Sequence record: MZ574432.2 | Direction: 5' to 3' (one strand) | DNA: 64,000 nucleotides | In this document: piece by piece, positions 1 through 64,000 of the stretch | How the letters are laid out: each line of letters starts with the position of its first letter | Position numbering within the stretch: position 1 is the stretch's first letter | Program-made: the position numbers and the translations under genes | The notes under the pieces: model-generated | What the model saw: only the letters and a program-made list of their open reading frames with translations | What the model was told of the DNA's origin: nothing | Databases searched by the model: none

Positions 1-1
1 C

Positions 2-106
2 GATCTCGTCACCCTGACGGCCCAGGCCAGCGCCGGCGTCGTCACCTTCAAGCTCTCTTTTTCCGAACCCACGAGCGGCCCCATCAAGCTGCTCTACAAA
101 TCCTGA
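2..106 (+). CDS. 3' end of an upstream gene (partial; ...DLVTLTAQASAGVVTFKLSFSEPTSGPIKLLYKS*)
   Basis: Open frame from the window edge to TGA at 104-106, 3 nt before the next ATG. Confidence 0.6.
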   Translation, partial: DLVTLTAQASAGVVTFKLSFSEPTSGPIKLLYKS

Positions 107-109
107 TCC

Positions 110-850
110 ATGGCGCGCCTTTCCAAAGACCAGTCCGCTGGCACCCTGCATCCTCGCGAGAACTACGTCGCCAATGGCACGCTCGGCAGCGTCAACGCCG
201 AGATCGTCCTGGAGACCCACGGCAATTCCACCGTCACCCTGGACCTGCGCGGCACCTTCAACCTGACCGTCGAGCTTCAAGGCTCGGTGGACCTGATCAA
301 CTGGGTGGCCCTGCCCACCCTGCCGCTGATGGAAAACAGCGGCCTGTCGATGAACATCGCCGGCTCCACGCCCGGTAGCTGGATGGCGCGGTGCGCCGGC
401 TTCCAGCGGCTGAAGGCCAAGGTGACCGGCTACACCTCGGGCGCGGCGACCGCGACCATGGTGGCGTCCACGGCCCCCTTCGGCCTGGGCGCGGAGCCCA
501 CGACCCCCAACATCGTCACCGCCACGGGCTCGGCCGGCGCGGCGGTCACCCTGACCCTGCCGACCGCAGCGCCCCTGACCCACCACATCACCTTCATCTC
601 GATCACGCGCTTTGCCGCCGTCGCGCTCACCGCCAACGGCGCGCCCTCGATCGTGACGACGACCAACCTTCCTGGCGGCTTGGCCTACAGCCTGCCGCGC
701 GAGGCCGCCGCCCTGGGCTCGGCGTTCAGCATGCGCGAGGACTACTCCAACGCCTTGCGCGCCTCCGACGTTGGACCCACCACCATCGTCCTGCCGGCCA
801 CGACCGGTGTCATCTGGCGTGTCACGGTCGGCTACTACAACGCCCCCTGA
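110..850 (+). CDS. Hypothetical virion-associated protein, 246 aa
   Basis: Clean GC3-rich ORF, Thr/Ala/beta-strand rich, within the structural gene block. Confidence 0.75.
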   Translation: MARLSKDQSAGTLHPRENYVANGTLGSVNAEIVLETHGNSTVTLDLRGTFNLTVELQGSVDLINWVALPTLPLMENSGLSMNIAGSTPGSWMARCAGFQRLKAKVTGYTSGAATATMVASTAPFGLGAEPTTPNIVTATGSAGAAVTLTLPTAAPLTHHITFISITRFAAVALTANGAPSIVTTTNLPGGLAYSLPREAAALGSAFSMREDYSNALRASDVGPTTIVLPATTGVIWRVTVGYYNAP

Positions 851-926
851 TCGCCACAGGCCTTCTAAACCGCTGCAAACCGTCAACGCCAAGGCCCTGG
901 TCTCGGTGACGCGAACCCTTGCGCGA

Positions 927-942
927 TGACGCAATCCTTGAC
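927..942 (+). promoter_or_regulatory. Conserved phage promoter motif TGWCG-N5-CTTGAC (copy 1)
   Basis: tgacg-caatc-cttgac in the intergenic gap upstream of the 1006-16529 operon. Confidence 0.7.
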
Positions 943-1005
943 ACGCGGCACATCTTGTGGCACATGTCAAGATCATTTTCCCCCCAAAAATTTGGAGAGC
1001 GCCCC

Positions 1006-1122
1006 ATGCGTCGTCCCATCGTGCTTCGCGACGGTTTCAGCGGCCTGGGTGACGGGGGCGGCGGCTGCATCGGCGATGGCGGCAGCGAAGGCCTCACCGG
1101 GGACGGCGGCACCCAGATTTAA
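1006..1122 (+). CDS. Small Gly/Asp-rich ORF, 38 aa (MRRPIVLRDGFSGLGDGGGGCIGDGGSEGLTGDGGTQI)
   Basis: GGAGAG Shine-Dalgarno at 994-999; first ORF after the motif promoter. Confidence 0.5.
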   Translation: MRRPIVLRDGFSGLGDGGGGCIGDGGSEGLTGDGGTQI

Positions 1123-1143
1123 CCTTAACCAGCGGACCTCCTC

Positions 1144-1515
1144 GTGCCGAATTTCACCTACCTCATTCATGACGAACTGGTCGATCGCCTCGCAGGCGCC
1201 AAGGCCGGCGTCCTGACGGGTGCGCCAAACCCGGACGGCACGGGCGTGTTCGAGCCCAGCGTCGCCGACGGCTACGCGCGCCAGGACTTCGTGTTCAACG
1301 TCACCAAGTCCCAGGGCGTCACCACCATCTCCAATAGCCAGCCCCTCGTCTTCGGCCCGGCGCTGAACCAATGGCTGGCGGTCACCTATTTTGGCCTGTT
1401 CGACGGCGTGTCGGGCGACCTGCTGCTCTATGGCCGCCTGCGCTCCACGCGCGTGGCCAATGCCGGCGACTCCCTCTCGTTCCAGGTGGATGCGATCAAC
1501 ATCGGACTGCGCTAG
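1144..1515 (+). CDS. Small phage virion/fibre-associated protein, 123 aa
   Basis: Recurrent phage structural signature (W..VTYFGLFD..SG.LL.YG.L...R.....DSLSF....I.I). Confidence 0.7.
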   Translation: MPNFTYLIHDELVDRLAGAKAGVLTGAPNPDGTGVFEPSVADGYARQDFVFNVTKSQGVTTISNSQPLVFGPALNQWLAVTYFGLFDGVSGDLLLYGRLRSTRVANAGDSLSFQVDAINIGLR

Positions 1516-1518
1516 TCC

Positions 1519-3402
1519 GTGGCCGTCGCGCAGCTTCAATCCAATGCCAAGCTGGAAGTTGTGGTCGACGCCAATCTGGCCGTCTTCCTCGACAATCCGG
1601 CTGATGGCGACAGCGAACTGCGCTGCAACACCTTCGACATGTGGTTGGAGGTGGGCGAGGACATCAACATCCGCCACGCCCAGCCGCTGGTGTTTGGCAC
1701 CCAGCCCGAGGACGAAGGTCCCACGGCCGGCGTCCTGGAAGCCTGCGATGTGGAGACCTTCTGCGGGCCTTGCGGCACGGGTGGGTCGACGGGCGGCGGC
1801 GGCGGCGAGTTCGACGGCACGGGCTTTGACATCGTCCTTGGTCCGGTCGCCCAGCAGGGTGATGGCTCCTGGGATGGCGCTGCGCCCCTGAACGACAGCA
1901 CGCCGGTTTCGGAGGCTATCGATCGCCTCAACGAAATCCTCGGCCGGCTGGTGCCCAGCGCGCCGCCGGAATTCCCCAACGGGACCCTGTCGGTGTCCAA
2001 CGCCAGCGGCGCCTCGCCAAGGCTGGCCTCGGGCGTCTCCGACAACAGCGGCGATGCGCCCTACGCGCCCGGCGCGAGCGTCACGCGGATCACCGCCTCG
2101 GGGGTCTCGTGCTTCACGTTCAACGACGTGGGTCCGGGCAACAGCGGCGCCATCCAGGTGCTGGTCAACGGCGCGATCGCCGCGACCCGGACGCTGACGG
2201 GCGCCGACGAGGGCAACTACGCCGGCTTGGTCATCTCTGACCAGAAGGACTACCCGGTTGCCACGCCGGGCTTCTACAAGTCGCTGGACGCGACCGCCTC
2301 GGGCGTCGCCGCGCCCGTCGGCGTCAACAAGTTCCAGATGAAGCACACCGGCGCTGGCCAGACCAACACCGTCTACTTCGTCCGTGACGCCTTCACTGCC
2401 TCGCCGCAGGTGACCTCCCCGTCCCTGGCGCTCCAGGCTCTGGGCACGCCGGCCTACTCGTCCAGCGTGCCCCACTTCGGTACGGGCGGCCAGCTTCTGG
2501 TCGGCGCGTCGAGCAACAACTTCTCGGGTGAGACCTACTATGGTGGGTCTGACCCGTTCAGCGTTTCGGGCTCGGGCGGCATCATGTCCACCCAGAGCTT
2601 CGGCTACGGCGCCTTGGGTCTTTCGGTCCCGTTCGCCCGCAACACCACGGCCGCCGCCGCCCTGACCCCGCAGGTGGTCAACATCGACGGCTCGGTCCAT
2701 GGCGTGGGGCAGGTGTCGGGCACGGCCCGCAACGTCAATGGCTCGGGCAGCGCGCTTCTGGCCTCGACCCTGATCCTGGTGAAGCGCGGCGGCGCCGGCG
2801 GCCGGATCGACGAGATGAACGTGCCGGTCTCGGGCCTGGGGTCGAGCCCCAATGGTCTTGCCGCCGTCCGCGTCGGCCTGGGCAATGGCGACACGCCCGG
2901 CGGCGCGGCGCAGGCCTGGGACAGCAGCGCCGGGCTGGACGCCTGGGAAGCGGCGGTCGTGGCCGGCGTCCTGGCCCACAACCAGACGGACTATTCCTCG
3001 GGCGTCTACCTGCCGCAAGGCCCCGACCTCTCGATCGGCCGCAGCGGCGCCCAGTACGTCACCTTCCTGTTCCAGCGCGCGCCGCTGTCGCAGTTCAAGA
3101 TCGCGGTGACCGGCTCCTACGCCGGCTGCTGGACCAAGCTCCCCGGCGTGTCGGACGCGACGCTCAATGCGCCCAACGGGTGGTGGAACGGCTTCAAGGC
3201 CTACGACGGCGCGGGCGTGCCGGGCGAGGCGGGCGACCCAGACGCCGGCTGCGCCACGGGCGCGGTCATGACCGGCGGCTCGGGCACCTTCACCATGACC
3301 TTCGGGACCCAGTCCTCCACCAACGCGACCGGCAACACGATCCTGGTCCGCTTCAAGCTCAACCCAGGGCAGTCGATCACTGCCCTCTCCTTCACCGCCT
3401 AG
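1519..3402 (+). CDS. Virion/filament protein A, 627 aa (unique N-terminus plus shared C-terminal module)
   Basis: From GDGSWDGA... to ...NPGQSITALSFTA it is clearly paralogous to the C-terminal ~520 aa of 3411-5591. Confidence 0.8.
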   Translation: MAVAQLQSNAKLEVVVDANLAVFLDNPADGDSELRCNTFDMWLEVGEDINIRHAQPLVFGTQPEDEGPTAGVLEACDVETFCGPCGTGGSTGGGGGEFDGTGFDIVLGPVAQQGDGSWDGAAPLNDSTPVSEAIDRLNEILGRLVPSAPPEFPNGTLSVSNASGASPRLASGVSDNSGDAPYAPGASVTRITASGVSCFTFNDVGPGNSGAIQVLVNGAIAATRTLTGADEGNYAGLVISDQKDYPVATPGFYKSLDATASGVAAPVGVNKFQMKHTGAGQTNTVYFVRDAFTASPQVTSPSLALQALGTPAYSSSVPHFGTGGQLLVGASSNNFSGETYYGGSDPFSVSGSGGIMSTQSFGYGALGLSVPFARNTTAAAALTPQVVNIDGSVHGVGQVSGTARNVNGSGSALLASTLILVKRGGAGGRIDEMNVPVSGLGSSPNGLAAVRVGLGNGDTPGGAAQAWDSSAGLDAWEAAVVAGVLAHNQTDYSSGVYLPQGPDLSIGRSGAQYVTFLFQRAPLSQFKIAVTGSYAGCWTKLPGVSDATLNAPNGWWNGFKAYDGAGVPGEAGDPDAGCATGAVMTGGSGTFTMTFGTQSSTNATGNTILVRFKLNPGQSITALSFTA

Positions 3403-3410
3403 GAACTCCA

Positions 3411-5591
3411 GTGGCCATCAGTGACAGCGAAAAGGTCGACTTCCTCTGGAAGAAGATCATCTACGGCGCCACCAAGACGGCGAGCGCGGCCAACAAGGCT
3501 GGCTCGAACGAAGCCATCCCCTCGCCGGTGGTGGCCTTCTCCGACTACGTCTGGACGCAGTCCAATCTGATCCCGCTGAGCCCGCCGACCAATTCGACCC
3601 CGATCGTCGAGGTCTATACCGGCGTCCACCGCATCCAGATGACCAACGACCCGACCTCGCCGGTCAATCAGTCCTGGCTGGCCACGGTCCTGCCGCCTGA
3701 TCTGGCCAGCCGCGTCGGCGACTTCATCCCGCCCGCGTTCGGCACCGGCTACGCCGTCAAGGTCTTCATCGGCGATCCGGCGACGGGTCCGGCCGCGCGT
3801 ATCTTCCCCGAGACGACCAACGAAGAGTGGGTGTTCGACTACTCGGCGGGCGTGGTCACCTTCCCCAACAGCGTGCCGGGCTCCAAGGCCGCCACCATCG
3901 GTACGGGCACGGTGGCCGTGGGCACCCATGGCATCTTCGTCGAGGGCTACCAGTACATCGGCAAGACCGGCGGCGGCGCGGGCGAACTGGTCATCGAAAG
4001 CGGCTTTGACCTGCCGCTGGGCGAGACCGCCACGGCCGGCGACGGCTCCTGGACCGACGGGGCCATCCCGTTCACCGACGACACCAAGGTCTCCGACGCC
4101 ATCGACCAGTTGAACGAGGTCCTGGGCCTGCTCGTCCCGGCCCAGCCGCCGGCCTTCCCCAACGCCGCCCTGACCGTGGCCAACAGCACGGGTAGCAGCC
4201 CGCGTCTGGCTGTGGGCGTGACCGACAACTCGACGACCTCGACGATCACCGCCGGCTCGGCCGTCACCCGCATCACCGCCGCTGGCGTCTCGTCCAACCT
4301 CTACAACGACGTCGGTCCGGGCAAGAACGGCAACGTCGCCCTCTTCGTCAACGGCGCGATCGTGGGCCAGCGCGCCCTGGTCGGCTCGGGCGACAATGGG
4401 ACCTACAACGGTCTGGTCATCGCCGACCAGAAGGACTTCCCCGTCGCCACGCCGGGCTTCTGGAAGTCGGTCGACATCTCGGTCAACCTCGCCACCGTCC
4501 CCGACGGCGTCAACAGCTTCCAACTGGCCCACAGCGGCGCGGGCGCGACGGGCGTCGTCTACTTCGTCAAGGACAACATGACCGCCGTGCCGGCGCTGTC
4601 GACGACCTCGGTGGTCGAGGCCAGCCTGGGCACGGTCGCCTATTCGTCATCGATCCCGCACTACAACACCGGCGCGTCCCTCACCGTCCAGGCGTCGATG
4701 AACAACATCGCCGGCGAGACCTTCTATGGCGGCGCTGATCCCCTGACCCTCCAGGGCACCAACAGCATCGCCACGGCCCAGACCTACGACTACACCGCCC
4801 TGGGCATCACCACGCCGATCGCGCGCCAGACCACCACCCCGGTCATCCTCTCGCCGGTCACCATCCAGATCAACGGCGCCAACGTCCACGCCGCCGGCAC
4901 GATCCAGGGCTACGGCAAGAACCCGGCCGGCCAGGGGGCGGCGGCCAACATGTCGCTGACCTCGATCCTGGTTAAGCGCGGCAGCGCCGGCGCCCGCATC
5001 GACGAGATGAGCGTCCCGGTCACGGGCCTGGGCTCCTCGCCCAACGCCAACAACGCCGTGCGCGTTTCGGCGGGCTCGGGCGACACCCCGACCGGCTCGG
5101 CCACCGCCTGGAACAGCGCCAACGCCCTGGCCACCCATGAGGCGGCCGTGGTCGGCGGCGTGCTCAAGCACGACCAGACCAACTACACCACCGGCGTCCT
5201 GCCGGTCGGCCCGGACCTGTCGGTGGGACGCAGCGGCGCGCAGTACGCCACCTTCAGCTTCAACCGCTCGGCGCGCTCGGGCTTCAAGATCGTCATCGCC
5301 GGCAGCTACGCCGGCTGCTGGGTCAAGCTGCCGGGCGTTTCGACGGCCCAGCCCAACGCGGCCGGCGGCTGGTGGAACGCCTTCCAGGCCTATGACGGCG
5401 CGGGCATCCCCGGCGAAGCGGGCGACCCCAACGCCGGCTGCGCCACCGGCGCGGTCATGAACGGCGGCTCGGGCACCTTCGCCATCACCTTCGGCACCGA
5501 GTCGTCCACCAACGCCACCGGCAACGAAATCATCGTCCGCCTCAAGCTGAACCCTGGCCAGTCGGTGACGGCGCTCAGCTTCACCAACTAG
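3411..5591 (+). CDS. Virion/filament protein B, 726 aa (N module plus C module)
   Basis: GTG at 3411 with AGGA SD, in frame with the listed 3180 ORF. N-terminus matches 5604-6296; C-terminus matches 1519-3402. Confidence 0.8.
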   Translation: MAISDSEKVDFLWKKIIYGATKTASAANKAGSNEAIPSPVVAFSDYVWTQSNLIPLSPPTNSTPIVEVYTGVHRIQMTNDPTSPVNQSWLATVLPPDLASRVGDFIPPAFGTGYAVKVFIGDPATGPAARIFPETTNEEWVFDYSAGVVTFPNSVPGSKAATIGTGTVAVGTHGIFVEGYQYIGKTGGGAGELVIESGFDLPLGETATAGDGSWTDGAIPFTDDTKVSDAIDQLNEVLGLLVPAQPPAFPNAALTVANSTGSSPRLAVGVTDNSTTSTITAGSAVTRITAAGVSSNLYNDVGPGKNGNVALFVNGAIVGQRALVGSGDNGTYNGLVIADQKDFPVATPGFWKSVDISVNLATVPDGVNSFQLAHSGAGATGVVYFVKDNMTAVPALSTTSVVEASLGTVAYSSSIPHYNTGASLTVQASMNNIAGETFYGGADPLTLQGTNSIATAQTYDYTALGITTPIARQTTTPVILSPVTIQINGANVHAAGTIQGYGKNPAGQGAAANMSLTSILVKRGSAGARIDEMSVPVTGLGSSPNANNAVRVSAGSGDTPTGSATAWNSANALATHEAAVVGGVLKHDQTNYTTGVLPVGPDLSVGRSGAQYATFSFNRSARSGFKIVIAGSYAGCWVKLPGVSTAQPNAAGGWWNAFQAYDGAGIPGEAGDPNAGCATGAVMNGGSGTFAITFGTESSTNATGNEIIVRLKLNPGQSVTALSFTN

Positions 5592-5603
5592 GGGAGGGGA
5601 TGA

Positions 5604-6296
5604 GTGACCATCACCATCGACCAGAAGGTCGACTTCCTCTGGAAGCGGTTGATCTACGGGGTCACCAAGACCGCGACGGCGGACGATAAGGCCGGCTCCA
5701 ACGAGTCGATCCCGTCGCCGATCATCGTCTCGGCCAACGACGTCTGGTCCGATGTCGACCTGATCACCGCCAGCCCGCCCGTGGCGGACACTGCGGTGAT
5801 CAAGCTGTGGACGGGCCTGACCCGTCTTCGGGCCTCCAGCGATCCGACGGCTCAGCCGAACTTCACCTGGATCGCGACCAGCACCTTTGGCGATCTGGCC
5901 TCCCGTAAGGGCGAGTTCATCCCGCCCGGCTTCGGCTCTGGCTACGCCGTCAAGGTCTACATCGGCGACCCGGCGACGGGACCCGCCGCCCGCATCTTCC
6001 CCGACACCACGGGCGAAGAGTGGGTCTTCGATTACGCCGCAGGCGTACTCAACTTCGCCGGCGCAGTGCCGGCCAATAAAACCGCCACGATCGGTAGTGG
6101 AACAGTCTCGGTGGCCAGTAATGGCATTTACTTCGAGGCCTACCAGTACATCGGAGAAAAGGGCGGTGGCGGAGGCGTGGAACCCGAAGACTTGGGCACC
6201 ATGGCTTACCAGGACTCCGACGACGTCAACATCACTGGTGGCACTATCGCAAATGCCACTTTCATCAACGTCACCATCGATGGTGGCACTTTCTAA
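5604..6296 (+). CDS. Virion/filament protein C, 230 aa (N module only)
   Basis: KVDFLWK.IYG.TKTA... and GPAARIFP.TT.EEWVFDY.AG shared with 3411-5591; GGGAGG SD. Confidence 0.8.
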   Translation: MTITIDQKVDFLWKRLIYGVTKTATADDKAGSNESIPSPIIVSANDVWSDVDLITASPPVADTAVIKLWTGLTRLRASSDPTAQPNFTWIATSTFGDLASRKGEFIPPGFGSGYAVKVYIGDPATGPAARIFPDTTGEEWVFDYAAGVLNFAGAVPANKTATIGSGTVSVASNGIYFEAYQYIGEKGGGGGVEPEDLGTMAYQDSDDVNITGGTIANATFINVTIDGGTF

Positions 6297-6310
6297 GAGG
6301 AATTGCCGTC

Positions 6311-6727
6311 ATGGCCTCTCTCGTCTACAACTCGATGCTGGACGATCTCGTCAAGGGCGCGATCAACTTCAACAGCGATACCTTCAAGGTTATGCTGGTG
6401 ACTTCGGCCTACACGCCGAACAAGGACACCCACACCCGCAAGAACCAAGTCACCAACGAAGTGACGGGCACCGGCTACACCGCCGGCGGTCAGGCCTCGG
6501 CCGTGACCATCACGCCCGACACCACCAACGACCGCGAAGACCTGTCGTTCGCCACGGTGACCTGGACCTCGGCCACGATCACCGCGCGCGCCGCCGTGAT
6601 CTACAAGGACACCGGCACGGCGTCGACGAGCCCGCTGGTCGCCTATGTCGACTTCGGCTCGGACGTCTCCTCGACGAACGCCAACTTCGCCGTGTCGTTC
6701 TCCAGCCCGCTGCGCTTCCAGAACTAA
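6311..6727 (+). CDS. Conserved small phage virion protein, 138 aa
   Basis: Recognisable phage family (DTFKVMLVTSAYTP..DTH......NEVTGTGYTAGG...A..AVIYKD.G....PLVAYVDFG); GAGGA SD. Confidence 0.8.
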   Translation: MASLVYNSMLDDLVKGAINFNSDTFKVMLVTSAYTPNKDTHTRKNQVTNEVTGTGYTAGGQASAVTITPDTTNDREDLSFATVTWTSATITARAAVIYKDTGTASTSPLVAYVDFGSDVSSTNANFAVSFSSPLRFQN

Positions 6728-6731
6728 GCGC

Positions 6732-6771
6732 GACCTGATGGCGACGCCTTCGGGCGTCGCATCGGTCTTTC
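6732..6771 (+). terminator. Intrinsic terminator-like hairpin
   Basis: gacc-t-gatg-g-cgacgcc-TTCG-ggcgtcg-catc-ggtc followed by ttt. Confidence 0.7.
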
Positions 6772-6801
6772 CTTGAACCCCCGCTCCCAGGACCCCTGAC
6801 G

Positions 6802-9800
6802 TTGGTCGATCTCGTCGCCGGCTCGCCCGCTTCCGTTGCCTATTCTGGCAGCGCGGTGGACTATGTCGTCAAGGCGGCCGGTCAGGTGGACATCCATCTC
6901 TGGGGCGGCGCGGGCGGCGGTGGCTATTACGCCAACGGCGCCAGCAGCACCGCCAAGTTTGGCGGAGCCGGCGGCTACACCAACCTGCGCTTCATGGCTG
7001 ACGTCAATGACGTCATCACCGTTGAAGTGGGGCAGGGTGGTCGCGTCGCGACGGGTGCGAACGGCACAGCTACGGCCGGTGGCTTGGGTGGCTGGCCTGA
7101 TGGCGGCTTTGCGGCAATCAATTCCGGCGCTGCCTGGGTCGCCCCTGGTGGTGGCGGTGGCTCCACGCGCATCTACAAGAACGGCGAACTGATCGGGGTA
7201 GCCGGCGGCGGCGGCGCTACGGGTTTCTACGGCGGCGGCAACGGCGGCGGCGCGCTCGGCATGGCGTCGACCGATACCAGTTCAGGCGCCGGCGGCACGC
7301 AGACGGCCGGTGGCGTGGCAGGTTCAGGCACGCTTGCTATCCAGTCCGGCTCCTATTTCAAGGGTGGGTGTGGCGGCACGACCAATACCACCTCCAACGC
7401 CTTCACGGGCGGCGGCGGCGGCGGCGGACTCTACGGTGGCGCATCGAACGGTGGTGGCACGGGCAGCCACGGCTCGGGTGGTGGCGGCTCTGGCTGGATT
7501 GTGCAGACGACCGATGTCGCTGGCATGTGCCGCGCCGCGCCGCAGGACGGCTCAGGCGCGCCGATTAATCCGGCCGGCATCAGCATCCCGGCCGGCACCG
7601 CCCAAGGCGGCACCGGACCCTTGGTCGCGAATACCGGCTGGGCCTCCATCACGCCCGGCGGTAATGGCTTTGCCTATCTGAGCCTGACCGATCCTTCCGC
7701 CACGGCGGCAGGCCTGCCTTCGGGCGCCACCACGGTCAGCTACACCGGGGCGCGCCAAGTCTACAAGGTCACCGACATCTGCTCGGTCGACTTCGAGATG
7801 TGGGGCGGCGGCGGCGGCGGCGGCTACTACGCTGCCGGAGGCAATTCCGCGCGCTTTGGCGGCGCGGCCGGCTACACCAAGCTCACCAAGATTCTGTACC
7901 CTGGCGACATCGTCGAGGTTGAGGTCGCTCAAGGTGGCCAGCCCCGAGCGGTGTCAGCCAGACGGGTGGCGCTGGCGGCTGGCCTAATGGCGGCGCCGGC
8001 GGACGACCGTCGAACCTTAACCCGAACTTTGGGGGAGGCGGCGGATCGACCAATGTTTGGGTCAACGGCCGCCTTCTGGCGGTCGCGGCAGGTGGTGGTG
8101 GCGCGACGGGCTTCTACTACGGCGGCGTGGGCGGCGGCCGTTTTGGCCTTCAGTCCACGGATCAGACGACCAACAACGGCACCGGGGGAACCTGGGGCGG
8201 CGTCAACACGACTTCCAGTCAGGCTCGCGGCTATTTCTTGCAGGGCGGGCATGGCTCGGCCTATGAATCTCAGACCCTGGTCAATCCGAACGCCGGCGCG
8301 GGCGGTGGCGGCGGCTTCTATGGCGGCGGCGGAGCCAAAGGCGGCAGCGGCACCCACGGTGCGGGCGGCGGCGGCTGCGGCTATACCTCCGGCGACAATA
8401 CCTACAACCGCGTCATGCAGGCCGGGACTCCGGCCACGGGCGTACCATACGATCCTGGCACCAAGCCGGCGGGCGTGGGTGCGGGCGGCGCTGGCGGCCT
8501 CGGTGCGACGGGCTATCTGACGACGACGGCTGGCGGCAACGGCGCGCTCAACCTGAACGTCACGCCCCTGACGGGCCTGCCGAGCCTGCCGACGGGCAAG
8601 ACCGTCTTCAGCTTCACCAACGCCGCCGAACACTATGTCGCAGCCTCCACGGGCGTCATGGCTCTGAAGGTCTGGGGCGCGGGGGGCGGCGGCTGCACCC
8701 GATCGTCGGGCACGCTGCGGCGCGGCGGCGGCGGCGGCTTCCTCAAGATCGATCTCATCAAGATCACCGCTGGCGACATTGTCACCTTCGTCGTGGGCGA
8801 GGGTGGCAAGGGCATGCCCGGCGCTAACCTGGGCGGTCGAGGCGGCTTCCCGAACGGCGAAGGCGGTAACGCCGGTGACGCCACTGGCGGTAACGGTGGT
8901 GGTGGCGGCTCGTCGCACGTCTACATCAATGGCAAGCTCGTCGCCGTGGCGGCGGGCGGCGGCGGCGGCGCGATCTCGTTCGACGGCGGCACCGGGGGCC
9001 TGTCGTCCTATCCGCCCAGCGGTGACGGCTTTGGTCCTTCGGGGGCCTCGCTCTATTACGGGGGCTACTCGCCCCAGCGCGGCGCCGAAGGCAACAACCG
9101 TGGCGTCTTCATGCTGGCCGGCATCGGTCAGATCGATGGCGCTTCGCTCGATACGCCCAACAACCTGGGCGGCGGCGGCGGCGGCGGCGGTTATTGGGGC
9201 GGCGCGGGCTCGACGCCGAACAACTCGCGCTTCCAGCCCGGCGGCGCGGGCTCGACCTACATCCTGCCCGGCTATGTGGGCACCCAGCAAGTGGGCACCA
9301 ATAGCGGCACCAACACCACCGACGCCGATTGGGGCTCGTCCGCCAGCGTCGGTGGCCAAGGCTCCAACACCCCTGGTAACGCGATCACCAACGGTGGTCA
9401 TGGCCGCATCGTCTGCCAATTCGGCATCCCCGCGACGCTGAACGAGAGCGTCAGCGCCAACACGCCTACCACAGCCCAATTGCAGACCTTCATGGTCGGC
9501 AATGACGGCACCTTGACGCTGAAGACCTGGGGCGCGGGTGGTGGTGGCGCCATGATGACCGCCAACTCCGGCACGGAGCTTGCGGGCGGCGGCGGCTACG
9601 CGACCGCGACGCTTGATGTCAAGCAGGGCCAAATTCTCCGCGTCTACAACGGCAACGGCGGTCAGGGCGCGCAATACACCAGCGGCGTCGGTGGCGCGTT
9701 CGTCGGAACGGGCGGTCCGGGCGGCTGGCCCGACGGTGGTCAAGGCGGCATGCACGTCTCGGGCATCTTCGGTGGTGGTGGCGGCTCCACGCGGGTCTAT

Positions 9801-12800
9801 CTCGACGAAGTTCTGCTCCTGGTCGCGGGCGGCGGCGGCGGCGGTGGTATCCACACCACCACTACCACGGCCGGCGGCGGCGGCGGCGCGACGGGTCAAA
9901 ACTCCGACACCGTCACGGTTTTCAACACCGGCGGCCAGACTTACCGTGGTGGTGTCAACACCGGCCGCCCCACCGATGCGACCACGTCGGGTAGTTGGTT
10001 CAAGGGTGGCGCGGGCTATCTCGCCGGCACCACCGCCTCGACCAGCAGCATCAGCAACGGCGGCGGTGGCGGCGGCGGTCTCTATGGTGGCTCGGGCTCG
10101 GGCTCCACCAACCAATCCTCAACGGGCTGGCTTGGCGGCGCGGGTGGCTCCGGCTTTGTCGCCGACGGCTGGGACATCACCGAGTCCGACTATCTGCGCG
10201 ACTACGTCGCGGCGCAGTATAGCTTCGACACGACTGGCGGCGTCGCCGATGACGCGCGCAAGCTCAACACCCTGCTGCTCGACACCGCGCCGACCATCAC
10301 CACGTCTGGCCCGAAGTATGGCACCTCCTGCCTGAACATCAACGGCGGCCACCTAACGACCACGATCCCGGCGATCGGTCAACAGGACTTTACCCTGGAA
10401 GGTTGGTTCAACCCGTCGTCCGTGGCGACGGGCGTGATGATGATCCTGGGCGACCAGAGCATCGGCGGCTTGTCGCTGCACTACTTCCCGGCTGTCACCA
10501 CCCTCGGTTTCCGCTACAACAACGCCGCGTCGACCTCCGATCTTACCTACGCAGATACTGCCCGCGCCGCCAACGTCTGGGCGCACTATGCGATCGTGCG
10601 CGACATCGGCGGCACGCGTATCTACAAGGACGGCATCCTGGTCGCGACCCAGACCGGCTCGCCGTTCGCGATCACCGCTACCACCCTGACGCTGGGCAAC
10701 TATCTCGCCGGCGCCGGCGCTAGCACGCGTTTTGCTGGTAAGGTCGACGAAGTCCGCCTGACGATCGGCGCGGCCCGCTATCGCCAGAACTTCAAGCCTG
10801 TCCAGTTCCGCAACAAGCGGACCCTGGGCCTGTCGAATACGGCCCTCGTCCAAGGCGCCAACAGCGGCAATGGCCTGCCTGCCTCGACGGGCGTAGCAGG
10901 CTATGTCGCGGGCCGTGGCGTCGGCGCGGCGGTCAAGACCACGGCCGCCAACGGCAACAGCGGCGGCGACGGTCAGGTCAACTACTTTTTGCAGACCTCG
11001 ACGGTCGCGGCCACGGGTCCGATCGGCACGGTCAATGTCGGCGGACTGGTCACCGCTGCGGCCGGCGCCTTTTATCCTCTACCGGCCGCCGGCACGAAGA
11101 CCGTCCACAGCTACACCGGCTCGCGGATCAACTACGTCGTCGAGGAACCCGGCGGCGCGCGTATTCGCGTCGAACTGTGGGGCGCTGGCGGCGGAGGCTG
11201 CTCGGCGACCAACTCCAGCACGTCAACGGGCGGTGGCGGCGGTGGCTACACCGTCTATGAGATGGACCTTGTCTACGACGACAGGATCACCTTGCAGACG
11301 CCGTCGGGCGGCTTTGGCGCCACGACCGCTGGTGGCAACGATGCCTCGGGCATCAATGCGGGCGGATACCCCGACGGTGGCAATGGCTATAAGCCGGCCT
11401 TCACCGCCTTCAACGGCGGCGGCGGCGGCTCAGCGCGCATGTGGGCGCGGGGCGATCTGGCGGCTGTTGCGGGAGGTGGCGGCGGCGGCGCCTATGGATC
11501 GGTCGCCTACGACTTCAACGGCGGCGCGGGTGGCGGCACGACGGGCGGCTCTGGCGCCTATGATGGCGTCAACGCGACCTTTCCAAACACCGGCGGTACG
11601 CAGACTACGGGTGGTTCAGGCTCGCCGAACGGCTTTGCTGGCTCGTTCATGCAAGGCGGGAACGGCGGCGTCACCATCAGCATCGCCAACAACGGTCCTG
11701 GCGGCGGCGGCGGCTATTATGGCGGCGGCGGCGGAGGCGCCTACAAGGCGGCCGGCGGCGGTTCCAGCTACGTAAACACCCTCCTGACGGGCTACCGCAC
11801 CGGCTCCACGACCGGTGGCTCGGGTAACCTGCCCGGTGGCATGGCCTCGCCCAACTACGCCGCAGGCGTGGGCGTGGGTTCCAACAACAAGCCCGGTGTT
11901 CGCGACGGCGGCGCCGGCCGGATCGTCTTGTCGGTTATTACGCCGACCCCCGGTAACGCGGCAGGCACAATCGGGACGGTCAACGTCTCGGGCCTTGACA
12001 CGACCGGACGGCTGATCGGGGTTCCGACCGGCGCGCTGCCGACCATCAACCTCATCAATCTGGTGGGCCAGTTTGGCTTCCCAGCCAACGTCAATGTGCC
12101 GCTCCCGTCGGCCATTCTCGTCAATCCGGTCGAATCCAATCCGACGACCAGCGCCCTGGTCATCGTCCCGATCAACGACAACACCTCGATCTCGATCACC
12201 GGGATCAATCCGGCCCCGTTCCACATCGATGCCGAAGGCGTGGGCGAAACGCTTCCGGTGCTGGTGCTGGCGCCGGAAGCCACGGTCTCCGTCCCGGCGG
12301 CCGTCAGCGGCTCGCTGGTCGACATCACGATCGAGCCTGTCGAGGCCACGCTAGACGTCATCGCGCCGGTTCAGGCGACCGGCGACATTGGCACGATCAC
12401 GATCGAGCCGCTCCAGGGCGTGACGGACGTCAACAACGACGTCTTCCCGTCGGGCCTGCTCGGCACCATCTTGGTCGCCGCGCCCGAAGGCGTGGCCGAA
12501 CCGGGCGATCCAACCGCGATCGGCGGTCTCACGACCATCACCGTCGTGGCGCCCGCAGGCTCGGCGCGTTCGTCGGCCACCATTCCGGGGACCATCGGCG
12601 ACGTCACGATCAGCCCGCCTGAAGGCGGTGTCGATGGTACTGGCCAAGGAGACGTGAGCGAGACCGCCATCCAGGTGGTTCCGCCGCTGGTCTCGGTGGT
12701 GATCTCCCAGGATGGCGAGACGGACGTTGTCGCCGACATCGGACTGATCTACGTCTACGGGCCGCGCGGCAATTTGCTGGTCATCGGCGACGACGAATTC

Positions 12801-15071
12801 TTCCACGTCCTGCCCGATCCGATCGTCGTCACCACCACCGCGCCCAACGCGACCGCGCGCGGTGATGTTCGCACGATCAGCGGGCTTGAGACCGTCACGG
12901 TCACGCCGCCAGAAGCCACGGTCTCTGTCCCGGCGGTCGTCGAAGCCTACACCGGCGACTTCATCATCCTGGCGATCCCGCCGTTCCCGCTGCTCGATCT
13001 GGCCGCCAACATCGCCGTCGCGATGCCGGCGCAGGTCGTCATCAACGGCAACGACGCCGAAGCCTCGACCGACATTACGGTCCCGCTCACGGCGGCCGAC
13101 ATTCTGGTCACCGCGCCGGAAGCCAATCCGACGGGCGTCCATGGCGGTGATCTGGCCACGATCGTCGTCACCCCGCCCCAAGGCGGCCCGCAGATCGACG
13201 CCAATGCGGCGGGCACGGTCGGCACGATCCAGATCGAGCCGGTTCGCTCCTACCGCATCCCATCGATCACCGTCATCCCGCCTGAAGGTCAGGCGCTGGA
13301 CGCGATCTCGGTCGACCTCAATCTGCCACTGCCGCCGGCCATCACCCTCAACACCATCGAGGGCGGTTTCCAGGTCGGCGTCAACGTCTCGCTGCCGCTG
13401 ACGACGATCTTCGTCTCGTCGATCTCGGCCATGGTCGTGATCGCCGCCGACGCCAAGGGCGCGATCGACACCATCGACGTGACGGGTCCCAGCGCCATCG
13501 TCCGCGTGCCGATCGCCATCAGCGGCACGGTCGGCACCATCCAAGTCCAGGCGCCCAACGTCTATGCGGGCGTTCCAGGCGATGCGACCGGCGCCCTGAC
13601 GGTCATCAACCTCGAACCGCCTTCGACGACCGTGACCGGCGCGGTCCTGGCCTCGCGTCCGATCGACACCATCGACGTCACCGCGCCCGTCGGCATCCCC
13701 CGCGTGCCGATCGCGACCTCGGGCGATCTGGCCACGATCATCGTCTCCACGCCGACGGGCCAAGCTGTCGTCGACGCGGTCAACGTCGCTGGCGATCTGA
13801 CCACCATCACCGTCACCTCGCCGACGGGTTCGGCGACGGGTCGCGCCCTGGGCACGGGCTCGATCGGCGTCATCACCGTGACGCCGCCGGTGGCCCATGT
13901 CGATGTTCCTGCTGCGGTCACCGGCACGGTGGGCACGATCATCGTCACCTCGCCCGAGCCCCTGGCCGGCGTCGCCGTTGATCTTTCCCTCGCCCTGGGC
14001 GTCATCACGCTCACCGCGCCCGAGGCTTCGACCCAGATCATCCCGCCGGTCCTGACGTCCGGCGACATCGGCACGATCATCGTCACGCCGGTGCCGGGCG
14101 CTTCGATCGTTCACGGCCAGAACTTCAGCCGCGCGATGCCGCCGGCGATCGCCGTCACCGCGCCCGTGGCCGACGTCAGCGCCGGCGTGGACCTGATCAC
14201 CGAGCCGGAACTGACGGTGATCATCGGCACGCCCCAGCCGCTGCTCTACCAGGAAGCCAATGTCATCGTCGGCTTCCCGACGATCTTCGTCTACGCACCC
14301 GACGCCACGGCCCTGGAAATCGCCGAATTCGTCTCGGTGATCGTCACGCCGCCGGACTGCTATGTGACCGTGCCGCTGGCCGAGGGCGAGGCGCGCGTGC
14401 GCTACCGCCGCAGCCAGATCAAGGGGACGGCGCCGGCTTCCTTGCAACCGCTTGAGATTGCGCTTAATGAGTATGATGGCGTTCTCTTCACGCGTGACGG
14501 CTCGGGTAACGTCAAGCCGACGCCGCTGGGTTCGCTAGTCGACACCGGCCTGCCGCCTGAAGGCGGTGACGAAGGTCAGGCTCTGAACGGAGCCTTGTCC
14601 TGGGCCGAGGTCGAGGCCACCTACACCGGTCCGATCCGCAACGCCCCGCCCGCCGGCGCCACCGTGCCGCTGAGCGATGGCGTGGTCGGGTCTGGCACCT
14701 TCACCCCGACCGTCGGCTTCACCTACACGCGTCCGTTCTTCGTGGCGCGGGAGATGGAGATCGATCACCTCGCCGTCGACGTGGTGACCAGCGTCGCCGC
14801 CACGGCGACCTGCGCCATCATCGAGTGGAGCCTGACGGGCACGCCCGGCGCGACCCTGGCGACGGGCGATGTCTCGACGGCCACGATCGGCGTGACGGCG
14901 GTGCCCGGCACGGCCATCACCCTGGCGCCGGGCTGGTACGCGGCCACCTTCGTCGTCAACGGCGCGGCGGGCGCAACCTTCCGTGCGGCGGTTTCGCCGG
15001 CCACGGTCGCGCCCGACATGACCACCACCCAGTCGACGCCGGCCTATGTCCTGGCGGCTTTGGAGACCTGA
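6802..15071 (+). CDS. Giant Gly-rich, LamG/ConA lectin-domain filament/fibre protein (~2,756 aa if joined), interrupted by a -1 frameshift at ~7942-7945
   Basis: Repeated modules (WGAGGGG...GGGGGST.VY.NG.L..VAGGGGG) run through frame 6802-7945 and continue in the 8127 frame, which is open back to TGA 7920-7922. LamG-like domain ~10200-10800; V/I/T/P-rich repeats ~11950-14380; terminal modules 14400-15071. Confidence 0.8.
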
Positions 15072-15745
15072 TGACCCTCGTCACCTTCCCTCAGGATTCG
15101 GTGATCTACCCCGAAGCGATCAAGATCAACGGCGGCTCGATCCCGCCGGGCTCGGTCGCGCCGGGTGAACTCTATCTCGACGAGGAGCACCGCCTACTGT
15201 ACGTCGACACCTCCGCCGGCCTGGAGGGCGTGCCCCTTGATGTGGTGGCCGTACCGCCCCTGATCGATCGGACCGCCGACGACAGCCTCGTCCTGGTGCG
15301 CACCACGACGGGTGCGGTGTGGGATAAGCTCGACGCGGGCGGCGGCGGCACCATCTACGACAACGGCTCCTTTCGTGTGCCGGGTCTGGCGCCTTCCGCG
15401 CTTGGCGTCCTGGTCTTGCCGGCAGGCGCCGGCGGGCGGGCGATCTTCGAGATGTCCCAGCCGGGAACCATCGTCGCCATCGGTGCGCGCGCCAAGTCAG
15501 GCTCGGGCGCGATCAGCTTCAGCCTCCATGCCTGGAACGGCGCCTTGGGGCCTTCGCTGATCACGCAGAACCTCTCCTTCGCCGGCGTCGAGGCCAAGGT
15601 CGCCAATATCAGCGTCGCGCTCGATGCGGGGCAATATGCCTGGACCTGGACATCGACGGCCACGCTAACCCTGGAAACCGTCGAAGGCTTCCTGCCGTGG
15701 TCGAAGGGCGCCGAGGCCCATCCCGCTTTCATGCAGGTCGCCTAA
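15071..15745 (+). CDS. Fibre-tip-like protein, 224 aa
   Basis: ATG overlaps the upstream TGA (in frame with the listed 14825 ORF); paralogous to the C-terminal modules of the giant protein. Confidence 0.75.
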   Translation: MTLVTFPQDSVIYPEAIKINGGSIPPGSVAPGELYLDEEHRLLYVDTSAGLEGVPLDVVAVPPLIDRTADDSLVLVRTTTGAVWDKLDAGGGGTIYDNGSFRVPGLAPSALGVLVLPAGAGGRAIFEMSQPGTIVAIGARAKSGSGAISFSLHAWNGALGPSLITQNLSFAGVEAKVANISVALDAGQYAWTWTSTATLTLETVEGFLPWSKGAEAHPAFMQVA

Positions 15746-15746
15746 G

Positions 15747-16529
15747 ATGGCCATTCAGAACCTCCACTCCTTCACGACCGGCACGATCCCGAATCTGCTG
15801 CCGGGCATGCTCGCGATCAACATCCCCGACGATGTCTTCTGGATTCGCAAGGATGGCCGTCGCACGCCGGTCAAGCTGACGGAGGTCCGCGAGCGCGCTG
15901 TCCCCGCCACGGGCCTTCCTGGCGCGCCCCTGGTGCGCGAGGGCGGTAAGGCTGTCTGGGACAACGCCCAGGCCCCTTCGAGCGTGGTCAACGGCGTCAT
16001 CCGCGTTGACCTGCCGCCGGCCCCAGGTGTTTTCGCCATCCCTGGCGCCCAGATCAATGGCTTTGCCGCCGACAAGACCCTGGGCGTCAATGCGGTGGAG
16101 ATCGCCCCGTTCTATGTGCGCTCCGACAGCGTCACCATCACCCACCTGTCGGTCGGCATCAAGTCGGCAGCACCTGGGCCAGTGCGCATCGGCATCTGCG
16201 ATAGCCTTGGCATCATCATCACCGATCAGTTGATCTCTTCGCCTGTGCAAGGCGCCAATGTCGTCGCCCTGGGCGCGCCGCGTCTCTTGCCGCGCGGCAC
16301 CTACCGCACCATCCTCTGGTGCTCGGCGATCACCACCTTCGGCGTGGCCAACGCTGTCCAGCCGGAACAGGGCTGGAGCCTCAACAACCCCAGCCTCCTG
16401 TTCACCCGCGCCTATCAAGGCATCAAGGACATGAGCGCGGGCATCGGCAGTCTGCCGGCCCTATCCTCGCGCAATACCTCCGAGCCGGGCCAGGACAAGA
16501 TGGTCATGCTGCGCTGGACCGTGCCCTGA
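15747..16529 (+). CDS. Fibre-tip-like protein, 260 aa
   Basis: N-terminal P.NLLPGMLAINIPDDVFWIRKDG and C-terminal APFYV...ITHLSV...RIGI module resemble the end of the giant protein. Confidence 0.75.
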   Translation: MAIQNLHSFTTGTIPNLLPGMLAINIPDDVFWIRKDGRRTPVKLTEVRERAVPATGLPGAPLVREGGKAVWDNAQAPSSVVNGVIRVDLPPAPGVFAIPGAQINGFAADKTLGVNAVEIAPFYVRSDSVTITHLSVGIKSAAPGPVRIGICDSLGIIITDQLISSPVQGANVVALGAPRLLPRGTYRTILWCSAITTFGVANAVQPEQGWSLNNPSLLFTRAYQGIKDMSAGIGSLPALSSRNTSEPGQDKMVMLRWTVP

Positions 16530-16532
16530 CGC

Positions 16533-16561
16533 AAAAGGGCGGCCCACTACAGGCCGCCCTT
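16533..16561. terminator. Terminator hairpin between convergent genes
   Basis: aaaagggcggcc-cactaca-ggccgccctt. Confidence 0.7.
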
Positions 16562-16595
16562 CCCTGGTTGATGAAAGAGACGAAGAAGACCTGGA

Positions 16596-16955
16596 TCAGG
16601 TCTTGCCGGCCCCCGATCGCTCATGCAGCCAGGGCATGATGTCCTGACCCGTGAAACGGCTTCCCTGCTGACTCTTCAGGTCGTCCAACTGGTCGACCGA
16701 GACGCCCAGCGACTGCGCCACGGCGTTGCGGTCGTCGAACGAGACGTCGAGGGCGTCCTGCTTGCCGAGCACCGAGGTCGACAACCCCCTCTGGAACGCC
16801 TGGACGATCTCGGGCGTGGCCTGGATCGTCTGGGTCTTGCCATCCGCCTCGATGGTGATCGTGGCGTTGGACGAGCCCGCGCCGCTGAGCGCTTGGAGCG
16901 CCCCGTAGGCTTGGACATATTGGGACTTGTCGGCCGGCAGATTCAGTTCACGCAT
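16596..16955 (-). CDS. Hypothetical protein, 119 aa
   Basis: Purine-rich SD (GAGGGAG) upstream on the minus strand, protein-like composition, minus-strand TTGACA at 17076-17071. Confidence 0.65.
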   Translation of the reverse strand: MRELNLPADKSQYVQAYGALQALSGAGSSNATITIEADGKTQTIQATPEIVQAFQRGLSTSVLGKQDALDVSFDDRNAVAQSLGVSVDQLDDLKSQQGSRFTGQDIMPWLHERSGAGKT

Positions 16956-17070
16956 GCGTAACTCTCCCTCAGGATCAGGACTGCGCCATCGACGCCAAAA
17001 CAGCGCCTGAGAAGGACGCTATGCCCGGCCCAAACCGGCGTCAACCGGCCAAAATGAAAAAATGACGCGT

Positions 17071-17105
17071 GTCAAGCACTACATCCCCGTGACGTAATTC
17101 TTGAC
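17071..17105. promoter_or_regulatory. Divergent promoters; plus-strand motif copy 2 (tgacg-taatt-cttgac, 17090-17105)
   Basis: TTGACA on both strands in the gap between divergent genes. Confidence 0.65.
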
Positions 17106-17156
17106 ATGGTTAATCCGTGAGCCTATCGTGCGGCTCCAGACTTCAGGAGTGCCGCT

Positions 17157-17465
17157 GTGACTGTCCGTGTTTATGCCCCCGATGGAGAGCCGTTCGACAT
17201 CCCAGCGCACCGGGAAGCCGATCTGCTGCTCTACAAGGGCTTCAGCCGGACGCCGCACGACCCCAACGCCGAGCCGATCGTCCAGGACGTTCCGGGCTAC
17301 CGCGCGCTCAAGCAGCGCGAGTGGGAAGAACTCGAAGCCGAACGCGACTACATCGCCGGCCAAGAGATCGACTTTGGCGCGCTGCTGGGCGGTGAGCCGA
17401 CCGTGCAGCCGATCGAGGAAGAACCCAAGCCCCGACCGCGTCGCCGCCGCAAGGCCGCCGCGTGA
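17157..17465 (+). CDS. Hypothetical protein, 102 aa, basic C-terminal tail
   Basis: GTG start with AGGAG SD; overlaps the next gene (GTGA). Confidence 0.7.
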   Translation: MTVRVYAPDGEPFDIPAHREADLLLYKGFSRTPHDPNAEPIVQDVPGYRALKQREWEELEAERDYIAGQEIDFGALLGGEPTVQPIEEEPKPRPRRRRKAAA

Positions 17466-17968
17466 GGGTCATCAACCTCTATGGCGGCCCAGGCGCTGGC
17501 AAGTCGACCACCAGGGCAGGCCTCTTCTATCAAATGAAGATGGCCCACCTCAAGGTCGAAGAAGCCCCTGAGTACGCCAAGGACCTGACCTACGAGAAGA
17601 ACTGGACGGCCCTGTCCAACCAGTGGCTCGTGATCGGCGAGCAGAACCATCGGCTCAACCGCCTGCGCGGGCAAGTCGACTACGCCGTCAGCGACAGCCC
17701 TCTGCCGCTGGGACTGATGTTCGCCACCCCGGCCTTCCAGACCGAGTGGTTCTCCGATGCTGTCTGGGGTCTCTACGACACCTACGACAACGTCAACGTG
17801 TTCATCGAGCGCGTCCAGCCCTATCAGGCGTTCGGGCGCAATCAGTCGGAAGATGAGGCACGCCTGATCGACCGAAAACTACGCCACCTGATGCGCGACC
17901 GGATCGACCTCTACGTCCCTGGCGACGAGAGCGCTCCGGCCCGGATCATGGGGTTCCTGGGCCTCTAA
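17462..17968 (+). CDS. P-loop NTPase/nucleotide kinase (NadR/AAA_28-like), 168 aa
   Basis: N-terminal INLYGGPGAGKST Walker A, EY..D, V.DSPL and GRNQ.E.EA..ID lid pattern. Confidence 0.8.
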   Translation: MRVINLYGGPGAGKSTTRAGLFYQMKMAHLKVEEAPEYAKDLTYEKNWTALSNQWLVIGEQNHRLNRLRGQVDYAVSDSPLPLGLMFATPAFQTEWFSDAVWGLYDTYDNVNVFIERVQPYQAFGRNQSEDEARLIDRKLRHLMRDRIDLYVPGDESAPARIMGFLGL

Positions 17969-17979
17969 GGCCCACCGGT

Positions 17980-18054
17980 GCGGCTATAGCTCAGTGGTAG
18001 AGCGCCTGCTTGCCATGCAGGAGGTCGAGGGTTCGAGCCCCTCTAGCCGCTCCA
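17980..18054 (+). tRNA. tRNA-Gly(GCC)
   Basis: Cloverleaf GCGGCTA/TAGCCGC, anticodon stem cctgc/gcagg, loop ttGCCat, U73, CCA. Confidence 0.95.
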
Positions 18055-18076
18055 TTCTAAGCACAAGGACAAGACT

Positions 18077-18337
18077 ATGAAATCGCGCGACTTCTGTTAT
18101 TGGCTCCAGGGCCTGTTCGAACTGCAAAACCCCGTGGTGATCAACGAGACCCAGACCCGCCTGATCAAGGCGCATCTGAACATGGTCTTCACCCACGAGA
18201 TCGACCCCAGCTTCCCGGCCGCCCAGCAGGCGGCGTTGAACGCCGATCACGAGGCCGGCAAGAAGCCCGCGTCGAAGAACAACGGCTTCTTCGAGATTGT
18301 CGATTCGGGCCGCCAAGAAGGCCTCATGCGCTGCTGA
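18077..18337 (+). CDS. Conserved phage hypothetical protein, 86 aa
   Basis: AAGGA SD; recurrent phage N-terminus M..RDFCYWLQG.FEL. Confidence 0.7.
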   Translation: MKSRDFCYWLQGLFELQNPVVINETQTRLIKAHLNMVFTHEIDPSFPAAQQAALNADHEAGKKPASKNNGFFEIVDSGRQEGLMRC

Positions 18338-18367
18338 CGCGGCGCCCACTTCCCAGGACAATTCATC

Positions 18368-18658
18368 ATGCAGACCGTCGACCTTCTGGGCGACGCGCCA
18401 TTCTGCGCGCGTCCAGGCTACCATCTGCGCGACTTCCGCAAGGGCGTACTGGGCGAGGCCTCCAAGGTCCGTGAGGAGACCGAGGAGTTCCTGGACGCCG
18501 TCGAGCAAGGCTCGCTGATCATGGCGTTGGTGGAGCTTTCCGATCTCCACGGCGCCATCGAAGCCTATCTGGCCAAGCATGCGCCGGGCGTCACCATGGA
18601 CGATCTCGCCCAAATGTCCGCCATCACCAAAAGGGCCTTCCGTCATGGACGTCGCTAG
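18368..18658 (+). CDS. MazG-like nucleotide pyrophosphohydrolase fold, 96 aa
   Basis: K..EE..E...A........ELSDL all-alpha NTP-PPase pattern. Confidence 0.65.
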   Translation: MQTVDLLGDAPFCARPGYHLRDFRKGVLGEASKVREETEEFLDAVEQGSLIMALVELSDLHGAIEAYLAKHAPGVTMDDLAQMSAITKRAFRHGRR

Positions 18659-19223
18659 CTGGAAACGCCTTTCGCAGGCGATCGAGTTCTACACCGCGCG
18701 CGGCTACACCTATGTCGACGCGCCCTGGGCCGTACGCCGGCCGGTCATGGACATGACCTGCCCGCGCCCCGATCTAGCCAGTCCTCTGGGCGAGAAGTTC
18801 CTGGTCGGTTCGGCCGAGCAGTCCTTCCTGGACCTGGAGATCGACGTCCTGGGCAAGGGACGCTTCGTGGCCTTGACGCCGTGTTTCCGCGTCGCCGATG
18901 AAGGCCGCTCACCGCTGCATGACGGCTACTTCATGAAGGTCGAGCTTTACGCCAATCTCACCGAGAACCGAGGGCGTGTCCTCAATCGCATGATCGACGA
19001 CGCCATGACCTGTTTCCGATCCTTCGGGGCCGGTGACCTGGACGTCTACAACACCTTCGAGCAGGACGCCAAGCTGACCCGCGACATCGTCATGCGCGGC
19101 GTGGAGATCGGCTCCTATGGCATGCGCACGCGTCGCCATCCCGTGCTCGACGAGGACCACACCTGGGTCTACGGCACTGGCCTTGCCGAACCGCGCTTCT
19201 CGCGCGCCCTCCAGCGCCTCTGA
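18645..19223 (+). CDS. Stand-alone class II aminoacyl-tRNA synthetase-like catalytic core, 192 aa
   Basis: Motif 2-like LTPCFRVADE...LHDGYFMKVELY and motif 3-like VYGTGLAEPRF; no anticodon-binding domain; ATG 18645 overlaps the upstream gene. Confidence 0.7.
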   Translation: MDVASWKRLSQAIEFYTARGYTYVDAPWAVRRPVMDMTCPRPDLASPLGEKFLVGSAEQSFLDLEIDVLGKGRFVALTPCFRVADEGRSPLHDGYFMKVELYANLTENRGRVLNRMIDDAMTCFRSFGAGDLDVYNTFEQDAKLTRDIVMRGVEIGSYGMRTRRHPVLDEDHTWVYGTGLAEPRFSRALQRL

Positions 19224-19234
19224 TTAGGATTTCA

Positions 19235-19258
19235 CGACACGCTGTCGTAATCCTTGAC
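19235..19258 (+). promoter_or_regulatory. Motif promoter (copy 3) with palindrome CGACA-N3-TGTCG
   Basis: cgaca-cgc-tgtcg-taatc-cttgac; predicted start site coincides with ATG 19290. Confidence 0.7.
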
Positions 19259-19289
19259 AAGCACGAATTTCTGTGAGACACGTCGCCTT

Positions 19290-19355
19290 ATGACCTTCTC
19301 GATCTTCCTTTTCCGAGAGACCGGCTCGCCGAGCCGAGATACCAGCGCCTCCTAG
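19290..19355 (+). CDS. Putative leader peptide 1 (MTFSIFLFRETGSPSRDTSAS, 21 aa)
   Basis: Apparently leaderless ATG at the predicted start site; overlaps alternative hairpins just before tRNA-Glu. Confidence 0.45.
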   Translation: MTFSIFLFRETGSPSRDTSAS

Positions 19356-19383
19356 GCTGCTGGTACGACGGCTCGCGCTATGT

Positions 19384-19460
19384 GGGCCTGTCTTCTAAAT
19401 GGACTAGGAATCTCGGCTTTCAATCGAGCAATGCGGGTTCGAGCCCCGTCAGGCCTACCA
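19384..19460 (+). tRNA. tRNA-Glu(UUC)
   Basis: GGGCCTG/CAGGCCT acceptor, loop ctTTCaa, TTCGA T-loop, CCA. Confidence 0.9.
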
Positions 19461-19484
19461 ACATCACAATCGAAAGCCACCCTG

Positions 19485-19560
19485 GGCTCTAGGGTGTGAA
19501 GGTTAGCAGCGCCGGCTTGTCAGGCCGGAGGAAGGGGTTCGAGTCCCCTTAGAGTCGCCA
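19485..19560 (+). tRNA. tRNA-Asp(GUC)
   Basis: GGCTCTA/TAGAGTC acceptor, stem ccggc/gccgg, loop ttGTCag, G73, CCA. Confidence 0.9.
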
Positions 19561-19808
19561 TTTGCCCAAGCGGGCACATCCAATCGAAAGCGCCGGGCAA
19601 GAGACTTAGCGGTCTCCAAGCGCCTGGGTCGAGCCAAAAACGCAGGGGTCGTCGGGTCCGCAAGGACAGCCCTGGTCAGTGAGCGATGGCGGATAAGAAA
19701 TGGGTCCCAACCTGCTGAAGGTGGTTGGCGCCGCCGAGGGCGTTACCTCGGATTTCACGTGACGACACTGCCCCACTGGCTTTTGCCATGCGCGTCCGTT
19801 GCTCTAGG
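19561..19808 (+). ncRNA. Candidate structured ncRNA (~250-290 nt) co-transcribed with tRNA-Glu/Asp
   Basis: No credible ORF; many short hairpins (GCAA-capped gtcc/ggac, gagac/gtctc, ccgagg/cctcgg), long-range gtcgtc/gacgac pairing, ends at a terminator. Confidence 0.5.
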
Positions 19809-19809
19809 A

Positions 19810-19848
19810 CCCCAGGACAGGCTAGCCCTCTCCTGGGGTTTCCTTTTT
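19810..19848 (+). terminator. Intrinsic terminator
   Basis: ccccagga...tcctgggg stem followed by tttcc-ttttt. Confidence 0.75.
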
Positions 19849-19888
19849 GTGGGACCCAAGAAATTTTTCACGGATTCGTGCATCGTTT

Positions 19889-19923
19889 CTTGACATCCTC
19901 TTGAGCCTGTGTCATAGGCTCAA
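19889..19923 (+). promoter_or_regulatory. Promoter of the large tRNA operon (CTTGACA; degenerate motif) overlapped by inverted repeat ttgagcct/aggctcaa
   Basis: TTGACA at 19890-19895 directly after a terminator; inverted repeat 19901-19923 covers the -10 region. Confidence 0.6.
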
Positions 19924-19969
19924 TCCTCAACAGCCCAGATCGGGCTTTCACTCCGCCGGAACAAGGTCC

Positions 19970-20089
19970 ATGACCCGCATCCATACCACGCTGACGACCG
20001 CCAAGCCCGCCTCCACCGGCGCGCTTACGCTCGCCTCGTGGCCGGCGTCGAGCAAGCCGCTATTGCGGCACTCAGCGGTTCTCGCCTAA
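19970..20089 (+). CDS. Putative leader peptide 2 (MTRIHTTLTTAKPASTGALTLASWPASSKPLLRHSAVLA, 39 aa)
   Basis: AAGG SD; 33/39 residues are amino acids of the 12 downstream tRNAs; end of ORF forms one arm of a long hairpin. Confidence 0.65.
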   Translation: MTRIHTTLTTAKPASTGALTLASWPASSKPLLRHSAVLA

Positions 20090-20214
20090 CAGGCGACCGC
20101 TCCGGGTGCCGCTTCTAAGCCGCACCCGATCTCTCCTCCGACACATCTTCCCAAAACGTCGTAGCTGAACCGGGTGCTCCTGATCTCTCAGGAGATCGCC
20201 ATCTATTTCAGTTT

Positions 20215-20290
20215 CGGTGTGTAGCTCAGTTGGTAGAGCACGGGGTTTGGGACCTCGGGGTCGGAGGTTCGAGCCCTCTTGCACCGACCA
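20215..20290 (+). tRNA. tRNA-Pro(UGG)
   Basis: CGGTGTG/TGCACCG acceptor, loop ttTGGga, CCA. Confidence 0.9.
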
Positions 20291-20360
20291 ATTCGCCCTC
20301 CGCCGGCCTTAGGCCGGACCGCGATCGCTTGAGCGTCGGCGGAGGCGTGTTCTTTGTCGT

Positions 20361-20439
20361 GCCGGTATAGCTCAGTCTGGTAGTCAGCGACTGCCTCGTA
20401 AGCAGTAGGTCCGGGGTTCGAATCCTCGTGCCGGCACCA
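20361..20439 (+). tRNA. tRNA-Thr(CGU)
   Basis: GCCGGTA/TGCCGGC, stem actgc/gcagt, loop ctCGTaa, CCA. Confidence 0.9.
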
Positions 20440-20483
20440 CCAAGAACACGATCAACAGAAGGATCAACAAGACACAGACTTTC

Positions 20484-20570
20484 GGGCGAGTAGCCGAGTG
20501 GTTAAAGGCACCTGACTCTTAATCAGGCGTGAGAAATCCTACGTGGGTTCGAATCCCACCTCGCCCTCCA
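20484..20570 (+). tRNA. tRNA-Lys(CUU) with atypical long variable arm
   Basis: GGGCGAG/CTCGCCC, stem cctga/tcagg, loop ctCTTaa, 15-nt variable region, U73, CCA; 87 nt. Confidence 0.85.
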
Positions 20571-20657
20571 TCGATAAAGACTTCCATGTTCCCGTACGGG
20601 AACATTTCGGCCAGGACAAGGGTCCTGGGATGGAAATGTTCCCGATCGGGATCACGG

Positions 20658-20744
20658 GCGGGTGTGGCGAAGTTGGTAGCCGCGCGAGTCTCAGGTACTC
20701 GTGGTCGAAAGGCCGGGGAGGTTCGAATCCTCTCACCCGCACCA
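20658..20744 (+). tRNA. tRNA-Leu(CAG)
   Basis: GCGGGTG/CACCCGC, stem cgagt/actcg, loop ctCAGgt, long variable arm, A73, CCA. Confidence 0.92.
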
Positions 20745-20756
20745 ACACTCCTCTGG

Positions 20757-20843
20757 GCGGCGCTGGCGGAATGGTAGACGCGCCGGCTTCAAGTCCCGTG
20801 TGTCCGTAAGGATGTCCGAGTTCGAATCTCGGGCGCCGCACCA
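20757..20843 (+). tRNA. tRNA-Leu(CAA), weak anticodon stem
   Basis: GCGGCGC/GCGCCGC, Leu-type D arm and variable arm, loop ttCAAgt; stem ccggc/cccgt has two mismatches. Confidence 0.75.
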
Positions 20844-20886
20844 AGACGAGGGTTGGCGATGGAAAGCGAAGGTCAAAGCGAGACGT

Positions 20887-20973
20887 GCGGAAGTGGCGTA
20901 ACGGTAGCCGCGCCAGACTGAGTATCTGGTGATCTAAAGGGTCGTGGAGGTTCGAGTCCTCTCTTCCGCACCA
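20887..20973 (+). tRNA. tRNA-Leu(GAG)
   Basis: GCGGAAG/CTTCCGC, stem ccaga/tctgg, loop ctGAGta, long variable arm, CCA. Confidence 0.92.
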
Positions 20974-21008
20974 AACACAAGGAGAGGTAAGAGACAGATT
21001 TGGTTTGT

Positions 21009-21080
21009 GCTGAAATGGCCTAGCGGTAAAGGCGCTGCATTGTGGATGCAGACACGATGGTTCGAATCCATCTTTCAGTG
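21009..21080 (+). tRNA. tRNA-His(GUG), no encoded CCA, no G-1
   Basis: GCTGAAA/TTTCAGT, stem ctgca/tgcag, loop ttGTGga; abuts tRNA-Ala with a 1-nt spacer. Confidence 0.85.
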
Positions 21081-21081
21081 C

Positions 21082-21157
21082 GGGGATATAGCTCAGTTGG
21101 TAGAGCAGTTGCTTTGCAAGCATCAGGTCGTCGGTTCGAGCCCGACTATCTCCACCA
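21082..21157 (+). tRNA. tRNA-Ala(UGC)
   Basis: GGGGATA/TATCTCC with G3:U70, loop ttTGCaa, CCA. Confidence 0.92.
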
Positions 21158-21222
21158 GACCAGGGGACCCAGGCTGCGGCGCCGGATCGGCGACCACCTG
21201 GGTCCGTGACAACAAGAAAACT

Positions 21223-21316
21223 GGAGGGCTGGCAGAGCCTGGGTTAATGCACCCGTTTCGAAAACGGGCAGGGGCTGAAAGGTCCCTCGGGGGTTCAAAT
21301 CCCTCGCCCTCCGCCA
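21223..21316 (+). tRNA. tRNA-Ser(CGA)
   Basis: GGAGGGC/GCCCTCC, stem cccgt/acggg, loop ttCGAaa, long variable arm, G73, CCA. Confidence 0.92.
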
Positions 21317-21335
21317 ACACCAAGCCGGCATCTTT

Positions 21336-21427
21336 GGAAGGATGGCTGAGCCGGCTGAAAGCACCCGCCTGGAAAGTGGGTCGACCTCACAAGGGTCGCG
21401 GGGGTTCGAATCCCTCTCCTTCCGCCA
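21336..21427 (+). tRNA. tRNA-Ser(GGA)
   Basis: GGAAGGA/TCCTTCC, loop ctGGAaa, long variable arm, G73, CCA. Confidence 0.92.
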
Positions 21428-21462
21428 GATACCGAGCCGGCGCGGATCGCCGGCCGAAGCTA

Positions 21463-21552
21463 GGTGGGTTGACCGAGTGGTAAGGTGCGCGGTTGCTAAC
21501 CGCAGGTCAGCCTGGAAGGGCTGCGGGGGTTCGATCCCCTCACCCACCGCCA
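21463..21552 (+). tRNA. tRNA-Ser(GCU)
   Basis: GGTGGGT/ACCCACC, loop ttGCTaa, long variable arm, G73, CCA. Confidence 0.92.
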
Positions 21553-21567
21553 TAGCTTCGACGATGC

Positions 21568-21644
21568 AGGGGTGTAGCTCAACTGGCTAGAGCGTCGGTC
21601 TCCAAAACCGAAGGTTGCGGGTTCGAGTCCCGCCGCCCCTGCCA
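21568..21644 (+). tRNA. tRNA-Trp(CCA)
   Basis: AGGGGTG/CGCCCCT, stem tcggt/accga, loop ctCCAaa, G73, CCA. Confidence 0.92.
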
Positions 21645-21666
21645 ACATTTTCCGCGATTCAGGACC

Positions 21667-21945
21667 ATGACCAAGAAAGGAGGACCCCTGATGAAACCCG
21701 CACCCACTATGACCCAATGCCGCTTGACGCGCGGTGACCAGGGCGTCCAAGTCTCCTGGATTCCCAGCGAGTTCGCCCAGGTCGGCCGCATCGTCGATCT
21801 GAAGGAAAAGGACTACTGGTCCAACGGCTGGCGGGTCGACCAGACCTGGGGCACCATGGACGCCAGCGTGATCGCCGATCGCAGTCGAGATCACCTCAAC
21901 CACAGCAAGGCCACCGGCGATCGATGGCCCACCGCCCGCGCCTAG
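21667..21945 (+). CDS. Hypothetical protein, 92 aa (start could be 21691)
   Basis: AGGA and GGAGG SD sites; last ORF before a terminator. Confidence 0.7.
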   Translation: MTKKGGPLMKPAPTMTQCRLTRGDQGVQVSWIPSEFAQVGRIVDLKEKDYWSNGWRVDQTWGTMDASVIADRSRDHLNHSKATGDRWPTARA

Positions 21946-21948
21946 CGC

Positions 21949-21982
21949 AAAAAGGCCGCCCAGGTCTCCCTGGGCGGCCTTT
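21949..21982. terminator. Bidirectional terminator
   Basis: aaaaaggccgcccagg-tct-ccctgggcggccttt between convergent genes. Confidence 0.8.
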
Positions 21983-21988
21983 CACGTT

Positions 21989-22489
21989 CTAGGCGTGTGG
22001 TGGGAAGTCACCCGTCAGGACGCCCGCCGTGCGCGCGTAGCAGAACCAGTAGGAGCCGGTCCAGCGCAGCATGGCCACTTCGGGGACATGCACGGCCTCG
22101 ACAAGGCGTTGATAGCCTGTGCCATCGCCCTCAGTATCCGCTTTGCCGTCCATATCCACATCAGGCTGCGAGGCCTGGGGAACCTGTAAGGTCAGAGCCG
22201 CCGAAACATCGGAGAAGACGATGCGAGGGTTTGCGACCCCGTAGTGAGGACGTGCGAAGACGACAACCTGAGAGGAGCCAAAGGCCGTATTTGTCCTCGG
22301 ATAGAACTGAAGCTGAAGCTCATCGCCGACTTCCGTCGCCGGCATGAGCGAAGCGTAGAAGGACCCTTGAAACGGTTGATCGGGATCGACTTGCTTCGTG
22401 TAGATGTCGATGATGCCGACCTCGCCATTGGCGTTCAGGATTTCGGCGGCGGCCTCGTAGACCGTGTTGATGACGATGGTTCTGGACAT
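21989..22489 (-). CDS. Hypothetical protein, 166 aa (paralog 1 of a tandem pair)
   Basis: Shares HYGVANPRIVF, D.DGKAD.EGDG.GYQRL and LRWTGS.WFCYAR with 22510-22995. Confidence 0.8.
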   Translation of the reverse strand: MSRTIVINTVYEAAAEILNANGEVGIIDIYTKQVDPDQPFQGSFYASLMPATEVGDELQLQFYPRTNTAFGSSQVVVFARPHYGVANPRIVFSDVSAALTLQVPQASQPDVDMDGKADTEGDGTGYQRLVEAVHVPEVAMLRWTGSYWFCYARTAGVLTGDFPPHA

Positions 22490-22509
22490 GTGTCTGGTTA
22501 CCCTAGGCT

Positions 22510-22995
22510 TTAGAGTGAGAGGCTGTCAGTGGTCATCATGCCGAGCGAGCGGGCATAACAGAACCAGAACGAGCCCGTCCACCGAAGGAGTGCAACGAGA
22601 GGGACGCCGGGGGCTTCGCCCAAGCGCTGGTAGCCAGGACCATCACCCTCGACGTCAGCCTTGCCGTCGAAGTCCAGGTCTTTCTGCTCTATCGCACCCG
22701 CGTACAGAGCCATAGCATCTGTGATGTTCGGCGCACGATCAGCGAAAACGATCCTCGGGTTGGCCACACCATAGTGCGGCAAGGCGAAGATCAGCACGGT
22801 AGCGAAGCTACCCTTGCTGGCGGGGAAGACCTGAACCTGGAGGTCGTCTCCGACCTCTCGACCGGGAGCGAGGGCGGCGTAGAGAAAGCCACCACCGATT
22901 TCAGGAATGATGTTGATCACCCCTTTGAGGCCGTTGGGATTTATCGGCTCAGCTAATTGCCGTTCGGTGGCGCGCACCAGCACGTTCATCGCCAT
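22510..22995 (-). CDS. Hypothetical protein, 161 aa (paralog 2)
   Basis: ATG at 22995 with AAGGA SD; homology to paralog 1 begins here, so the listed 23265 start is too long. Confidence 0.8.
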   Translation of the reverse strand: MAMNVLVRATERQLAEPINPNGLKGVINIIPEIGGGFLYAALAPGREVGDDLQVQVFPASKGSFATVLIFALPHYGVANPRIVFADRAPNITDAMALYAGAIEQKDLDFDGKADVEGDGPGYQRLGEAPGVPLVALLRWTGSFWFCYARSLGMMTTDSLSL

Positions 22996-23115
22996 CGGGA
23001 GTCTATCCTTAGGAAGGCCGGCCCAGCGCCGGCAAAGCTCCCTACCCGATCTAGGAACACCGATCGACCCAAGATCGCAAACTATCCACAGCAACTTTTG
23101 CGACAGTCTAACGAC

Positions 23116-23143
23116 AAAAAGAAAGGCTCCCGAAGGAGCCTTC
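23116..23143 (-). terminator. Terminator for the minus-strand gene 23504-23148
   Basis: Minus strand ggaaggctcc-TTCG-ggagcctttc-ttttt. Confidence 0.7.
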
Positions 23144-23147
23144 CAAA

Positions 23148-23504
23148 TCACGCCATCGCTGCGTTGCGTTTCCCGCGCTGCTTTTCCAACGCGGCCTCCA
23201 TCGACTGCCAAACGAGCCGAGGCCGCCACGGCTCCTCGTTGTAAGGCGTGTCCAGGTAGCACCACCCCTCGCTAGGGGTCGCCAGGATCGGAAGACCTTC
23301 GAAGTCTTCGTCCTGCTGCTCCTCGGGGGTCAAACGCCGCGTCGACCAACGCAACCCGCCGCTCGGCAGCTTGGCGAATTCCAGGCCGCTAGGATCGCGG
23401 TCCTCGTCGAGGATGTCGAAGAGTTCGATGAGGTCCTGGGCATTGACCAGGAAGGCCTCGGTCTGTTCGTCGGGATTGATCGCCCGCACGAGATAGAGCG
23501 CCAT
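23148..23504 (-). CDS. Hypothetical acidic protein, 118 aa
   Basis: ATG 23504 with AAAGGAG SD (MALYLVRAINPDEQTEAFLV...). Confidence 0.75.
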   Translation of the reverse strand: MALYLVRAINPDEQTEAFLVNAQDLIELFDILDEDRDPSGLEFAKLPSGGLRWSTRRLTPEEQQDEDFEGLPILATPSEGWCYLDTPYNEEPWRPRLVWQSMEAALEKQRGKRNAAMA

Positions 23505-23591
23505 GGGTGTCTCCTTTATTGGCAAAGCCAAGGTGGGAGACAAGGACCGGGTTGTCCAGGCACTATAGTGCTGAAAAGATGTCCAGACACG

Positions 23592-23618
23592 AAAAAGGAC
23601 TCCCGAAGGAGCCCCTTG
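23592..23618 (-). terminator. Terminator closing the minus-strand non-coding unit
   Basis: Minus strand ggggctcc-TTCG-ggagtcc-ttttt. Confidence 0.75.
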
Positions 23619-23629
23619 CGTAGGGTTCA

Positions 23630-24462
23630 AAGGCTTGAGACACTAGGGCCTTCACGACGAGACCTCAGGGATTATCCTTGTTCAGGTTCCCCTGGGTGTC
23701 CAGGAGCCTTTCGGCTTCTCTGTCCCGCCAACGACGGTCATTTTAGGTCCACCACAGACCGTCCTGATGTACTACTCAGCCTCTCCACTACCATCAAAGG
23801 CTGGCCGGCCCTCAAAGGAAGCTTCCTGACACTCGTTACGACACCTTGCGAGGTCCCGCAACGTCCCTGCTAAGCCGAAGCCCAGGGAACGTAGTCGTCT
23901 ATTGCACACCAGCGGCCAGACTTTCGCTTTTGCTTCGTCAGCCAAATGATGATTGGAGGTTGGTTTACGCCCCCAGCTTGCCTTCCCTAGTGACGACGTG
24001 CTGTCCAGAGCTTCGTGGCTTTTGGCCACAAAATACTCGACGCCGTCCTGATCCCTAGATGGGACCGATCTGATCCGATTTCCCCTCCAGGTGCTTTTCA
24101 CACCCAGCTTGGAACCCAGAACAAATTGGGTCTCGCCCTAAGCCGGTATCACTCCGACCTCGAACTGTCGCAGATAGCTGTCGCTGATCCGCCCCCTACA
24201 CCTGAATCCTCGTCCACTCGGTCGTTTTGAGTTGACATGTCCGGTGGTTCTCAGGCCACACCAGAGCGTCTCACGACGCCTTTCGAACACATCACGACCT
24301 CATCGACTATCCTCCACCCCCGCTTTTAACGGGCTATGAAGGACGGGCTGGTTAGACCCGGTCTTCGATGCCTGCTTGAGTGGTCCCGGTTGCCCAGGCG
24401 ACGAGGGGTAGGTCCCCCGCCCAGCCTCCGAGTTGCCCCGGCGGCCCCGCTCTCAAGCGATG
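23630..24462 (-). ncRNA. Candidate large structured ncRNA (~830 nt; size and context recall the GOLLD class)
   Basis: Promoter-to-terminator unit with no credible ORF; many GNRA/UUCG-capped hairpins on the minus strand; 5'/3' ends complementary (GCUUGAGA/UCUCAAGC). Confidence 0.65.
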
Positions 24463-24468
24463 ACTGGG

Positions 24469-24499
24469 TTGTAGACGGACGATTTCCGGCGGTCAACAG
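24469..24499 (-). promoter_or_regulatory. Minus-strand sigma70-type promoter (TTGACC-N16-CTACAA)
   Basis: Reverse complement of ttgtag-acggacgatttccggc-ggtcaa; back-to-back with the plus-strand motif promoter. Confidence 0.55.
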
Positions 24500-24534
24500 C
24501 CAAATCGCACTTTTTTCGAAAAAGTTTCGATCGG

Positions 24535-24558
24535 CGTCGCGATGACGCGTTTCTTGAC
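24535..24558 (+). promoter_or_regulatory. Motif promoter (copy 4) with palindrome CGTCG-N3-TGACG
   Basis: cgtcg-cga-tgacg-cgttt-cttgac. Confidence 0.7.
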
Positions 24559-24589
24559 CCGCCCTTCGCGATCAGGCAGAACCATCGGC

Positions 24590-24918
24590 GAGGGCGCCAC
24601 GCGTAGTGGAAGAATCCGTGATCCCGCCCAAGGCGACGCCGCGTATCGACCTACGGTCATGCGCAATAGGCCGACCCTAAGCCGCATCGCGTCGACTACC
24701 TGCATGCTCCAGGCACTGAGCAAATCCCGGTCCGGCGGACATCCCACGAAGCTGGTGGAGATAACCGGAGGTTACCGTTCCTGTGGAGCGGATGGAAGGA
24801 AGGGTCTCAGTCGAGCCCTGGTAGGCCGTCCAGCCAGTAGCGCTGCTGTCTGGGTCCGGGACCGCCCAATCGACGACTCGCGAAAAGAGCCCGGCTGGTT
24901 TCGCGGCTGGCCGGGCTC
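24590..24918 (+). ncRNA. Candidate structured RNA or long 5' leader (~330 nt)
   Basis: Follows a motif promoter; multi-helix junctions (cgacgc/gcgtcg, tcccggtcc/gggtccggga, agggtctc/gagccct); ends in hairpin gagcccggc/gccgggctc. Confidence 0.45.
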
Positions 24919-24927
24919 ACTAACCGC

Positions 24928-25263
24928 TTGAGAACCCTCATGATCGACAACACCTTCATCCAGGCCGACGGCCCGCTCTATCTGACGCTGGAAGCGGCCC
25001 TGGAGGCGCCCGGCGCGATCTACACCCACGTCAAGAAGGGCGGCATCTATCGCCGTATGGGTGAGGCCAAGTACGCCGGCGACGCGGCGGCCCAGACGCT
25101 GGAAGGCGTGATGATGGCCGTCTATGAGCACCTCTACCCATACGCGCACTCCTTCTTTGTGCGTCCTCAAAGTGAGTTTGTCGAGGTCGTGCGGACCCAG
25201 CATGGCGAGCACCGCCGTTTCGTCTTTCACACCAATGAGATACTGACCGTTCTCGACACTTGA
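24928..25263 (+). CDS. DUF1653-like protein, 111 aa
   Basis: Y.H.KKGG.Y.....A........MAVY..LY......FVRP.SEF...V......RF pattern. Confidence 0.7.
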   Translation: MRTLMIDNTFIQADGPLYLTLEAALEAPGAIYTHVKKGGIYRRMGEAKYAGDAAAQTLEGVMMAVYEHLYPYAHSFFVRPQSEFVEVVRTQHGEHRRFVFHTNEILTVLDT

Positions 25264-25300
25264 GGGTACGTGAGACCCCATACCGTGCCCTGCGGCATGG

Positions 25301-25316
25301 TGACGCAATCCTTGAC
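25301..25316 (+). promoter_or_regulatory. Motif promoter (copy 5)
   Basis: tgacg-caatc-cttgac upstream of the cadherin-repeat gene. Confidence 0.7.
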
Positions 25317-25365
25317 TTGGCCTACGATCTAGGGTAGAGACGAGACCCTCTCTCCCAAGGAAATC

Positions 25366-27090
25366 GTGATGCTCAAGCCGCAAGCCTCTTCGCGGCGCGC
25401 GCGCCTCGCGCCCGCGTCGATCCCCATCATTCCGGCTGACATCGCCCTGGTCGGCGCGGTCATCCCCGCCGGCAGTCCGGCCGGGACCCTGGTCGGCACG
25501 CTGAGCGCGCTACCGGCCGCCGGCGACTACGAGTTCACCCTACTCGACAGCGCGGGCGGGCGCTTTGCCATTCAGGGCTCGGCCCTGGTCGCGGGCGCCA
25601 CGCCTTCGGCCGGTGGGGAGAACCCGACGATTACCGTGCGCACCACGGCGGCGTTCTCGCGACTGACGTTCGACAAGACCTTCTCGATCGCTGTCCAGAC
25701 CGTCGTCGCCCCGATCACGCTGTCGCCGACCAATCCGACCGTCGCCGAGAACACTGCTGCCGGCGTGACGGTCGCGTCGATTTCCTCGCCCGGCGCGACC
25801 TTGAGCCTGACCGACAATGCCGGCGGCCGGTTCGCCATCAGCGGGACCAATCTGGTCACCGGCGCGACGGCGACCAACTATGAGGTGGCCACCAGCCACG
25901 ATGTGACCATCCGCGCCGAGTATAACGGCGATGTGACGACCAAGACCGTGACGGTCCAGGTCTCCAACGTCGTCGAGATCACCAATATCACCCTGGCCGC
26001 CAGCAGCATCCCCGAGAACTCGGCCGCCGGCGTGGTCGTCGGGCAACTGGCCTCGGTCCCGCCCGGTGCGGCCCTGACCCTGACCGACAGCGCCGGCAGC
26101 CGCTTTGCCATCGACGGCAGCAACCGTCTCGTGGCTGGCTCGGTCGCCACGGACTACGAGACCAACACCACACACGACGTCTCCGTGCGCGCCACCCAAG
26201 GCCCCGACGTCTACAACAAGACCTTCACCATCAGCGTCACCAACGTCAATGAACTGACCGACATCACCCTGTCGGCCAATTCGATCGCCGAGAACTCGGC
26301 CGCTGGCGTCGTGGTCGGCAACCTCGCCAGCGTGATCCCCGGCGCCTCGTTCGCTGTGACCGGCCAGACGCCGTCAGGGACCTACTTCACCGTCAACGGC
26401 TCCAACCAGCTTGTGACTGGGGCGACGGCGACCAACTTCGAAGTCAATGCCAGCCACTCGGTCACCGTCACCGCGACCAAGGGCACCGACACCTTCCAAA
26501 AGACCTTCACGATCAACGTCAGCAACCAGACCGAGATCACCGACATCAGCCTGAGCAACGCCAGTATCAACGAAGGTGTCGCCCAGGGCACCGCCGTCGG
26601 CACCCTGTCGTCGACCCCGACGGGCGCGACCTTCTCCTTGGCGCCAACCAACCCTGCGGGCACGCGCTTCCAGGTCTCGGGCACGACGCTGCAACAAGGC
26701 GCGACGCCGAACGATCGCGAAGCCACGCCGACCGTGACGGTGAAGATTCGCGGCACGCGCCAGAGCGAAACCTTCGACAAGGATTTCGTCATCACCATCA
26801 ACAACGTCGTCGAACTGACCGACTTCACGCTGTCGGGCCTGACGATCGACGAGAACGCCGTCCAGGGCACTCCGGTGGGGACGCTGTCGTCGACCCCGAC
26901 GGGCGCGACCTACACCCTGAACGACAATGCCGGCGGGCGCTTCCAGCTTGTCGCCGGCGCCATCCAGGCCGGCGCGGTGGCGACCGACTTCGATACCGCC
27001 ACCAGCCACGACATCATCGTCACAGCCTCCCGAGGCGGCGAGACGATGCAGAAGACCTTCACGATCACGGTCAACGACCTCGGCGACTAG
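25366..27090 (+). CDS. Cadherin-like repeat protein, 574 aa
   Basis: About six ~95-aa repeats (ITL...SI.EN.A.G..VG.L.S...GA...L.D.AG.RF.I.G..L..GA..T(N/D)YE....H.V.VRAT......KTFTI.V.NV.E). Confidence 0.85.
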   Translation: MMLKPQASSRRARLAPASIPIIPADIALVGAVIPAGSPAGTLVGTLSALPAAGDYEFTLLDSAGGRFAIQGSALVAGATPSAGGENPTITVRTTAAFSRLTFDKTFSIAVQTVVAPITLSPTNPTVAENTAAGVTVASISSPGATLSLTDNAGGRFAISGTNLVTGATATNYEVATSHDVTIRAEYNGDVTTKTVTVQVSNVVEITNITLAASSIPENSAAGVVVGQLASVPPGAALTLTDSAGSRFAIDGSNRLVAGSVATDYETNTTHDVSVRATQGPDVYNKTFTISVTNVNELTDITLSANSIAENSAAGVVVGNLASVIPGASFAVTGQTPSGTYFTVNGSNQLVTGATATNFEVNASHSVTVTATKGTDTFQKTFTINVSNQTEITDISLSNASINEGVAQGTAVGTLSSTPTGATFSLAPTNPAGTRFQVSGTTLQQGATPNDREATPTVTVKIRGTRQSETFDKDFVITINNVVELTDFTLSGLTIDENAVQGTPVGTLSSTPTGATYTLNDNAGGRFQLVAGAIQAGAVATDFDTATSHDIIVTASRGGETMQKTFTITVNDLGD

Positions 27091-27093
27091 CAG

Positions 27094-27119
27094 AAAGCCC
27101 GGCTCCGGCCGGGCTTTTT
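27094..27119 (+). terminator. Intrinsic terminator
   Basis: aaagcccggc-tccg-gccgggcttttt. Confidence 0.85.
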
Positions 27120-27194
27120 CGTTGACGGCGTCATTGCGCCGCTTATGGTGGCCTCACGGCGGAGAGATCGCGCCGTTCAGAAGGAGAAACCACC

Positions 27195-27728
27195 ATGACC
27201 ATGATCGTCAAGATCATGACGGGCCATGACCTGCCCGACGATTCCCCCTACAAGACCTTCACCCTGGTGTCCGAAGTCAAGAGCGCGACATTCCACACCC
27301 AGGAAGACAGTGAGGGCCGGCGCCACTCCTACATGCGCGCCTACATCGCTGATCCGGTCAAGACCGCCGAGGTCCCCGGTTTCAGCGAGCACGAAGTGGT
27401 CTATGACATCCCGCCCAACGTCAACGTCTACGTGATGAACGGCAACGGCAAGACCATCTCGTCCTGGACCGCGCCGCCCGTGGCCGAGGGAAAGTTCACC
27501 TTTTCCGCTTCGGCGCCGATCAAATTTGTCGACGTCAGCCGTGACACCCTCTACGGGCGCATGGAAGCCTACTGCAAATATCGGGCAAATGGGTTCACCG
27601 CGATCAAGGCTGCCCTGGCCAGCGGCTTTCCTGATCCGACCAAGGTGATCGACGCGCTGGAAGCCGACCCACTCCTCATCTCCAGGATCGAGGAACTTTC
27701 GGCCCAGGCGTCCACCTCGACGACCTAG
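27195..27728 (+). CDS. Hypothetical protein, 177 aa
   Basis: AAGGAG SD, phage-typical codon usage. Confidence 0.8.
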   Translation: MTMIVKIMTGHDLPDDSPYKTFTLVSEVKSATFHTQEDSEGRRHSYMRAYIADPVKTAEVPGFSEHEVVYDIPPNVNVYVMNGNGKTISSWTAPPVAEGKFTFSASAPIKFVDVSRDTLYGRMEAYCKYRANGFTAIKAALASGFPDPTKVIDALEADPLLISRIEELSAQASTSTT

Positions 27729-27754
27729 GCCGGACGGGCCTGTCGAAAAACACG

Positions 27755-27802
27755 CGTCACGATGTCGTATTTCTTGACAGGCCCAAAAGCCTCCTGTATA
27801 AG
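27755..27802 (+). promoter_or_regulatory. Motif promoter (copy 6), palindrome CGTCA-N3-TGTCG, TTGACA-N17-TATAAG
   Basis: Near-consensus -35 (27774-27779) and -10 (27797-27802); predicted start site at ATG 27810. Confidence 0.85.
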
Positions 27803-27809
27803 CCCCGTT

Positions 27810-27908
27810 ATGAGCAAGTCGTATCGCCAATTTGTGCGCCAGATTCAGTTCGTCCGAGTTAATCGGGCGGGCCGTTCGCGCATGGATGATGGTGGGACCC
27901 GAGTGTAG
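27810..27908 (+). CDS. Putative leader peptide 3 (MSKSYRQFVRQIQFVRVNRAGRSRMDDGGTRV, 32 aa)
   Basis: Leaderless ATG at the predicted start site; codons 5-18 are all readable by the 8 downstream tRNAs; contains an antiterminator strand. Confidence 0.7.
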   Translation: MSKSYRQFVRQIQFVRVNRAGRSRMDDGGTRV

Positions 27909-27937
27909 GGTCCAAAGACCTCTCAATCCATTTCTGC

Positions 27938-27980
27938 GAAGGCCCGCCCAGGTAACCCCTCGGCGGGCCTTCTGCGTTTT
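27938..27980 (+). terminator. Attenuator-like terminator upstream of tRNA cluster 2
   Basis: gaaggcccgcc...ggcgggccttc-tgcgtttt; the 5' arm can instead pair with 27865-27879 inside the leader ORF. Confidence 0.65.
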
Positions 27981-28036
27981 CACCCTTCGTTTTCATCCGG
28001 TAGCGAGCGAGATCATGACCGGAAACTAACCCCTTC

Positions 28037-28126
28037 GGGTCGGCAGGTGGGCACTGGCATGAGCCCAAGGGACTGTAACTCCCCCGTCGAAAGGCTGTGT
28101 AGGTTCGAGTCCTACCCGACCCACCA
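28037..28126 (+). tRNA. tRNA-Tyr(GUA), atypical acceptor/D-arm connector
   Basis: GGGTCGG/CCGACCC, loop ctGTAac, long variable arm, A73, CCA; 5 nt rather than 2 before the D stem. Confidence 0.75.
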
Positions 28127-28159
28127 TTCTTCCGTGGAGCCCGAGTAAACGGCCTCTGC

Positions 28160-28231
28160 GCTTCAGTAGCTCAGTGGTAGAGCGCCGTCTTGACATGGCG
28201 GAGGTCGAAGGTTCGAACCCTTCCTGAAGCA
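28160..28231 (+). tRNA. tRNA-Val(GAC), no encoded CCA
   Basis: GCTTCAG/CTGAAGC, loop ttGACat; 1-nt spacer to tRNA-Ile. Confidence 0.9.
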
Positions 28232-28232
28232 C

Positions 28233-28308
28233 GCTAGGTTAGCTCAGTTGGTAGAGCACCGGACCGATAATCCGGTTGTCACAGGTTCGAGCCCTGTACC
28301 TAGCACCA
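28233..28308 (+). tRNA. tRNA-Ile(GAU), C33
   Basis: GCTAGGT/ACCTAGC, stem ccgga/tccgg, loop ccGATaa, CCA. Confidence 0.88.
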
Positions 28309-28313
28309 AACAC

Positions 28314-28388
28314 TTATACGCTTTACCGTATAAAGTAAAAATATACGATCTAGCGTATAAAATGACTTGAACTTACCGAATTCGGTAA
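28314..28388. repeat. AT-rich cluster of three inverted repeats
   Basis: ttatacg-N6-cgtataa (28314-28333), tatacg-N6-cgtata (28342-28359), ttaccgaattcggtaa (28373-28388). Confidence 0.8.
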
Positions 28389-28423
28389 ATAAAAAGAGGT
28401 GAACAGAGGAAAGGACAAGTAAC

Positions 28424-28498
28424 GGGCCGGTAGCTCAGTGGTAGAGCGCTGCTGTCACATAGCAGATGTCGAGTGTTCGAGACACTCCCGGCCCACCA
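28424..28498 (+). tRNA. tRNA-Val(CAC)
   Basis: GGGCCGG/CCGGCCC, stem ctgct/agcag, loop gtCACat, CCA. Confidence 0.88.
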
Positions 28499-28505
28499 GT
28501 TCAGT

Positions 28506-28579
28506 TGAAGCATGGTGTAATGGTAGCACATCAGAGTTTGGTTCTGGGAGTCTAGGTTCGAGTCCTAGTGCTTCAGCCA
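28506..28579 (+). tRNA. tRNA-Gln(UUG)
   Basis: TGAAGCA/TGCTTCA, loop gtTTGgt, G73, CCA. Confidence 0.88.
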
Positions 28580-28633
28580 ACTGAAAGAGTTTCAGGTCTC
28601 ATGTGACGAGATCAGGAGAGAGAAGGCGAGTTT

Positions 28634-28708
28634 TTCCGAGTAGCTCAGCGGTAGAGCAGCGTGCTGTTAACACGACGGTCGGTGGTTCGATCCCACCCTC
28701 GGGAGCCA
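28634..28708 (+). tRNA. tRNA-Asn(GUU)
   Basis: TTCCGAG/CTCGGGA, loop ctGTTaa, G73, CCA. Confidence 0.92.
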
Positions 28709-28723
28709 TTACTTCTTCTCCAC

Positions 28724-28802
28724 GCCCGGTTAGCTCAGCGGAATTAAGAGCAGACGCCTACGAAGCGTAAGGTCGGGGGTTCGAATCCCTCACCGGGTGC
28801 CA
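28724..28802 (+). tRNA. tRNA-Arg(ACG)
   Basis: GCCCGGT/ACCGGGT, loop ctACGaa, CCA. Confidence 0.9.
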
Positions 28803-28831
28803 TTTTCACGTATGCAGTGCTTCGGCCCTGC

Positions 28832-28906
28832 GGGGATGTAGCTCAGTGGTAGAGCGGGAGACTGAAAATCTCCGCGTCGGTGGTTCGACCCCACCCTTCC
28901 CCACCA
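28832..28906 (+). tRNA. tRNA-Phe(GAA)
   Basis: GGGGATG/CTTCCCC (one U-U), stem ggaga/tctcc, loop ctGAAaa, CCA. Confidence 0.9.
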
Positions 28907-28926
28907 GTTCTCGGTGACCGCGAGGC

Positions 28927-28960
28927 GGCCGTCAGGATGTTCGATCCTGGCGGCCTTTTT
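28927..28960 (+). terminator. Intrinsic terminator of tRNA cluster 2
   Basis: ggccgtcaggat-gttcg-atcctggcggcc-ttttt. Confidence 0.85.
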
Positions 28961-29046
28961 CATGCCCGTGGTTCAGTGAACGTCGGCCTCTCGACATTGA
29001 GGCGAGTTCTGGATTAGGTAAAACGTCAGGATGTATTTACGACCCA

Positions 29047-29070
29047 CGTCACCGTGACGCAAATCTTGAC
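29047..29070 (+). promoter_or_regulatory. Motif promoter (copy 7) with palindrome CGTCA-N3-TGACG
   Basis: cgtca-ccg-tgacg-caaat-cttgac. Confidence 0.75.
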
Positions 29071-29208
29071 ATCTATCAGAGCTTCCCCTACCCTGCAAGC
29101 ACATTTTCAATGGCTCAAGTCGGGGACGAGAGCATGGCCCATGCCCATCAGCGTCCTCCCGAAGCGGCCTCGGAGGAAACCGAGCAAACGCCGCAAAGGA
29201 CAAATGCC

Positions 29209-29304
29209 ATGAAGACGCTCATTGAGCGCCTGCGAGCGGCCCACCTGGAGGCCGAAGCCGAGCGCGTTGCCCAGTACCTGTCCGCGCAAGCCTTGGAGGC
29301 CTAA
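29209..29304 (+). CDS. Small helical protein, 31 aa (MKTLIERLRAAHLEAEAERVAQYLSAQALEA)
   Basis: AAAGGA SD before ATG 29209, in frame with the listed 29110 ORF. Confidence 0.45.
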   Translation: MKTLIERLRAAHLEAEAERVAQYLSAQALEA

Positions 29305-29307
29305 GCT

Positions 29308-29652
29308 ATGACTTCCCAGGCCAACAATACCGCGCAGGCGCGTGAGCGTCACCTGCAAATCCAACTCTTCGAGACGATCAACGACAAGCTCGACAAGGTC
29401 GACGTCCGCTTCGACAAGGTCGAGGACCGCTTCGACAAGCTGTCGGACTCGATCACCGACGTCTCCACGCGCCTGACGCGCATCGAAGCCTCGGACGTGG
29501 CGTCCCGCGTCCAGAAGCTCGAAGACAGCCTTCACGAGAACGATCGCCGGATCACCAAGCTGGAGACGATCCTGCTGCCGGTGACGGGTCTGGGCTCGGC
29601 CCTGGCCGGCGCCCTCGCCACCTGGGTTTTCGGTTTGTTCCCGCATGCTTAA
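29308..29652 (+). CDS. Coiled-coil protein with C-terminal hydrophobic helix, 114 aa
   Basis: Heptad repeats (DKLDKVDVRFDKVEDRFDKL) and terminal LLPVTGLGSALAGALATWVFGLF. Confidence 0.75.
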   Translation: MTSQANNTAQARERHLQIQLFETINDKLDKVDVRFDKVEDRFDKLSDSITDVSTRLTRIEASDVASRVQKLEDSLHENDRRITKLETILLPVTGLGSALAGALATWVFGLFPHA

Positions 29653-29800
29653 GGTTTAACGGCTAAGCTTAGGCGACCTGAAGGTGCGTCAAACGACCTC
29701 AGGTTAATTTTTCATAAACACGCCTTCGCACCTCTTGTTCCTTCCGAAACAGTCGGTAGGGTCGATCCAACAAATCGATCCGGCGTTTTGAGGAGAGAAC

Positions 29801-30025
29801 ATGCTGGCCGCCGTTTCCGTTCCCGACCACCTGGAAAATTTTGATCTCCAGGAGGCGGTTGATCAGGCCCAAGGAAGCCTGATCGTGTCGTCCACCCAGC
29901 TTTCTGAACTGAGTGCGGAACCCCTGTCTGACACGGGTGTCGCGCGTCTGGTCAAGCTGGTCGCCCAGATCAATCACGATCTCTCGGCGACTGTCGAGGC
30001 CTGGAAAGCCAGTAATCCAGTGTAG
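29801..30025 (+). CDS. Hypothetical protein, 74 aa
   Basis: GAGGAG SD. Confidence 0.7.
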   Translation: MLAAVSVPDHLENFDLQEAVDQAQGSLIVSSTQLSELSAEPLSDTGVARLVKLVAQINHDLSATVEAWKASNPV

Positions 30026-30057
30026 TCCCTCGGCAGAGGGACCCGAAGGGAGTCCCT

Positions 30058-30933
30058 TTGACCGACCTGCTTCCTGACGACATGTTCGAGGCTCGTCCTC
30101 TGAACAAGGCCGCAGCCCGCGCCCAGCGGCGTTCCGCAGCCAAGAACAATCCCACCCCGGATCGTCGTCAACGCGCCGGAGACCAACCCGGCGCCAAGCC
30201 TCTCGAACCGAAGACGGCCAAGCAGGCCGAATATATCCAGTATCTTCAAGCCGGAAAGTCGGTCGCCGCCACTGGCGGCGCCGGCACCGGCAAGACCTAC
30301 GTAGCCGCCCGCGTCGCCGCGCGCGGCCTGATCGAGGGCAAGTACGAGAAGATCGTGCTGTGCCGCGTCGCGGTCTCCAAGGCCAAGCACGCCATGGGCT
30401 TCCTGCCCGGCAAGATCGAAGACAAGCTCAAGCCCTGGCTGGTTCCCGTGATCGACGGCCTTCGCGCCGAGGTCTCGGCCGGCACGCTCGAAGAGTGGAA
30501 GGCCAAGGGCATGTTCGAAGTCGTCGCCTTCGAGCACATGCGCGGCCGGACCTTCAACAACGCCTTCGTCATCATGGACGAGGCCCAGAACGCCGACTTC
30601 GGTGACCTGAAGCTGTTCCTGACCCGCACGGGCATGCACAGCCAGATCGTCCTGACCGGCGACATGGACCAGATCGACATCCACAACTCCGGCCTGTCCG
30701 AGGTGATCGACATGATCCTCGAATACGACGTGCCGGTCGAAGTGGTGCAGTTCACGTCGGCCGACGTGGTCCGCTCGCCGCTGGCCAAGGCGTTCGTCAC
30801 CGCGTTCGAGAAGCACGCCGCGCGCAAGGCCCAGGCGGTCAATGATGTGGGTGCTCAGGAGGCACGTGTCGCGTTTCTTGACGCGCCGCCTCGCTTCCTC
30901 GACAATGGCATCTCCAGGCGGCAAGCCGCCTAA
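30058..30933 (+). CDS. phoH: PhoH-like ATPase, 291 aa
   Basis: GGAGTGKT Walker A, GFLPG.IEDKL.PW, E.MRGRTF.NAFVIMDEAQN, LTGD.DQ.D motifs. Confidence 0.95.
   Translation: MTDLLPDDMFEARPLNKAAARAQRRSAAKNNPTPDRRQRAGDQPGAKPLEPKTAKQAEYIQYLQAGKSVAATGGAGTGKTYVAARVAARGLIEGKYEKIVLCRVAVSKAKHAMGFLPGKIEDKLKPWLVPVIDGLRAEVSAGTLEEWKAKGMFEVVAFEHMRGRTFNNAFVIMDEAQNADFGDLKLFLTRTGMHSQIVLTGDMDQIDIHNSGLSEVIDMILEYDVPVEVVQFTSADVVRSPLAKAFVTAFEKHAARKAQAVNDVGAQEARVAFLDAPPRFLDNGISRRQAA
30867..30882 (+). promoter_or_regulatory. Motif promoter (copy 8), inside the 3' end of phoH
   Basis: tgtcg-cgttt-cttgac ~140 nt upstream of the neck genes. Confidence 0.6.
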
Positions 30934-31022
30934 GCCTTCCGACAATTAGCCGCCGTAATGGCAGGACCTCGTGTCAGGCGCAGGATTGTGCCGCGCACGG
31001 GGTCCATTTTTCTGGAACCCTC

Positions 31023-31568
31023 ATGTCCTTCACCTTCGTCGTCGAGACGGGTCAGGCTCTACCTGACGCCACGTCCTACGTCAACATCGAATTCGCCGAC
31101 GACTATGTCGAGCAGGACATTCACAAGTCCGACGAGTGGCTGGGCCTGGACGAGGACGTCAAGGAGCGGCTGCTGTCGCGCGCCAGCAAGATGCTCGACA
31201 GCCGCGTCCAGTGGAAGGGCCGCAAGTACGACAGCGACAGTGGCCTGAAGTGGCCGCGCGTGGGGGTGATGGACCCCGACAGCTACACGATGATCTCCGA
31301 CGACGTGGTGCCCCGCATCGTCATGGAAGCCACCGTGGAATACGCCAAGTATTTCATGGAGGACGACATCGTCGCCGGCTCGACGATCTCCAACTACCGC
31401 GAAATCCAGGTCGACGTGATCGAACTGAAGATCAACAACGAAACCAACCCGGCCCTGGTCCCCGACGTCGTCAAGACGATGATCGAGAATTCCGGCCTGG
31501 GCACCGTCGATGACGGCACCTCCTCCACCAACGGGCGGATGGGCTTCAAGAAGATTCGTCGCACCTAA
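31023..31568 (+). CDS. Putative head-tail adaptor (DnaT-like domain family), 181 aa
   Basis: FVVETG...PDATSYV...AD.Y...L..A...LD....W.G.K......L.WPR pattern; first gene of the neck block. Confidence 0.75.
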   Translation: MSFTFVVETGQALPDATSYVNIEFADDYVEQDIHKSDEWLGLDEDVKERLLSRASKMLDSRVQWKGRKYDSDSGLKWPRVGVMDPDSYTMISDDVVPRIVMEATVEYAKYFMEDDIVAGSTISNYREIQVDVIELKINNETNPALVPDVVKTMIENSGLGTVDDGTSSTNGRMGFKKIRRT

Positions 31569-31948
31569 TGGCCTCGCTGAGCAAGGTAATCCAGCGCGGC
31601 GTCGACACCGCGTTCAAGGCGATCGGCGACATTGCCAAGCCCGGCACGTGGCGGCAAATCCGCACGACCGGCACGAACGCGATCGACATCACCGGCGGCG
31701 TCCCGATCCAGCCCTACACCGACTACCCACTCCCTCGCGTCGTCTTCGCCCGCTTCAAGCAGGAAGAGACCGACCACACGACCATCACCCTCAATGACCA
31801 GAAGGTGCTGTTTCCTCGCCAGGACCTGCCGGTCGAACCGGCCGACAGTGACGCGGTGATCGACAGCAAGGGCCGCCTTTGGCAGGTCGTGCGGGTCATG
31901 AGCCCGCCGGCCGACGCCGTGGTCATCTGTCAGGTCAGAGCGTCGTGA
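31568..31948 (+). CDS. Putative head-closure/stopper protein, 126 aa
   Basis: Size, synteny and ...D..G..W.V..V...PA..V...QVR C-terminus. Confidence 0.65.
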   Translation: MASLSKVIQRGVDTAFKAIGDIAKPGTWRQIRTTGTNAIDITGGVPIQPYTDYPLPRVVFARFKQEETDHTTITLNDQKVLFPRQDLPVEPADSDAVIDSKGRLWQVVRVMSPPADAVVICQVRAS

Positions 31949-32454
31949 CGACGCGCGGCGGCGGCTCGAAGTTCACGGCCGGCGTCCAGGGCAACTGGCG
32001 CCGCACGTTCGAGGCCTTCAAGCTGACGGCCAATCGCGCCTTCAATCGCTACATCGATCGCTTCGCTGTGGCGCTCAACGAAAACCTCCTGGGCAACACG
32101 CCGGTCTGGGAAGGCACCACGGCGCGCAACTGGAACTGGTCGGTGGGCTCAGCGGATCGCTCGGCGGCGCTGCCGGCCGAGGGCGACGGCCCCACCGGAC
32201 GAACCAACGCCATGCCGCTCGGTCCCGAACCGAGACGCCCGGCCAACGAGAACGCCGAAGAAAGCGATTTCGAGAATTTCCGCCGGCAACTGGCGGCCCA
32301 AACCAAGCCGGTCAACATCTACGTGACCAACACCTCACCCAACGCCGTCTCCCTGGAATTCGGCATGCTGCCCACCCCCGCCACCTCGCGTCGCAAGAAG
32401 GGCATGCTTTTGCTGTCCGTCGTCGAGACGCTGGCGGCCATGGGTGTGCGCTAG
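31945..32454 (+). CDS. Putative neck/tail completion protein (HK97 gp10-like), 169 aa
   Basis: GTG overlapping the upstream TGA; TPVWEGT.ARNW and IYVTN..P.A..LEFG motifs. Confidence 0.7.
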   Translation: MTTRGGGSKFTAGVQGNWRRTFEAFKLTANRAFNRYIDRFAVALNENLLGNTPVWEGTTARNWNWSVGSADRSAALPAEGDGPTGRTNAMPLGPEPRRPANENAEESDFENFRRQLAAQTKPVNIYVTNTSPNAVSLEFGMLPTPATSRRKKGMLLLSVVETLAAMGVR

Positions 32455-32479
32455 GCCCATTTCTTGCTAGGAGCCACCG

Positions 32480-32929
32480 ATGGCCGATGAAACCTTCGCC
32501 TTTGAAGAACTGCGCAAGCGCTTCCTGACCGAAGCGATCCAGGCGGCCAACACCGCTGGCCTGGGCGACGTCTTCAAGACGCCCGGCTACCCGTTCGTCC
32601 AGCCGCAAGCCACGCCCTGGGTCGAGTTCACCTACGAGGTCGGCAAGACCTTCCCCGCCAGCCTGGGCGCCGGAGAGGACCTGGACGCGCCCGACTACAC
32701 CGTCGGCATCTTCCAGTTCGACGTCTATGTGCCTGAGGATAGCGGCACCGGTCCCGGAACCATCCTGGGCGAGAAGCTGCGCAAGCAGGTCAATCGCAAG
32801 GAGTGGCTGGTGGGTGACGTCGGGCACGTCAAGCTCGGGGCCTTCTCCACCCAGCCGGTGAACACCACCATGAAGGGCTGGAACTGCATCTGCGTGCGCG
32901 GCTCCTACGGATTCTGGCACCGAGGCTAA
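32480..32929 (+). CDS. Putative tail terminator protein, 149 aa
   Basis: AGGAG SD; position before the tail tube; GIFQFDVYVP..SG.G pattern. Confidence 0.7.
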   Translation: MADETFAFEELRKRFLTEAIQAANTAGLGDVFKTPGYPFVQPQATPWVEFTYEVGKTFPASLGAGEDLDAPDYTVGIFQFDVYVPEDSGTGPGTILGEKLRKQVNRKEWLVGDVGHVKLGAFSTQPVNTTMKGWNCICVRGSYGFWHRG

Positions 32930-32973
32930 GCCTCCGACGAAAATCTGACCTAAGCTGGCGGTGACACGAACCG

Positions 32974-32997
32974 CGTCACGATGACGTGTTTCTTGAC
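32974..32997 (+). promoter_or_regulatory. Motif promoter (copy 9) with palindrome CGTCA-N3-TGACG
   Basis: cgtca-cga-tgacg-tgttt-cttgac upstream of the tail tube gene. Confidence 0.8.
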
Positions 32998-33091
32998 TTT
33001 AGGAATTAATTCCTATACGGTCCCCACCAGCCTTTGATGCGCCACCGGGGCGGTGCGCCATCCGCAACCCCACAACTTTAGGTGACGCCTG

Positions 33092-34924
33092 ATGGTCGCA
33101 ATTTTCGCCGACTCGAACCGCGCTCGTATGCGCTACATCAAGTCCGTTGATGGCTGGGGCACCACCCCCGCCGACGGTCGCACCCGTGAGCTTCGCTACA
33201 CCGGCTCGTCCGTGACCGCCTCCAAGGAGACGACGGTCTCGGAAGAAATCCGTGCGGACCGCATGGTCTCGGACATCATTGAAACGTCCGCCAAGTCGGC
33301 GGGCGAGATCAACATCGAATTCTCGGCCGGCTCGCACGACGACTTCCTGGAGTCGTTCATGATGGGCGCCTGGACGCGTCCGATGACCTTCGACAGCGCC
33401 CAGGGCAAGTCGCTCGTCTTCGCCGACGCCGACACGATCTACATCAAGGGCAAGGACGTCACCGACTACTTCTTCGCGGGTCGCCGCATCCGCACCAACG
33501 GCTTCGTCAACCCGGCCAACAACAACTACTGGCAGATCGACACGATCACGTTCAACTCGGGCGCCAACCGCACCGAGATCACGCTGACGACCGCCACGGC
33601 CGTCGCCGAGAACGGCACCGCCAACACCTTCATGTATGACGCCAACGACGTCATCGTCCTGCGCAACACCAACATCCGCGCCGGCACCAGCGGCCTGCCG
33701 ACCTTCGACTCGAACGGCACCAACGCCTTCGCCTCGGCGATCGCTGCGGGTCAGATCGTTCCGGGCCAGAAGATTTTCGTCGACGGCCTGGGCTTCGCCA
33801 CCGGCACGGTCACCCTGACGGGTCAACCGGCGGCCGGCTCCAAGGTGCGCCTGTCGGACGGCAAGAAGGCCATCACGTTCCAATTCGGCGGCGTCTTCAC
33901 CCAGACGGTCGAAGGCGTGGACCTGGGCACGGACTTCAACCAGACGGCCGAGAACCTCGCCCTGGCCGTGAACCAAGCGCGCTCGGTGGGCAAGATCAAC
34001 GCCTCGGCGACCTTCGCCGGTGGTGTGGTCACCATCAAGCTGCAAGCGGACGCCGGCACCCTGACCGAAGTGACCGACACCGGCAACGTCATCGCCGTGG
34101 CCAACTTCACGGGTGGCGACACGAGCCTGCACGGCATCTTCACGATCCTGTCGGCGACCGACGACGTCCTGGAAGTCTCGCCGGCCCCGACCACGTTCGC
34201 CAACGGCGCCAACCGCCCGGTGACGATCAAGGGCTCGATGCTGCGCAACCCGCACCTCGTCGAAGACATCACGCCGCAGGACTACGTCCTGGAGACGGGC
34301 TTCGAAGACGTCGGCCAATACTTCATCGCCGACGGTCAGCGCGTGGGCGGCTTCAGCTACGACGTCACGTCGAACTCGATCCTGACCGGCTCGTTCACCT
34401 TCTCGGGCCGCGCCATGACCCGTTCGGACGTCAGCGTCCTGGGCGACGAGGCCATCTACACGGTCCTGGGCACCACCTCGACCGAAGTGGCCAACGCGAC
34501 CGTGAACGTCGGTAACGTTAACATCAACGGCGAAGTGCTGTCGACCGCGCTCCAGTCGATCCAACTGACCGGCGACAACAACCTGCGTGACCAGAACGCG
34601 GTGTCCTACAAGTTCCCGGCCGGCATCGGCTCGGGCCGCATGGACATCACCGGCTCGGTCAACGCCTACTTCGCCGACGGCTCGCTGTGGGACAAGTTCC
34701 TCAACCACGAGACCGTGTCGCTGTCCTACTCGGTGACGGACGTGGCGGGTCACACCTACCACTTCACGATCCCCTCGGCCAAGTTCTCGTCGGACCAAGT
34801 CAACCCGGCCGGCGGCAACCAGGACGTCATGGAAGCGCTGGAATTCACCGCCAAGCGCGACCCGGAAACCGAGTGCCAAATCCAGATCGACCGGTTCTCC
34901 TCGAACCACCCGATCACCGCCTAA
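33092..34924 (+). CDS. Major tail tube protein with inserted accessory domains, 610 aa
   Basis: SEEIRADRMVSD...SA.GEINIEFS N-terminus and DNNLR.Q.AV...G.GR.DITGSVNAYF.D..L C-terminus. Confidence 0.85.
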   Translation: MVAIFADSNRARMRYIKSVDGWGTTPADGRTRELRYTGSSVTASKETTVSEEIRADRMVSDIIETSAKSAGEINIEFSAGSHDDFLESFMMGAWTRPMTFDSAQGKSLVFADADTIYIKGKDVTDYFFAGRRIRTNGFVNPANNNYWQIDTITFNSGANRTEITLTTATAVAENGTANTFMYDANDVIVLRNTNIRAGTSGLPTFDSNGTNAFASAIAAGQIVPGQKIFVDGLGFATGTVTLTGQPAAGSKVRLSDGKKAITFQFGGVFTQTVEGVDLGTDFNQTAENLALAVNQARSVGKINASATFAGGVVTIKLQADAGTLTEVTDTGNVIAVANFTGGDTSLHGIFTILSATDDVLEVSPAPTTFANGANRPVTIKGSMLRNPHLVEDITPQDYVLETGFEDVGQYFIADGQRVGGFSYDVTSNSILTGSFTFSGRAMTRSDVSVLGDEAIYTVLGTTSTEVANATVNVGNVNINGEVLSTALQSIQLTGDNNLRDQNAVSYKFPAGIGSGRMDITGSVNAYFADGSLWDKFLNHETVSLSYSVTDVAGHTYHFTIPSAKFSSDQVNPAGGNQDVMEALEFTAKRDPETECQIQIDRFSSNHPITA

Positions 34925-35231
34925 AACTCGCGGCGCCGGCGCAAGCCGGCTGTCCGTCCGCCTCGCCGGAGGGCGTTAACTTCCGGTTCCCATTTCGCCC
35001 GAACGGGCAACCTGACCAGCGCCCCCTGCTAGGAGGGGAAACGCCCTGATCCCTCACCAGGATCAGCCCGGCCGCCAAGGCCGCCGGGACCAAAACACCC
35101 CGACAGAGAAACAGAGCTTCGGACCCTCGCGGTCCCTCCCAAAGCTCACCGGTGAGCCGGACGGTGGGAGAGTTCTGTCGGGGTTCTCTCCCACCATCCA
35201 CCCCGACCTAAAACCCCGAAACCTGTAGGAA

Positions 35232-35663
35232 TTGAAGACCATGAGCACCGTGCTCGACGACCTGTTCGCGACCAACACCACCGCCGAAGAAGACGGCGTC
35301 TGGGTTGACGTCACCGCCACCCTGAAGCTGAAGGTCCGCGCCTATAGCGCCAAGGTCGTGGGCGACCTGCGCGACAAGCTGACCAAGCCCTATCAGATGC
35401 TGCTGCGTCAGAACCTGAAGATTCCCGACGAGCAGAACGAAGACATCGCTCTGAAGGTGATCGCCGGCGGCGTTCTGGCCGACTGGAAGGGCCTGACCGC
35501 CAAGAACCAAGACGGCGTCGAAGTCGACGTGCCGTTCACGGCCGAAACCGCCTACGACTACCTGAAGCGCCTGCCCAAGCTGGCCAACTTCATCGTCGGC
35601 GTCGCCACCGACAGCACGTTCTTCAAGGATGAAGAACTGCGCGAGGACGGCGCAAAAAACTGA
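35232..35663 (+). CDS. Tail assembly chaperone, 143 aa
   Basis: Between tail tube and tape measure; ends GAKN* on the slippery site A AAA AAC (35654-35660). Confidence 0.85.
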   Translation: MKTMSTVLDDLFATNTTAEEDGVWVDVTATLKLKVRAYSAKVVGDLRDKLTKPYQMLLRQNLKIPDEQNEDIALKVIAGGVLADWKGLTAKNQDGVEVDVPFTAETAYDYLKRLPKLANFIVGVATDSTFFKDEELREDGAKN

Positions 35664-36067
35664 GAGCGGCGCTAGACGCCGCCTTGTCCAAGAAGACGGA
35701 CAAGGTCTCGAAGTTTCTGGAAGACCTCCGGGCGGAAGGGATCATTGATGGTCCCTCCGAGCCGGAGAACAAGCAGATCGAGGTCTACACCGATCTCATC
35801 TGGGTCTGGAACGCTTTTTGGCGTCTATCCGCCGCACGAGACATCGGTTTCGACCGCCCCAACCGCATCAAGGTCTCTGAAGTCAAGGCCTATGCCGACC
35901 TGAAGAGACTGGCCCCTCACAAGGCCTCCGAACTCCTCTTCTACGTAGACGTCCTCGACGAGTGCTGGATGGAGCACGCCGAAGACGCCCGCGCCAAGGC
36001 CGAGGAGGAGCGGAAGAAGAAGCAGAAAGACATCACACCAACCAAAGCACGCCCCAAAGGGCGGTAG
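35654..36067 (+). CDS. -1 frameshift extension of the tail assembly chaperone (G-T type fusion)
   Basis: A_AAA_AAC heptamer; the -1 frame (CTG AGA GCG...) runs uninterrupted into the listed 35684-36067 ORF. Confidence 0.8.
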   Translation, partial: KKLRAALDAALSKKTDKVSKFLEDLRAEGIIDGPSEPENKQIEVYTDLIWVWNAFWRLSAARDIGFDRPNRIKVSEVKAYADLKRLAPHKASELLFYVDVLDECWMEHAEDARAKAEEERKKKQKDITPTKARPKGR

Positions 36068-36073
36068 GGGACA

Positions 36074-39000
36074 ATGCAAGCCGAGGCTCTCCAGCTTACA
36101 GTCGACTCGAAGGGCGCCGTTGCCGACCTCGGCGCCCTTTCGCGTGCCTTGGATGGAGCCGGCCGCGCGTTCGACGGCTTCGAGAAGAAGGTCTCCTCCG
36201 ACGCGGGCAAGATCGACGCCGCGCTCCAGAAGTCCATGCGCTCGGCCGAGAAGTCGGCCAAGGTCGCCCAGCTTCTGGGTCAGGTCAAGATCAACGGCGG
36301 CTCGGCTTCCGCCCTCAAGGATTTCGCCGGCGCCCTGGACAGCCTGGGCCGCGCGCGCACCTTCACCGACGCCAAGCTCAAGGGTCTCCAGGAGTTCATC
36401 AAGCTCCTGCCGCAAATCCGCGTCCCCGGCGGCGTGGGCCAGCTTCAGCAGTTCATGACGACCATCGGCGGCGCCAAGGCCCCGTCGCAGGCCCAAATCC
36501 GCAATCTCTCCGAGTTCCTGAAGGTCCTGTCGTCGTATCGGGGCTCCTCGGCGACGCGCGGCGCAGGTCAGATCACCCAGTTCCTGCAAGCCCTTTCCGG
36601 CGCCACCGCTCCGAGCGCGGCGACGATCAAGCGCCTGGGCGACTTCCTCTCGACCCTGGCCAACGCCAAGGGCATCCCCAACGCCTCCCGTATCGCCAAT
36701 GACCTGATGATGGTCGCCAACGCCGCCCAGCGCGCCTCGGCGGCCTTTGGCACGCTTCCCAACAACCTGCGCGGCTTTGCCGCCCCAGCCGGCGCGGCGA
36801 GCACGGCCGCCAGCAGCCTTGCGCGTAACGCCGCCAACGCCGGCAAGACGATCGCCGGCAGCGGCACGCAGATCGCCGGCGCACGCACCCACGTCAAGGG
36901 CCTGGGCGTCGACCTGGGCGGCCTGGGCGATCGCTTCAAGCTCTCCTACCAAGCCGGCACGATCTTCTCGGCCCTGTTCTCCTCGTTCACGATCGGTCAG
37001 TTCGTGAAGGGCATCTATGATGCCGGCATCGAGATGGCCAAGCTGCAAAAGGCCATGCTGTTCACCACCGGCTCGTTCGATGGCGCCCAACGCGCGACCG
37101 GCGAGTACATGGCGATGGCCCAGAACCTGGGTCTGTCGATCGACAAGACCGCCGAATCGTTCGGTCGCTTCTCGATCACCGCCAAGACCGCCGGCCTGTC
37201 GGCTGAGTCGTCCAAGAAGATTTTCTCTTCGATCAGTAAGTCCCTGCAAGTCGTCGGTGCGTCCAACGAACAGACGCAGTATGCGTTCTACGGTTTGACG
37301 CAGATGATGCAAAAGGGCAAGGTTTCGTCCGAAGAATTCAACCGCCAGATCGGCGAACAACTTCCAGGTAACGCTGAAGCTGGTCGTCGTGCTTTGTCTA
37401 AGCTTGAAGGTCGCGCCGTCTCGATGGGCGAATTCTTCAAGAAGATGTCGACGGGCTCGATCATGTCGGCTGACTTCGTGCCCGCCTGGGCCGAAGAACT
37501 GAACAAGATGTTCGACCCGCTGAACGCGATCGCCCAAAAGCGCCCCGACGTGGCGCTGAACCGTCTGGGCAACGCCTTCAAGCTGTTCTCGGCGACGGCC
37601 GCCAACGCCGGCTTCATGGGCGCGGCAGGCAAGTCGTTCGACGAACTGGCCAAGAAGATGGTCGTGACCAAGGACGGCATGCTCGAACTCACGCCCGAGT
37701 TCCAGGCGCTGGCCGACCGCATCGGCACCAACCTCGGCAAGGCCGTCAAGACCGCCGGCGACTTCCTGAAGTTCCTGGCCGAGAACATCGACACCGTCGT
37801 CAATGCCGCCAAGCTCCTGCTGGCGATCAAGATCGGCTCGACCGTGGTCCAGTGGGGCCGTGACGCCACCGACGCCGCGAAGGGCTTTGGCATCCTGGCT
37901 GAGAAGATCGGCTTGGCGACGGCCGCCAGCGCGGCTCAGCAGGAAGTCAAGATCGGTACGGGCGTCGCGGCGACCACCGCCGACATCATCGCCTCCCGTG
38001 GTCGCGGTGGCGGTCGTGGTGAGACCGGCCGTCCGATGACCGCGTCGAACTTCGGCCCGGCGGGTTTCGCCGTCGACGCCATGAGCAGCTTCGGCAAGCG
38101 CCGGGGCGGCGTGGGCGCGGCACAAACCGCTGGCCGTGTCATCCAGGGCGGTCGCGGTCTCGGCGGCGTGACCGCCACGGTCGGCGCCAACGCCGCCATG
38201 TCGGTCATGAAGAGTGAGCCGCTGCTGGGCGCAGGCGCGCGCGCAGGTCTGACGGGCCTGATGGGTCCGCTGCGCTCGGTGCTGGGCCTGCTCTCCAACG
38301 CCCACCCCCTGCTCAAGGCGCTCTATGTCACCCTGATCGCCGCCGGCGCGGCCTGGGCGGTCTTCGGCAACAAGATGACCGAGGTACAGGGCAAGCAGGT
38401 CAAGGTCAACGACGTCCTGGGCGCCAGCTTCAAGATTCTGGGCAACAACCTCAAGCAAGGTTGGATGGACGGGATCGGCAAGAACTTCCAGAACTTCAAC
38501 AAGTACCTCGATGAGGTCGCCAAGGGTAGTGGCGGCTTCGTCACCCAGATCGCCACCGGCCTTGTCTGGCTGGGCGAGTTCGTGGGCAAGCTTGGCCAGC
38601 AGATGGCCTACGACCTGCTGAAGCCGTTCAAGCAGGTCATGGCCGCGATCGAGGCCTGGAAGAAGACCGGCAAGGTCACCGACGCCATCAGCGCCGCTGA
38701 CAAGTTCAACGCGCCCGCCAATCAGCCGCTGGCGCAAATGCGCTCGTGGAAGGACATCCAGGCCGAGGTCGAAAAGACCGCGATCAAGACGGCCGAGGAT
38801 CGTAAGAACGCCACGGTCAACTCGGGCAAGAGCCCTGCCGAACTGGCGGCGCAAGAAGCGCGGCAACGTCAGAATCGCGAGAACGCCGCTGCCGAAGCGC
38901 AAGGCCGCCTTGAGCAACTGCGCGACATCCTCTCGCCGGTCAAGACGCCCACGATCGAGGAACTGCAAAAGTCGTTCGTCGATCTGGCCGCTGCCGCCAA

Positions 39001-42000
39001 TCAGGCCACCGACAAGGTCAAGGCCATGGGCGAGACGGGCACCGTCGCGCTAATGGGCGGCGACTCCAAGGAGATGGCCTATAGCCTGATCAAGAAGAAG
39101 GAAGGCTATAAGGAAAAGGCCTACTGGGACGTCAACGCTTGGCGTGCCGGCTTCGGCTCGGACACCTGGACCGACGACAAGGGCGGCGTCCACAAGGTCA
39201 CCAAGGACTCCAAGGTCGGCGGTCGCGAAGCCGCCGCTGACTTGCAGCGCCGCATCGGCATCTTCCAGGACAGCGCCTCCAAGAAGGTCGGCGCGGACAA
39301 CTGGAACAAGCTGGCGGACACCACCAAGGCTGCCCTGACCTCGATCACCTACAACTACGGTCAACTGCCGGGCCGACTGGTCGCGGCGGTCAAGACCGGC
39401 GACAACAACAAGATCGCCTCGGCGGTCGAAGGCCTCGCTGGCGACAACAAGGGCGTCAACCGCTCGCGTCGCATGGAAGAAGCGGCCCTGATCCGTGGCG
39501 GCAAGCAGCATCCGATCGGCGCCAACGACATCGAGGACCTCGCCGAGAAGTTCAACAACGCCCGAGGCACCTGGGAAGGCCTTGCCGCGTCGCTGAACCC
39601 TGGCGCTGCTGCGGTCTCGGACCTCAACAAGTTCATCCTGACGCTGGAGGACCTGCGCAAGAAGCAGGAGGACTTCAACAAGGCCAAGCCCGGCGCGCCG
39701 CAGATCGTCGACACCAAGGTGCTCGACCAACTGATCGCGCGCAAGCGCCAGGAAGTCGAGGACCTGACCAATCCGCTGGGCAAGGACAACCGGGACGCCG
39801 AAAAGGCGCTCGAAATCGACCGCATGCGCGCCAACGGCCTGGAAGATATGGCCACGTGGCAGGAGAAGCTGAACCGTCTCCAGGATCAAGGCTACGACCT
39901 GTCGACCCTGAACCTGGACGCTGAGAAGCAGCGCTTCCTCCAGGTCCAGAACGCTAACCGCGTGCTCGAAGCCCAAGTCTCCCTGGCTGGCAAGCTGCGC
40001 GACATCGAGGCCCAGCGCGTCGCCCGCACGGGCAACGGCTTCCAAGCCGCCGAAGCCAACGCCGTGGCCAACCTGGGTCAGGGCCAGGAGACGCTTGACC
40101 AGACGCGTGCCCGCCTCCAGGCGCAAGGCACCTACAATCCCCTGGTCCAAGGCATCCAAGCCCAGGAAGGCGAGCGCCGCGCCGCCGCCATGCAGAACGC
40201 GCGCGACCAGTTCTCCGAAATGCGCGCCACGACGGGCCTGTCCGACAAGGACAAGCGCTATCGCGAGGCCTATAAGCAGTACCTGAAGGACCTGACCGGC
40301 GCCCAGAGCGATGCGCTCTCGACGATCGAGCAGTCGGCGACGGCTGCCGAGCGCAAGATGGCGGCCGGCTACACCACCCTGCTGCGCCAACTGGAAAACC
40401 CGCCGGGCTTCCAGCGCTGGGCGCAGGCGCTGCAACCGTTCGCCGATCGACTCCAGGACATCAAGTCCAACTTCATGGACGGCCTGTCGGACGGCATCAC
40501 CGCCGCCCTGACCGGCGATAAGTTCGACTGGCGCCAGATGCTGCATGGCATCTCCCAGCAACTGGTCAAGGCCCAGGTCGACTCGATGCTGAGCGGCGTC
40601 GTGACCGCGATCACCGGCAAGCCGGCGGCCCTCAAGCCAGAGCAGCAGGCTATGCTGGCGGCGGAGACGCAAACCAACGCGGCCATGACGCAAGGCCAAG
40701 CCGCGCAGATCAACCTGCAAGCAGCCCAGACGATCGCCCAAGCGGCGGGCGGCATGGGCGTGGCGGGTCCTGCCGGTTCGCCGGCCGGCGCCTTTGGCGT
40801 CCTGGCCAACGCGCAACGCCAAGGCGCCGGCGAGATCGCCAGCGCTGTGACCCAGTCGTCGGTCAACGGTCAGCAAGCCCTGGCCTCGATCGGCTCGATC
40901 CTGAACAAGCCCACGGCGCCGACCACGGCCTACGGCGCGGCGAGCAGCAGCATCGCCACGACCGGCGCCATGGACGTCACCAACGCGGCCATGCAGGTCG
41001 CCCAGTCGCAGATGAACGTCTCGGCCACGAGCGTCTCGCTCAACGCCGCCCAAGTCAATGGCCTGGGTGGTGGTGGTGGCGTCGCCGGCGCGGCCAGCGG
41101 ACTGCTGAACACCGGCCTGGGCAGCGTCACCGGCGGCACGGTCGGTGGCAACGGCATCCAGGGCCTGGGCAACATCCTGGGCGGTCTGGGCGGCATCACC
41201 TCCTCGATCATGGGCAGCCTGAGCGGCGGCGCCAGTTCGCTGGCCAACATCACCAACAACGCCGTGTCGGTGGCCGACAACATCCTCAAGCCTCTGGTGC
41301 TGGACAGCACGGGCGGTCCTGGCTTCCAGGCGGCGGGCTCGTTCATGTCTTCGCTGGGCAAGATCACCCCTCCGGGTGGCGCGGGCGGCCTGGGCGGTCT
41401 GTTCTCCAGCCTGGGCAGCGGCATGAGCGGACTGATGCAGGGCGCGGGCAGCATCTTCAGCATGTTCGCCGGTCCGCTGCTGGGCCAACTGACCAAGCCC
41501 AAGGCGGCCAAGTCGCAGAAGTTCAACACCGACAAGCCGCTCAACGGCATCATCGGCGAGCGTCGCGCGGTCAACCTGGAAGGTCGCGCCGTCGGCCCCA
41601 AGCAGAACATCATCGGCACGATCCTGAGCATCGCCACCGACCTCTTCAACCCGGTCGGCGGCATCATGAGCGGCATGGGCATCGCCAGCAGTGCGGCAGG
41701 CGCAGCAGGCGCGGCCGGCAGCGCTGGCGGCCTGGGCGGTCTCATGAGCATGTTCAGCGGCGGCGGCGCTGGCGGCATGGGCGGCCTGATGAGCATGTTC
41801 AGCGGCGGCGGCATGATGGGCGGCGCTGGCGGCATGGGCGGTCTGATGGGCCTGCTCAACGGCGGTGGCGGCGGCATGGGCGGTCTGGGTGGCCTTTTCG
41901 GCGGCATGTCGGGCCAAGGCGGCGGTCTGGGCGGCCTCTTCGGTGGCCTCTTCGGAGCCTTCGAGGAAGGCGGCATCGTCGGCGCCCCGGTGTCCAAGGT

Positions 42001-42295
42001 CATGGGCATGGTCAGCTTCCGTGATGCGCCACATTACAAGGAAGGCACGGCCAACACCTCGGGCATCCCGTCGATCCTGCACCCGAACGAAGCGGTCATC
42101 CCGCTGAGCCGTGGTCGCTCGGTCCCGGTCGAGATGAACGACAATGGCCGCTCCCAGCCGATCAACGTCAGTTCGAGCTTCACGATCGTGACCCCGGACG
42201 CCAACAGCTTCCGCCAGTCGAACGGCTCGATCATGCGCGAGCAGAACAAGCAGCAAAAGCGCGCCGCGCGCCGCAACCTGACCCCCGGCGGCTAA
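36074..42295 (+). CDS. Tape measure protein with internal GH24-like lysozyme domain, 2073 aa
   Basis: Tape-measure domain (QMMQKGKVSSEEFNRQIGEQLPG), helical Ala/Gly-rich body, IKKKEGY...AYWDVN.WR.GFG...RRMEEA, and C-terminal G.P.ILH.NEAVIPL. Confidence 0.95.
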   Translation: MQAEALQLTVDSKGAVADLGALSRALDGAGRAFDGFEKKVSSDAGKIDAALQKSMRSAEKSAKVAQLLGQVKINGGSASALKDFAGALDSLGRARTFTDAKLKGLQEFIKLLPQIRVPGGVGQLQQFMTTIGGAKAPSQAQIRNLSEFLKVLSSYRGSSATRGAGQITQFLQALSGATAPSAATIKRLGDFLSTLANAKGIPNASRIANDLMMVANAAQRASAAFGTLPNNLRGFAAPAGAASTAASSLARNAANAGKTIAGSGTQIAGARTHVKGLGVDLGGLGDRFKLSYQAGTIFSALFSSFTIGQFVKGIYDAGIEMAKLQKAMLFTTGSFDGAQRATGEYMAMAQNLGLSIDKTAESFGRFSITAKTAGLSAESSKKIFSSISKSLQVVGASNEQTQYAFYGLTQMMQKGKVSSEEFNRQIGEQLPGNAEAGRRALSKLEGRAVSMGEFFKKMSTGSIMSADFVPAWAEELNKMFDPLNAIAQKRPDVALNRLGNAFKLFSATAANAGFMGAAGKSFDELAKKMVVTKDGMLELTPEFQALADRIGTNLGKAVKTAGDFLKFLAENIDTVVNAAKLLLAIKIGSTVVQWGRDATDAAKGFGILAEKIGLATAASAAQQEVKIGTGVAATTADIIASRGRGGGRGETGRPMTASNFGPAGFAVDAMSSFGKRRGGVGAAQTAGRVIQGGRGLGGVTATVGANAAMSVMKSEPLLGAGARAGLTGLMGPLRSVLGLLSNAHPLLKALYVTLIAAGAAWAVFGNKMTEVQGKQVKVNDVLGASFKILGNNLKQGWMDGIGKNFQNFNKYLDEVAKGSGGFVTQIATGLVWLGEFVGKLGQQMAYDLLKPFKQVMAAIEAWKKTGKVTDAISAADKFNAPANQPLAQMRSWKDIQAEVEKTAIKTAEDRKNATVNSGKSPAELAAQEARQRQNRENAAAEAQGRLEQLRDILSPVKTPTIEELQKSFVDLAAAANQATDKVKAMGETGTVALMGGDSKEMAYSLIKKKEGYKEKAYWDVNAWRAGFGSDTWTDDKGGVHKVTKDSKVGGREAAADLQRRIGIFQDSASKKVGADNWNKLADTTKAALTSITYNYGQLPGRLVAAVKTGDNNKIASAVEGLAGDNKGVNRSRRMEEAALIRGGKQHPIGANDIEDLAEKFNNARGTWEGLAASLNPGAAAVSDLNKFILTLEDLRKKQEDFNKAKPGAPQIVDTKVLDQLIARKRQEVEDLTNPLGKDNRDAEKALEIDRMRANGLEDMATWQEKLNRLQDQGYDLSTLNLDAEKQRFLQVQNANRVLEAQVSLAGKLRDIEAQRVARTGNGFQAAEANAVANLGQGQETLDQTRARLQAQGTYNPLVQGIQAQEGERRAAAMQNARDQFSEMRATTGLSDKDKRYREAYKQYLKDLTGAQSDALSTIEQSATAAERKMAAGYTTLLRQLENPPGFQRWAQALQPFADRLQDIKSNFMDGLSDGITAALTGDKFDWRQMLHGISQQLVKAQVDSMLSGVVTAITGKPAALKPEQQAMLAAETQTNAAMTQGQAAQINLQAAQTIAQAAGGMGVAGPAGSPAGAFGVLANAQRQGAGEIASAVTQSSVNGQQALASIGSILNKPTAPTTAYGAASSSIATTGAMDVTNAAMQVAQSQMNVSATSVSLNAAQVNGLGGGGGVAGAASGLLNTGLGSVTGGTVGGNGIQGLGNILGGLGGITSSIMGSLSGGASSLANITNNAVSVADNILKPLVLDSTGGPGFQAAGSFMSSLGKITPPGGAGGLGGLFSSLGSGMSGLMQGAGSIFSMFAGPLLGQLTKPKAAKSQKFNTDKPLNGIIGERRAVNLEGRAVGPKQNIIGTILSIATDLFNPVGGIMSGMGIASSAAGAAGAAGSAGGLGGLMSMFSGGGAGGMGGLMSMFSGGGMMGGAGGMGGLMGLLNGGGGGMGGLGGLFGGMSGQGGGLGGLFGGLFGAFEEGGIVGAPVSKVMGMVSFRDAPHYKEGTANTSGIPSILHPNEAVIPLSRGRSVPVEMNDNGRSQPINVSSSFTIVTPDANSFRQSNGSIMREQNKQQKRAARRNLTPGG

Positions 42296-42322
42296 GCCGT
42301 CGGGGACGCTGCTCCTTTCCCA

Positions 42323-42338
42323 TGACGTTTTTCTTGAC
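42323..42338 (+). promoter_or_regulatory. Motif promoter (copy 10); -10 region overlapped by palindrome gtgtcac-N5-gtgacac
   Basis: tgacg-ttttt-cttgac upstream of the baseplate genes. Confidence 0.7.
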
Positions 42339-42413
42339 CGGTGTCACCATCCGTGACACTAAGGTCGCCTGCGCCGTTAACCATGGCGCCAACCTCCAAA
42401 AGCACCTCCCCAC

Positions 42414-43064
42414 ATGCCTGTCTTCCATGAAGTCCTCTTCCCCGAGGACATTTCCTATTCGAGCGGCGGCGGTCCGAAGTTCAAGACCACCGTCTTCATG
42501 TCCGATTCGGGCTACGAGCAGCGCAACATCGACTGGTCGAACTCGCGGGCCGAGTACGATGTCAGCCAGGGCATCAAGAACCAGGACCAGATGGACGTCC
42601 TCACCGCGTTCTTCTACGCGCGGCGCGGCAAGGCCTACGGCTTCCGGTTCAAGGACTTCAACGACTATCGCATCAAGCAGCAGGTGCTGGGCGTCGGCGA
42701 CGGCGTCAAGACCAAGTTCCAACTGATCAAGACCTACATCAACGGTCAGACCGAATCCGGCGAATCCTACACCTACACCCGCAAGATCACCAAGCCCGTC
42801 TGGGGTACGGTGGCGGGCGTGACCGTCGGCGTCGCCGTGAAGGTTTCCCCCGACGACTACGAGGTCGACTACACCACCGGGATCATCACGTTCTTCGTGC
42901 CGCCGCCCATGGGCGCCCAGGTCAAGGTCGGATCGGCCCAGTTCCATGTGCCGGTCCGCTTCGACACCGACCAACTCGACGCCACCCACGAATTTTGGAA
43001 CCACCAGACCTGGGGCTCCATCCCCCTGGTCGAGGTCCGCGACTGGACGGATGTCTTCGCATGA
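42414..43064 (+). CDS. Distal tail protein (DUF2460, GTA-like), 216 aa
   Basis: FHEVLFP.DISY.S.GGP.F.T...SG.EQRN..W...F.ARRG...GFRFKD and F.VPVRFDTD.L. Confidence 0.92.
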   Translation: MPVFHEVLFPEDISYSSGGGPKFKTTVFMSDSGYEQRNIDWSNSRAEYDVSQGIKNQDQMDVLTAFFYARRGKAYGFRFKDFNDYRIKQQVLGVGDGVKTKFQLIKTYINGQTESGESYTYTRKITKPVWGTVAGVTVGVAVKVSPDDYEVDYTTGIITFFVPPPMGAQVKVGSAQFHVPVRFDTDQLDATHEFWNHQTWGSIPLVEVRDWTDVFA

Positions 43065-44710
43065 AGGACTTGACCGACAAGCTCCTGGAGCACCTGCGCG
43101 GCGGCGTCACCACGATCTGCACGTGCATCGAGATCGTGCGCAAGGACAAGAAGTCCTTCCGGTTCACCGATCACGACGAGCCCCTGACGGTGGCCAACGC
43201 CATCTACGTGCCCTATGCCTCCTATGCCCGCACCTCGATCTCGACCTCGATCGAGAACGAGGTCGACGAGATGGAGATCAGGGGCATCCTGAACTCCAAC
43301 TACATCGCCCGCGATGACGTGGCCGCCGGCCTCTTCGACCACGCCGACGTGTCCATCTTCGTCGTCAACTACAGCGATCCCGACAGCGGCACCTGCGTGC
43401 TCCGCACCGGCTGGATCGGCGAAGTGACGATGAACGAGGACAACACCTACGTCGCCGAAATCCGGGGCCTGTCGCAAATCCTGACCTACCGGATCGGCGA
43501 GGCCTATTCCCCCGAGTGCCGCGCCGACCTGGGTGACAGCCGCTGCAAGCTCGCCCTCTCGCCACCGCGCTGGCAGCGCAACTATCGCTATGCGCGCGGG
43601 ACGAGCGTTCTGGGCGTGATCAACCCGGCCTACCTCTATCTGAACCTCAACTTCGTCAACCCGTCCTTCGACCAGGAGGGCTATGTCGAACTGACCCGCG
43701 ACGTCGAGGGTTGGACCACCTACGGTGATCCGCGAGGCCGCTGGTCGATCCGTCAGGACCCGTTCTACAACACGCCGGGCAAGGAAGGCCACGCCCTCTT
43801 CGGGACCGACGACGGCAAGGACCAGGACCCGGTCAAGCACACCGTGGCCGACATCGGCATCTATCAGGACCTCGACCTCGTCGAGCAGGGCGTCGACGAG
43901 TACGACATCGACAGCGGCGAGTGCCGGCTTTACGCGACGCTCTACAGCGCCTGCGTCAACGGCACCGAGGCCGGTACGCGTTTCCGCATCTATGCGCTGA
44001 ACGAATTCGGCGGCCAAATCTCGCCGGCCGCGATCTACGACACCGGCCAGAAGAAGACCGCCGAGGACAAGTGGTTCCAGACCATCGTCCAGGACCTGCT
44101 GATCCCGGCCGGCACGCGCAAGCTGCGCTTCGATCTCTTCGCCCACAAGCGCCCCCGCTACGAGGAAGGCGCGGCCTTCGACACCATCACCGCCGCGATC
44201 AACATGCCCGGCGGCAACTACGGCTCGGCCGATCAATACGGCGACGTGGCCTTCCTGGCGCTCACCGACGGGGTCAGCGGCGACACCGAGCCGGCGTGGG
44301 GCAACCTGCTCAACACCACCTACACCGACGGCTCCATCACCTGGAAGGCGGTCAAGTCTTGGAAGCGCACGACCTATGTCGACAGCGCCACCAACGGCGG
44401 GCGCAACATCGTGCCGACCTACGTGCCCGAGGGCAACGGCTACTATGACGGCGGACTGATCACCTGGGAGACGGGCAAGAACGCCGGCAAGTCCCAGGAG
44501 ATCAAGTCGTGGAAGGACGGCGTCCTCACCACCTTCCAGCGCCCGTTCTACCTGCCCAAGGAAGGCGATCGCTTCGTCATTCACCCCGGCTGCGACAAGC
44601 GCCGGGTGACGTGCAAGGAGAAGTTCGCCAACATCCTGAACTTCCGGGGCGAACCCGACGTGCCCGGCCAGGACAGCTACTACTCCACGCCTGACGCGCC
44701 GGTGGCCTGA
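43061..44710 (+). CDS. Baseplate hub protein (DUF2163, GTA-like) with inserted domain, 549 aa
   Basis: ATG 43061 overlaps the upstream TGA; FTDHD, CRA.LGD.RC and GCDK...TC..KF.NILNFRG.P.VPG.D motifs. Confidence 0.9.
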   Translation: MKDLTDKLLEHLRGGVTTICTCIEIVRKDKKSFRFTDHDEPLTVANAIYVPYASYARTSISTSIENEVDEMEIRGILNSNYIARDDVAAGLFDHADVSIFVVNYSDPDSGTCVLRTGWIGEVTMNEDNTYVAEIRGLSQILTYRIGEAYSPECRADLGDSRCKLALSPPRWQRNYRYARGTSVLGVINPAYLYLNLNFVNPSFDQEGYVELTRDVEGWTTYGDPRGRWSIRQDPFYNTPGKEGHALFGTDDGKDQDPVKHTVADIGIYQDLDLVEQGVDEYDIDSGECRLYATLYSACVNGTEAGTRFRIYALNEFGGQISPAAIYDTGQKKTAEDKWFQTIVQDLLIPAGTRKLRFDLFAHKRPRYEEGAAFDTITAAINMPGGNYGSADQYGDVAFLALTDGVSGDTEPAWGNLLNTTYTDGSITWKAVKSWKRTTYVDSATNGGRNIVPTYVPEGNGYYDGGLITWETGKNAGKSQEIKSWKDGVLTTFQRPFYLPKEGDRFVIHPGCDKRRVTCKEKFANILNFRGEPDVPGQDSYYSTPDAPVA

Positions 44711-45132
44711 TGCGCCGCCAGGAGATCATCGACGAGGCCCGCCGCTACGTGGCCGCCCGCACCCGCTGGCGCCCGCGCGGCCGGTCCATCCAGGCCGTCG
44801 ATTGCATCGGCTTGGTTGCCTGTGTCGGCACGGCGTTCGGGGTGCCGTACGAAGACATCGACGGGTACTCCCAAAATCCCGACGGCCGCTTCGTCGACCA
44901 CATCCGAAAGTTCATGATCTATCGCGATCCCCAGACGGTCGTTCCAGGCTGCGCGGTGATCTTCAACGACAACCACCAAGCCTGCCACATCGGGATCATT
45001 GGCGAGCGCTATGGCCAGCGCTCGCTGATCCACGCCTCCTTGGCGCAACGCCAAGTCGTCGAGGAGGAATATGACGGCCATTGGACGAGCCGCTTCCGCT
45101 GCGCGCTCGATTTCCCCGGAGTAGAGGACTAG
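44710..45132 (+). CDS. NlpC/P60 cell-wall peptidase, 140 aa
   Basis: DCIGLV catalytic Cys, HIGI and LIHA motifs; GTA-like synteny. Confidence 0.9.
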   Translation: MRRQEIIDEARRYVAARTRWRPRGRSIQAVDCIGLVACVGTAFGVPYEDIDGYSQNPDGRFVDHIRKFMIYRDPQTVVPGCAVIFNDNHQACHIGIIGERYGQRSLIHASLAQRQVVEEEYDGHWTSRFRCALDFPGVED

Positions 45133-48100
45133 ATGGCTCAAGCAGCCGCGTTCGCCGCCACCCAGGCTTTGAAGATCGGGATCAGCTATCTGTTCCCGAG
45201 CGATGGCCCGCGCCTGAAGGACCTCAAGCTCACCGCCTCGACCTATGGCGCTGCGATCCCCTGGGTGTTTGGCATGATGCGCGTGCCCGGCAACATGATC
45301 TGGGCCAAGCCGATCCGCGAAAAGAAGAAGAAGAAGTTCGCCGGCAAGGGCGGCTTCTACAACCAGTACACCTACTATGGCACCTTCGCCATGGCCCTGT
45401 GCAAGGGTCCGGTCAAGTCGATCCTGCGCATCTGGGCCGACAACAAGATCATCTACGACGCCACCGCCGGCACCCCGCGCAAGGAAGGCACCCTGCCGTC
45501 GGGAACGCTCAAGCAGTACATCCGCACCCTGGCCCTGGAGGCAGGCAACCAGATCACCTCGTCCAAGTACAAGATGCGCTTCTACACCGGCTCGGAGGAC
45601 CAAGTCCCCGACTCGACCATGGACGCGCACCTGGGCGTGGGCAATGCGCCCGCCTTCCGAGGCACCGCCTACATCCTCTTCGACGACATCCCGCTGGCCG
45701 ACTTCGGCAACCGCATCCCCCAGATCACCGCCGAGGTCTTCATCGGCGAGTTGAACGAGACGGTGATCGTCGAGAACCTCTTCGAGGCCGATGGCGACAC
45801 GCCCCTGGCGACCGACTATTCGGTGACCGACGCGGCCTTCGACTGGAGCCGCAACTACGCCTTCCTGCGCTACGGGACCTCCGTCACCCAGGTCAATCTG
45901 CGCACCTACCATGCCGTCAAGACCTATGGGACCACTGAGTTCCAGTTCCCCGGCGGCGCGGAGATCGCCAAGCTGCATGCCTGCGGCCAGGACAGCTTCG
46001 TCTATGCGACCTACGGCCCCGACGCTCCGACCATGCCGCTGGCCAAGCTCGATCCCTATTCGTTGCAGATGGTCGCCACCCAAACCATCGCCAAGCCGTT
46101 GGAGGTCTCCACGGCCACCGACAGCACCGCGATCGAGCACGTCATCGCCATCTCCGAGACGGGCGCCTACACCGTCATGAAGGCCGCCGACCTGTCGATC
46201 GAAGGCGCCGACCAGATCGGCTCCGGCCCGCACCTGGGCAATTTCAAGGTCTGCGGTCGCGACCCGGACGTGACGACCAAGTCCACCTTCTATGTCTTCC
46301 ACAAGGAGGACGACAACACGCTCAAGCTCGTGCGCATCAATGGCGCGGGCCAGAATGTCGTCGACACCATGGTCGGCACGGGCATGGAAGTGGGCGGCGC
46401 CTTCTGGGACACGGTGATCCCTGGCGTGATCCTGTTCTGGAAGTCGGGCGGCCAAGCCTACATCTCCAAGTGGGGCGAGGATCGCGGCGCCGAGGTCTGG
46501 CGCGCGTCCATCCCCGGCTATCCCGAGCGCTTCGATGCGCAGACGCGGATCAACGGTCAGCTTTTCTGCTGGGAGTACGGCAGCGCCCTGTTCGGCGTCG
46601 ACACCTCCAATGGCCTCTTCAAGGACCAGATCGTCGACCCGGCGACTGGCGAAGTGAACGCCAACGTCGGCAAGATCGACTGGGACGACTACATGAACCG
46701 CTACCCCGACGTCCAGGCCGCGTGGCTCTCGTCGGGAACGTCCGTCGCCGGCTCGCGCGAGGGCTTCGCCCAGTGGCACTACGAGAACTACGGCAAGTCC
46801 GAGGGCCGCACGGTCAACAACATCGGCGAGGGTCAGGGCCAGGGCTTCCCCCTGCCCGAAGCCTTCGAGGGTGAGCACGCCGTGCTGCAAGCCTTCAGCC
46901 CCCAGCAGGGCCTGCTGGTCGCTCTGGGCGGCATCGACGGCATCGTGCGCGTCAACACCATCTCCTCGGGCGTGAGCGTCGCTACGGTCCTGGAGCGCCT
47001 GTTCCTGGAAGCGGGCCTGACCTCCGCCCAGATGGACCTCAACAGCCTCTACCAAATCCCCATTCGGGGCTACGGCTGGGCCAACGGCACCGACATCAAG
47101 TCGATCATCGACGAGTTGGGCCGGCTCTACCTCTTCGACATCTCCGAGCGCCAGGGCGTGATGACCGCCATCCCCCGCGCCCCCGACAACGAGTTTGGCC
47201 CCTCCACCCAGACCATTCCGCAAAACGCGCTGGGCTCGTCGAGCCCGGACGCGGTCGACTTCTGGCAGGAAACGCGCCTCCAGGAGGTCGACCTGCCGTC
47301 CCAGGTCTCCCTGACCTACATGAACTGGGACCAGGACTACGAGACCGGCGTGGTGCGCTCCAAGCGCATCACCAACCCCAAGCCGACGATGTATTCGCGG
47401 CAGCAGGTCAACCTCGAAATGAACATGGTCATGTCGCCCACCGAGGCGAAGGTCCAGGTCAACAAGATTCTCTATTCGCAGTGGGGTGAGCGGACCAAGC
47501 ACACCTCGACCCTGCCGTGGGCCTTGCTCAACCTCGATCCGTCCGACATCGTGACGGTCGAGTTCAATGACGGCCGCAGCTACATCGAGCGCGTCCACCG
47601 TCTGGAGTTCGGCGCCGACTACCACATGGCGTTCGAATCCTATGGCCAGGACAGCGGCGCCTACGAGAACTGGGACGAGATCACCACCGCCGACGGCGGC
47701 GACGGCAAGCTGCCGGCCGTGCTCGACGACGCGCCCCGCACCGCCATTCCGTTCATCCTTAACACCCCGCTACTGCGCGACTCCGACGACGCGGGCGGCG
47801 CGGTCTCGCGCTACTATGTCGGGATCGGTAACGGCTATCCGGGCGCCTACCAGGGCGCGGGTCTGTTCAAGTCCACCAATCTGCTGGACTACACGCAGAT
47901 CGATGGCGGCGACAATGACGTCGAGTGGGCCACGGTCGTGGGCAAGCTGCCCGTGCCGCACGCCGGCCCGTTCGCCATGGATTGGCAGACCCGGCTGAAG
48001 CTCGTGCCGGCCGTATCCTGGTTCGAGCTAGAGTCGATCACCGACGATGAGCTTTGGCAGGGCCTCAACCCGGTCATGGTCGGCGACGAGGTCATCCAGT

Positions 48101-48738
48101 TCCGCGACGCCATCGAGAACGACGACGGGACCTGGACGATCTGGAACCTGCTGCGCGGCCGGCGCGGCACTGAGTACGCCTGCAACAACCACGTCAACGG
48201 CGAGCGGTTCATCTTCCTCAACGATTCGACCATCTCCCAGCAAGGCGAGTTGATCAACGCCAGGGGACAGGCGCGCTACTTCAAGGCCGTCGCCCAGGAT
48301 CGCACCCTCCAGGAAACCGCCGCCACGACGATCCTCTACGAACCGCGCGACTTGATGCCCTACGCACCAGTCGACATCCGTCGTGAGTTCGCCACCGACA
48401 ACAGCTTGGACATCACCTGGGCGCGCCGCACGCGCTATGGCGGCGGCATGGTCGACGGGACCGGAGAGGTTCCCCTGGGCGAGCGGTTCGAGCGCTACGA
48501 GGTCTATGTCCTGCCCTCGGCCTTCTCGGGCGACCTGTCGCGCGGCGCCGAGCCTGTGGGCTACACCCGCAAGTTCGAGACCACCAACTCGACCATCAGC
48601 TACACGCCGGAGATGCAGGCTGTCGATGGCTTCAATCGAGCCTCCGACACCCTGCACCTTGCCGTCTACCAGCTTTCCGACGCCGTGGGCCGGGGTTTCC
48701 CCGGCGTGCGCTCCATCCTGCCGACCAATCCGTTCTAA
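45133..48738 (+). CDS. Tail tip / central fibre protein 1 (GTA megatron-like), 1201 aa
   Basis: STYG..IP..FG..R..GN.IW, PA.RG.AY..F.D..L.DFGN.IPQI..EV, GDE.IQF..A......W....LLRGRRGTE. Confidence 0.9.
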   Translation: MAQAAAFAATQALKIGISYLFPSDGPRLKDLKLTASTYGAAIPWVFGMMRVPGNMIWAKPIREKKKKKFAGKGGFYNQYTYYGTFAMALCKGPVKSILRIWADNKIIYDATAGTPRKEGTLPSGTLKQYIRTLALEAGNQITSSKYKMRFYTGSEDQVPDSTMDAHLGVGNAPAFRGTAYILFDDIPLADFGNRIPQITAEVFIGELNETVIVENLFEADGDTPLATDYSVTDAAFDWSRNYAFLRYGTSVTQVNLRTYHAVKTYGTTEFQFPGGAEIAKLHACGQDSFVYATYGPDAPTMPLAKLDPYSLQMVATQTIAKPLEVSTATDSTAIEHVIAISETGAYTVMKAADLSIEGADQIGSGPHLGNFKVCGRDPDVTTKSTFYVFHKEDDNTLKLVRINGAGQNVVDTMVGTGMEVGGAFWDTVIPGVILFWKSGGQAYISKWGEDRGAEVWRASIPGYPERFDAQTRINGQLFCWEYGSALFGVDTSNGLFKDQIVDPATGEVNANVGKIDWDDYMNRYPDVQAAWLSSGTSVAGSREGFAQWHYENYGKSEGRTVNNIGEGQGQGFPLPEAFEGEHAVLQAFSPQQGLLVALGGIDGIVRVNTISSGVSVATVLERLFLEAGLTSAQMDLNSLYQIPIRGYGWANGTDIKSIIDELGRLYLFDISERQGVMTAIPRAPDNEFGPSTQTIPQNALGSSSPDAVDFWQETRLQEVDLPSQVSLTYMNWDQDYETGVVRSKRITNPKPTMYSRQQVNLEMNMVMSPTEAKVQVNKILYSQWGERTKHTSTLPWALLNLDPSDIVTVEFNDGRSYIERVHRLEFGADYHMAFESYGQDSGAYENWDEITTADGGDGKLPAVLDDAPRTAIPFILNTPLLRDSDDAGGAVSRYYVGIGNGYPGAYQGAGLFKSTNLLDYTQIDGGDNDVEWATVVGKLPVPHAGPFAMDWQTRLKLVPAVSWFELESITDDELWQGLNPVMVGDEVIQFRDAIENDDGTWTIWNLLRGRRGTEYACNNHVNGERFIFLNDSTISQQGELINARGQARYFKAVAQDRTLQETAATTILYEPRDLMPYAPVDIRREFATDNSLDITWARRTRYGGGMVDGTGEVPLGERFERYEVYVLPSAFSGDLSRGAEPVGYTRKFETTNSTISYTPEMQAVDGFNRASDTLHLAVYQLSDAVGRGFPGVRSILPTNPF

Positions 48739-51700
48739 TGGCCGATCAGCTTTTTTCCTTCGCCACCGACCAAGTCGTCAACATCGGGGTCAGCTTCCTG
48801 TTCCCGAGCAAGGGTCCGCGCCTGAAGGACCTGAAGATGAGCGCCTCGACCTATGGCGCGGCGATCCCGATCGTCTTTGGCTCCACCCGCGTGCCGGGCA
48901 ACATGATCTGGGGAACCGGGATCAAGGAGCACAAGCGCAAGAAGCTTTCGGTTGCAGGTAAGGGCGGCTTCTATCTGAAGTACACCTACACCGCATCGGT
49001 CGCCTTTGCCTTCTGCAAGGGGCCGATCACCTCGTTCCGGCGTATCTGGGCCGACGGCAAGGTGATCTATGACAACACCGGCAAGTCCAAGGTCGCCAAC
49101 AAGAAGAAGTACAAGTTCCGCTTTTACCTGGGCGACGAGGATCAGGTCCCCAACTCGACGATCGAGGCGGACAAGGGCGTGGGCAATGCCCCGGCCTATC
49201 GCGGCTTGGCCTACATGGTCATCGAGGACATGCCGCTTGAGGACTTCGGCAATCACATCCCTCAGATCACCGCCGAAGTCTACAACATGGAGCGCTTCAC
49301 CGACACGCCCCAGGTGCCGGTGACGGCGCTCAAGGAAGATGGCACGCCGCGTCCGCTCAGCTACCAGGGCAACTCGTTTTCTGCCGACACCACGCGCGGC
49401 TACTTCTACCTGACCGACCACGACTTCAAGCATACGGGCAAGACCGTCCTTCGCCGCTTCAACATGGAGACGGGCGACGAGGACATGGCCATCCAGCCTG
49501 AGTTCATGAACACCGCCGCCGGGGTCGGCATCTATGACGATCAGTCGCTGCTCTACCTGCACGGGGTGAAGCGCGACGGCACGCTGTTCGTCGCCAATGG
49601 CGGCCTCAACAACTACGTGGCTGCCTCGCTCATCGAGCCGCAGGGCTATAACACCATCGCTACCCAGGGCGTCAGCGACGCCTTTGGGCGATCGAACGCG
49701 GGCCTGGGCCTGGAAGCGGGCTACCCACCCACCGATGGTTCGGCCCGGACGACGGCCTATTCGATCACTGGCAATGGCCGCGAGATGTTCCTGTGGTGGG
49801 GCCTCTTTGGCGACGTCACCACCTTCGACGTCACCGACGTCAACCAGTTCCAGAGGACAGGCGGCACGACGTGGCCGGTTCGGTTCGGTTCGGTCTACAA
49901 CGGCGCCTGCGTCTGCGGCTCCGAAGGGCTGGCCAGCAACCAGTTCTATGGAGCCCTCGGCGCTGAAAACCCGGACCAAGCGGCGGGCATCGGGCTCTAC
50001 GACATCACGACCGGGGGTCCTGGCCGGCTGCTGGGCTTCCTGGAGCGAAAGATCGCAGGCCTGGGCCTGCTGCCGTACTGGATCATGTACGACGCCTATG
50101 ATCCTGGCATCCTCATGGCCTACACCGAGGGCGATAGCTCGGTGTGGATGGCCAAGTTCTCCCTGACGAACATGGATTGGCGCTGGCGCAAGCGCGTGGC
50201 CTACGACGCCATCAGTCTCGATCCGCGCCTGGGCACGATCGTCAACGGCGAGTATGCGTGGCTTCAATCCACGCCCTACGGTCCCACGGCCGTGGCGGTC
50301 TATGTGATCGATACCCTCACGGGCCAGTACATCCAGAAGACGGCCCTGCCGCCGGAACTGATCGATCCAGACGACGTCCAAAGCCCCTACGTGCCCGATG
50401 AGGATTATCACGGCATCCCGGTCGATCGTCCTGGCCTGACCGCGACCGGCTCTCAATTCTTCAACACCCGCAACTTCAGCATCGTCTCGGTGCAGACCTT
50501 CGCCGGCGTCGGCGACAATCGCATCACCTTCCTGGGTCCCAAGAATGGCTATTGCAGCCTGGGGTTCATCTGCGACCGCCTGCTGCGCATGGCGGGCCTG
50601 ACCTCCAAGCAGATCGACATGTCGCGCCTGATGGACACGCCGGTCTTGGGCTATGGCTGGGCGCAGGCCACCGATCTCAAGTCGGTCCTCGACCAGTTGA
50701 AGATGATCTACCTCTTCGACATCGTCGAGAGCGACGGCAAGATGACGGGCTTCCTGCGCACGGAAGGCTCCAACGAAGGCGCGCCCGTCGCCTTTATCAA
50801 GAAGGCCGCCCTGGGCTCGTCGAGCCCGGACGCGGTTGACTACTGGACTGAAACGCGCCTCCAGGAAGCCGAAATCCCGCAAAGAATTTCGCTCACCTAC
50901 CTCAACTACGATCGCGACTACCAGGAGTCGGTCGCGATGTCGAAGCGCGTCGTCAGCCCCTACGCCACGATGCAGTCCAACCAGTTGGTCGCCATCGAGG
51001 CCAATCTGATCCTCAAGCCGTCCGAGGCCAAGGAGCGTGTCAACCACATGCTCTACGACCAGTGGAACGAGCGCACGCGGCACACCACCAACCTGCCCTG
51101 GGCCTACCTTGATCTTGATCCGTCGGACTGGATCGAGGTTCGCCTGGACGACGATCGGACCTATTCCGACCGCATCCAGCGCATGGAGGTTGGGGCCGAC
51201 TTCGCGCTCTCGGTGGAGGCCTACGGACGTGACGGCGGCGCCTACGAGCCGCAGGCCGTGGCGGCCGACGGGGGCACCAGCCCCACCCAGACGATCCACG
51301 ATCCGGGGCAGTCCGCTCCGTTCGTCATCAACACCCCGCTGCTGCGCGACAGTGACGATAGCGGTGGCAACCTGAGCGTCTTCTACTATGGCGTCGGCAA
51401 CAACACCTCCAAGGCGTTTGACGGCTCCAGCCTCTATCGTTCGCTGGACCAGATCAACTACGACGAACTCGACAATTTCGACAAGGACCTGGAATGGGGC
51501 GTGACGACCAACGTCCTGCCCAAGGCCCGTCACGGCCACTTCGCCCTCGACTGGGAAAGCCGCCTGACGATCCAGCCCTACGCCCTTTGGTTCGAGCTTG
51601 AGTCGATCACCGACGATGAACTCTGGGCCGGGCATAACGCCCTGCTCGTGGGCGACGAGATCATCCAGTTCCGCGACGCGGTCGAGAACCCCGACAAGAC

Positions 51701-52328
51701 CTGGACGATCTGGAACCTGCTGCGCGGCCGGCGCGGCACCGAGTACGCCACCCACACCCACAAGAAGGGTGATCGGGTCATCGTGCTCCAGAACGAAGGC
51801 ACGCTGGAGAAGGCCGGCGAGACAATCGACGTCAACGGGCAGGTTCGCTACTACAAGGCCGTCTCTCGCGGGCAGGATTTTGGCGAGGGCCTGACCCAGA
51901 CCCTCGTCTACCGCCCGCGCGACCTGATGCCCTACGCGCCCAAGGACATCCGCCGGTCGATCAACGGCGACGGGACCATGACCTTCACCTGGAGACGCCG
52001 CACCCGGCTGGGCGGCGGCTTACAGGACTACACCGGAACCGTGCCGGTCAACGAGACGACCGAGCGCTACGAGGTCTACATCTACGTCAACACGACGCCT
52101 GCGGTCGACCTTTCCGCCGGGGTCGTCGATCCGTCCTATGTCACCAGGGCGGAGACCACGACCGACAGCTTCGTTTGGAGCTATGCCGACCTGAAAGACT
52201 GGATGTCACTTCCCGTGACATTTGACGTCAATCTTGACACGGTGACCGTGGTGGTCTATCAAGTTTCATCCGCTGTTGGACGCGGATTCCCCGGCATGCG
52301 TGTGATCGAGCCCTGGCAGGACTTCTAG
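48738..52328 (+). CDS. Tail tip / central fibre protein 2 (paralog), 1196 aa
   Basis: Same N- and C-terminal motifs as 45133-48738, unrelated central ~400 aa. Confidence 0.9.
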   Translation: MADQLFSFATDQVVNIGVSFLFPSKGPRLKDLKMSASTYGAAIPIVFGSTRVPGNMIWGTGIKEHKRKKLSVAGKGGFYLKYTYTASVAFAFCKGPITSFRRIWADGKVIYDNTGKSKVANKKKYKFRFYLGDEDQVPNSTIEADKGVGNAPAYRGLAYMVIEDMPLEDFGNHIPQITAEVYNMERFTDTPQVPVTALKEDGTPRPLSYQGNSFSADTTRGYFYLTDHDFKHTGKTVLRRFNMETGDEDMAIQPEFMNTAAGVGIYDDQSLLYLHGVKRDGTLFVANGGLNNYVAASLIEPQGYNTIATQGVSDAFGRSNAGLGLEAGYPPTDGSARTTAYSITGNGREMFLWWGLFGDVTTFDVTDVNQFQRTGGTTWPVRFGSVYNGACVCGSEGLASNQFYGALGAENPDQAAGIGLYDITTGGPGRLLGFLERKIAGLGLLPYWIMYDAYDPGILMAYTEGDSSVWMAKFSLTNMDWRWRKRVAYDAISLDPRLGTIVNGEYAWLQSTPYGPTAVAVYVIDTLTGQYIQKTALPPELIDPDDVQSPYVPDEDYHGIPVDRPGLTATGSQFFNTRNFSIVSVQTFAGVGDNRITFLGPKNGYCSLGFICDRLLRMAGLTSKQIDMSRLMDTPVLGYGWAQATDLKSVLDQLKMIYLFDIVESDGKMTGFLRTEGSNEGAPVAFIKKAALGSSSPDAVDYWTETRLQEAEIPQRISLTYLNYDRDYQESVAMSKRVVSPYATMQSNQLVAIEANLILKPSEAKERVNHMLYDQWNERTRHTTNLPWAYLDLDPSDWIEVRLDDDRTYSDRIQRMEVGADFALSVEAYGRDGGAYEPQAVAADGGTSPTQTIHDPGQSAPFVINTPLLRDSDDSGGNLSVFYYGVGNNTSKAFDGSSLYRSLDQINYDELDNFDKDLEWGVTTNVLPKARHGHFALDWESRLTIQPYALWFELESITDDELWAGHNALLVGDEIIQFRDAVENPDKTWTIWNLLRGRRGTEYATHTHKKGDRVIVLQNEGTLEKAGETIDVNGQVRYYKAVSRGQDFGEGLTQTLVYRPRDLMPYAPKDIRRSINGDGTMTFTWRRRTRLGGGLQDYTGTVPVNETTERYEVYIYVNTTPAVDLSAGVVDPSYVTRAETTTDSFVWSYADLKDWMSLPVTFDVNLDTVTVVVYQVSSAVGRGFPGMRVIEPWQDF
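52223..52238 (+). promoter_or_regulatory. Motif promoter (copy 11), inside the 3' end of tail tip 2
   Basis: tgacg-tcaat-cttgac, preceded by palindrome tgtcac-N5-gtgaca (52204-52220). Confidence 0.65.
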
Positions 52329-52375
52329 TCCTGTCGCGACGTGCGCGTTAGCGCCCGCTTTTCTCCCTGGACAAT

Positions 52376-53206
52376 ATGGCCAATTCGCCCATCCTCAACC
52401 TGCCCCAGGTTGCGCCGAACCAAAATCAAAAGGAATCCACGATCAACACCGCCCAGGGCATCCTGGAAGCGGCAGCGAACGATGGGATCAACCTTGCCGT
52501 CGCGGCCAACCGGACCCTGACCGCCGACGAGTACACCAGGGCCTTCATGCTGACCCTGACCGGGCTGGCCAGCCCGTTCACCGTGTCGGCGCCCAACACC
52601 AAGCGCTTCTTCGCGGTGAGCAACACCGGCGCCTCCAACGCGACCATTAAGGTTAGCGGATCGTCCGGGGCGACGGTCGTGGTCGAACCGGGCAAGCGGA
52701 CGCTGATCTACAGCAACGGCGTCGACATGGTCGCCATCAGTTCGGGCAACAGCAACCTGTCGGGCATGAGCGACACGGCCGGCGTCGACGACGCCAGCGA
52801 TGGCCAAGCCCTGGTCTGGGACGCCTCGTCCTCGCGCTGGACCCCGGCGGACATGCCCTCGGACCACTCGATCACGAGCATCCCCAAGCCGACCAACGGC
52901 CAGACGCTCTACAAGTACGTCTTCACCCGCAACGAGCGCTTCTACAGCGACTACTCTGGCTCCCAGGGCCATGCGGACGATACCGCCACCGCCACGACGG
53001 TCTTCAACGTCTATAAGAACACCACCCTGGTCGGCCACGTCACCTTCACCGCTGGCTCGGCCACGCCGACCTTCAGCACCGATCTTGGCTCAGGCTCCTC
53101 TTCGGTCACCTACGCGCCTGGAGACCGCATGACGGTCACCGGGCCGGCCGTCGCCGACGCCACCCTGGCGCGCCTCTCCTTCACCCTGCGGGCTGTGTAC
53201 CTCTAA
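52376..53206 (+). CDS. DUF2793-like fibre adaptor protein, 276 aa
   Basis: P.L.LP.VAPNQ.QKE.TIN.A..ILE N-terminus shared with the next gene. Confidence 0.75.
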   Translation: MANSPILNLPQVAPNQNQKESTINTAQGILEAAANDGINLAVAANRTLTADEYTRAFMLTLTGLASPFTVSAPNTKRFFAVSNTGASNATIKVSGSSGATVVVEPGKRTLIYSNGVDMVAISSGNSNLSGMSDTAGVDDASDGQALVWDASSSRWTPADMPSDHSITSIPKPTNGQTLYKYVFTRNERFYSDYSGSQGHADDTATATTVFNVYKNTTLVGHVTFTAGSATPTFSTDLGSGSSSVTYAPGDRMTVTGPAVADATLARLSFTLRAVYL

Positions 53207-53207
53207 G

Positions 53208-56200
53208 ATGACCGACTACACGCCCATGCTCCACCTGCCCCTGGTTGCCCCCAACCAGGACCAGAAGGAAGCCACGATCAACACCGCCCTCGCCATCCTT
53301 GAGGCGGCGAACAACGACACGCTCCAGGTGTCGCTGTCTGCGGGCGACGTGACGCTGAACACCGATCAGTTCACCAAGTATTTCCACCACCAGTTCTACG
53401 GCCACACCACGGCGCGCAGCGTCACCCTGCCCGACACCAATCGCTGGTTCGCGGTGGAAAACCAGGGCACGGCCACCATCACCTTCGTGATCAGCGGGTC
53501 CTCGGGCCTCTCGGCGGAGCTTGCCTCGGGCAAGATCGGTCTGGTCGTGTCCGACGGCACGGACCTGCGTTTTGTCGTCCCCGATCCGACCAGCGGGCTT
53601 GGCCTGCTGTCTGACCTCTCCGATGTCGACGGCGGCCAGACCGACGGCCAGCTTCTGCGCTGGTCCAATGCCGAGAGCGCCTGGAAGCCGTGGACGCTCG
53701 ACTTCTCGTTCCTGAACCTCAACGACACGCCCACCACCTACGTGTCCAACATCGGCAAGCTGGTGGCGGTCAAGTCCGACGGCACCGGCCTGGAGTTCGT
53801 CTCCTCGGCCGCCAACGTCAATTCGTTCGTCGACCTGGACGACACGCCCGACGGCTATGCGGGCTATGCCAACCGCACCGTCAAGGTCAACGGCGCCGCC
53901 AATAGCCTGATCTTCGATTGGCCTAAGCTGACGGAAGCCTCCGACTTCCCGTCGTCCTACGCCGGCGCGGCCAACAAGTTCCTGCGCGTCAACGCCGGTA
54001 CGAACGCCGTGGAATTCCATGCGCCGGTCGTGGCCGACCTTTCCGACGGGCCGGGCGCGCCCACGGGCAACGCCCTGAAGTACCTGCGCGTCAAGGCTGA
54101 CGGGACCGGCGTCGAATACGCCACGGGCACCGGCGGCCCGGACGACTTCCTCGAATTGCTCGACACCCCCGACAGCTACGCGGGCAAGGGTCTCTACTTC
54201 GTGCGGGTCAAGTCCGACCTCTCGGGCCTGGACTTCCTGCGCGCCAGCTTCACCGACCTGATCGACGTGCCCAGCACCTATTCGGGGCAGGGCGGCAAGT
54301 ACGTCAAGGTCAATGGTGGCGGGACGGGCTTGACCTTTTCGGCGCCGACAGTGCAGGAACTGTCCAACGGGCCGGGCAATCCGGCAGGTCAGGCCAACAA
54401 GGTTGTGCGCGTCAAGTCCGACGGCACCGCCCTTGAGTACGCGACCTTGCCGATCACCACGCTCTCGGGCTTCCCGTCGAGCTTCGCGGGCCAGGGCGGC
54501 AAGTACCTCCAGGTCAAGGGCGACGAGACTGGCGTCCAGTTCGTCACCTCCTCCTATACGACCAACTTCCTGGCCCTGACCGACACGCCGAGCAGCTACG
54601 TCGGGCAAGCTAACAAGCTGATCGCCGTCGACCCGACGGGCACGGGCCTGATCTTCGTCTCGCCGTCCAGCGGCGGGGCGACGAAGCTCGATGATCTCAA
54701 CGACGTGGAGTTCCCGACCGGCACGCCGGCCGATGGCATGGTGCTGACCTTCCGGGGCGGTATGTGGTCGCCGGAGGTCTCGGCTGGAGGTTCCGATGGA
54801 ACCCTGGCCGGCTTGACCGACGTGGCCCTGACCACGCCTGAGGAGGGTCAGGCGCTCGTCTATCGAAGCGGCGCCTGGACCAACGAGGACCAAAGCTCCA
54901 CCGCGATCGGCGTGCCCTCGTACGGCGCGCATGCTTATTGGCGCCTGCTGCTGCACACGACGGATGGATCGACCATCCAGTACGGCATCCAGGAAATCCA
55001 GTTCAAGGCGACGCGCGACGGCCCTGATCTGGCCAACGGCGGCACCGCCTCGGCCAGCACCGACGAATTCGGCACCGTCACGGGCGCGTTCGACAACATC
55101 ATCAGTGGCGCATGGTTCTCGACCACCGCCGCCGATGGTGAGTGGATCAAGTACCATTTCACCGCGCCGGCCGGCGTGCGCTATGTCACGATCCAAGGCT
55201 CGCAGTCCCAGCCGTCGACGTCGCCGGCCTCGTTCTCGGTTCAGTACAGCGACGACGACGCCGAATGGACCACGGCCTGGGAAGTCATCGGTCAGACCGG
55301 CTGGGCGCCGGGCCAGACGCGCATGTTCCATGGTCCGATGGACCTCTTCTTCACCGATCTGGCCGACGCGCCCCAGTCCTATGTCGGGCAAGCGGGCAAG
55401 TCGCTGCGGGTCAACACCGGCGGCACCGCCCTGGAGTTCTTCACCCTGCCCTTCGTGCCGGTGTCGATCGGCGATCTGGCTGACGTGGAGATGGGCACGG
55501 GCACGCCGGCCAACGGCTCGGTCCTGACCTGGAAGGACGGCGTCTGGCAGGCGGAGCCAAACACCGGTGGTGGAGGCGGCGGCGGCGCGAGTTCCTTCCT
55601 GGGCCTCAACGACACACCCGACAGCTACGTCGGCGAGGGTGGTAATGCCATCCGTGTCAAGATGACCGAAGATGGTTTGGAATTCTACACCGCCGGGACC
55701 GGAGGGGGTGGAGGCGGTAGCTGGCGCGGCGGCTGGGCGGCGGGCGCCGAGCAGGTCTTCATCGATTTCGAATCGGGTAGCCTCAATCCGGCGTTCACCT
55801 ACGATGCGTCGGGCTTTGCCGTCGTTGTCCAGCCCGATACCTTGGCGGGCACGACCAATGCACTGAAGTTCCGTCCGATTGGCAATGGCGCGACCTGCTA
55901 CTGCGAACTGCCGATCACGGACGTTCTCAGCGTCTCAAGCCTGAAGGTGCGCTACAAGGTCTCTTCCGAAGGCCCAGACTTTTTCCGCGTCTTGCAGGAC
56001 GGGTCGCAGGTTCACCAGGACAGCGGCAACACCGGTCTTTACGAAGAATTCTCGCTGGCCACGACGGGTGACCACACCCTGCGATTCTCCTATACCAAGG
56101 ACGGATCGCTCGCGGTTGGCGACGACACCGTCTATATCTCGCAGATCACCTACTACAAGACCCTGGATAATCCGTACGTCTATGGCGATACGGTCACCTA

Positions 56201-58058
56201 CCAGGGCGCCTATTGGCTGTGCCGCCAAGCAGGTACGTCCGAAGCCCCCGGCGCTGGCGATGACTGGATCAAGCTGCCCGAGACCTTGGCGTTGCTCAAG
56301 GACATCGACTTTTCGACTCCTCCGTCGGACGGTCAGGCGCTCGTCTATGATGGCGCCTCCAACAAGTTCAAGGCCGCAGACGTCGCGGGTGGCACAAGCG
56401 GCGGCAACAGATACAACATCGGCGTGACCCCGCGCACGCGCCTGCACCGCGCCGCTGTTCAGTCGATCCCGACCTCGACCTGGACGGCCGTCCAATGGGA
56501 TACCGAAACCGAGGACGCGGTCAACGCTTTCGTCTCCGGCGCCAACACCCGCGTCACCATCCCCGTGGGTGTAAAGGCCGCCCGCGTGACGGCCTACGCC
56601 AACTGGGTCACCTCGGTTGATGCTGCGAACGTCGGCATGGCCCTTCGCCGCAACGGCGTTGAGATCGGCTCGACTGGCGGTTCGCCGATCGCGGCCTCGC
56701 GCCCAGGTCAGTACCAGTCTCATCTGAACTTCACCTCGGAGTGGTTCACGGTCACCGCCGGTGACTACTACGAGATGTTCGTCTTCCAAAATTCCGGCTC
56801 AAGCCAGGACCTGAACGGTCCGGTCACCAACTTTGGCGAGAACACCTATCTCCAGTTCGAATGGGACGAAGGGGTGCCGGTCTCGTCGATCGAAGCTGGC
56901 GACTTCCACGCCCCGCACCAGGGCTGGAGAATGTTGGTTCTGGACAGCCAGACGGGCACCTACGCCACGATCACGGAGTTGAAGTTCTACGACCGCAGTG
57001 GCGTGCAGATCGCCACGACGGGTGGCAAGCTGTTCGACACCAATTCCCACCCCAGCTACCCGGTGCAGCAAGCGTTCGATGGCTCGACCACCTACTGGTC
57101 GTCGTCCCAGACGACCTCGACCGGTCAACTTGCCGGCCCTGGCTACATCTTCGCCGCGCCTGTCGATGTCGGTTCGGTCAAGGTCACCTCGCCCAGCACC
57201 GACTTCAACGCCACCAACTCGCCCAAGAACTTCGTCATCCAGTACAGCGACGACGCCGGCGCCACGTGGCTGACCTTCGCCATGTTCACCAACCAGACCG
57301 CCTGGGGTGATCGCGAAGAACGCACCTTTGTCCTGCCGACGAGTGGTGTCGCCCGCGTCGGGGGCGCCCGTACACTCGACGAACTCAACGACGTCGCGAT
57401 CGGCGTGCCCAAGCATGGGGACCTGCTGACCTACGATGGCGCGACCTCGACCTGGAAGCAGAAGACCCGCTGGGGCTATGCTCCGCCTAAGGCGGCAGAC
57501 TTCCCGACGGCCGTGGGCGCGGTCGCCCTGACCCTGTCGGATGACGATGAAGCTGGGTTGATGATCGACTGCGGCGCCAGCGCCACCTCGGACATTCAGC
57601 GCGGCGTTTTCAAAAGCCTGCCGACGGGTGACTGGTCCGTTACGGCCAAGATCATCGATCATCTGGCGCCGGTCTACTATAACGCCGTCGGGATCATGCT
57701 GCGCGAGTCGGCCACCGGCAAGCTCGTACTGCTGGGCTGCGAGGTCGCCGGATCGAGCTTCACAGTTCCGATGCGCCAAGTGCGTTACTCGCGACTGCCG
57801 GGCCTGTCCGGCTTCACGGCCAATGACTATGGCCGTCCCTCCCCGTCGATCCCGCAATGGTATCGGATTTCCTTGACGGGCAGCACCCTGAAGGCAGAAG
57901 TCTCGGCCGACGGGAAGTTCTGGCGCACCATCGTCACGCAGGCTGTGACGACCGGGTTCACGACCAAGCCTGACCAGATCGGTCTGGGCTGTTCGCTGAA
58001 CTATACCGATACCCAGAGCGCCATGCTCTCGGTTCCCTACTGGAACCAGTCCTTCTAA
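53208..58058 (+). CDS. Tail fibre / receptor-binding protein, 1616 aa
   Basis: DUF2793-like N-terminus, ~9 repeats of L.D.P.SY.GQ..K...VK.DGTG.EF, two discoidin/F5-8-like domains (..QYSDD...W.......QT.W..G..R.F), lectin-like C-terminus. Confidence 0.88.
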   Translation: MTDYTPMLHLPLVAPNQDQKEATINTALAILEAANNDTLQVSLSAGDVTLNTDQFTKYFHHQFYGHTTARSVTLPDTNRWFAVENQGTATITFVISGSSGLSAELASGKIGLVVSDGTDLRFVVPDPTSGLGLLSDLSDVDGGQTDGQLLRWSNAESAWKPWTLDFSFLNLNDTPTTYVSNIGKLVAVKSDGTGLEFVSSAANVNSFVDLDDTPDGYAGYANRTVKVNGAANSLIFDWPKLTEASDFPSSYAGAANKFLRVNAGTNAVEFHAPVVADLSDGPGAPTGNALKYLRVKADGTGVEYATGTGGPDDFLELLDTPDSYAGKGLYFVRVKSDLSGLDFLRASFTDLIDVPSTYSGQGGKYVKVNGGGTGLTFSAPTVQELSNGPGNPAGQANKVVRVKSDGTALEYATLPITTLSGFPSSFAGQGGKYLQVKGDETGVQFVTSSYTTNFLALTDTPSSYVGQANKLIAVDPTGTGLIFVSPSSGGATKLDDLNDVEFPTGTPADGMVLTFRGGMWSPEVSAGGSDGTLAGLTDVALTTPEEGQALVYRSGAWTNEDQSSTAIGVPSYGAHAYWRLLLHTTDGSTIQYGIQEIQFKATRDGPDLANGGTASASTDEFGTVTGAFDNIISGAWFSTTAADGEWIKYHFTAPAGVRYVTIQGSQSQPSTSPASFSVQYSDDDAEWTTAWEVIGQTGWAPGQTRMFHGPMDLFFTDLADAPQSYVGQAGKSLRVNTGGTALEFFTLPFVPVSIGDLADVEMGTGTPANGSVLTWKDGVWQAEPNTGGGGGGGASSFLGLNDTPDSYVGEGGNAIRVKMTEDGLEFYTAGTGGGGGGSWRGGWAAGAEQVFIDFESGSLNPAFTYDASGFAVVVQPDTLAGTTNALKFRPIGNGATCYCELPITDVLSVSSLKVRYKVSSEGPDFFRVLQDGSQVHQDSGNTGLYEEFSLATTGDHTLRFSYTKDGSLAVGDDTVYISQITYYKTLDNPYVYGDTVTYQGAYWLCRQAGTSEAPGAGDDWIKLPETLALLKDIDFSTPPSDGQALVYDGASNKFKAADVAGGTSGGNRYNIGVTPRTRLHRAAVQSIPTSTWTAVQWDTETEDAVNAFVSGANTRVTIPVGVKAARVTAYANWVTSVDAANVGMALRRNGVEIGSTGGSPIAASRPGQYQSHLNFTSEWFTVTAGDYYEMFVFQNSGSSQDLNGPVTNFGENTYLQFEWDEGVPVSSIEAGDFHAPHQGWRMLVLDSQTGTYATITELKFYDRSGVQIATTGGKLFDTNSHPSYPVQQAFDGSTTYWSSSQTTSTGQLAGPGYIFAAPVDVGSVKVTSPSTDFNATNSPKNFVIQYSDDAGATWLTFAMFTNQTAWGDREERTFVLPTSGVARVGGARTLDELNDVAIGVPKHGDLLTYDGATSTWKQKTRWGYAPPKAADFPTAVGAVALTLSDDDEAGLMIDCGASATSDIQRGVFKSLPTGDWSVTAKIIDHLAPVYYNAVGIMLRESATGKLVLLGCEVAGSSFTVPMRQVRYSRLPGLSGFTANDYGRPSPSIPQWYRISLTGSTLKAEVSADGKFWRTIVTQAVTTGFTTKPDQIGLGCSLNYTDTQSAMLSVPYWNQSF

Positions 58059-58073
58059 AACCCCGAGTAGCTT

Positions 58074-58718
58074 ATGCGTCATTACTGGAAGGTCCCCCGG
58101 CTTTGGGCCGGGGAGACCTGCGTCATCATTGGCGGCGGCCCCAGCGTCGCCGATGTCGATCTCTCCCAGATCAAGGGCCGCGCCCGTGTGATCACCCTCA
58201 ACAACGCTTGGGAACTGGTCCCTTTCAACGACATCCAGTTCTTCGCCGACACCCGCTGGTGGCGCTGGCATGGCGACAAATTCCCGGCTGATTATCCGGC
58301 TCGGATCGTCACGGTCTCCAAGGGCGACTTGCCCAACGGCGAGCGGGTCTTCCGGCTGCGCAAGGAGCATGAGGGCGGCATCTGCACCGATCCGCAGGCT
58401 GTGTTCGGCCGCGACAGCGGGCTGATGGCGATGAACCTTGCCTTCAATCTCGGGGTGGGGCGCATCGTCCTGATCGGCTATGACATGCGCTTCACGGGCG
58501 GCCAAGGGCACTGGCACGAGGATCACCCGATCCCCGGCAAGGAAAGCTACTATACCGACGACTTCGCGCCGCTCTATCCGCCGGCGGTCGCCAAGATGCA
58601 GCAAGTGGGCGTCGAGGTGCTGCGCGTGACGCCCTCGGCCCTTGACTTCATCCCCCAGGTCACGCTCGAAGACGCACTCTCGCGCCCACCGCGCCACCGA
58701 AGCGATCTCTATGCCTAG
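58074..58718 (+). CDS. MptE-like / glycosyltransferase-related protein, 214 aa
   Basis: CVIIGGGPS....DL......VI..N.A......D..FF.D..W and A.NLA...G...IVLIG.D. Confidence 0.7.
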   Translation: MRHYWKVPRLWAGETCVIIGGGPSVADVDLSQIKGRARVITLNNAWELVPFNDIQFFADTRWWRWHGDKFPADYPARIVTVSKGDLPNGERVFRLRKEHEGGICTDPQAVFGRDSGLMAMNLAFNLGVGRIVLIGYDMRFTGGQGHWHEDHPIPGKESYYTDDFAPLYPPAVAKMQQVGVEVLRVTPSALDFIPQVTLEDALSRPPRHRSDLYA

Positions 58719-59535
58719 AGCCTATGTCGATCTCAAGGACACGCCCCACTATCGGCTGACGAGTTTCATCAACGGCTTTGCGCGCCTGGGCTTCATGGTG
58801 CGACGCGGAGCGCCCGACCAGCCGCTGGGTCCCGACGACGCGGTCGTGGTCTGGAACCGGATGGGGCGCTCGCTGAAGGCCGAAACCATGGCCAGGGAAG
58901 GTGGAGCGGCGCTGATCGTCGCCGAGAACGGCTACCATGGCAAGGACGCCGACGGCATCCAAAGCTATGCCCTGGCGCTGGATGGCCACAATGGCTCGGG
59001 CCGTTGGTTCGTCGGCGACGACGAGCGCCTGAAGGCCTTGCGCATCGATTTCAAGCCCTGGCGCGTGCAGCAGACCGGCAAGTTCCTGATCGCCGCCCAG
59101 CGCGGGATTGGCTCACCCTTGATGCGTTCTCCGCCGCACTTCGCCGAACGGCTGGTCGAGCGGGTGGAAGCCCAGGGCATGCGCGCCTATATCCGCCCCC
59201 ATCCAGGTCAGCACACGCCGCCAACGACCCTGCTCCAGGACCTGGAGGACAAAGAGGGCCTGCTGGTCTGGTCCTCGAACGCGGCGACCCAGGCATTGAT
59301 CCACGGTGTGCCTGTTCATTACATGGCGCCGTCGATCGTGACGCGAGGCGCGGCCAAGCGCTTGACAACTCCTTTCTTGTGGAATAGCTCTGCGGATGCT
59401 CGCCCGGAGGCTTTCCAGCGGATGGCGTGGGCGCAGTGGTTCTTGAGCGAGATCGCTTCTGGCGAAGCGCTCAGAACCTTACTCGACGTCCACCAGGGCA
59501 AGCTGCCCTCCGTCCAAGAAGGATTTGGTATTTGA
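58711..59535 (+). CDS. Capsule-synthesis-like (KpsS-like) glycosyltransferase 1, 274 aa
   Basis: ATG 58711 overlaps the upstream gene; VAENGY, IRPHP, WSSNAA..ALI.GVP, L.AQW...EI.SG. Confidence 0.7.
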   Translation: MPRAYVDLKDTPHYRLTSFINGFARLGFMVRRGAPDQPLGPDDAVVVWNRMGRSLKAETMAREGGAALIVAENGYHGKDADGIQSYALALDGHNGSGRWFVGDDERLKALRIDFKPWRVQQTGKFLIAAQRGIGSPLMRSPPHFAERLVERVEAQGMRAYIRPHPGQHTPPTTLLQDLEDKEGLLVWSSNAATQALIHGVPVHYMAPSIVTRGAAKRLTTPFLWNSSADARPEAFQRMAWAQWFLSEIASGEALRTLLDVHQGKLPSVQEGFGI

Positions 59536-60392
59536 GCGATTTTGGGGTCTTCAAGCCTCCCTTCGTCGTGATCCAGCGCGGCAAGGAAAAGTCCGAGATG
59601 CTGGCCTCGGCCGTCGTCAAGGGCTATGGCATGGGCGTGGGCCAGATCGGCTACGGCACGCCCCTGGCGGACATCCCCGAGACGTTCATGCCGGTCTACG
59701 TCGGGGTCCACCCCCAGACGATCCAGTCGCTCCGCGACTGCCACGCCGCCCAGCGCCCCTTCGTCACGGTCGATAACGGCTATTTCAAGGGCTACAAGCG
59801 CGGCGGCTATTTCCGCCTGACGACCAACGCCATGCAGTGGGCGCACCGCCGCCATGGGGCCAACGCCCAGGACATGGCTCGCTTCAAGGCCCTGGACATG
59901 CCGGTCCAACCTCTGCGTCTGGGCCAGGGCGAACATATCCTGATCGCCTGCCAGTCGCCGACTTGGTATCAGATGATGGGCCTCGAAAGCGTCGAGGCCT
60001 GGGTCAATCCGCTGATTGATCGCCTGCGGCTGGTCACCGACCGACCGATCCGCGTGCGCCAAAAACCCCTCAAGGGCGTCAAAGAGCCGCCGATCGAGGA
60101 AGACCTGGAAAAATCCTGGGCCGTGGTGGCCTATTCGTCCAACACCTTGATCGAGGCGGCCCTAATGGGCATCCCGATCTTCCCTATGGCGTTCAGCGCT
60201 GCAACGCCTCTGGGCTCGACCGACCTCTCCACCATCGAGAGCGCGCCTTTCCGAAATCAGCGCACCATCAACCGTCCCGAGGTCTTTGCCCAATTGGCAG
60301 GCGCCCAATGGACGATCCCCGAAATCGAGTCGGGCAAGGCGTGGCTGGACCTAAGCCAGCGCTACGATCCCGACTTCAAGCCGCTGGCCTAA
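59532..60392 (+). CDS. Capsule-synthesis-like glycosyltransferase 2 (paralog), 286 aa
   Basis: TTG 59532 overlaps the upstream TGA; VDNGYF, VRQKP, YSSN..IEAAL.GIP, LA.AQW...EI.SG. Confidence 0.7.
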   Translation: MSDFGVFKPPFVVIQRGKEKSEMLASAVVKGYGMGVGQIGYGTPLADIPETFMPVYVGVHPQTIQSLRDCHAAQRPFVTVDNGYFKGYKRGGYFRLTTNAMQWAHRRHGANAQDMARFKALDMPVQPLRLGQGEHILIACQSPTWYQMMGLESVEAWVNPLIDRLRLVTDRPIRVRQKPLKGVKEPPIEEDLEKSWAVVAYSSNTLIEAALMGIPIFPMAFSAATPLGSTDLSTIESAPFRNQRTINRPEVFAQLAGAQWTIPEIESGKAWLDLSQRYDPDFKPLA

Positions 60393-60401
60393 GGACCCAC
60401 C

Positions 60402-61208
60402 ATGCCCCATCACGTCTTCGTCGGCTATGACAGCCGCGAGCAGGCCGCCTACGACGTCTGTGTCGACAGCCTCGTCGAGCATAACAAAGGTGACGACAAC
60501 GACATCGTCGTCCACAAGCTGGAGCACCGCGACCTGCGGCGGCGTGGCCTCTTCACCCGGCCCTGGCGGATCGACGAGACGGGTCAGTTCTGGGACGAGC
60601 GCGACGGACGACCGTTCTCGACCGAGTTCAGCCACAGTCGCTTCCTGGTGCCGACCCTGGCCTCGCAGATGGGCATCGTCTCGCCGGTCATGTTCGTCGA
60701 CTGCGACTTTCTGTTCGTCGAGCCGGTGCAGAACCTCTTCCACGAGGTCCTGGCGACCAAGCCCTTCGAGGACGGCAGCAATCCGCTCTGGGTGGTCAAG
60801 CACGAATTCAGCAAGGCCGAGGAAGGCGTCAAGATGGACGGCATGGTCCAGCAGGCCTACTTCCGCAAGCTGTGGTCGAGCCTGATGATCTACGACCTGC
60901 GCTTCCCGCTGCGATGGTTCCCGACCGCCGGCGAGGCCAACCACCATTCCGGCTCGCATCTGCACGGCTTCTACATCGCCCCCAACCTGCCGATGGAGGA
61001 TGATGTCATCGGAGCCCTTGATCCGGCCTGGAACTGGATTCCGGGCCATTCCTCGGACGACATCAAGCCCAAGGCCGTCCACTGGTCCCTAGGCGGGCCG
61101 TGGATGGACGGCTATGAAGACACCCCCTACGCCGTGACGTGGCGGCAGTACCGCAAGGCCACCCTGCTGGAGCAGGCTGGCATCCTCAAGAAGACCAAGG
61201 CAGCCTGA
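60402..61208 (+). CDS. GT8-like glycosyltransferase, 268 aa
   Basis: VFVGYD.RE..AY.VC..S, STEFS.SRFLVP, MFVDCDFL (DxD), RK.WSS, H.SLGGPW. Confidence 0.85.
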   Translation: MPHHVFVGYDSREQAAYDVCVDSLVEHNKGDDNDIVVHKLEHRDLRRRGLFTRPWRIDETGQFWDERDGRPFSTEFSHSRFLVPTLASQMGIVSPVMFVDCDFLFVEPVQNLFHEVLATKPFEDGSNPLWVVKHEFSKAEEGVKMDGMVQQAYFRKLWSSLMIYDLRFPLRWFPTAGEANHHSGSHLHGFYIAPNLPMEDDVIGALDPAWNWIPGHSSDDIKPKAVHWSLGGPWMDGYEDTPYAVTWRQYRKATLLEQAGILKKTKAA

Positions 61209-61735
61209 TGTCGTCGACCATCTCCGAAGCCTACCGCCGGCTGAACGCCCAGCTACACGCCGAAAACGACAGCTACGGCGTCCATGGCTGGATGTGGCTG
61301 GGACCGGTGCTTCACTTCGCCCAGGCCGCTGGCGCCCGCTCCCTCCTCGACTATGGCTGCGGCAAGGACACCCTGGCGCGCTGGATGCCCGTGACCGCGC
61401 CGGCCATCCGCGTCGAAAGCTACGACCCGGCCATCCCCGAGCATGCGGCCGATCCGCCGCCTTGCGACTTCGTCGCCTGCCTGGACGTGATGGAGCACAT
61501 CGAGCCTGACCATCTCGATGCGGTGCTGGCCCATATCCGCACCAAGATGCGCAAGGGCGGCTTCATGGTCATCTGCCTGCGCGAGGCCAAGAAGTCGCTT
61601 CCCGACGGGCGTAACGCGCACCTGATCGTGGAGTCCTCGGACTGGTGGCTGGACAAGCTCCGCACGGTCTTCAGCCGCGTCGACAAGCTCAAGGGCCTGT
61701 CGAAGGATTCGCTGGTCGTGGTGGTGACCCCCTAA
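61208..61735 (+). CDS. Class I SAM-dependent methyltransferase, 175 aa
   Basis: ATG overlaps the upstream TGA; LLDYGCGK, YDP, C.DV.EHIEP motifs. Confidence 0.88.
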   Translation: MSSTISEAYRRLNAQLHAENDSYGVHGWMWLGPVLHFAQAAGARSLLDYGCGKDTLARWMPVTAPAIRVESYDPAIPEHAADPPPCDFVACLDVMEHIEPDHLDAVLAHIRTKMRKGGFMVICLREAKKSLPDGRNAHLIVESSDWWLDKLRTVFSRVDKLKGLSKDSLVVVVTP

Positions 61736-62604
61736 TGGGTATTGGCGACAAGATGATGGCGATCGGTGATGCCTGGAGGCTGCACCGAGACGATCCGTTC
61801 AACCGGCGCGTGGCGATCGGCGATGGCCGGATCATCGACCAGACCGACAACGACCTGCTCTTTGGCCTCAACTTCATCGCCCGCGCTGGCCACATGGTCG
61901 AGCGCGAAGAGGTCCAGTGGGTGATCAGCTACCCCGGAAATCGCCCGTACATCGACTATCAGGCGATGCGCCGCGCTCTGGTCGCCCAGGGCCAGCGGGT
62001 CTTCAAGCAGAAGAAGCTGGCCTCGACGTTGGGCCGGTACATCTGGAAGATGGACTATCGTCCAACGCCGGCGCCGATCAAGCAGACGGCCGAGGAGGAG
62101 ATGATCACCGCCCGCTGGGCCAAGACCCCCTTCGTGGCGATCGAGCCCTATATCAAGGACGCAGCGCCCCGCGCCAAGCAGTGGCCCGTCGAGTACATGG
62201 CCGAGACGGTGCGGCGCCTCCGCGATCAGGGCGTCAAGGTCGTGCAGATCAGCGCCGGCGGCCAGGACATCATGCCCGGTGCCACCATGGCGGCCACGCG
62301 ATCCTATCGAGAGGCCCTGGCGGTCCTGAAGGCTGCCTCGCTCTACATCGGCCCCGAGGGCGGGCTGCACCATGGCGCGGCTGCCATGGGCACCAAGGCC
62401 GTGGTCATGTTCGGCGGCTACATCGATCCGCTGGTCACCGGCTACGACATGCACGTCAACCTCACGGGCGGGGTCGAGCAGTCCTGCGGCGTCCGCGAGG
62501 GCCACTGCCCGCACTGCAAGGAGGCGATGGCGAAGATCACGCCCGATCTGGTCATGGATCACGCCGTCCGGTTGCTGCGAGAGACCGTCACGAAAGTGCC
62601 TTGA
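61735..62604 (+). CDS. GT9 (heptosyltransferase-like) glycosyltransferase, 289 aa
   Basis: ATG 61735 overlaps TAA; MGIGD.MM, K.WP, LYIGPEGGLHH.AAAMG...VV.FG motifs. Confidence 0.85.
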   Translation: MGIGDKMMAIGDAWRLHRDDPFNRRVAIGDGRIIDQTDNDLLFGLNFIARAGHMVEREEVQWVISYPGNRPYIDYQAMRRALVAQGQRVFKQKKLASTLGRYIWKMDYRPTPAPIKQTAEEEMITARWAKTPFVAIEPYIKDAAPRAKQWPVEYMAETVRRLRDQGVKVVQISAGGQDIMPGATMAATRSYREALAVLKAASLYIGPEGGLHHGAAAMGTKAVVMFGGYIDPLVTGYDMHVNLTGGVEQSCGVREGHCPHCKEAMAKITPDLVMDHAVRLLRETVTKVP

Positions 62605-62627
62605 CGCGTTCAGAAACCTCTGCTACG

Positions 62628-62643
62628 TGTCGTGATTCTTGAC
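62628..62643 (+). promoter_or_regulatory. Motif promoter (copy 12) for the lysis cassette
   Basis: tgtcg-tgatt-cttgac. Confidence 0.7.
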
Positions 62644-62661
62644 TTGAGACGTTAACCGTGA

Positions 62662-62688
62662 CACGAAAGGGGCCTCTCCCCTTTCGTG
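62662..62688 (+). promoter_or_regulatory. 11-bp hairpin over the endolysin ribosome-binding region
   Basis: cacgaaagggg-cctct-cccctttcgtg, ending 8 nt before ATG 62697. Confidence 0.65.
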
Positions 62689-62696
62689 AGCACCCT

Positions 62697-63332
62697 ATGC
62701 GCGTCTCCCCCGCAGGCTTGGCGCTGATCCAAGCCTGGGAAGGCATCGAAGACGGCGATCCGTCGACGGTCCTTCTCGACCCCTATATCGACATCGTCGG
62801 CATCTACACCATCGGCTGGGGCCACGTGCTCCTGACGCCGGCCGGCGTCCAGATCAACGTCAACACCTTCGGCAAGGCCAAGGCCGCCAAGCTCGCCAAG
62901 GAAGCCATGGTCCGCATGTTCGGCGCCGAGGCGATCACCCGCGAGAAGGCCGAAGAACTGCTTCGCGCCGACATCTTCTCGTTCGAGAGCTACGTGTCGG
63001 GCATCGTCGCTGCCGACACGACCCAGGGCCAGTTCGACGCCCTGTGCGCCTTCGCCTTCAACGTCGGCAAGCAGGGCCTTGCCAAGTCGAGCTTGCTGCG
63101 TCTGCACAACGCCGGCAAGCGCGCGGTGGGCACGCTCGACGTGGCCAACCTGATCGCCACCTCCAAGGCCCAGAAGGCGCCGACCAACATCCCGCAGGGC
63201 TTCACCTCCTGGTCCTACGCGGCCAAGAAGTGGACGCGCGGCCTCTTCCGCCGCCGCTGTTCCGAAGCCCTGGTCTATGGCGGCATGCCCGGCGCCCAGG
63301 CGTTCAAGCAGGTGCAGAGCTATGCCGCCTAA
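62697..63332 (+). CDS. Endolysin (GH24 lysozyme), 211 aa
   Basis: LI..WEG......Y.D.VG..TIGWGH, QGQFDALC.F.FN.G, GL.RRR..EA. Confidence 0.93.
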   Translation: MRVSPAGLALIQAWEGIEDGDPSTVLLDPYIDIVGIYTIGWGHVLLTPAGVQINVNTFGKAKAAKLAKEAMVRMFGAEAITREKAEELLRADIFSFESYVSGIVAADTTQGQFDALCAFAFNVGKQGLAKSSLLRLHNAGKRAVGTLDVANLIATSKAQKAPTNIPQGFTSWSYAAKKWTRGLFRRRCSEALVYGGMPGAQAFKQVQSYAA

Positions 63333-63636
63333 GCGCAGGCTGAGCGAGCAGTCGGTCAGTCGGGTCCGCCGGGCGATCTTCGCCTTTTTCCTGACCCTGC
63401 TCTCGTGGGCCAGCATCATGACGCTGGCCCGCTTTCCTGTGCCGGTGAACCAGGAGATCGTCATGAAGGCGATCGACTCCCTGGGCTTCTTCGCCACGGC
63501 CATCGGCCTGGGCTACATCGGCGGCTCGGTCGTCGATTTCTCGGGCATGTTCAGCGCCATCGGCGGCAAGTTCGGGATCAACATCCCTCAGGCCATGCCG
63601 CCTCAACAACGCAACGATGAGATTGGAGGCGTCTGA
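63322..63636 (+). CDS. Putative holin, 104 aa
   Basis: Basic N-terminus and two hydrophobic helices, between endolysin and spanin. Confidence 0.6.
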   Translation: MPPKRRLSEQSVSRVRRAIFAFFLTLLSWASIMTLARFPVPVNQEIVMKAIDSLGFFATAIGLGYIGGSVVDFSGMFSAIGGKFGINIPQAMPPQQRNDEIGGV

Positions 63637-64000
63637 TGCTCAGCGCCATCTTCGGTCATCTCGACCTCTTTGGCCTGATCTTTGGCCATCCCAAGCTCTG
63701 GCTTGGCATCCTGGTCCTGGCGCTCGCCGCCGGGGTCATCGTCTTCAAGGGCGCCTTCCTGAAGTTCCTGCTCAACGCCAGGACGCTTCTGGTGATCGCC
63801 GTGGCCGTGGGCCTGCTGTCGGTCGCCAGCCTCAAGAAGGACATGCAGGTCCTGGAGGCCAAGAACCAGCACCTGACCGAACAGGTCCAGGCTACCGCCG
63901 ACGGCATGGCCGCCGTCACCCACAAGTCAAAGGCTCAGCGCGTCAACGCCGTCAAGACCGCGCGCCTGCACGAGGTCATCTCCAATGCACAACCCGACCA
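63636..64000 (+). CDS. Putative inner-membrane spanin (partial)
   Basis: ATG overlaps the upstream TGA; hydrophobic N-terminus followed by a coiled coil (LKKDMQVLEAKNQHLTEQVQAT); runs off the window. Confidence 0.6.
   Translation, partial: MLSAIFGHLDLFGLIFGHPKLWLGILVLALAAGVIVFKGAFLKFLLNARTLLVIAVAVGLLSVASLKKDMQVLEAKNQHLTEQVQATADGMAAVTHKSKAQRVNAVKTARLHEVISNAQPD

What the first reader, a model, noticed from the sequence alone, without database searches (positions are those of the whole stretch)
58074..62604. Six-gene, translationally coupled glycosylation cluster between tail fibre and lysis genes
Seen: MptE-like, two capsule-synthesis-like GTs, GT8-like, SAM methyltransferase and GT9-like genes, mostly with overlapping stop/start codons, continuing the tail-fibre operon with no terminator. 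Established: some mycobacteriophages glycosylate virion proteins with GTs encoded beside structural genes; other phages modify host LPS or capsule. Inference: late co-expression favours building a methylated glycan on the Ser/Thr-rich fibres or filament; host-surface remodelling is the alternative.
Basis: partly seen in the sequence, partly recalled or inferred. Interest (0 to 1): 0.65.

Follow-up and report, generated by a model that had tools for sequence, protein, structure and literature searches.

The report
Phage virion-module glycosylation gene cassette
Six tightly packed genes at the end of the tail operon of the giant Caulobacter phage BL47 encode sugar-adding and methylating enzymes, and versions of the same cassette sit among head genes of about 70 uncultured phages, so it most likely puts a sugar coat on virus particle proteins, though no experiment has shown this.

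Summary
The window is Caulobacter phage BL47 (window + 62000 = MZ574432.2). The six genes are gp178-gp183, all 'hypothetical' in GenBank. They are co-directional; four of five junctions overlap and no terminator separates them from tail gene gp177. dN/dS is 0.10-0.29.

Identities:
- g1: Cst-II/Maf-type (GT42-like) transferase fold.
- g2 and g3: paralogues with the KpsC/WbbB/KrkA beta-Kdo-transferase fold. g2 keeps the CMP-binding RxHP motif, the Gln and the Glu, but has an invariant Gly where the catalytic Asp should be. g3 also lacks the His.
- g4: GT8-like GT-A with DxD.
- g5: class I SAM methyltransferase.
- g6: GT9 (heptosyltransferase family).

New here: the cassette is not peculiar to Caulobacter jumbo phages. 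In 72 non-redundant IMG/VR loci the order g1-g2-g3-(methyltransferases)-g6-g4 recurs. It usually lies between the capsid gene and the connector and tail genes, often just after a collagen-like fibre gene. phiCbK itself lacks g2, g4 and g6. BL47 encodes no sugar-nucleotide synthesis genes and no TET-type enzyme.

Best reading (about 0.5): a late-expressed virion-protein glycosylation cassette using host CMP-ulosonate, ADP-heptose and UDP-hexose. Host-envelope remodelling remains a serious rival. I found no published description of it. The scan's earlier notes did not cover it.

The parts
53208..58058 (+). gp177, a 1616-aa distal tail or fibre protein directly upstream. It is context and one candidate acceptor.
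   Evidence: Annotated as a tail protein. Pfam finds two F5/8 type C domains plus a weak CBM_5_12 at residues 990-1013. The C-terminal motif of the collagen-like fibres that precede the cassette in other phages matches it weakly, with hmm E 4e-5.
58074..58718 (+). g1 = gp178, 214 aa. It has a Cst-II/Maf-type (GT42-like, MptE-like/DUF115) transferase fold and is a putative CMP-ulosonic-acid-dependent glycosyltransferase.
   Evidence: PHROG 4603 gives 1.3e-38. Pfam MptE-like scores 23.9 bits, below the 34.6 cut-off, while most homologues carry PF01973. The AF2 model has pLDDT 90. Foldseek top hits are Cst-II 1ro8 (E 1e-4), Maf 5mu5 and archaeal MptE HPPK. The invariant GGGPS loop, D59, R61, D137, H146 and H148 are conserved.
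58711..59535 (+). g2 = gp179, 274 aa. It has the KpsC/WbbB/KrkA beta-Kdo-transferase fold with the RxHP, Gln and Glu motifs but no nucleophile Asp.
   Evidence: There is no Pfam, PHROG, NCBIfam or PDB sequence hit. More than 390 homologues exist, mostly viral. The AF2 model has pLDDT 93. Foldseek gives KpsC E 4e-8. VIA-align gives Z 12.0 for KpsC, 11.7 for WbbB and 9.1 for KrkA, against 8.4 or less for other GT-B folds. Motif mapping against E. coli KpsC comes.
59532..60392 (+). g3 = gp180, 286 aa. It is a paralogue of g2 (DUF6716-like) that lacks both the His of the HP motif and the Asp.
   Evidence: BLASTP against g2 gives 33% identity over 160 aa, E 1e-16. 15 of 39 family members hit PF20471 DUF6716. 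The clade alignment shows DNGY, the conserved Q, and K/R-x-K-P in place of RxHP. The N-terminal extension from the TTG start is conserved in orthologues.
60402..61208 (+). g4 = gp181, 268 aa. It is a GT8-like GT-A glycosyltransferase with a DxD motif.
   Evidence: PHROG 28018 gives 4e-77. The family alignment has invariant D100, D102, H227 and P233. 12 of 38 members hit Glyco_transf_8, best E 5.5e-6. Atlas neighbours are named glycosyltransferase or PF01501. Phage relatives are annotated as GTs.
61208..61735 (+). g5 = gp182, 175 aa. It is a class I SAM-dependent methyltransferase.
   Evidence: Pfam Methyltransf_23 gives 8.6e-11 at 42.3 bits, above the cut-off of 27. PHROG 24759 gives 6e-30.
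61735..62604 (+). g6 = gp183, 289 aa. It is a GT9 (heptosyltransferase-family) glycosyltransferase.
   Evidence: Pfam Glyco_transf_9 gives 8.4e-8 at 32.3 bits, above the cut-off of 22. NCBIfam heptosyltransferase I and II give 7e-5 and Aah/TibC gives 0.008, all far below their cut-offs. The family alignment keeps MGxGD, NKxW, EGxxHH and CGxR..C..C. It is the only GT9 in the BL47 genome.
62605..62696 (+). A 92-nt conserved leader between the cassette and the endolysin gene. It has TTGAC boxes and an 11-bp hairpin that ends just before the endolysin ATG. It marks the end of the cassette.
   Evidence: The fold is -39 kcal/mol, z -4.1. The sequence is conserved in CcrBL9 and CcrSC. No T-run follows the hairpin, so it is not a classical intrinsic terminator.
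62697..63332 (+). Endolysin gp184, given as context: the start of the lysis genes.
   Evidence: Pfam Phage_lysozyme gives 4.8e-25. It is annotated as lysozyme.

Best explanation
gp178-gp183 form a late-expressed, translationally coupled enzyme cassette. It probably builds a short, O-methylated oligosaccharide on one or more virion proteins in the cytoplasm before or during assembly, using only the host's activated sugars.

What is shown:
- The six genes are real, conserved and under purifying selection.
- Their fold and family assignments are as listed in the parts.
- The same gene set, in the same order, is a mobile cassette that sits in head and neck morphogenesis modules of many unrelated tailed phages.
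- BL47 has no nucleotide-sugar synthesis genes of its own.

What is inferred:
1. g1 (Cst-II/Maf-type) and g2 (KpsC-fold with an intact RxHP CMP motif) use CMP-activated ulosonic acids, either Kdo or pseudaminic acid. Caulobacter makes both.
2. g1 may start the chain on Ser/Thr, as Maf proteins do on flagellin.
3. g2 has Gly in place of the nucleophile Asp, so it would act by direct (inverting) displacement rather than through the covalent Asp-Kdo intermediate of KpsC, WbbB and KrkA.
4. g3 has also lost the His, so it is either a partner without catalytic activity or uses another donor.
5. g6 adds heptose from ADP-heptose, g4 adds a hexose, and g5 methylates. The product would resemble an LPS inner core.

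The acceptor is not known. Candidates are the product of the gene just upstream (fibre gp177 in BL47, collagen-like fibres elsewhere) or capsid proteins.
For: - Gene structure and conservation.
- Folds and families.
- Motif mapping onto E. coli KpsC. The motif definitions come from PMC10148158 and PMC12887879.
- Cassette recurrence: among 80 IMG/VR loci found through g2, g1 is present in 69, g3 in 66, g4 in 50, g6 in 35 and g5 in 21, in a conserved order.
- Context of the 72 non-redundant loci: 49 have terminase, portal, protease, capsid or collagen-like genes upstream. 33 have connector, head-completion, tail-completion or tail-tube genes downstream. The gene directly upstream is a collagen-like fibre in 14, often overlapping g1's start.
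- Independent contigs with precomputed Pfam show the same picture. One carries NDP-heptose-type synthesis genes (SIS_2, PfkB, CTP_transf_like) in front of the cassette.
- Donor supply: BL47 lacks CTP_transf_3, NeuB and SIS_2. In the control searches the host Caulobacter vibrioides has CTP_transf_3, NeuB and GT9.
- Precedent: Corndog carries an O-methyltransferase plus GTs between portal and protease, which its authors suggested modify the capsid (PMC4351075).
Against: - There is no direct evidence that any BL47 protein is glycosylated.
- No S/T-rich acceptor tails were found in the window's structural proteins, nor at the C-termini of the two capsid genes checked beside the cassette.
- Every identifiable GT family here (GT9, GT8, Kdo-transferase fold) normally works on lipid-linked LPS or capsule intermediates, not on proteins.
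- Position inside a late operon is also where morons insert.
- In BL47 itself the cassette follows the tail genes, not the head genes.
- phiCbK-type relatives build the same kind of virion without g2, g4 and g6.
- The donor sugars, the order of action and the inverting mechanism rest on analogy. They also rest on an hhalign alignment with weak statistics.
Confidence: 0.5

Rival explanations
1. Host envelope remodelling. The enzymes act at the inner face of the cytoplasmic membrane on lipid A-core, or on a KpsS/KpsC-type glycolipid or another lipid-linked glycan. This would alter the surface of the infected cell, or of a lysogen in temperate carriers. Possible effects are blocking superinfection, stopping progeny from sticking to debris, or draining host CMP-Kdo and ADP-heptose pools.
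For: - GT9, GT8-like and KpsC-fold enzymes are the classical LPS-core and capsule-linker families (PMC10148158).
- No protein acceptor signature was found.
- Burke et al. discuss sequestration of Kdo and heptose donors as a possible form of exclusion.
Against: - None of the six proteins has a clear membrane segment. The maximum 19-residue hydropathy is 1.66 or less.
- There are no Gtr-type flippase or membrane GT genes. The cluster also has no export genes.
- The cassette is translationally coupled to virion genes. In most of the 72 loci it lies between capsid and connector genes.
- BL47 is a lytic jumbo phage, and late expression leaves little time for new LPS to reach the surface.
- g1 belongs to the Maf/Cst-II fold. 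The Maf members of that fold glycosylate a protein.
Confidence: 0.22
2. Glycosylation of a non-virion protein. The target could be a host flagellin, pilin or S-layer protein, or a phage assembly factor. Alternatively the cassette makes a soluble or secreted oligosaccharide.
For: - g1 resembles Maf flagellin glycosyltransferases.
- BL47-type phages adsorb through the flagellum and pilus portals (PMC3556154).
- Caulobacter flagellins are pseudaminylated (PMC7591256, listed).
Against: - The cassette occurs in many HK97-like siphophages of unknown adsorption mode, at a fixed place in the head module.
- g1-only phages such as D3 and P1 also carry the gene beside head and connector genes.
- No benefit of late modification of host appendages is evident.
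Confidence: 0.1
3. DNA hypermodification. The GTs would decorate hydroxymethylated bases of phage DNA with Kdo, heptose or hexose glycans.
For: - Phage GT clusters do install Kdo, heptose and oligosaccharides on 5hmC, and some of those GT-A enzymes resemble GT8 (bioRxiv 10.1101/2023.12.21.572611).
- BL47 has a C5 cytosine methyltransferase 5.7 kb downstream.
Against: - No Tet_JBP (5mYOX) gene is present anywhere in BL47.
- The 'thymidylate synthase' is ThyX-like, not a ThyA-type hydroxymethylase.
- The published DNA GTs for Kdo and heptose are T4 beta-GT-like GT-B enzymes that sit next to C5-MT and 5mYOX genes. This cassette sits among capsid and connector genes in its other carriers.
Confidence: 0.04

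Closest known systems
Mycobacteriophage virion glycosylation (Corndog gp35-38; also Che8 and Myrna, cited from my own knowledge of Freeman et al. 2023, which I did not read here)
   Same: Both have a methyltransferase plus several glycosyltransferases encoded inside the virion structural module and expressed late. In neither case were the enzymes themselves found in virions. For Corndog the authors proposed, and others later reported, that they add methylated glycans to capsid and tail proteins (PMC4351075).
   Different: The enzyme families are entirely different. Here they are GT42/Maf-like, KpsC-fold, GT9 and GT8-like, and in Corndog they are GT2/GT4-type. The hosts are Gram-negative. The predicted sugars are LPS-core type (ulosonic acid, heptose). 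No S/T-rich acceptor tails were seen. There are no experimental data.
Retaining beta-Kdo glycosyltransferases KpsC (GT107), WbbB (GT99) and KrkA (GT140)
   Same: g2 has the same modified GT-B fold (Z 12.0, 11.7 and 9.1). It keeps the (K/R)xHP CMP-binding motif, the carboxylate-binding Gln and a Glu at the KpsC general-base position. Two paralogous modules stand side by side, as in KpsC-N and KpsC-C.
   Different: The invariant QXXXD aspartate nucleophile is an invariant Gly in the g2 clade and is also absent in g3. g3 additionally lacks the His. There is no Pfam Capsule_synth match, no membrane anchor and no kps export genes. The proteins are phage-encoded and lie in virion modules.
Cst-II (GT42) sialyltransferases and Maf flagellin nonulosonic-acid transferases (MptE-like/DUF115)
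   Same: g1 shares the fold and an N-terminal GGGPS nucleotide loop. The resemblance of that loop to the one in Cst-II is from my own knowledge.
   Different: g1 is a minimal 214-aa protein without the flanking domains of Maf. Its donor and acceptor are untested. The family also includes a non-GT member, the archaeal pterin kinase MptE.
LPS inner and outer core assembly (WaaC/WaaF GT9 and WaaO/WaaJ GT8)
   Same: The GT families are the same, and so are the likely donors (ADP-heptose, UDP-hexose). Heptose added onto Kdo is the canonical GT9 reaction.
   Different: There is no lipid A context, and the scores fall far below the NCBIfam equivalog cut-offs. The genes are phage-encoded and coupled to virion genes.
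Phage DNA sugar-hypermodification gene clusters (Burke et al., bioRxiv 2023.12.21.572611)
   Same: Both are multi-GT phage clusters that draw on host Kdo, heptose and hexose donors.
   Different: Those clusters are anchored to C5-MT plus 5mYOX or ThyS genes and use JGT-like GT-A or T4 beta-GT-like GT-B enzymes. BL47 has no 5mYOX, and this cassette travels with capsid and connector genes.

Membership tests
Retaining beta-Kdo transferases (GT99/GT107/GT140; Pfam Capsule_synth) | Modified GT-B fold shared by KpsC, WbbB and KrkA | tested here: met
   For the g2 model, Foldseek gives E 4e-8 and probability 1.0. VIA-align gives Z 12.0 over 226 aa against KpsC-N, 11.7 against WbbB and 9.1 against KrkA. 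The next fold class scores 8.4 or less. g3 was tested only through its paralogy to g2.
Retaining beta-Kdo transferases (GT99/GT107/GT140; Pfam Capsule_synth) | (K/R)XHP CMP-binding motif | tested here: met
   In g2, R162 is nearly invariant and H164 and P165 are invariant across 46 sequences. They align with the HP of KpsC. The motif definition comes from PMC12887879. The motif is not met in g3, whose clade has K/R-x-K-P or variants.
Retaining beta-Kdo transferases (GT99/GT107/GT140; Pfam Capsule_synth) | Invariant QXXXD motif with the aspartate nucleophile | tested here: not met
   The Gln is conserved (Q130). The position aligned with KpsC Asp160 (N module) and with the Asp of the C module is G134, which is invariant in the g2 family. 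The g3 clade has other non-acidic residues there. One caveat applies: the hhalign statistics against a single sequence are weak, although the flanking motifs are in register.
Retaining beta-Kdo transferases (GT99/GT107/GT140; Pfam Capsule_synth) | Sequence-profile membership (PF05159) | tested here: not met
   g2 and g3 give no Pfam hit at E 0.1 or below. Only a distant atlas neighbour cluster carries PF05159, in 17% of its members. The g3 family instead hits PF20471 DUF6716 in 15 of 39 members.
GT42 / Maf (Pfam MptE-like PF01973) | Profile match and sialyltransferase-type GT-A variant fold | tested here: met
   The fold matches Cst-II, Maf, MptE HPPK and GT29 enzymes at probability 1.0 and E 1e-4 to 1e-3. 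PF01973 is precomputed for most homologues. BL47 g1 itself scores below the Pfam cut-off, 23.9 against 34.6 bits.
GT42 / Maf (Pfam MptE-like PF01973) | Transfer of a CMP-activated nonulosonic acid to a defined acceptor | not testable with these tools
   This needs an enzyme assay. The family also holds a kinase (MptE), so the fold alone does not prove GT activity.
GT9 heptosyltransferases | Pfam PF01075 above the gathering score, with conserved family motifs | tested here: met
   g6 scores 32.3 bits against a cut-off of 22. The family alignment keeps the N-terminal GD, NKxW and EGxxHH. That these correspond to GT9 catalytic and donor motifs is my own knowledge. The equivalog models for WaaC, WaaF, WaaQ and TibC are all far below their cut-offs, so no specific orthology can be claimed.
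GT8 | Pfam PF01501 match, and a DxD plus a downstream His for metal binding | tested here: inconclusive
   BL47 g4 has no Pfam hit. However, 12 of 38 family members hit PF01501, best E 5.5e-6. D100, D102 and H227 are invariant.
Class I SAM methyltransferase | Pfam Methyltransf_23 above the cut-off | tested here: met
   g5 scores 42.3 bits against a cut-off of 27.
Phage virion glycosylation systems (mycobacteriophage type) | GT and methyltransferase genes embedded in the virion structural operon | tested here: met
   In BL47 the cassette lies between tail gene gp177 and the endolysin gene, with no terminator. In 57 of 72 related loci it lies beside head, neck or tail marker genes.
Phage virion glycosylation systems (mycobacteriophage type) | Virion proteins carry glycans that depend on these genes | not testable with these tools
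   No proteomic or glycan data for BL47-type virions were found in the paper library.
Phage virion glycosylation systems (mycobacteriophage type) | Recognisable acceptor tails (S/T-rich extensions) on capsid or tail proteins | tested here: not met
   No 30-aa stretch in the window's structural proteins exceeds 0.47 S+T, and there are no low-complexity tails. The two capsid genes checked beside the cassette end with the Pfam capsid domain. BL47's own capsid gene lies outside the window and was not examined.
DNA sugar-hypermodification clusters | Adjacency to C5-MT plus 5mYOX (TET/JBP) or a ThyA-like hydroxymethylase | tested here: not met
   BL47 has no Tet_JBP match. gp201 is ThyX-like. The C5-MT is 5.7 kb away, beyond the lysis genes. 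No such genes appear beside the cassette in the other loci.

The most novel reading that the evidence does not exclude
A widespread and so far undescribed cassette of tailed phages of Gram-negative bacteria builds an LPS-inner-core-like, O-methylated oligosaccharide (ulosonic acid, heptose, hexose) on head or fibre proteins. Candidate acceptors include collagen-like head fibres and the BL47 fibre gp177. The cassette would use only host nucleotide sugars. Its g2/g3 enzymes would be a new branch of the beta-Kdo-transferase fold that has swapped the covalent Asp mechanism for direct displacement.
Probability: 0.3. Interest if true: 0.8.

Novelty: new variant of a known kind. Interest (0 to 1): 0.6.

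Why it matters
Protein glycosylation of phage particles has been shown experimentally only in a few actinobacteriophages, and in giant algal viruses. If this cassette does the same in phages of proteobacteria, virion glycans would be a common and portable trait rather than an oddity. That would bear on particle stability, on adsorption and self-recognition by the lectin-like fibres encoded next door, on immune recognition of therapeutic phages, and on why some structural proteins escape mass-spectrometric detection.

The g2/g3 family matters independently. It keeps the CMP-binding machinery of the beta-Kdo transferases but lacks their defining nucleophile. That makes it a natural test case for how the fold can change mechanism, and a possible source of new ulosonic-acid transferases.

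The work also assigns functions to six 'hypothetical' genes in BL47, and to their homologues in its Caulobacter phage relatives and in several hundred metagenomic sequences.

Tried and rejected
- **Sequence searches of g2, g3 and g4.** Searches against Pfam, PHROGs (g2 and g3), NCBIfam and PDB sequences gave nothing usable. The g1 PDB sequence hits were chance matches to T-cell receptor chains. Identification needed predicted structures and family-wide scans.
- **g2-g3 complex prediction.** The score was 0.01 against a mark of 0.32, which gives no verdict. It is not evidence for or against a heterodimer.
- **Search for Ser/Thr-rich acceptor regions.** None were found in the window's structural proteins.
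- **Link between the collagen-like fibre and BL47.** Only a short CBM5/12-like motif in gp177 matched (hmm E 4e-5, Pfam CBM_5_12 below its cut-off). It is too generic to count as homology of the whole proteins.
- **TibC-type metal finger in g6.** I considered that the Cys cluster might mark a TibC-type protein heptosyltransferase. The CGxR..C..C motif is conserved in the phage family. NCBIfam Aah/TibC scores worse than the LPS heptosyltransferases, so I draw no inference.
- **Whole-genome search of the window's own assembly.** It was not possible because no genome is held. The BL47 GenBank record was searched through a locus handle instead.
- **Hairpin after g6.** It is not a classical terminator, because it has no T-run.
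- **Not attempted.** Expression data from sequencing runs were not sought, and the residue-level geometry of the predicted active sites was not examined.

Full report
**What the window is.** The flagged stretch is 100% identical to Caulobacter phage BL47 (MZ574432.2). BL47 is a 326.8-kb phiCbK-like jumbo siphophage of the genus Bertelyvirus. Window coordinate + 62000 gives the record coordinate. The six ORFs correspond to gp178-gp183, all deposited as 'hypothetical protein'. Upstream lie the tape measure, distal tail proteins and the 1616-aa gp177. Downstream lie an endolysin and small lysis-type genes.

**The observation.** Reading the sequence gives these gene models:

| Gene | Coordinates | Junction with the next gene |
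|---|---|---|
| g1 | 58074-58718 | overlaps g2 by 8 nt |
| g2 | 58711-59535 | overlaps g3 by 4 nt |
| g3 | 59532-60392 (TTG) | 9-nt gap to g4 |
| g4 | 60402-61208 | overlaps g5 by 1 nt |
| g5 | 61208-61735 | overlaps g6 by 1 nt |
| g6 | 61735-62604 | 92-nt leader before the endolysin gene |

- gp177 stops 15 nt before g1.
- No terminator-like site lies between gp177 and g6 outside coding sequence, and the site count equals the shuffle expectation.
- The N-terminal extension implied by the TTG start of g3 is conserved in orthologues.
- All six genes are kept in CcrBL9 and CcrSC (about 78% nt) and in CcrColossus and CcrPW (about 65% nt).
- dN/dS against CcrBL9 is 0.10-0.29.

**What the proteins are.**

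g1:
- It matches PHROG 4603 ('alpha-2,3-sialyltransferase') at 1e-38, and Pfam MptE-like below the cut-off.
- Most of its homologues carry PF01973.
- Its AF2 model (pLDDT 90) matches Cst-II, the Maf flagellin glycosyltransferase, the archaeal MptE kinase and GT29 sialyltransferases.

g2 and g3:
- Neither has a sequence-family hit in Pfam, PHROGs, NCBIfam or the PDB.
- They are paralogues of each other.
- g2 has more than 390 homologues, mostly viral.
- Its model (pLDDT 93) matches the beta-Kdo transferases. Foldseek gives KpsC E 4e-8.
- VIA-align gives Z 12.0 (KpsC-N), 11.7 (WbbB) and 9.1 (KrkA). Other GT-B proteins score 8.4 or less.

g4, g5 and g6:
- g4 has no Pfam hit itself. Its family has invariant D100-x-D102 and H227, and 12 of 38 members hit Glyco_transf_8.
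- g5 is a Methyltransf_23 enzyme and g6 a GT9 enzyme. Both score above the Pfam cut-offs.
- The g6 family keeps MGxGD, NKxW and EGxxHH.

**A mechanistic twist in g2 and g3.** The literature defines the retaining Kdo transferases by three features (PMC10148158 and PMC12887879):
- an invariant QXXXD motif, in which the Asp is the nucleophile and the Gln binds the Kdo carboxylate;
- a (K/R)XHP CMP-binding motif shared with sialyltransferases;
- a Glu general base.

I fetched E. coli CFT073 KpsC and aligned the g2 family profile to each of its modules. The statistics are weak because the target is a single sequence. Even so, four motifs fall in register:

| g2 family | KpsC |
|---|---|
| AENGY | LEDGF (Glu66 base) |
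| Q130 | the Gln of QXXXD |
| R162-P-H164-P165 | the HP motif |
| WSS | the VTS stretch aligned with it |

- The residue opposite the nucleophile Asp is G134, which is invariant in 46 sequences.
- The g3 clade keeps the Gln and D/E-N-G-Y. It has K/R-x-K-P instead of RxHP and also has no Asp.
- 15 of 39 g3 relatives hit PF20471 DUF6716.

g2 and g3 therefore share the fold and the CMP-binding features of these enzymes but fail a defining feature. I do not file them as GT99 or GT107 members. The inference is that g2 uses a CMP-ulosonic acid by direct displacement. g3 is either an inactive partner or uses another donor. A g2-g3 complex prediction gave no verdict.

**The cassette is widespread and lives in virion modules.**
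- Contigs encoding distant g2 homologues show the same neighbours. These are an MptE-like gene, the g2/g3 pair, methyltransferases, GT9 and a g4-like gene, lying next to capsid, head-completion and tail genes.
- A profile scan of IMG/VR returned 80 loci.
- HMMs for the six proteins found g1 in 69, g3 in 66, g4 in 50, g6 in 35 and g5 in 21 of them. Many loci are cut by contig ends. The order g1-g2-g3-(MTs)-g6-(FkbM MT)-g4 is conserved.
- I clustered the neighbouring ORFs and annotated cluster representatives with Pfam. The typical layout is TerS, TerL, portal, S78 or ClpP protease and major capsid protein. Then come the cassette, a gp6-like connector, the head-completion protein, tail completion gp17 and the tail tube.
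- Of 72 non-redundant loci, 49 have head markers upstream, 33 have neck or tail markers downstream, and 57 have at least one.
- In 14 loci the gene directly upstream of g1 is a collagen-like fibre, with up to 67 G-X-Y triplets and a CBM5/12-like C-terminus. Its stop often overlaps g1's start.
- In BL47 the upstream gene is fibre gp177, which has two F5/8 type C domains and a weak CBM_5_12. The collagen-fibre C-terminal motif matches it only weakly.
- One contig places NDP-heptose-type synthesis genes (SIS_2, PfkB kinase, small nucleotidyltransferase, transaldolase) in front of the cassette. This fits a heptose-containing product.

**Distribution among relatives, and donor supply.**
- Protein searches of the isolated-phage collection find g2, g4 and g6 only in Bertelyvirus, CcrBL9 and CcrSC, and CcrColossus and CcrPW. 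A few unrelated phages also have g4 or g6.
- phiCbK, Karma, Magneto, Swift and Rogue do not have them. The cassette is therefore accessory within the subfamily.
- g1 alone is much more widespread. It occurs in Pseudomonas D3-like phages beside the head-tail connector, as P1 PmgO, and in Xanthomonas and Brevundimonas jumbo phages.
- The BL47 record has no CTP_transf_3 (CMP-Kdo or CMP-nonulosonate synthetase), NeuB or SIS_2 gene, and only this one GT9.
- The control genome Caulobacter vibrioides has CTP_transf_3, NeuB and GT9. The enzymes must therefore use host donors.

**How it most likely works.**

Shown: a conserved, co-transcribed-looking set of five glycosyltransferase-fold proteins and a methyltransferase. 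It travels as a unit inside phage morphogenesis operons and has no donor-synthesis genes in BL47.

Inferred: the enzymes assemble, in the cytoplasm and late in infection, a short methylated oligosaccharide of LPS-core-type sugars on a virion protein. g1 would start the chain, as Maf does on flagellin. g2, possibly with g3, would add ulosonic acid. g6 would add heptose, g4 a hexose, and g5 a methyl group.

The closest precedent is the O-methyltransferase plus GT block between portal and protease in mycobacteriophage Corndog. Its authors suspected that it modifies the capsid (PMC4351075). Later work reported virion glycosylation in such phages (my own knowledge, not read here).

I put this reading at about 0.5.

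**Rivals.**
1. Host-envelope remodelling (0.22). The enzyme families are the LPS-core and capsule-linker families, and no acceptor signature was found. Against it: there are no membrane segments and no Gtr-like or export genes. The cassette is also coupled to virion genes in lytic and uncultured phages alike.
2. Another protein target or a free glycan (0.1).
3. DNA hypermodification (0.04). Phage GT clusters can put Kdo and heptose on 5hmC. But BL47 has no TET/JBP gene and its thymidylate synthase is ThyX-like. The cassette's conserved partners are capsid genes, not C5-MT and 5mYOX genes.

- The preferred reading (virion glycan) gains real but indirect support.
- The named acceptors (Ser/Thr-rich fibres or filament) do not gain support. 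S+T content is ordinary and there are no S/T tails.
- The filament candidate gp142 (Laminin_G_3 plus a Gly-rich domain) has a homologue in phiCbK, which lacks g2, g4 and g6.
- Gill et al. noted that high-molecular-weight virion bands of phiCbK gave no peptides (PMC3556154). That phage has no cassette, so the observation cannot be credited to it.

**Novelty.** None of the papers I could search mentions this cluster. GenBank calls the BL47 genes hypothetical. The CcrColossus record names three of them generically.

Virion glycosylation as such is known. The following appear new:
- this enzyme set;
- its spread through head modules of uncultured phages;
- its link to collagen-like fibres;
- the Asp-less branch of the Kdo-transferase fold.

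I therefore class it as a new variant of a known kind.

The scan's earlier notes for this genome concern other loci and did not affect this reading.

Noticed in passing
window 62605-62696: The 92-nt spacer between g6 and the endolysin gene is conserved in CcrBL9 and CcrSC. It holds two TTGAC boxes and an 11-bp GC-rich hairpin ending about 10 nt before the endolysin ATG. The fold is -39 kcal/mol, z -4.1, and no T-run follows. It could be a separate late promoter and a translational or RNA-stability element for the lysis genes.
   Followed up: partly
L014-L089 (IMG/VR loci), e.g. L019:6947-8170, L065:7028-8182, L027:7204-8280: A family of collagen-like proteins has an N-terminal coiled coil, up to 67 G-X-Y triplets or PKPKDG-type repeats, and a CBM5/12-like C-terminal domain. 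The genes lie after portal or capsid genes and directly before the cassette in 14 loci. These proteins are candidate head fibres and candidate glycan acceptors.
   Followed up: partly
L003:1-9400 (JGI contig Ga0606624_0000290): A ten-gene sugar-nucleotide block lies immediately upstream of the cassette in a 63-kb phage contig. It includes a TPP enzyme, a DJ-1 protein, methyltransferases, a UDP-sugar dehydrogenase fragment, SIS_2, a transaldolase, epimerases, a small nucleotidyltransferase and a PfkB kinase. This suggests a phage-made modified heptose or higher sugar.
   Followed up: no
L005:5965-6993 and L005:10194-11144 (Sulfuricaulis MAG contig): Two radical SAM enzymes, one with a SPASM domain, are interleaved with the cassette between the capsid and head-completion genes. 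This hints at further modification of the sugar or of a peptide.
   Followed up: no
phage records hit (Pseudomonas D3 orf7 at 5864-6397; P1 pmgO at 79643-80032): Homologues of g1 alone, without g2-g6, sit next to head-tail connector genes in D3-like Pseudomonas phages. In coliphage P1 the homologue is PmgO ('putative morphogenetic function'). A Cst-II/Maf-fold protein may therefore be a common and unexplained component of head modules.
   Followed up: no
window 8127-15071 versus annotated 9111-15071: The reading frame of gp142 (Laminin_G_3 plus a Gly-rich domain, the homologue of the phiCbK head-filament candidate) stays open with possible starts back to 8127. That would add a Gly-run-rich 328 aa and overlap the end of gp141. 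The annotated start may be too far downstream, or the extension may be a GC-rich artefact.
   Followed up: no
L001:28415-30151 (BL47 gp190, beyond the window): A 578-aa protein lies between a putative DNA methylase and the C5 cytosine methyltransferase. It has no Pfam or NCBIfam match. Its function in that DNA-modification neighbourhood is open.
   Followed up: partly
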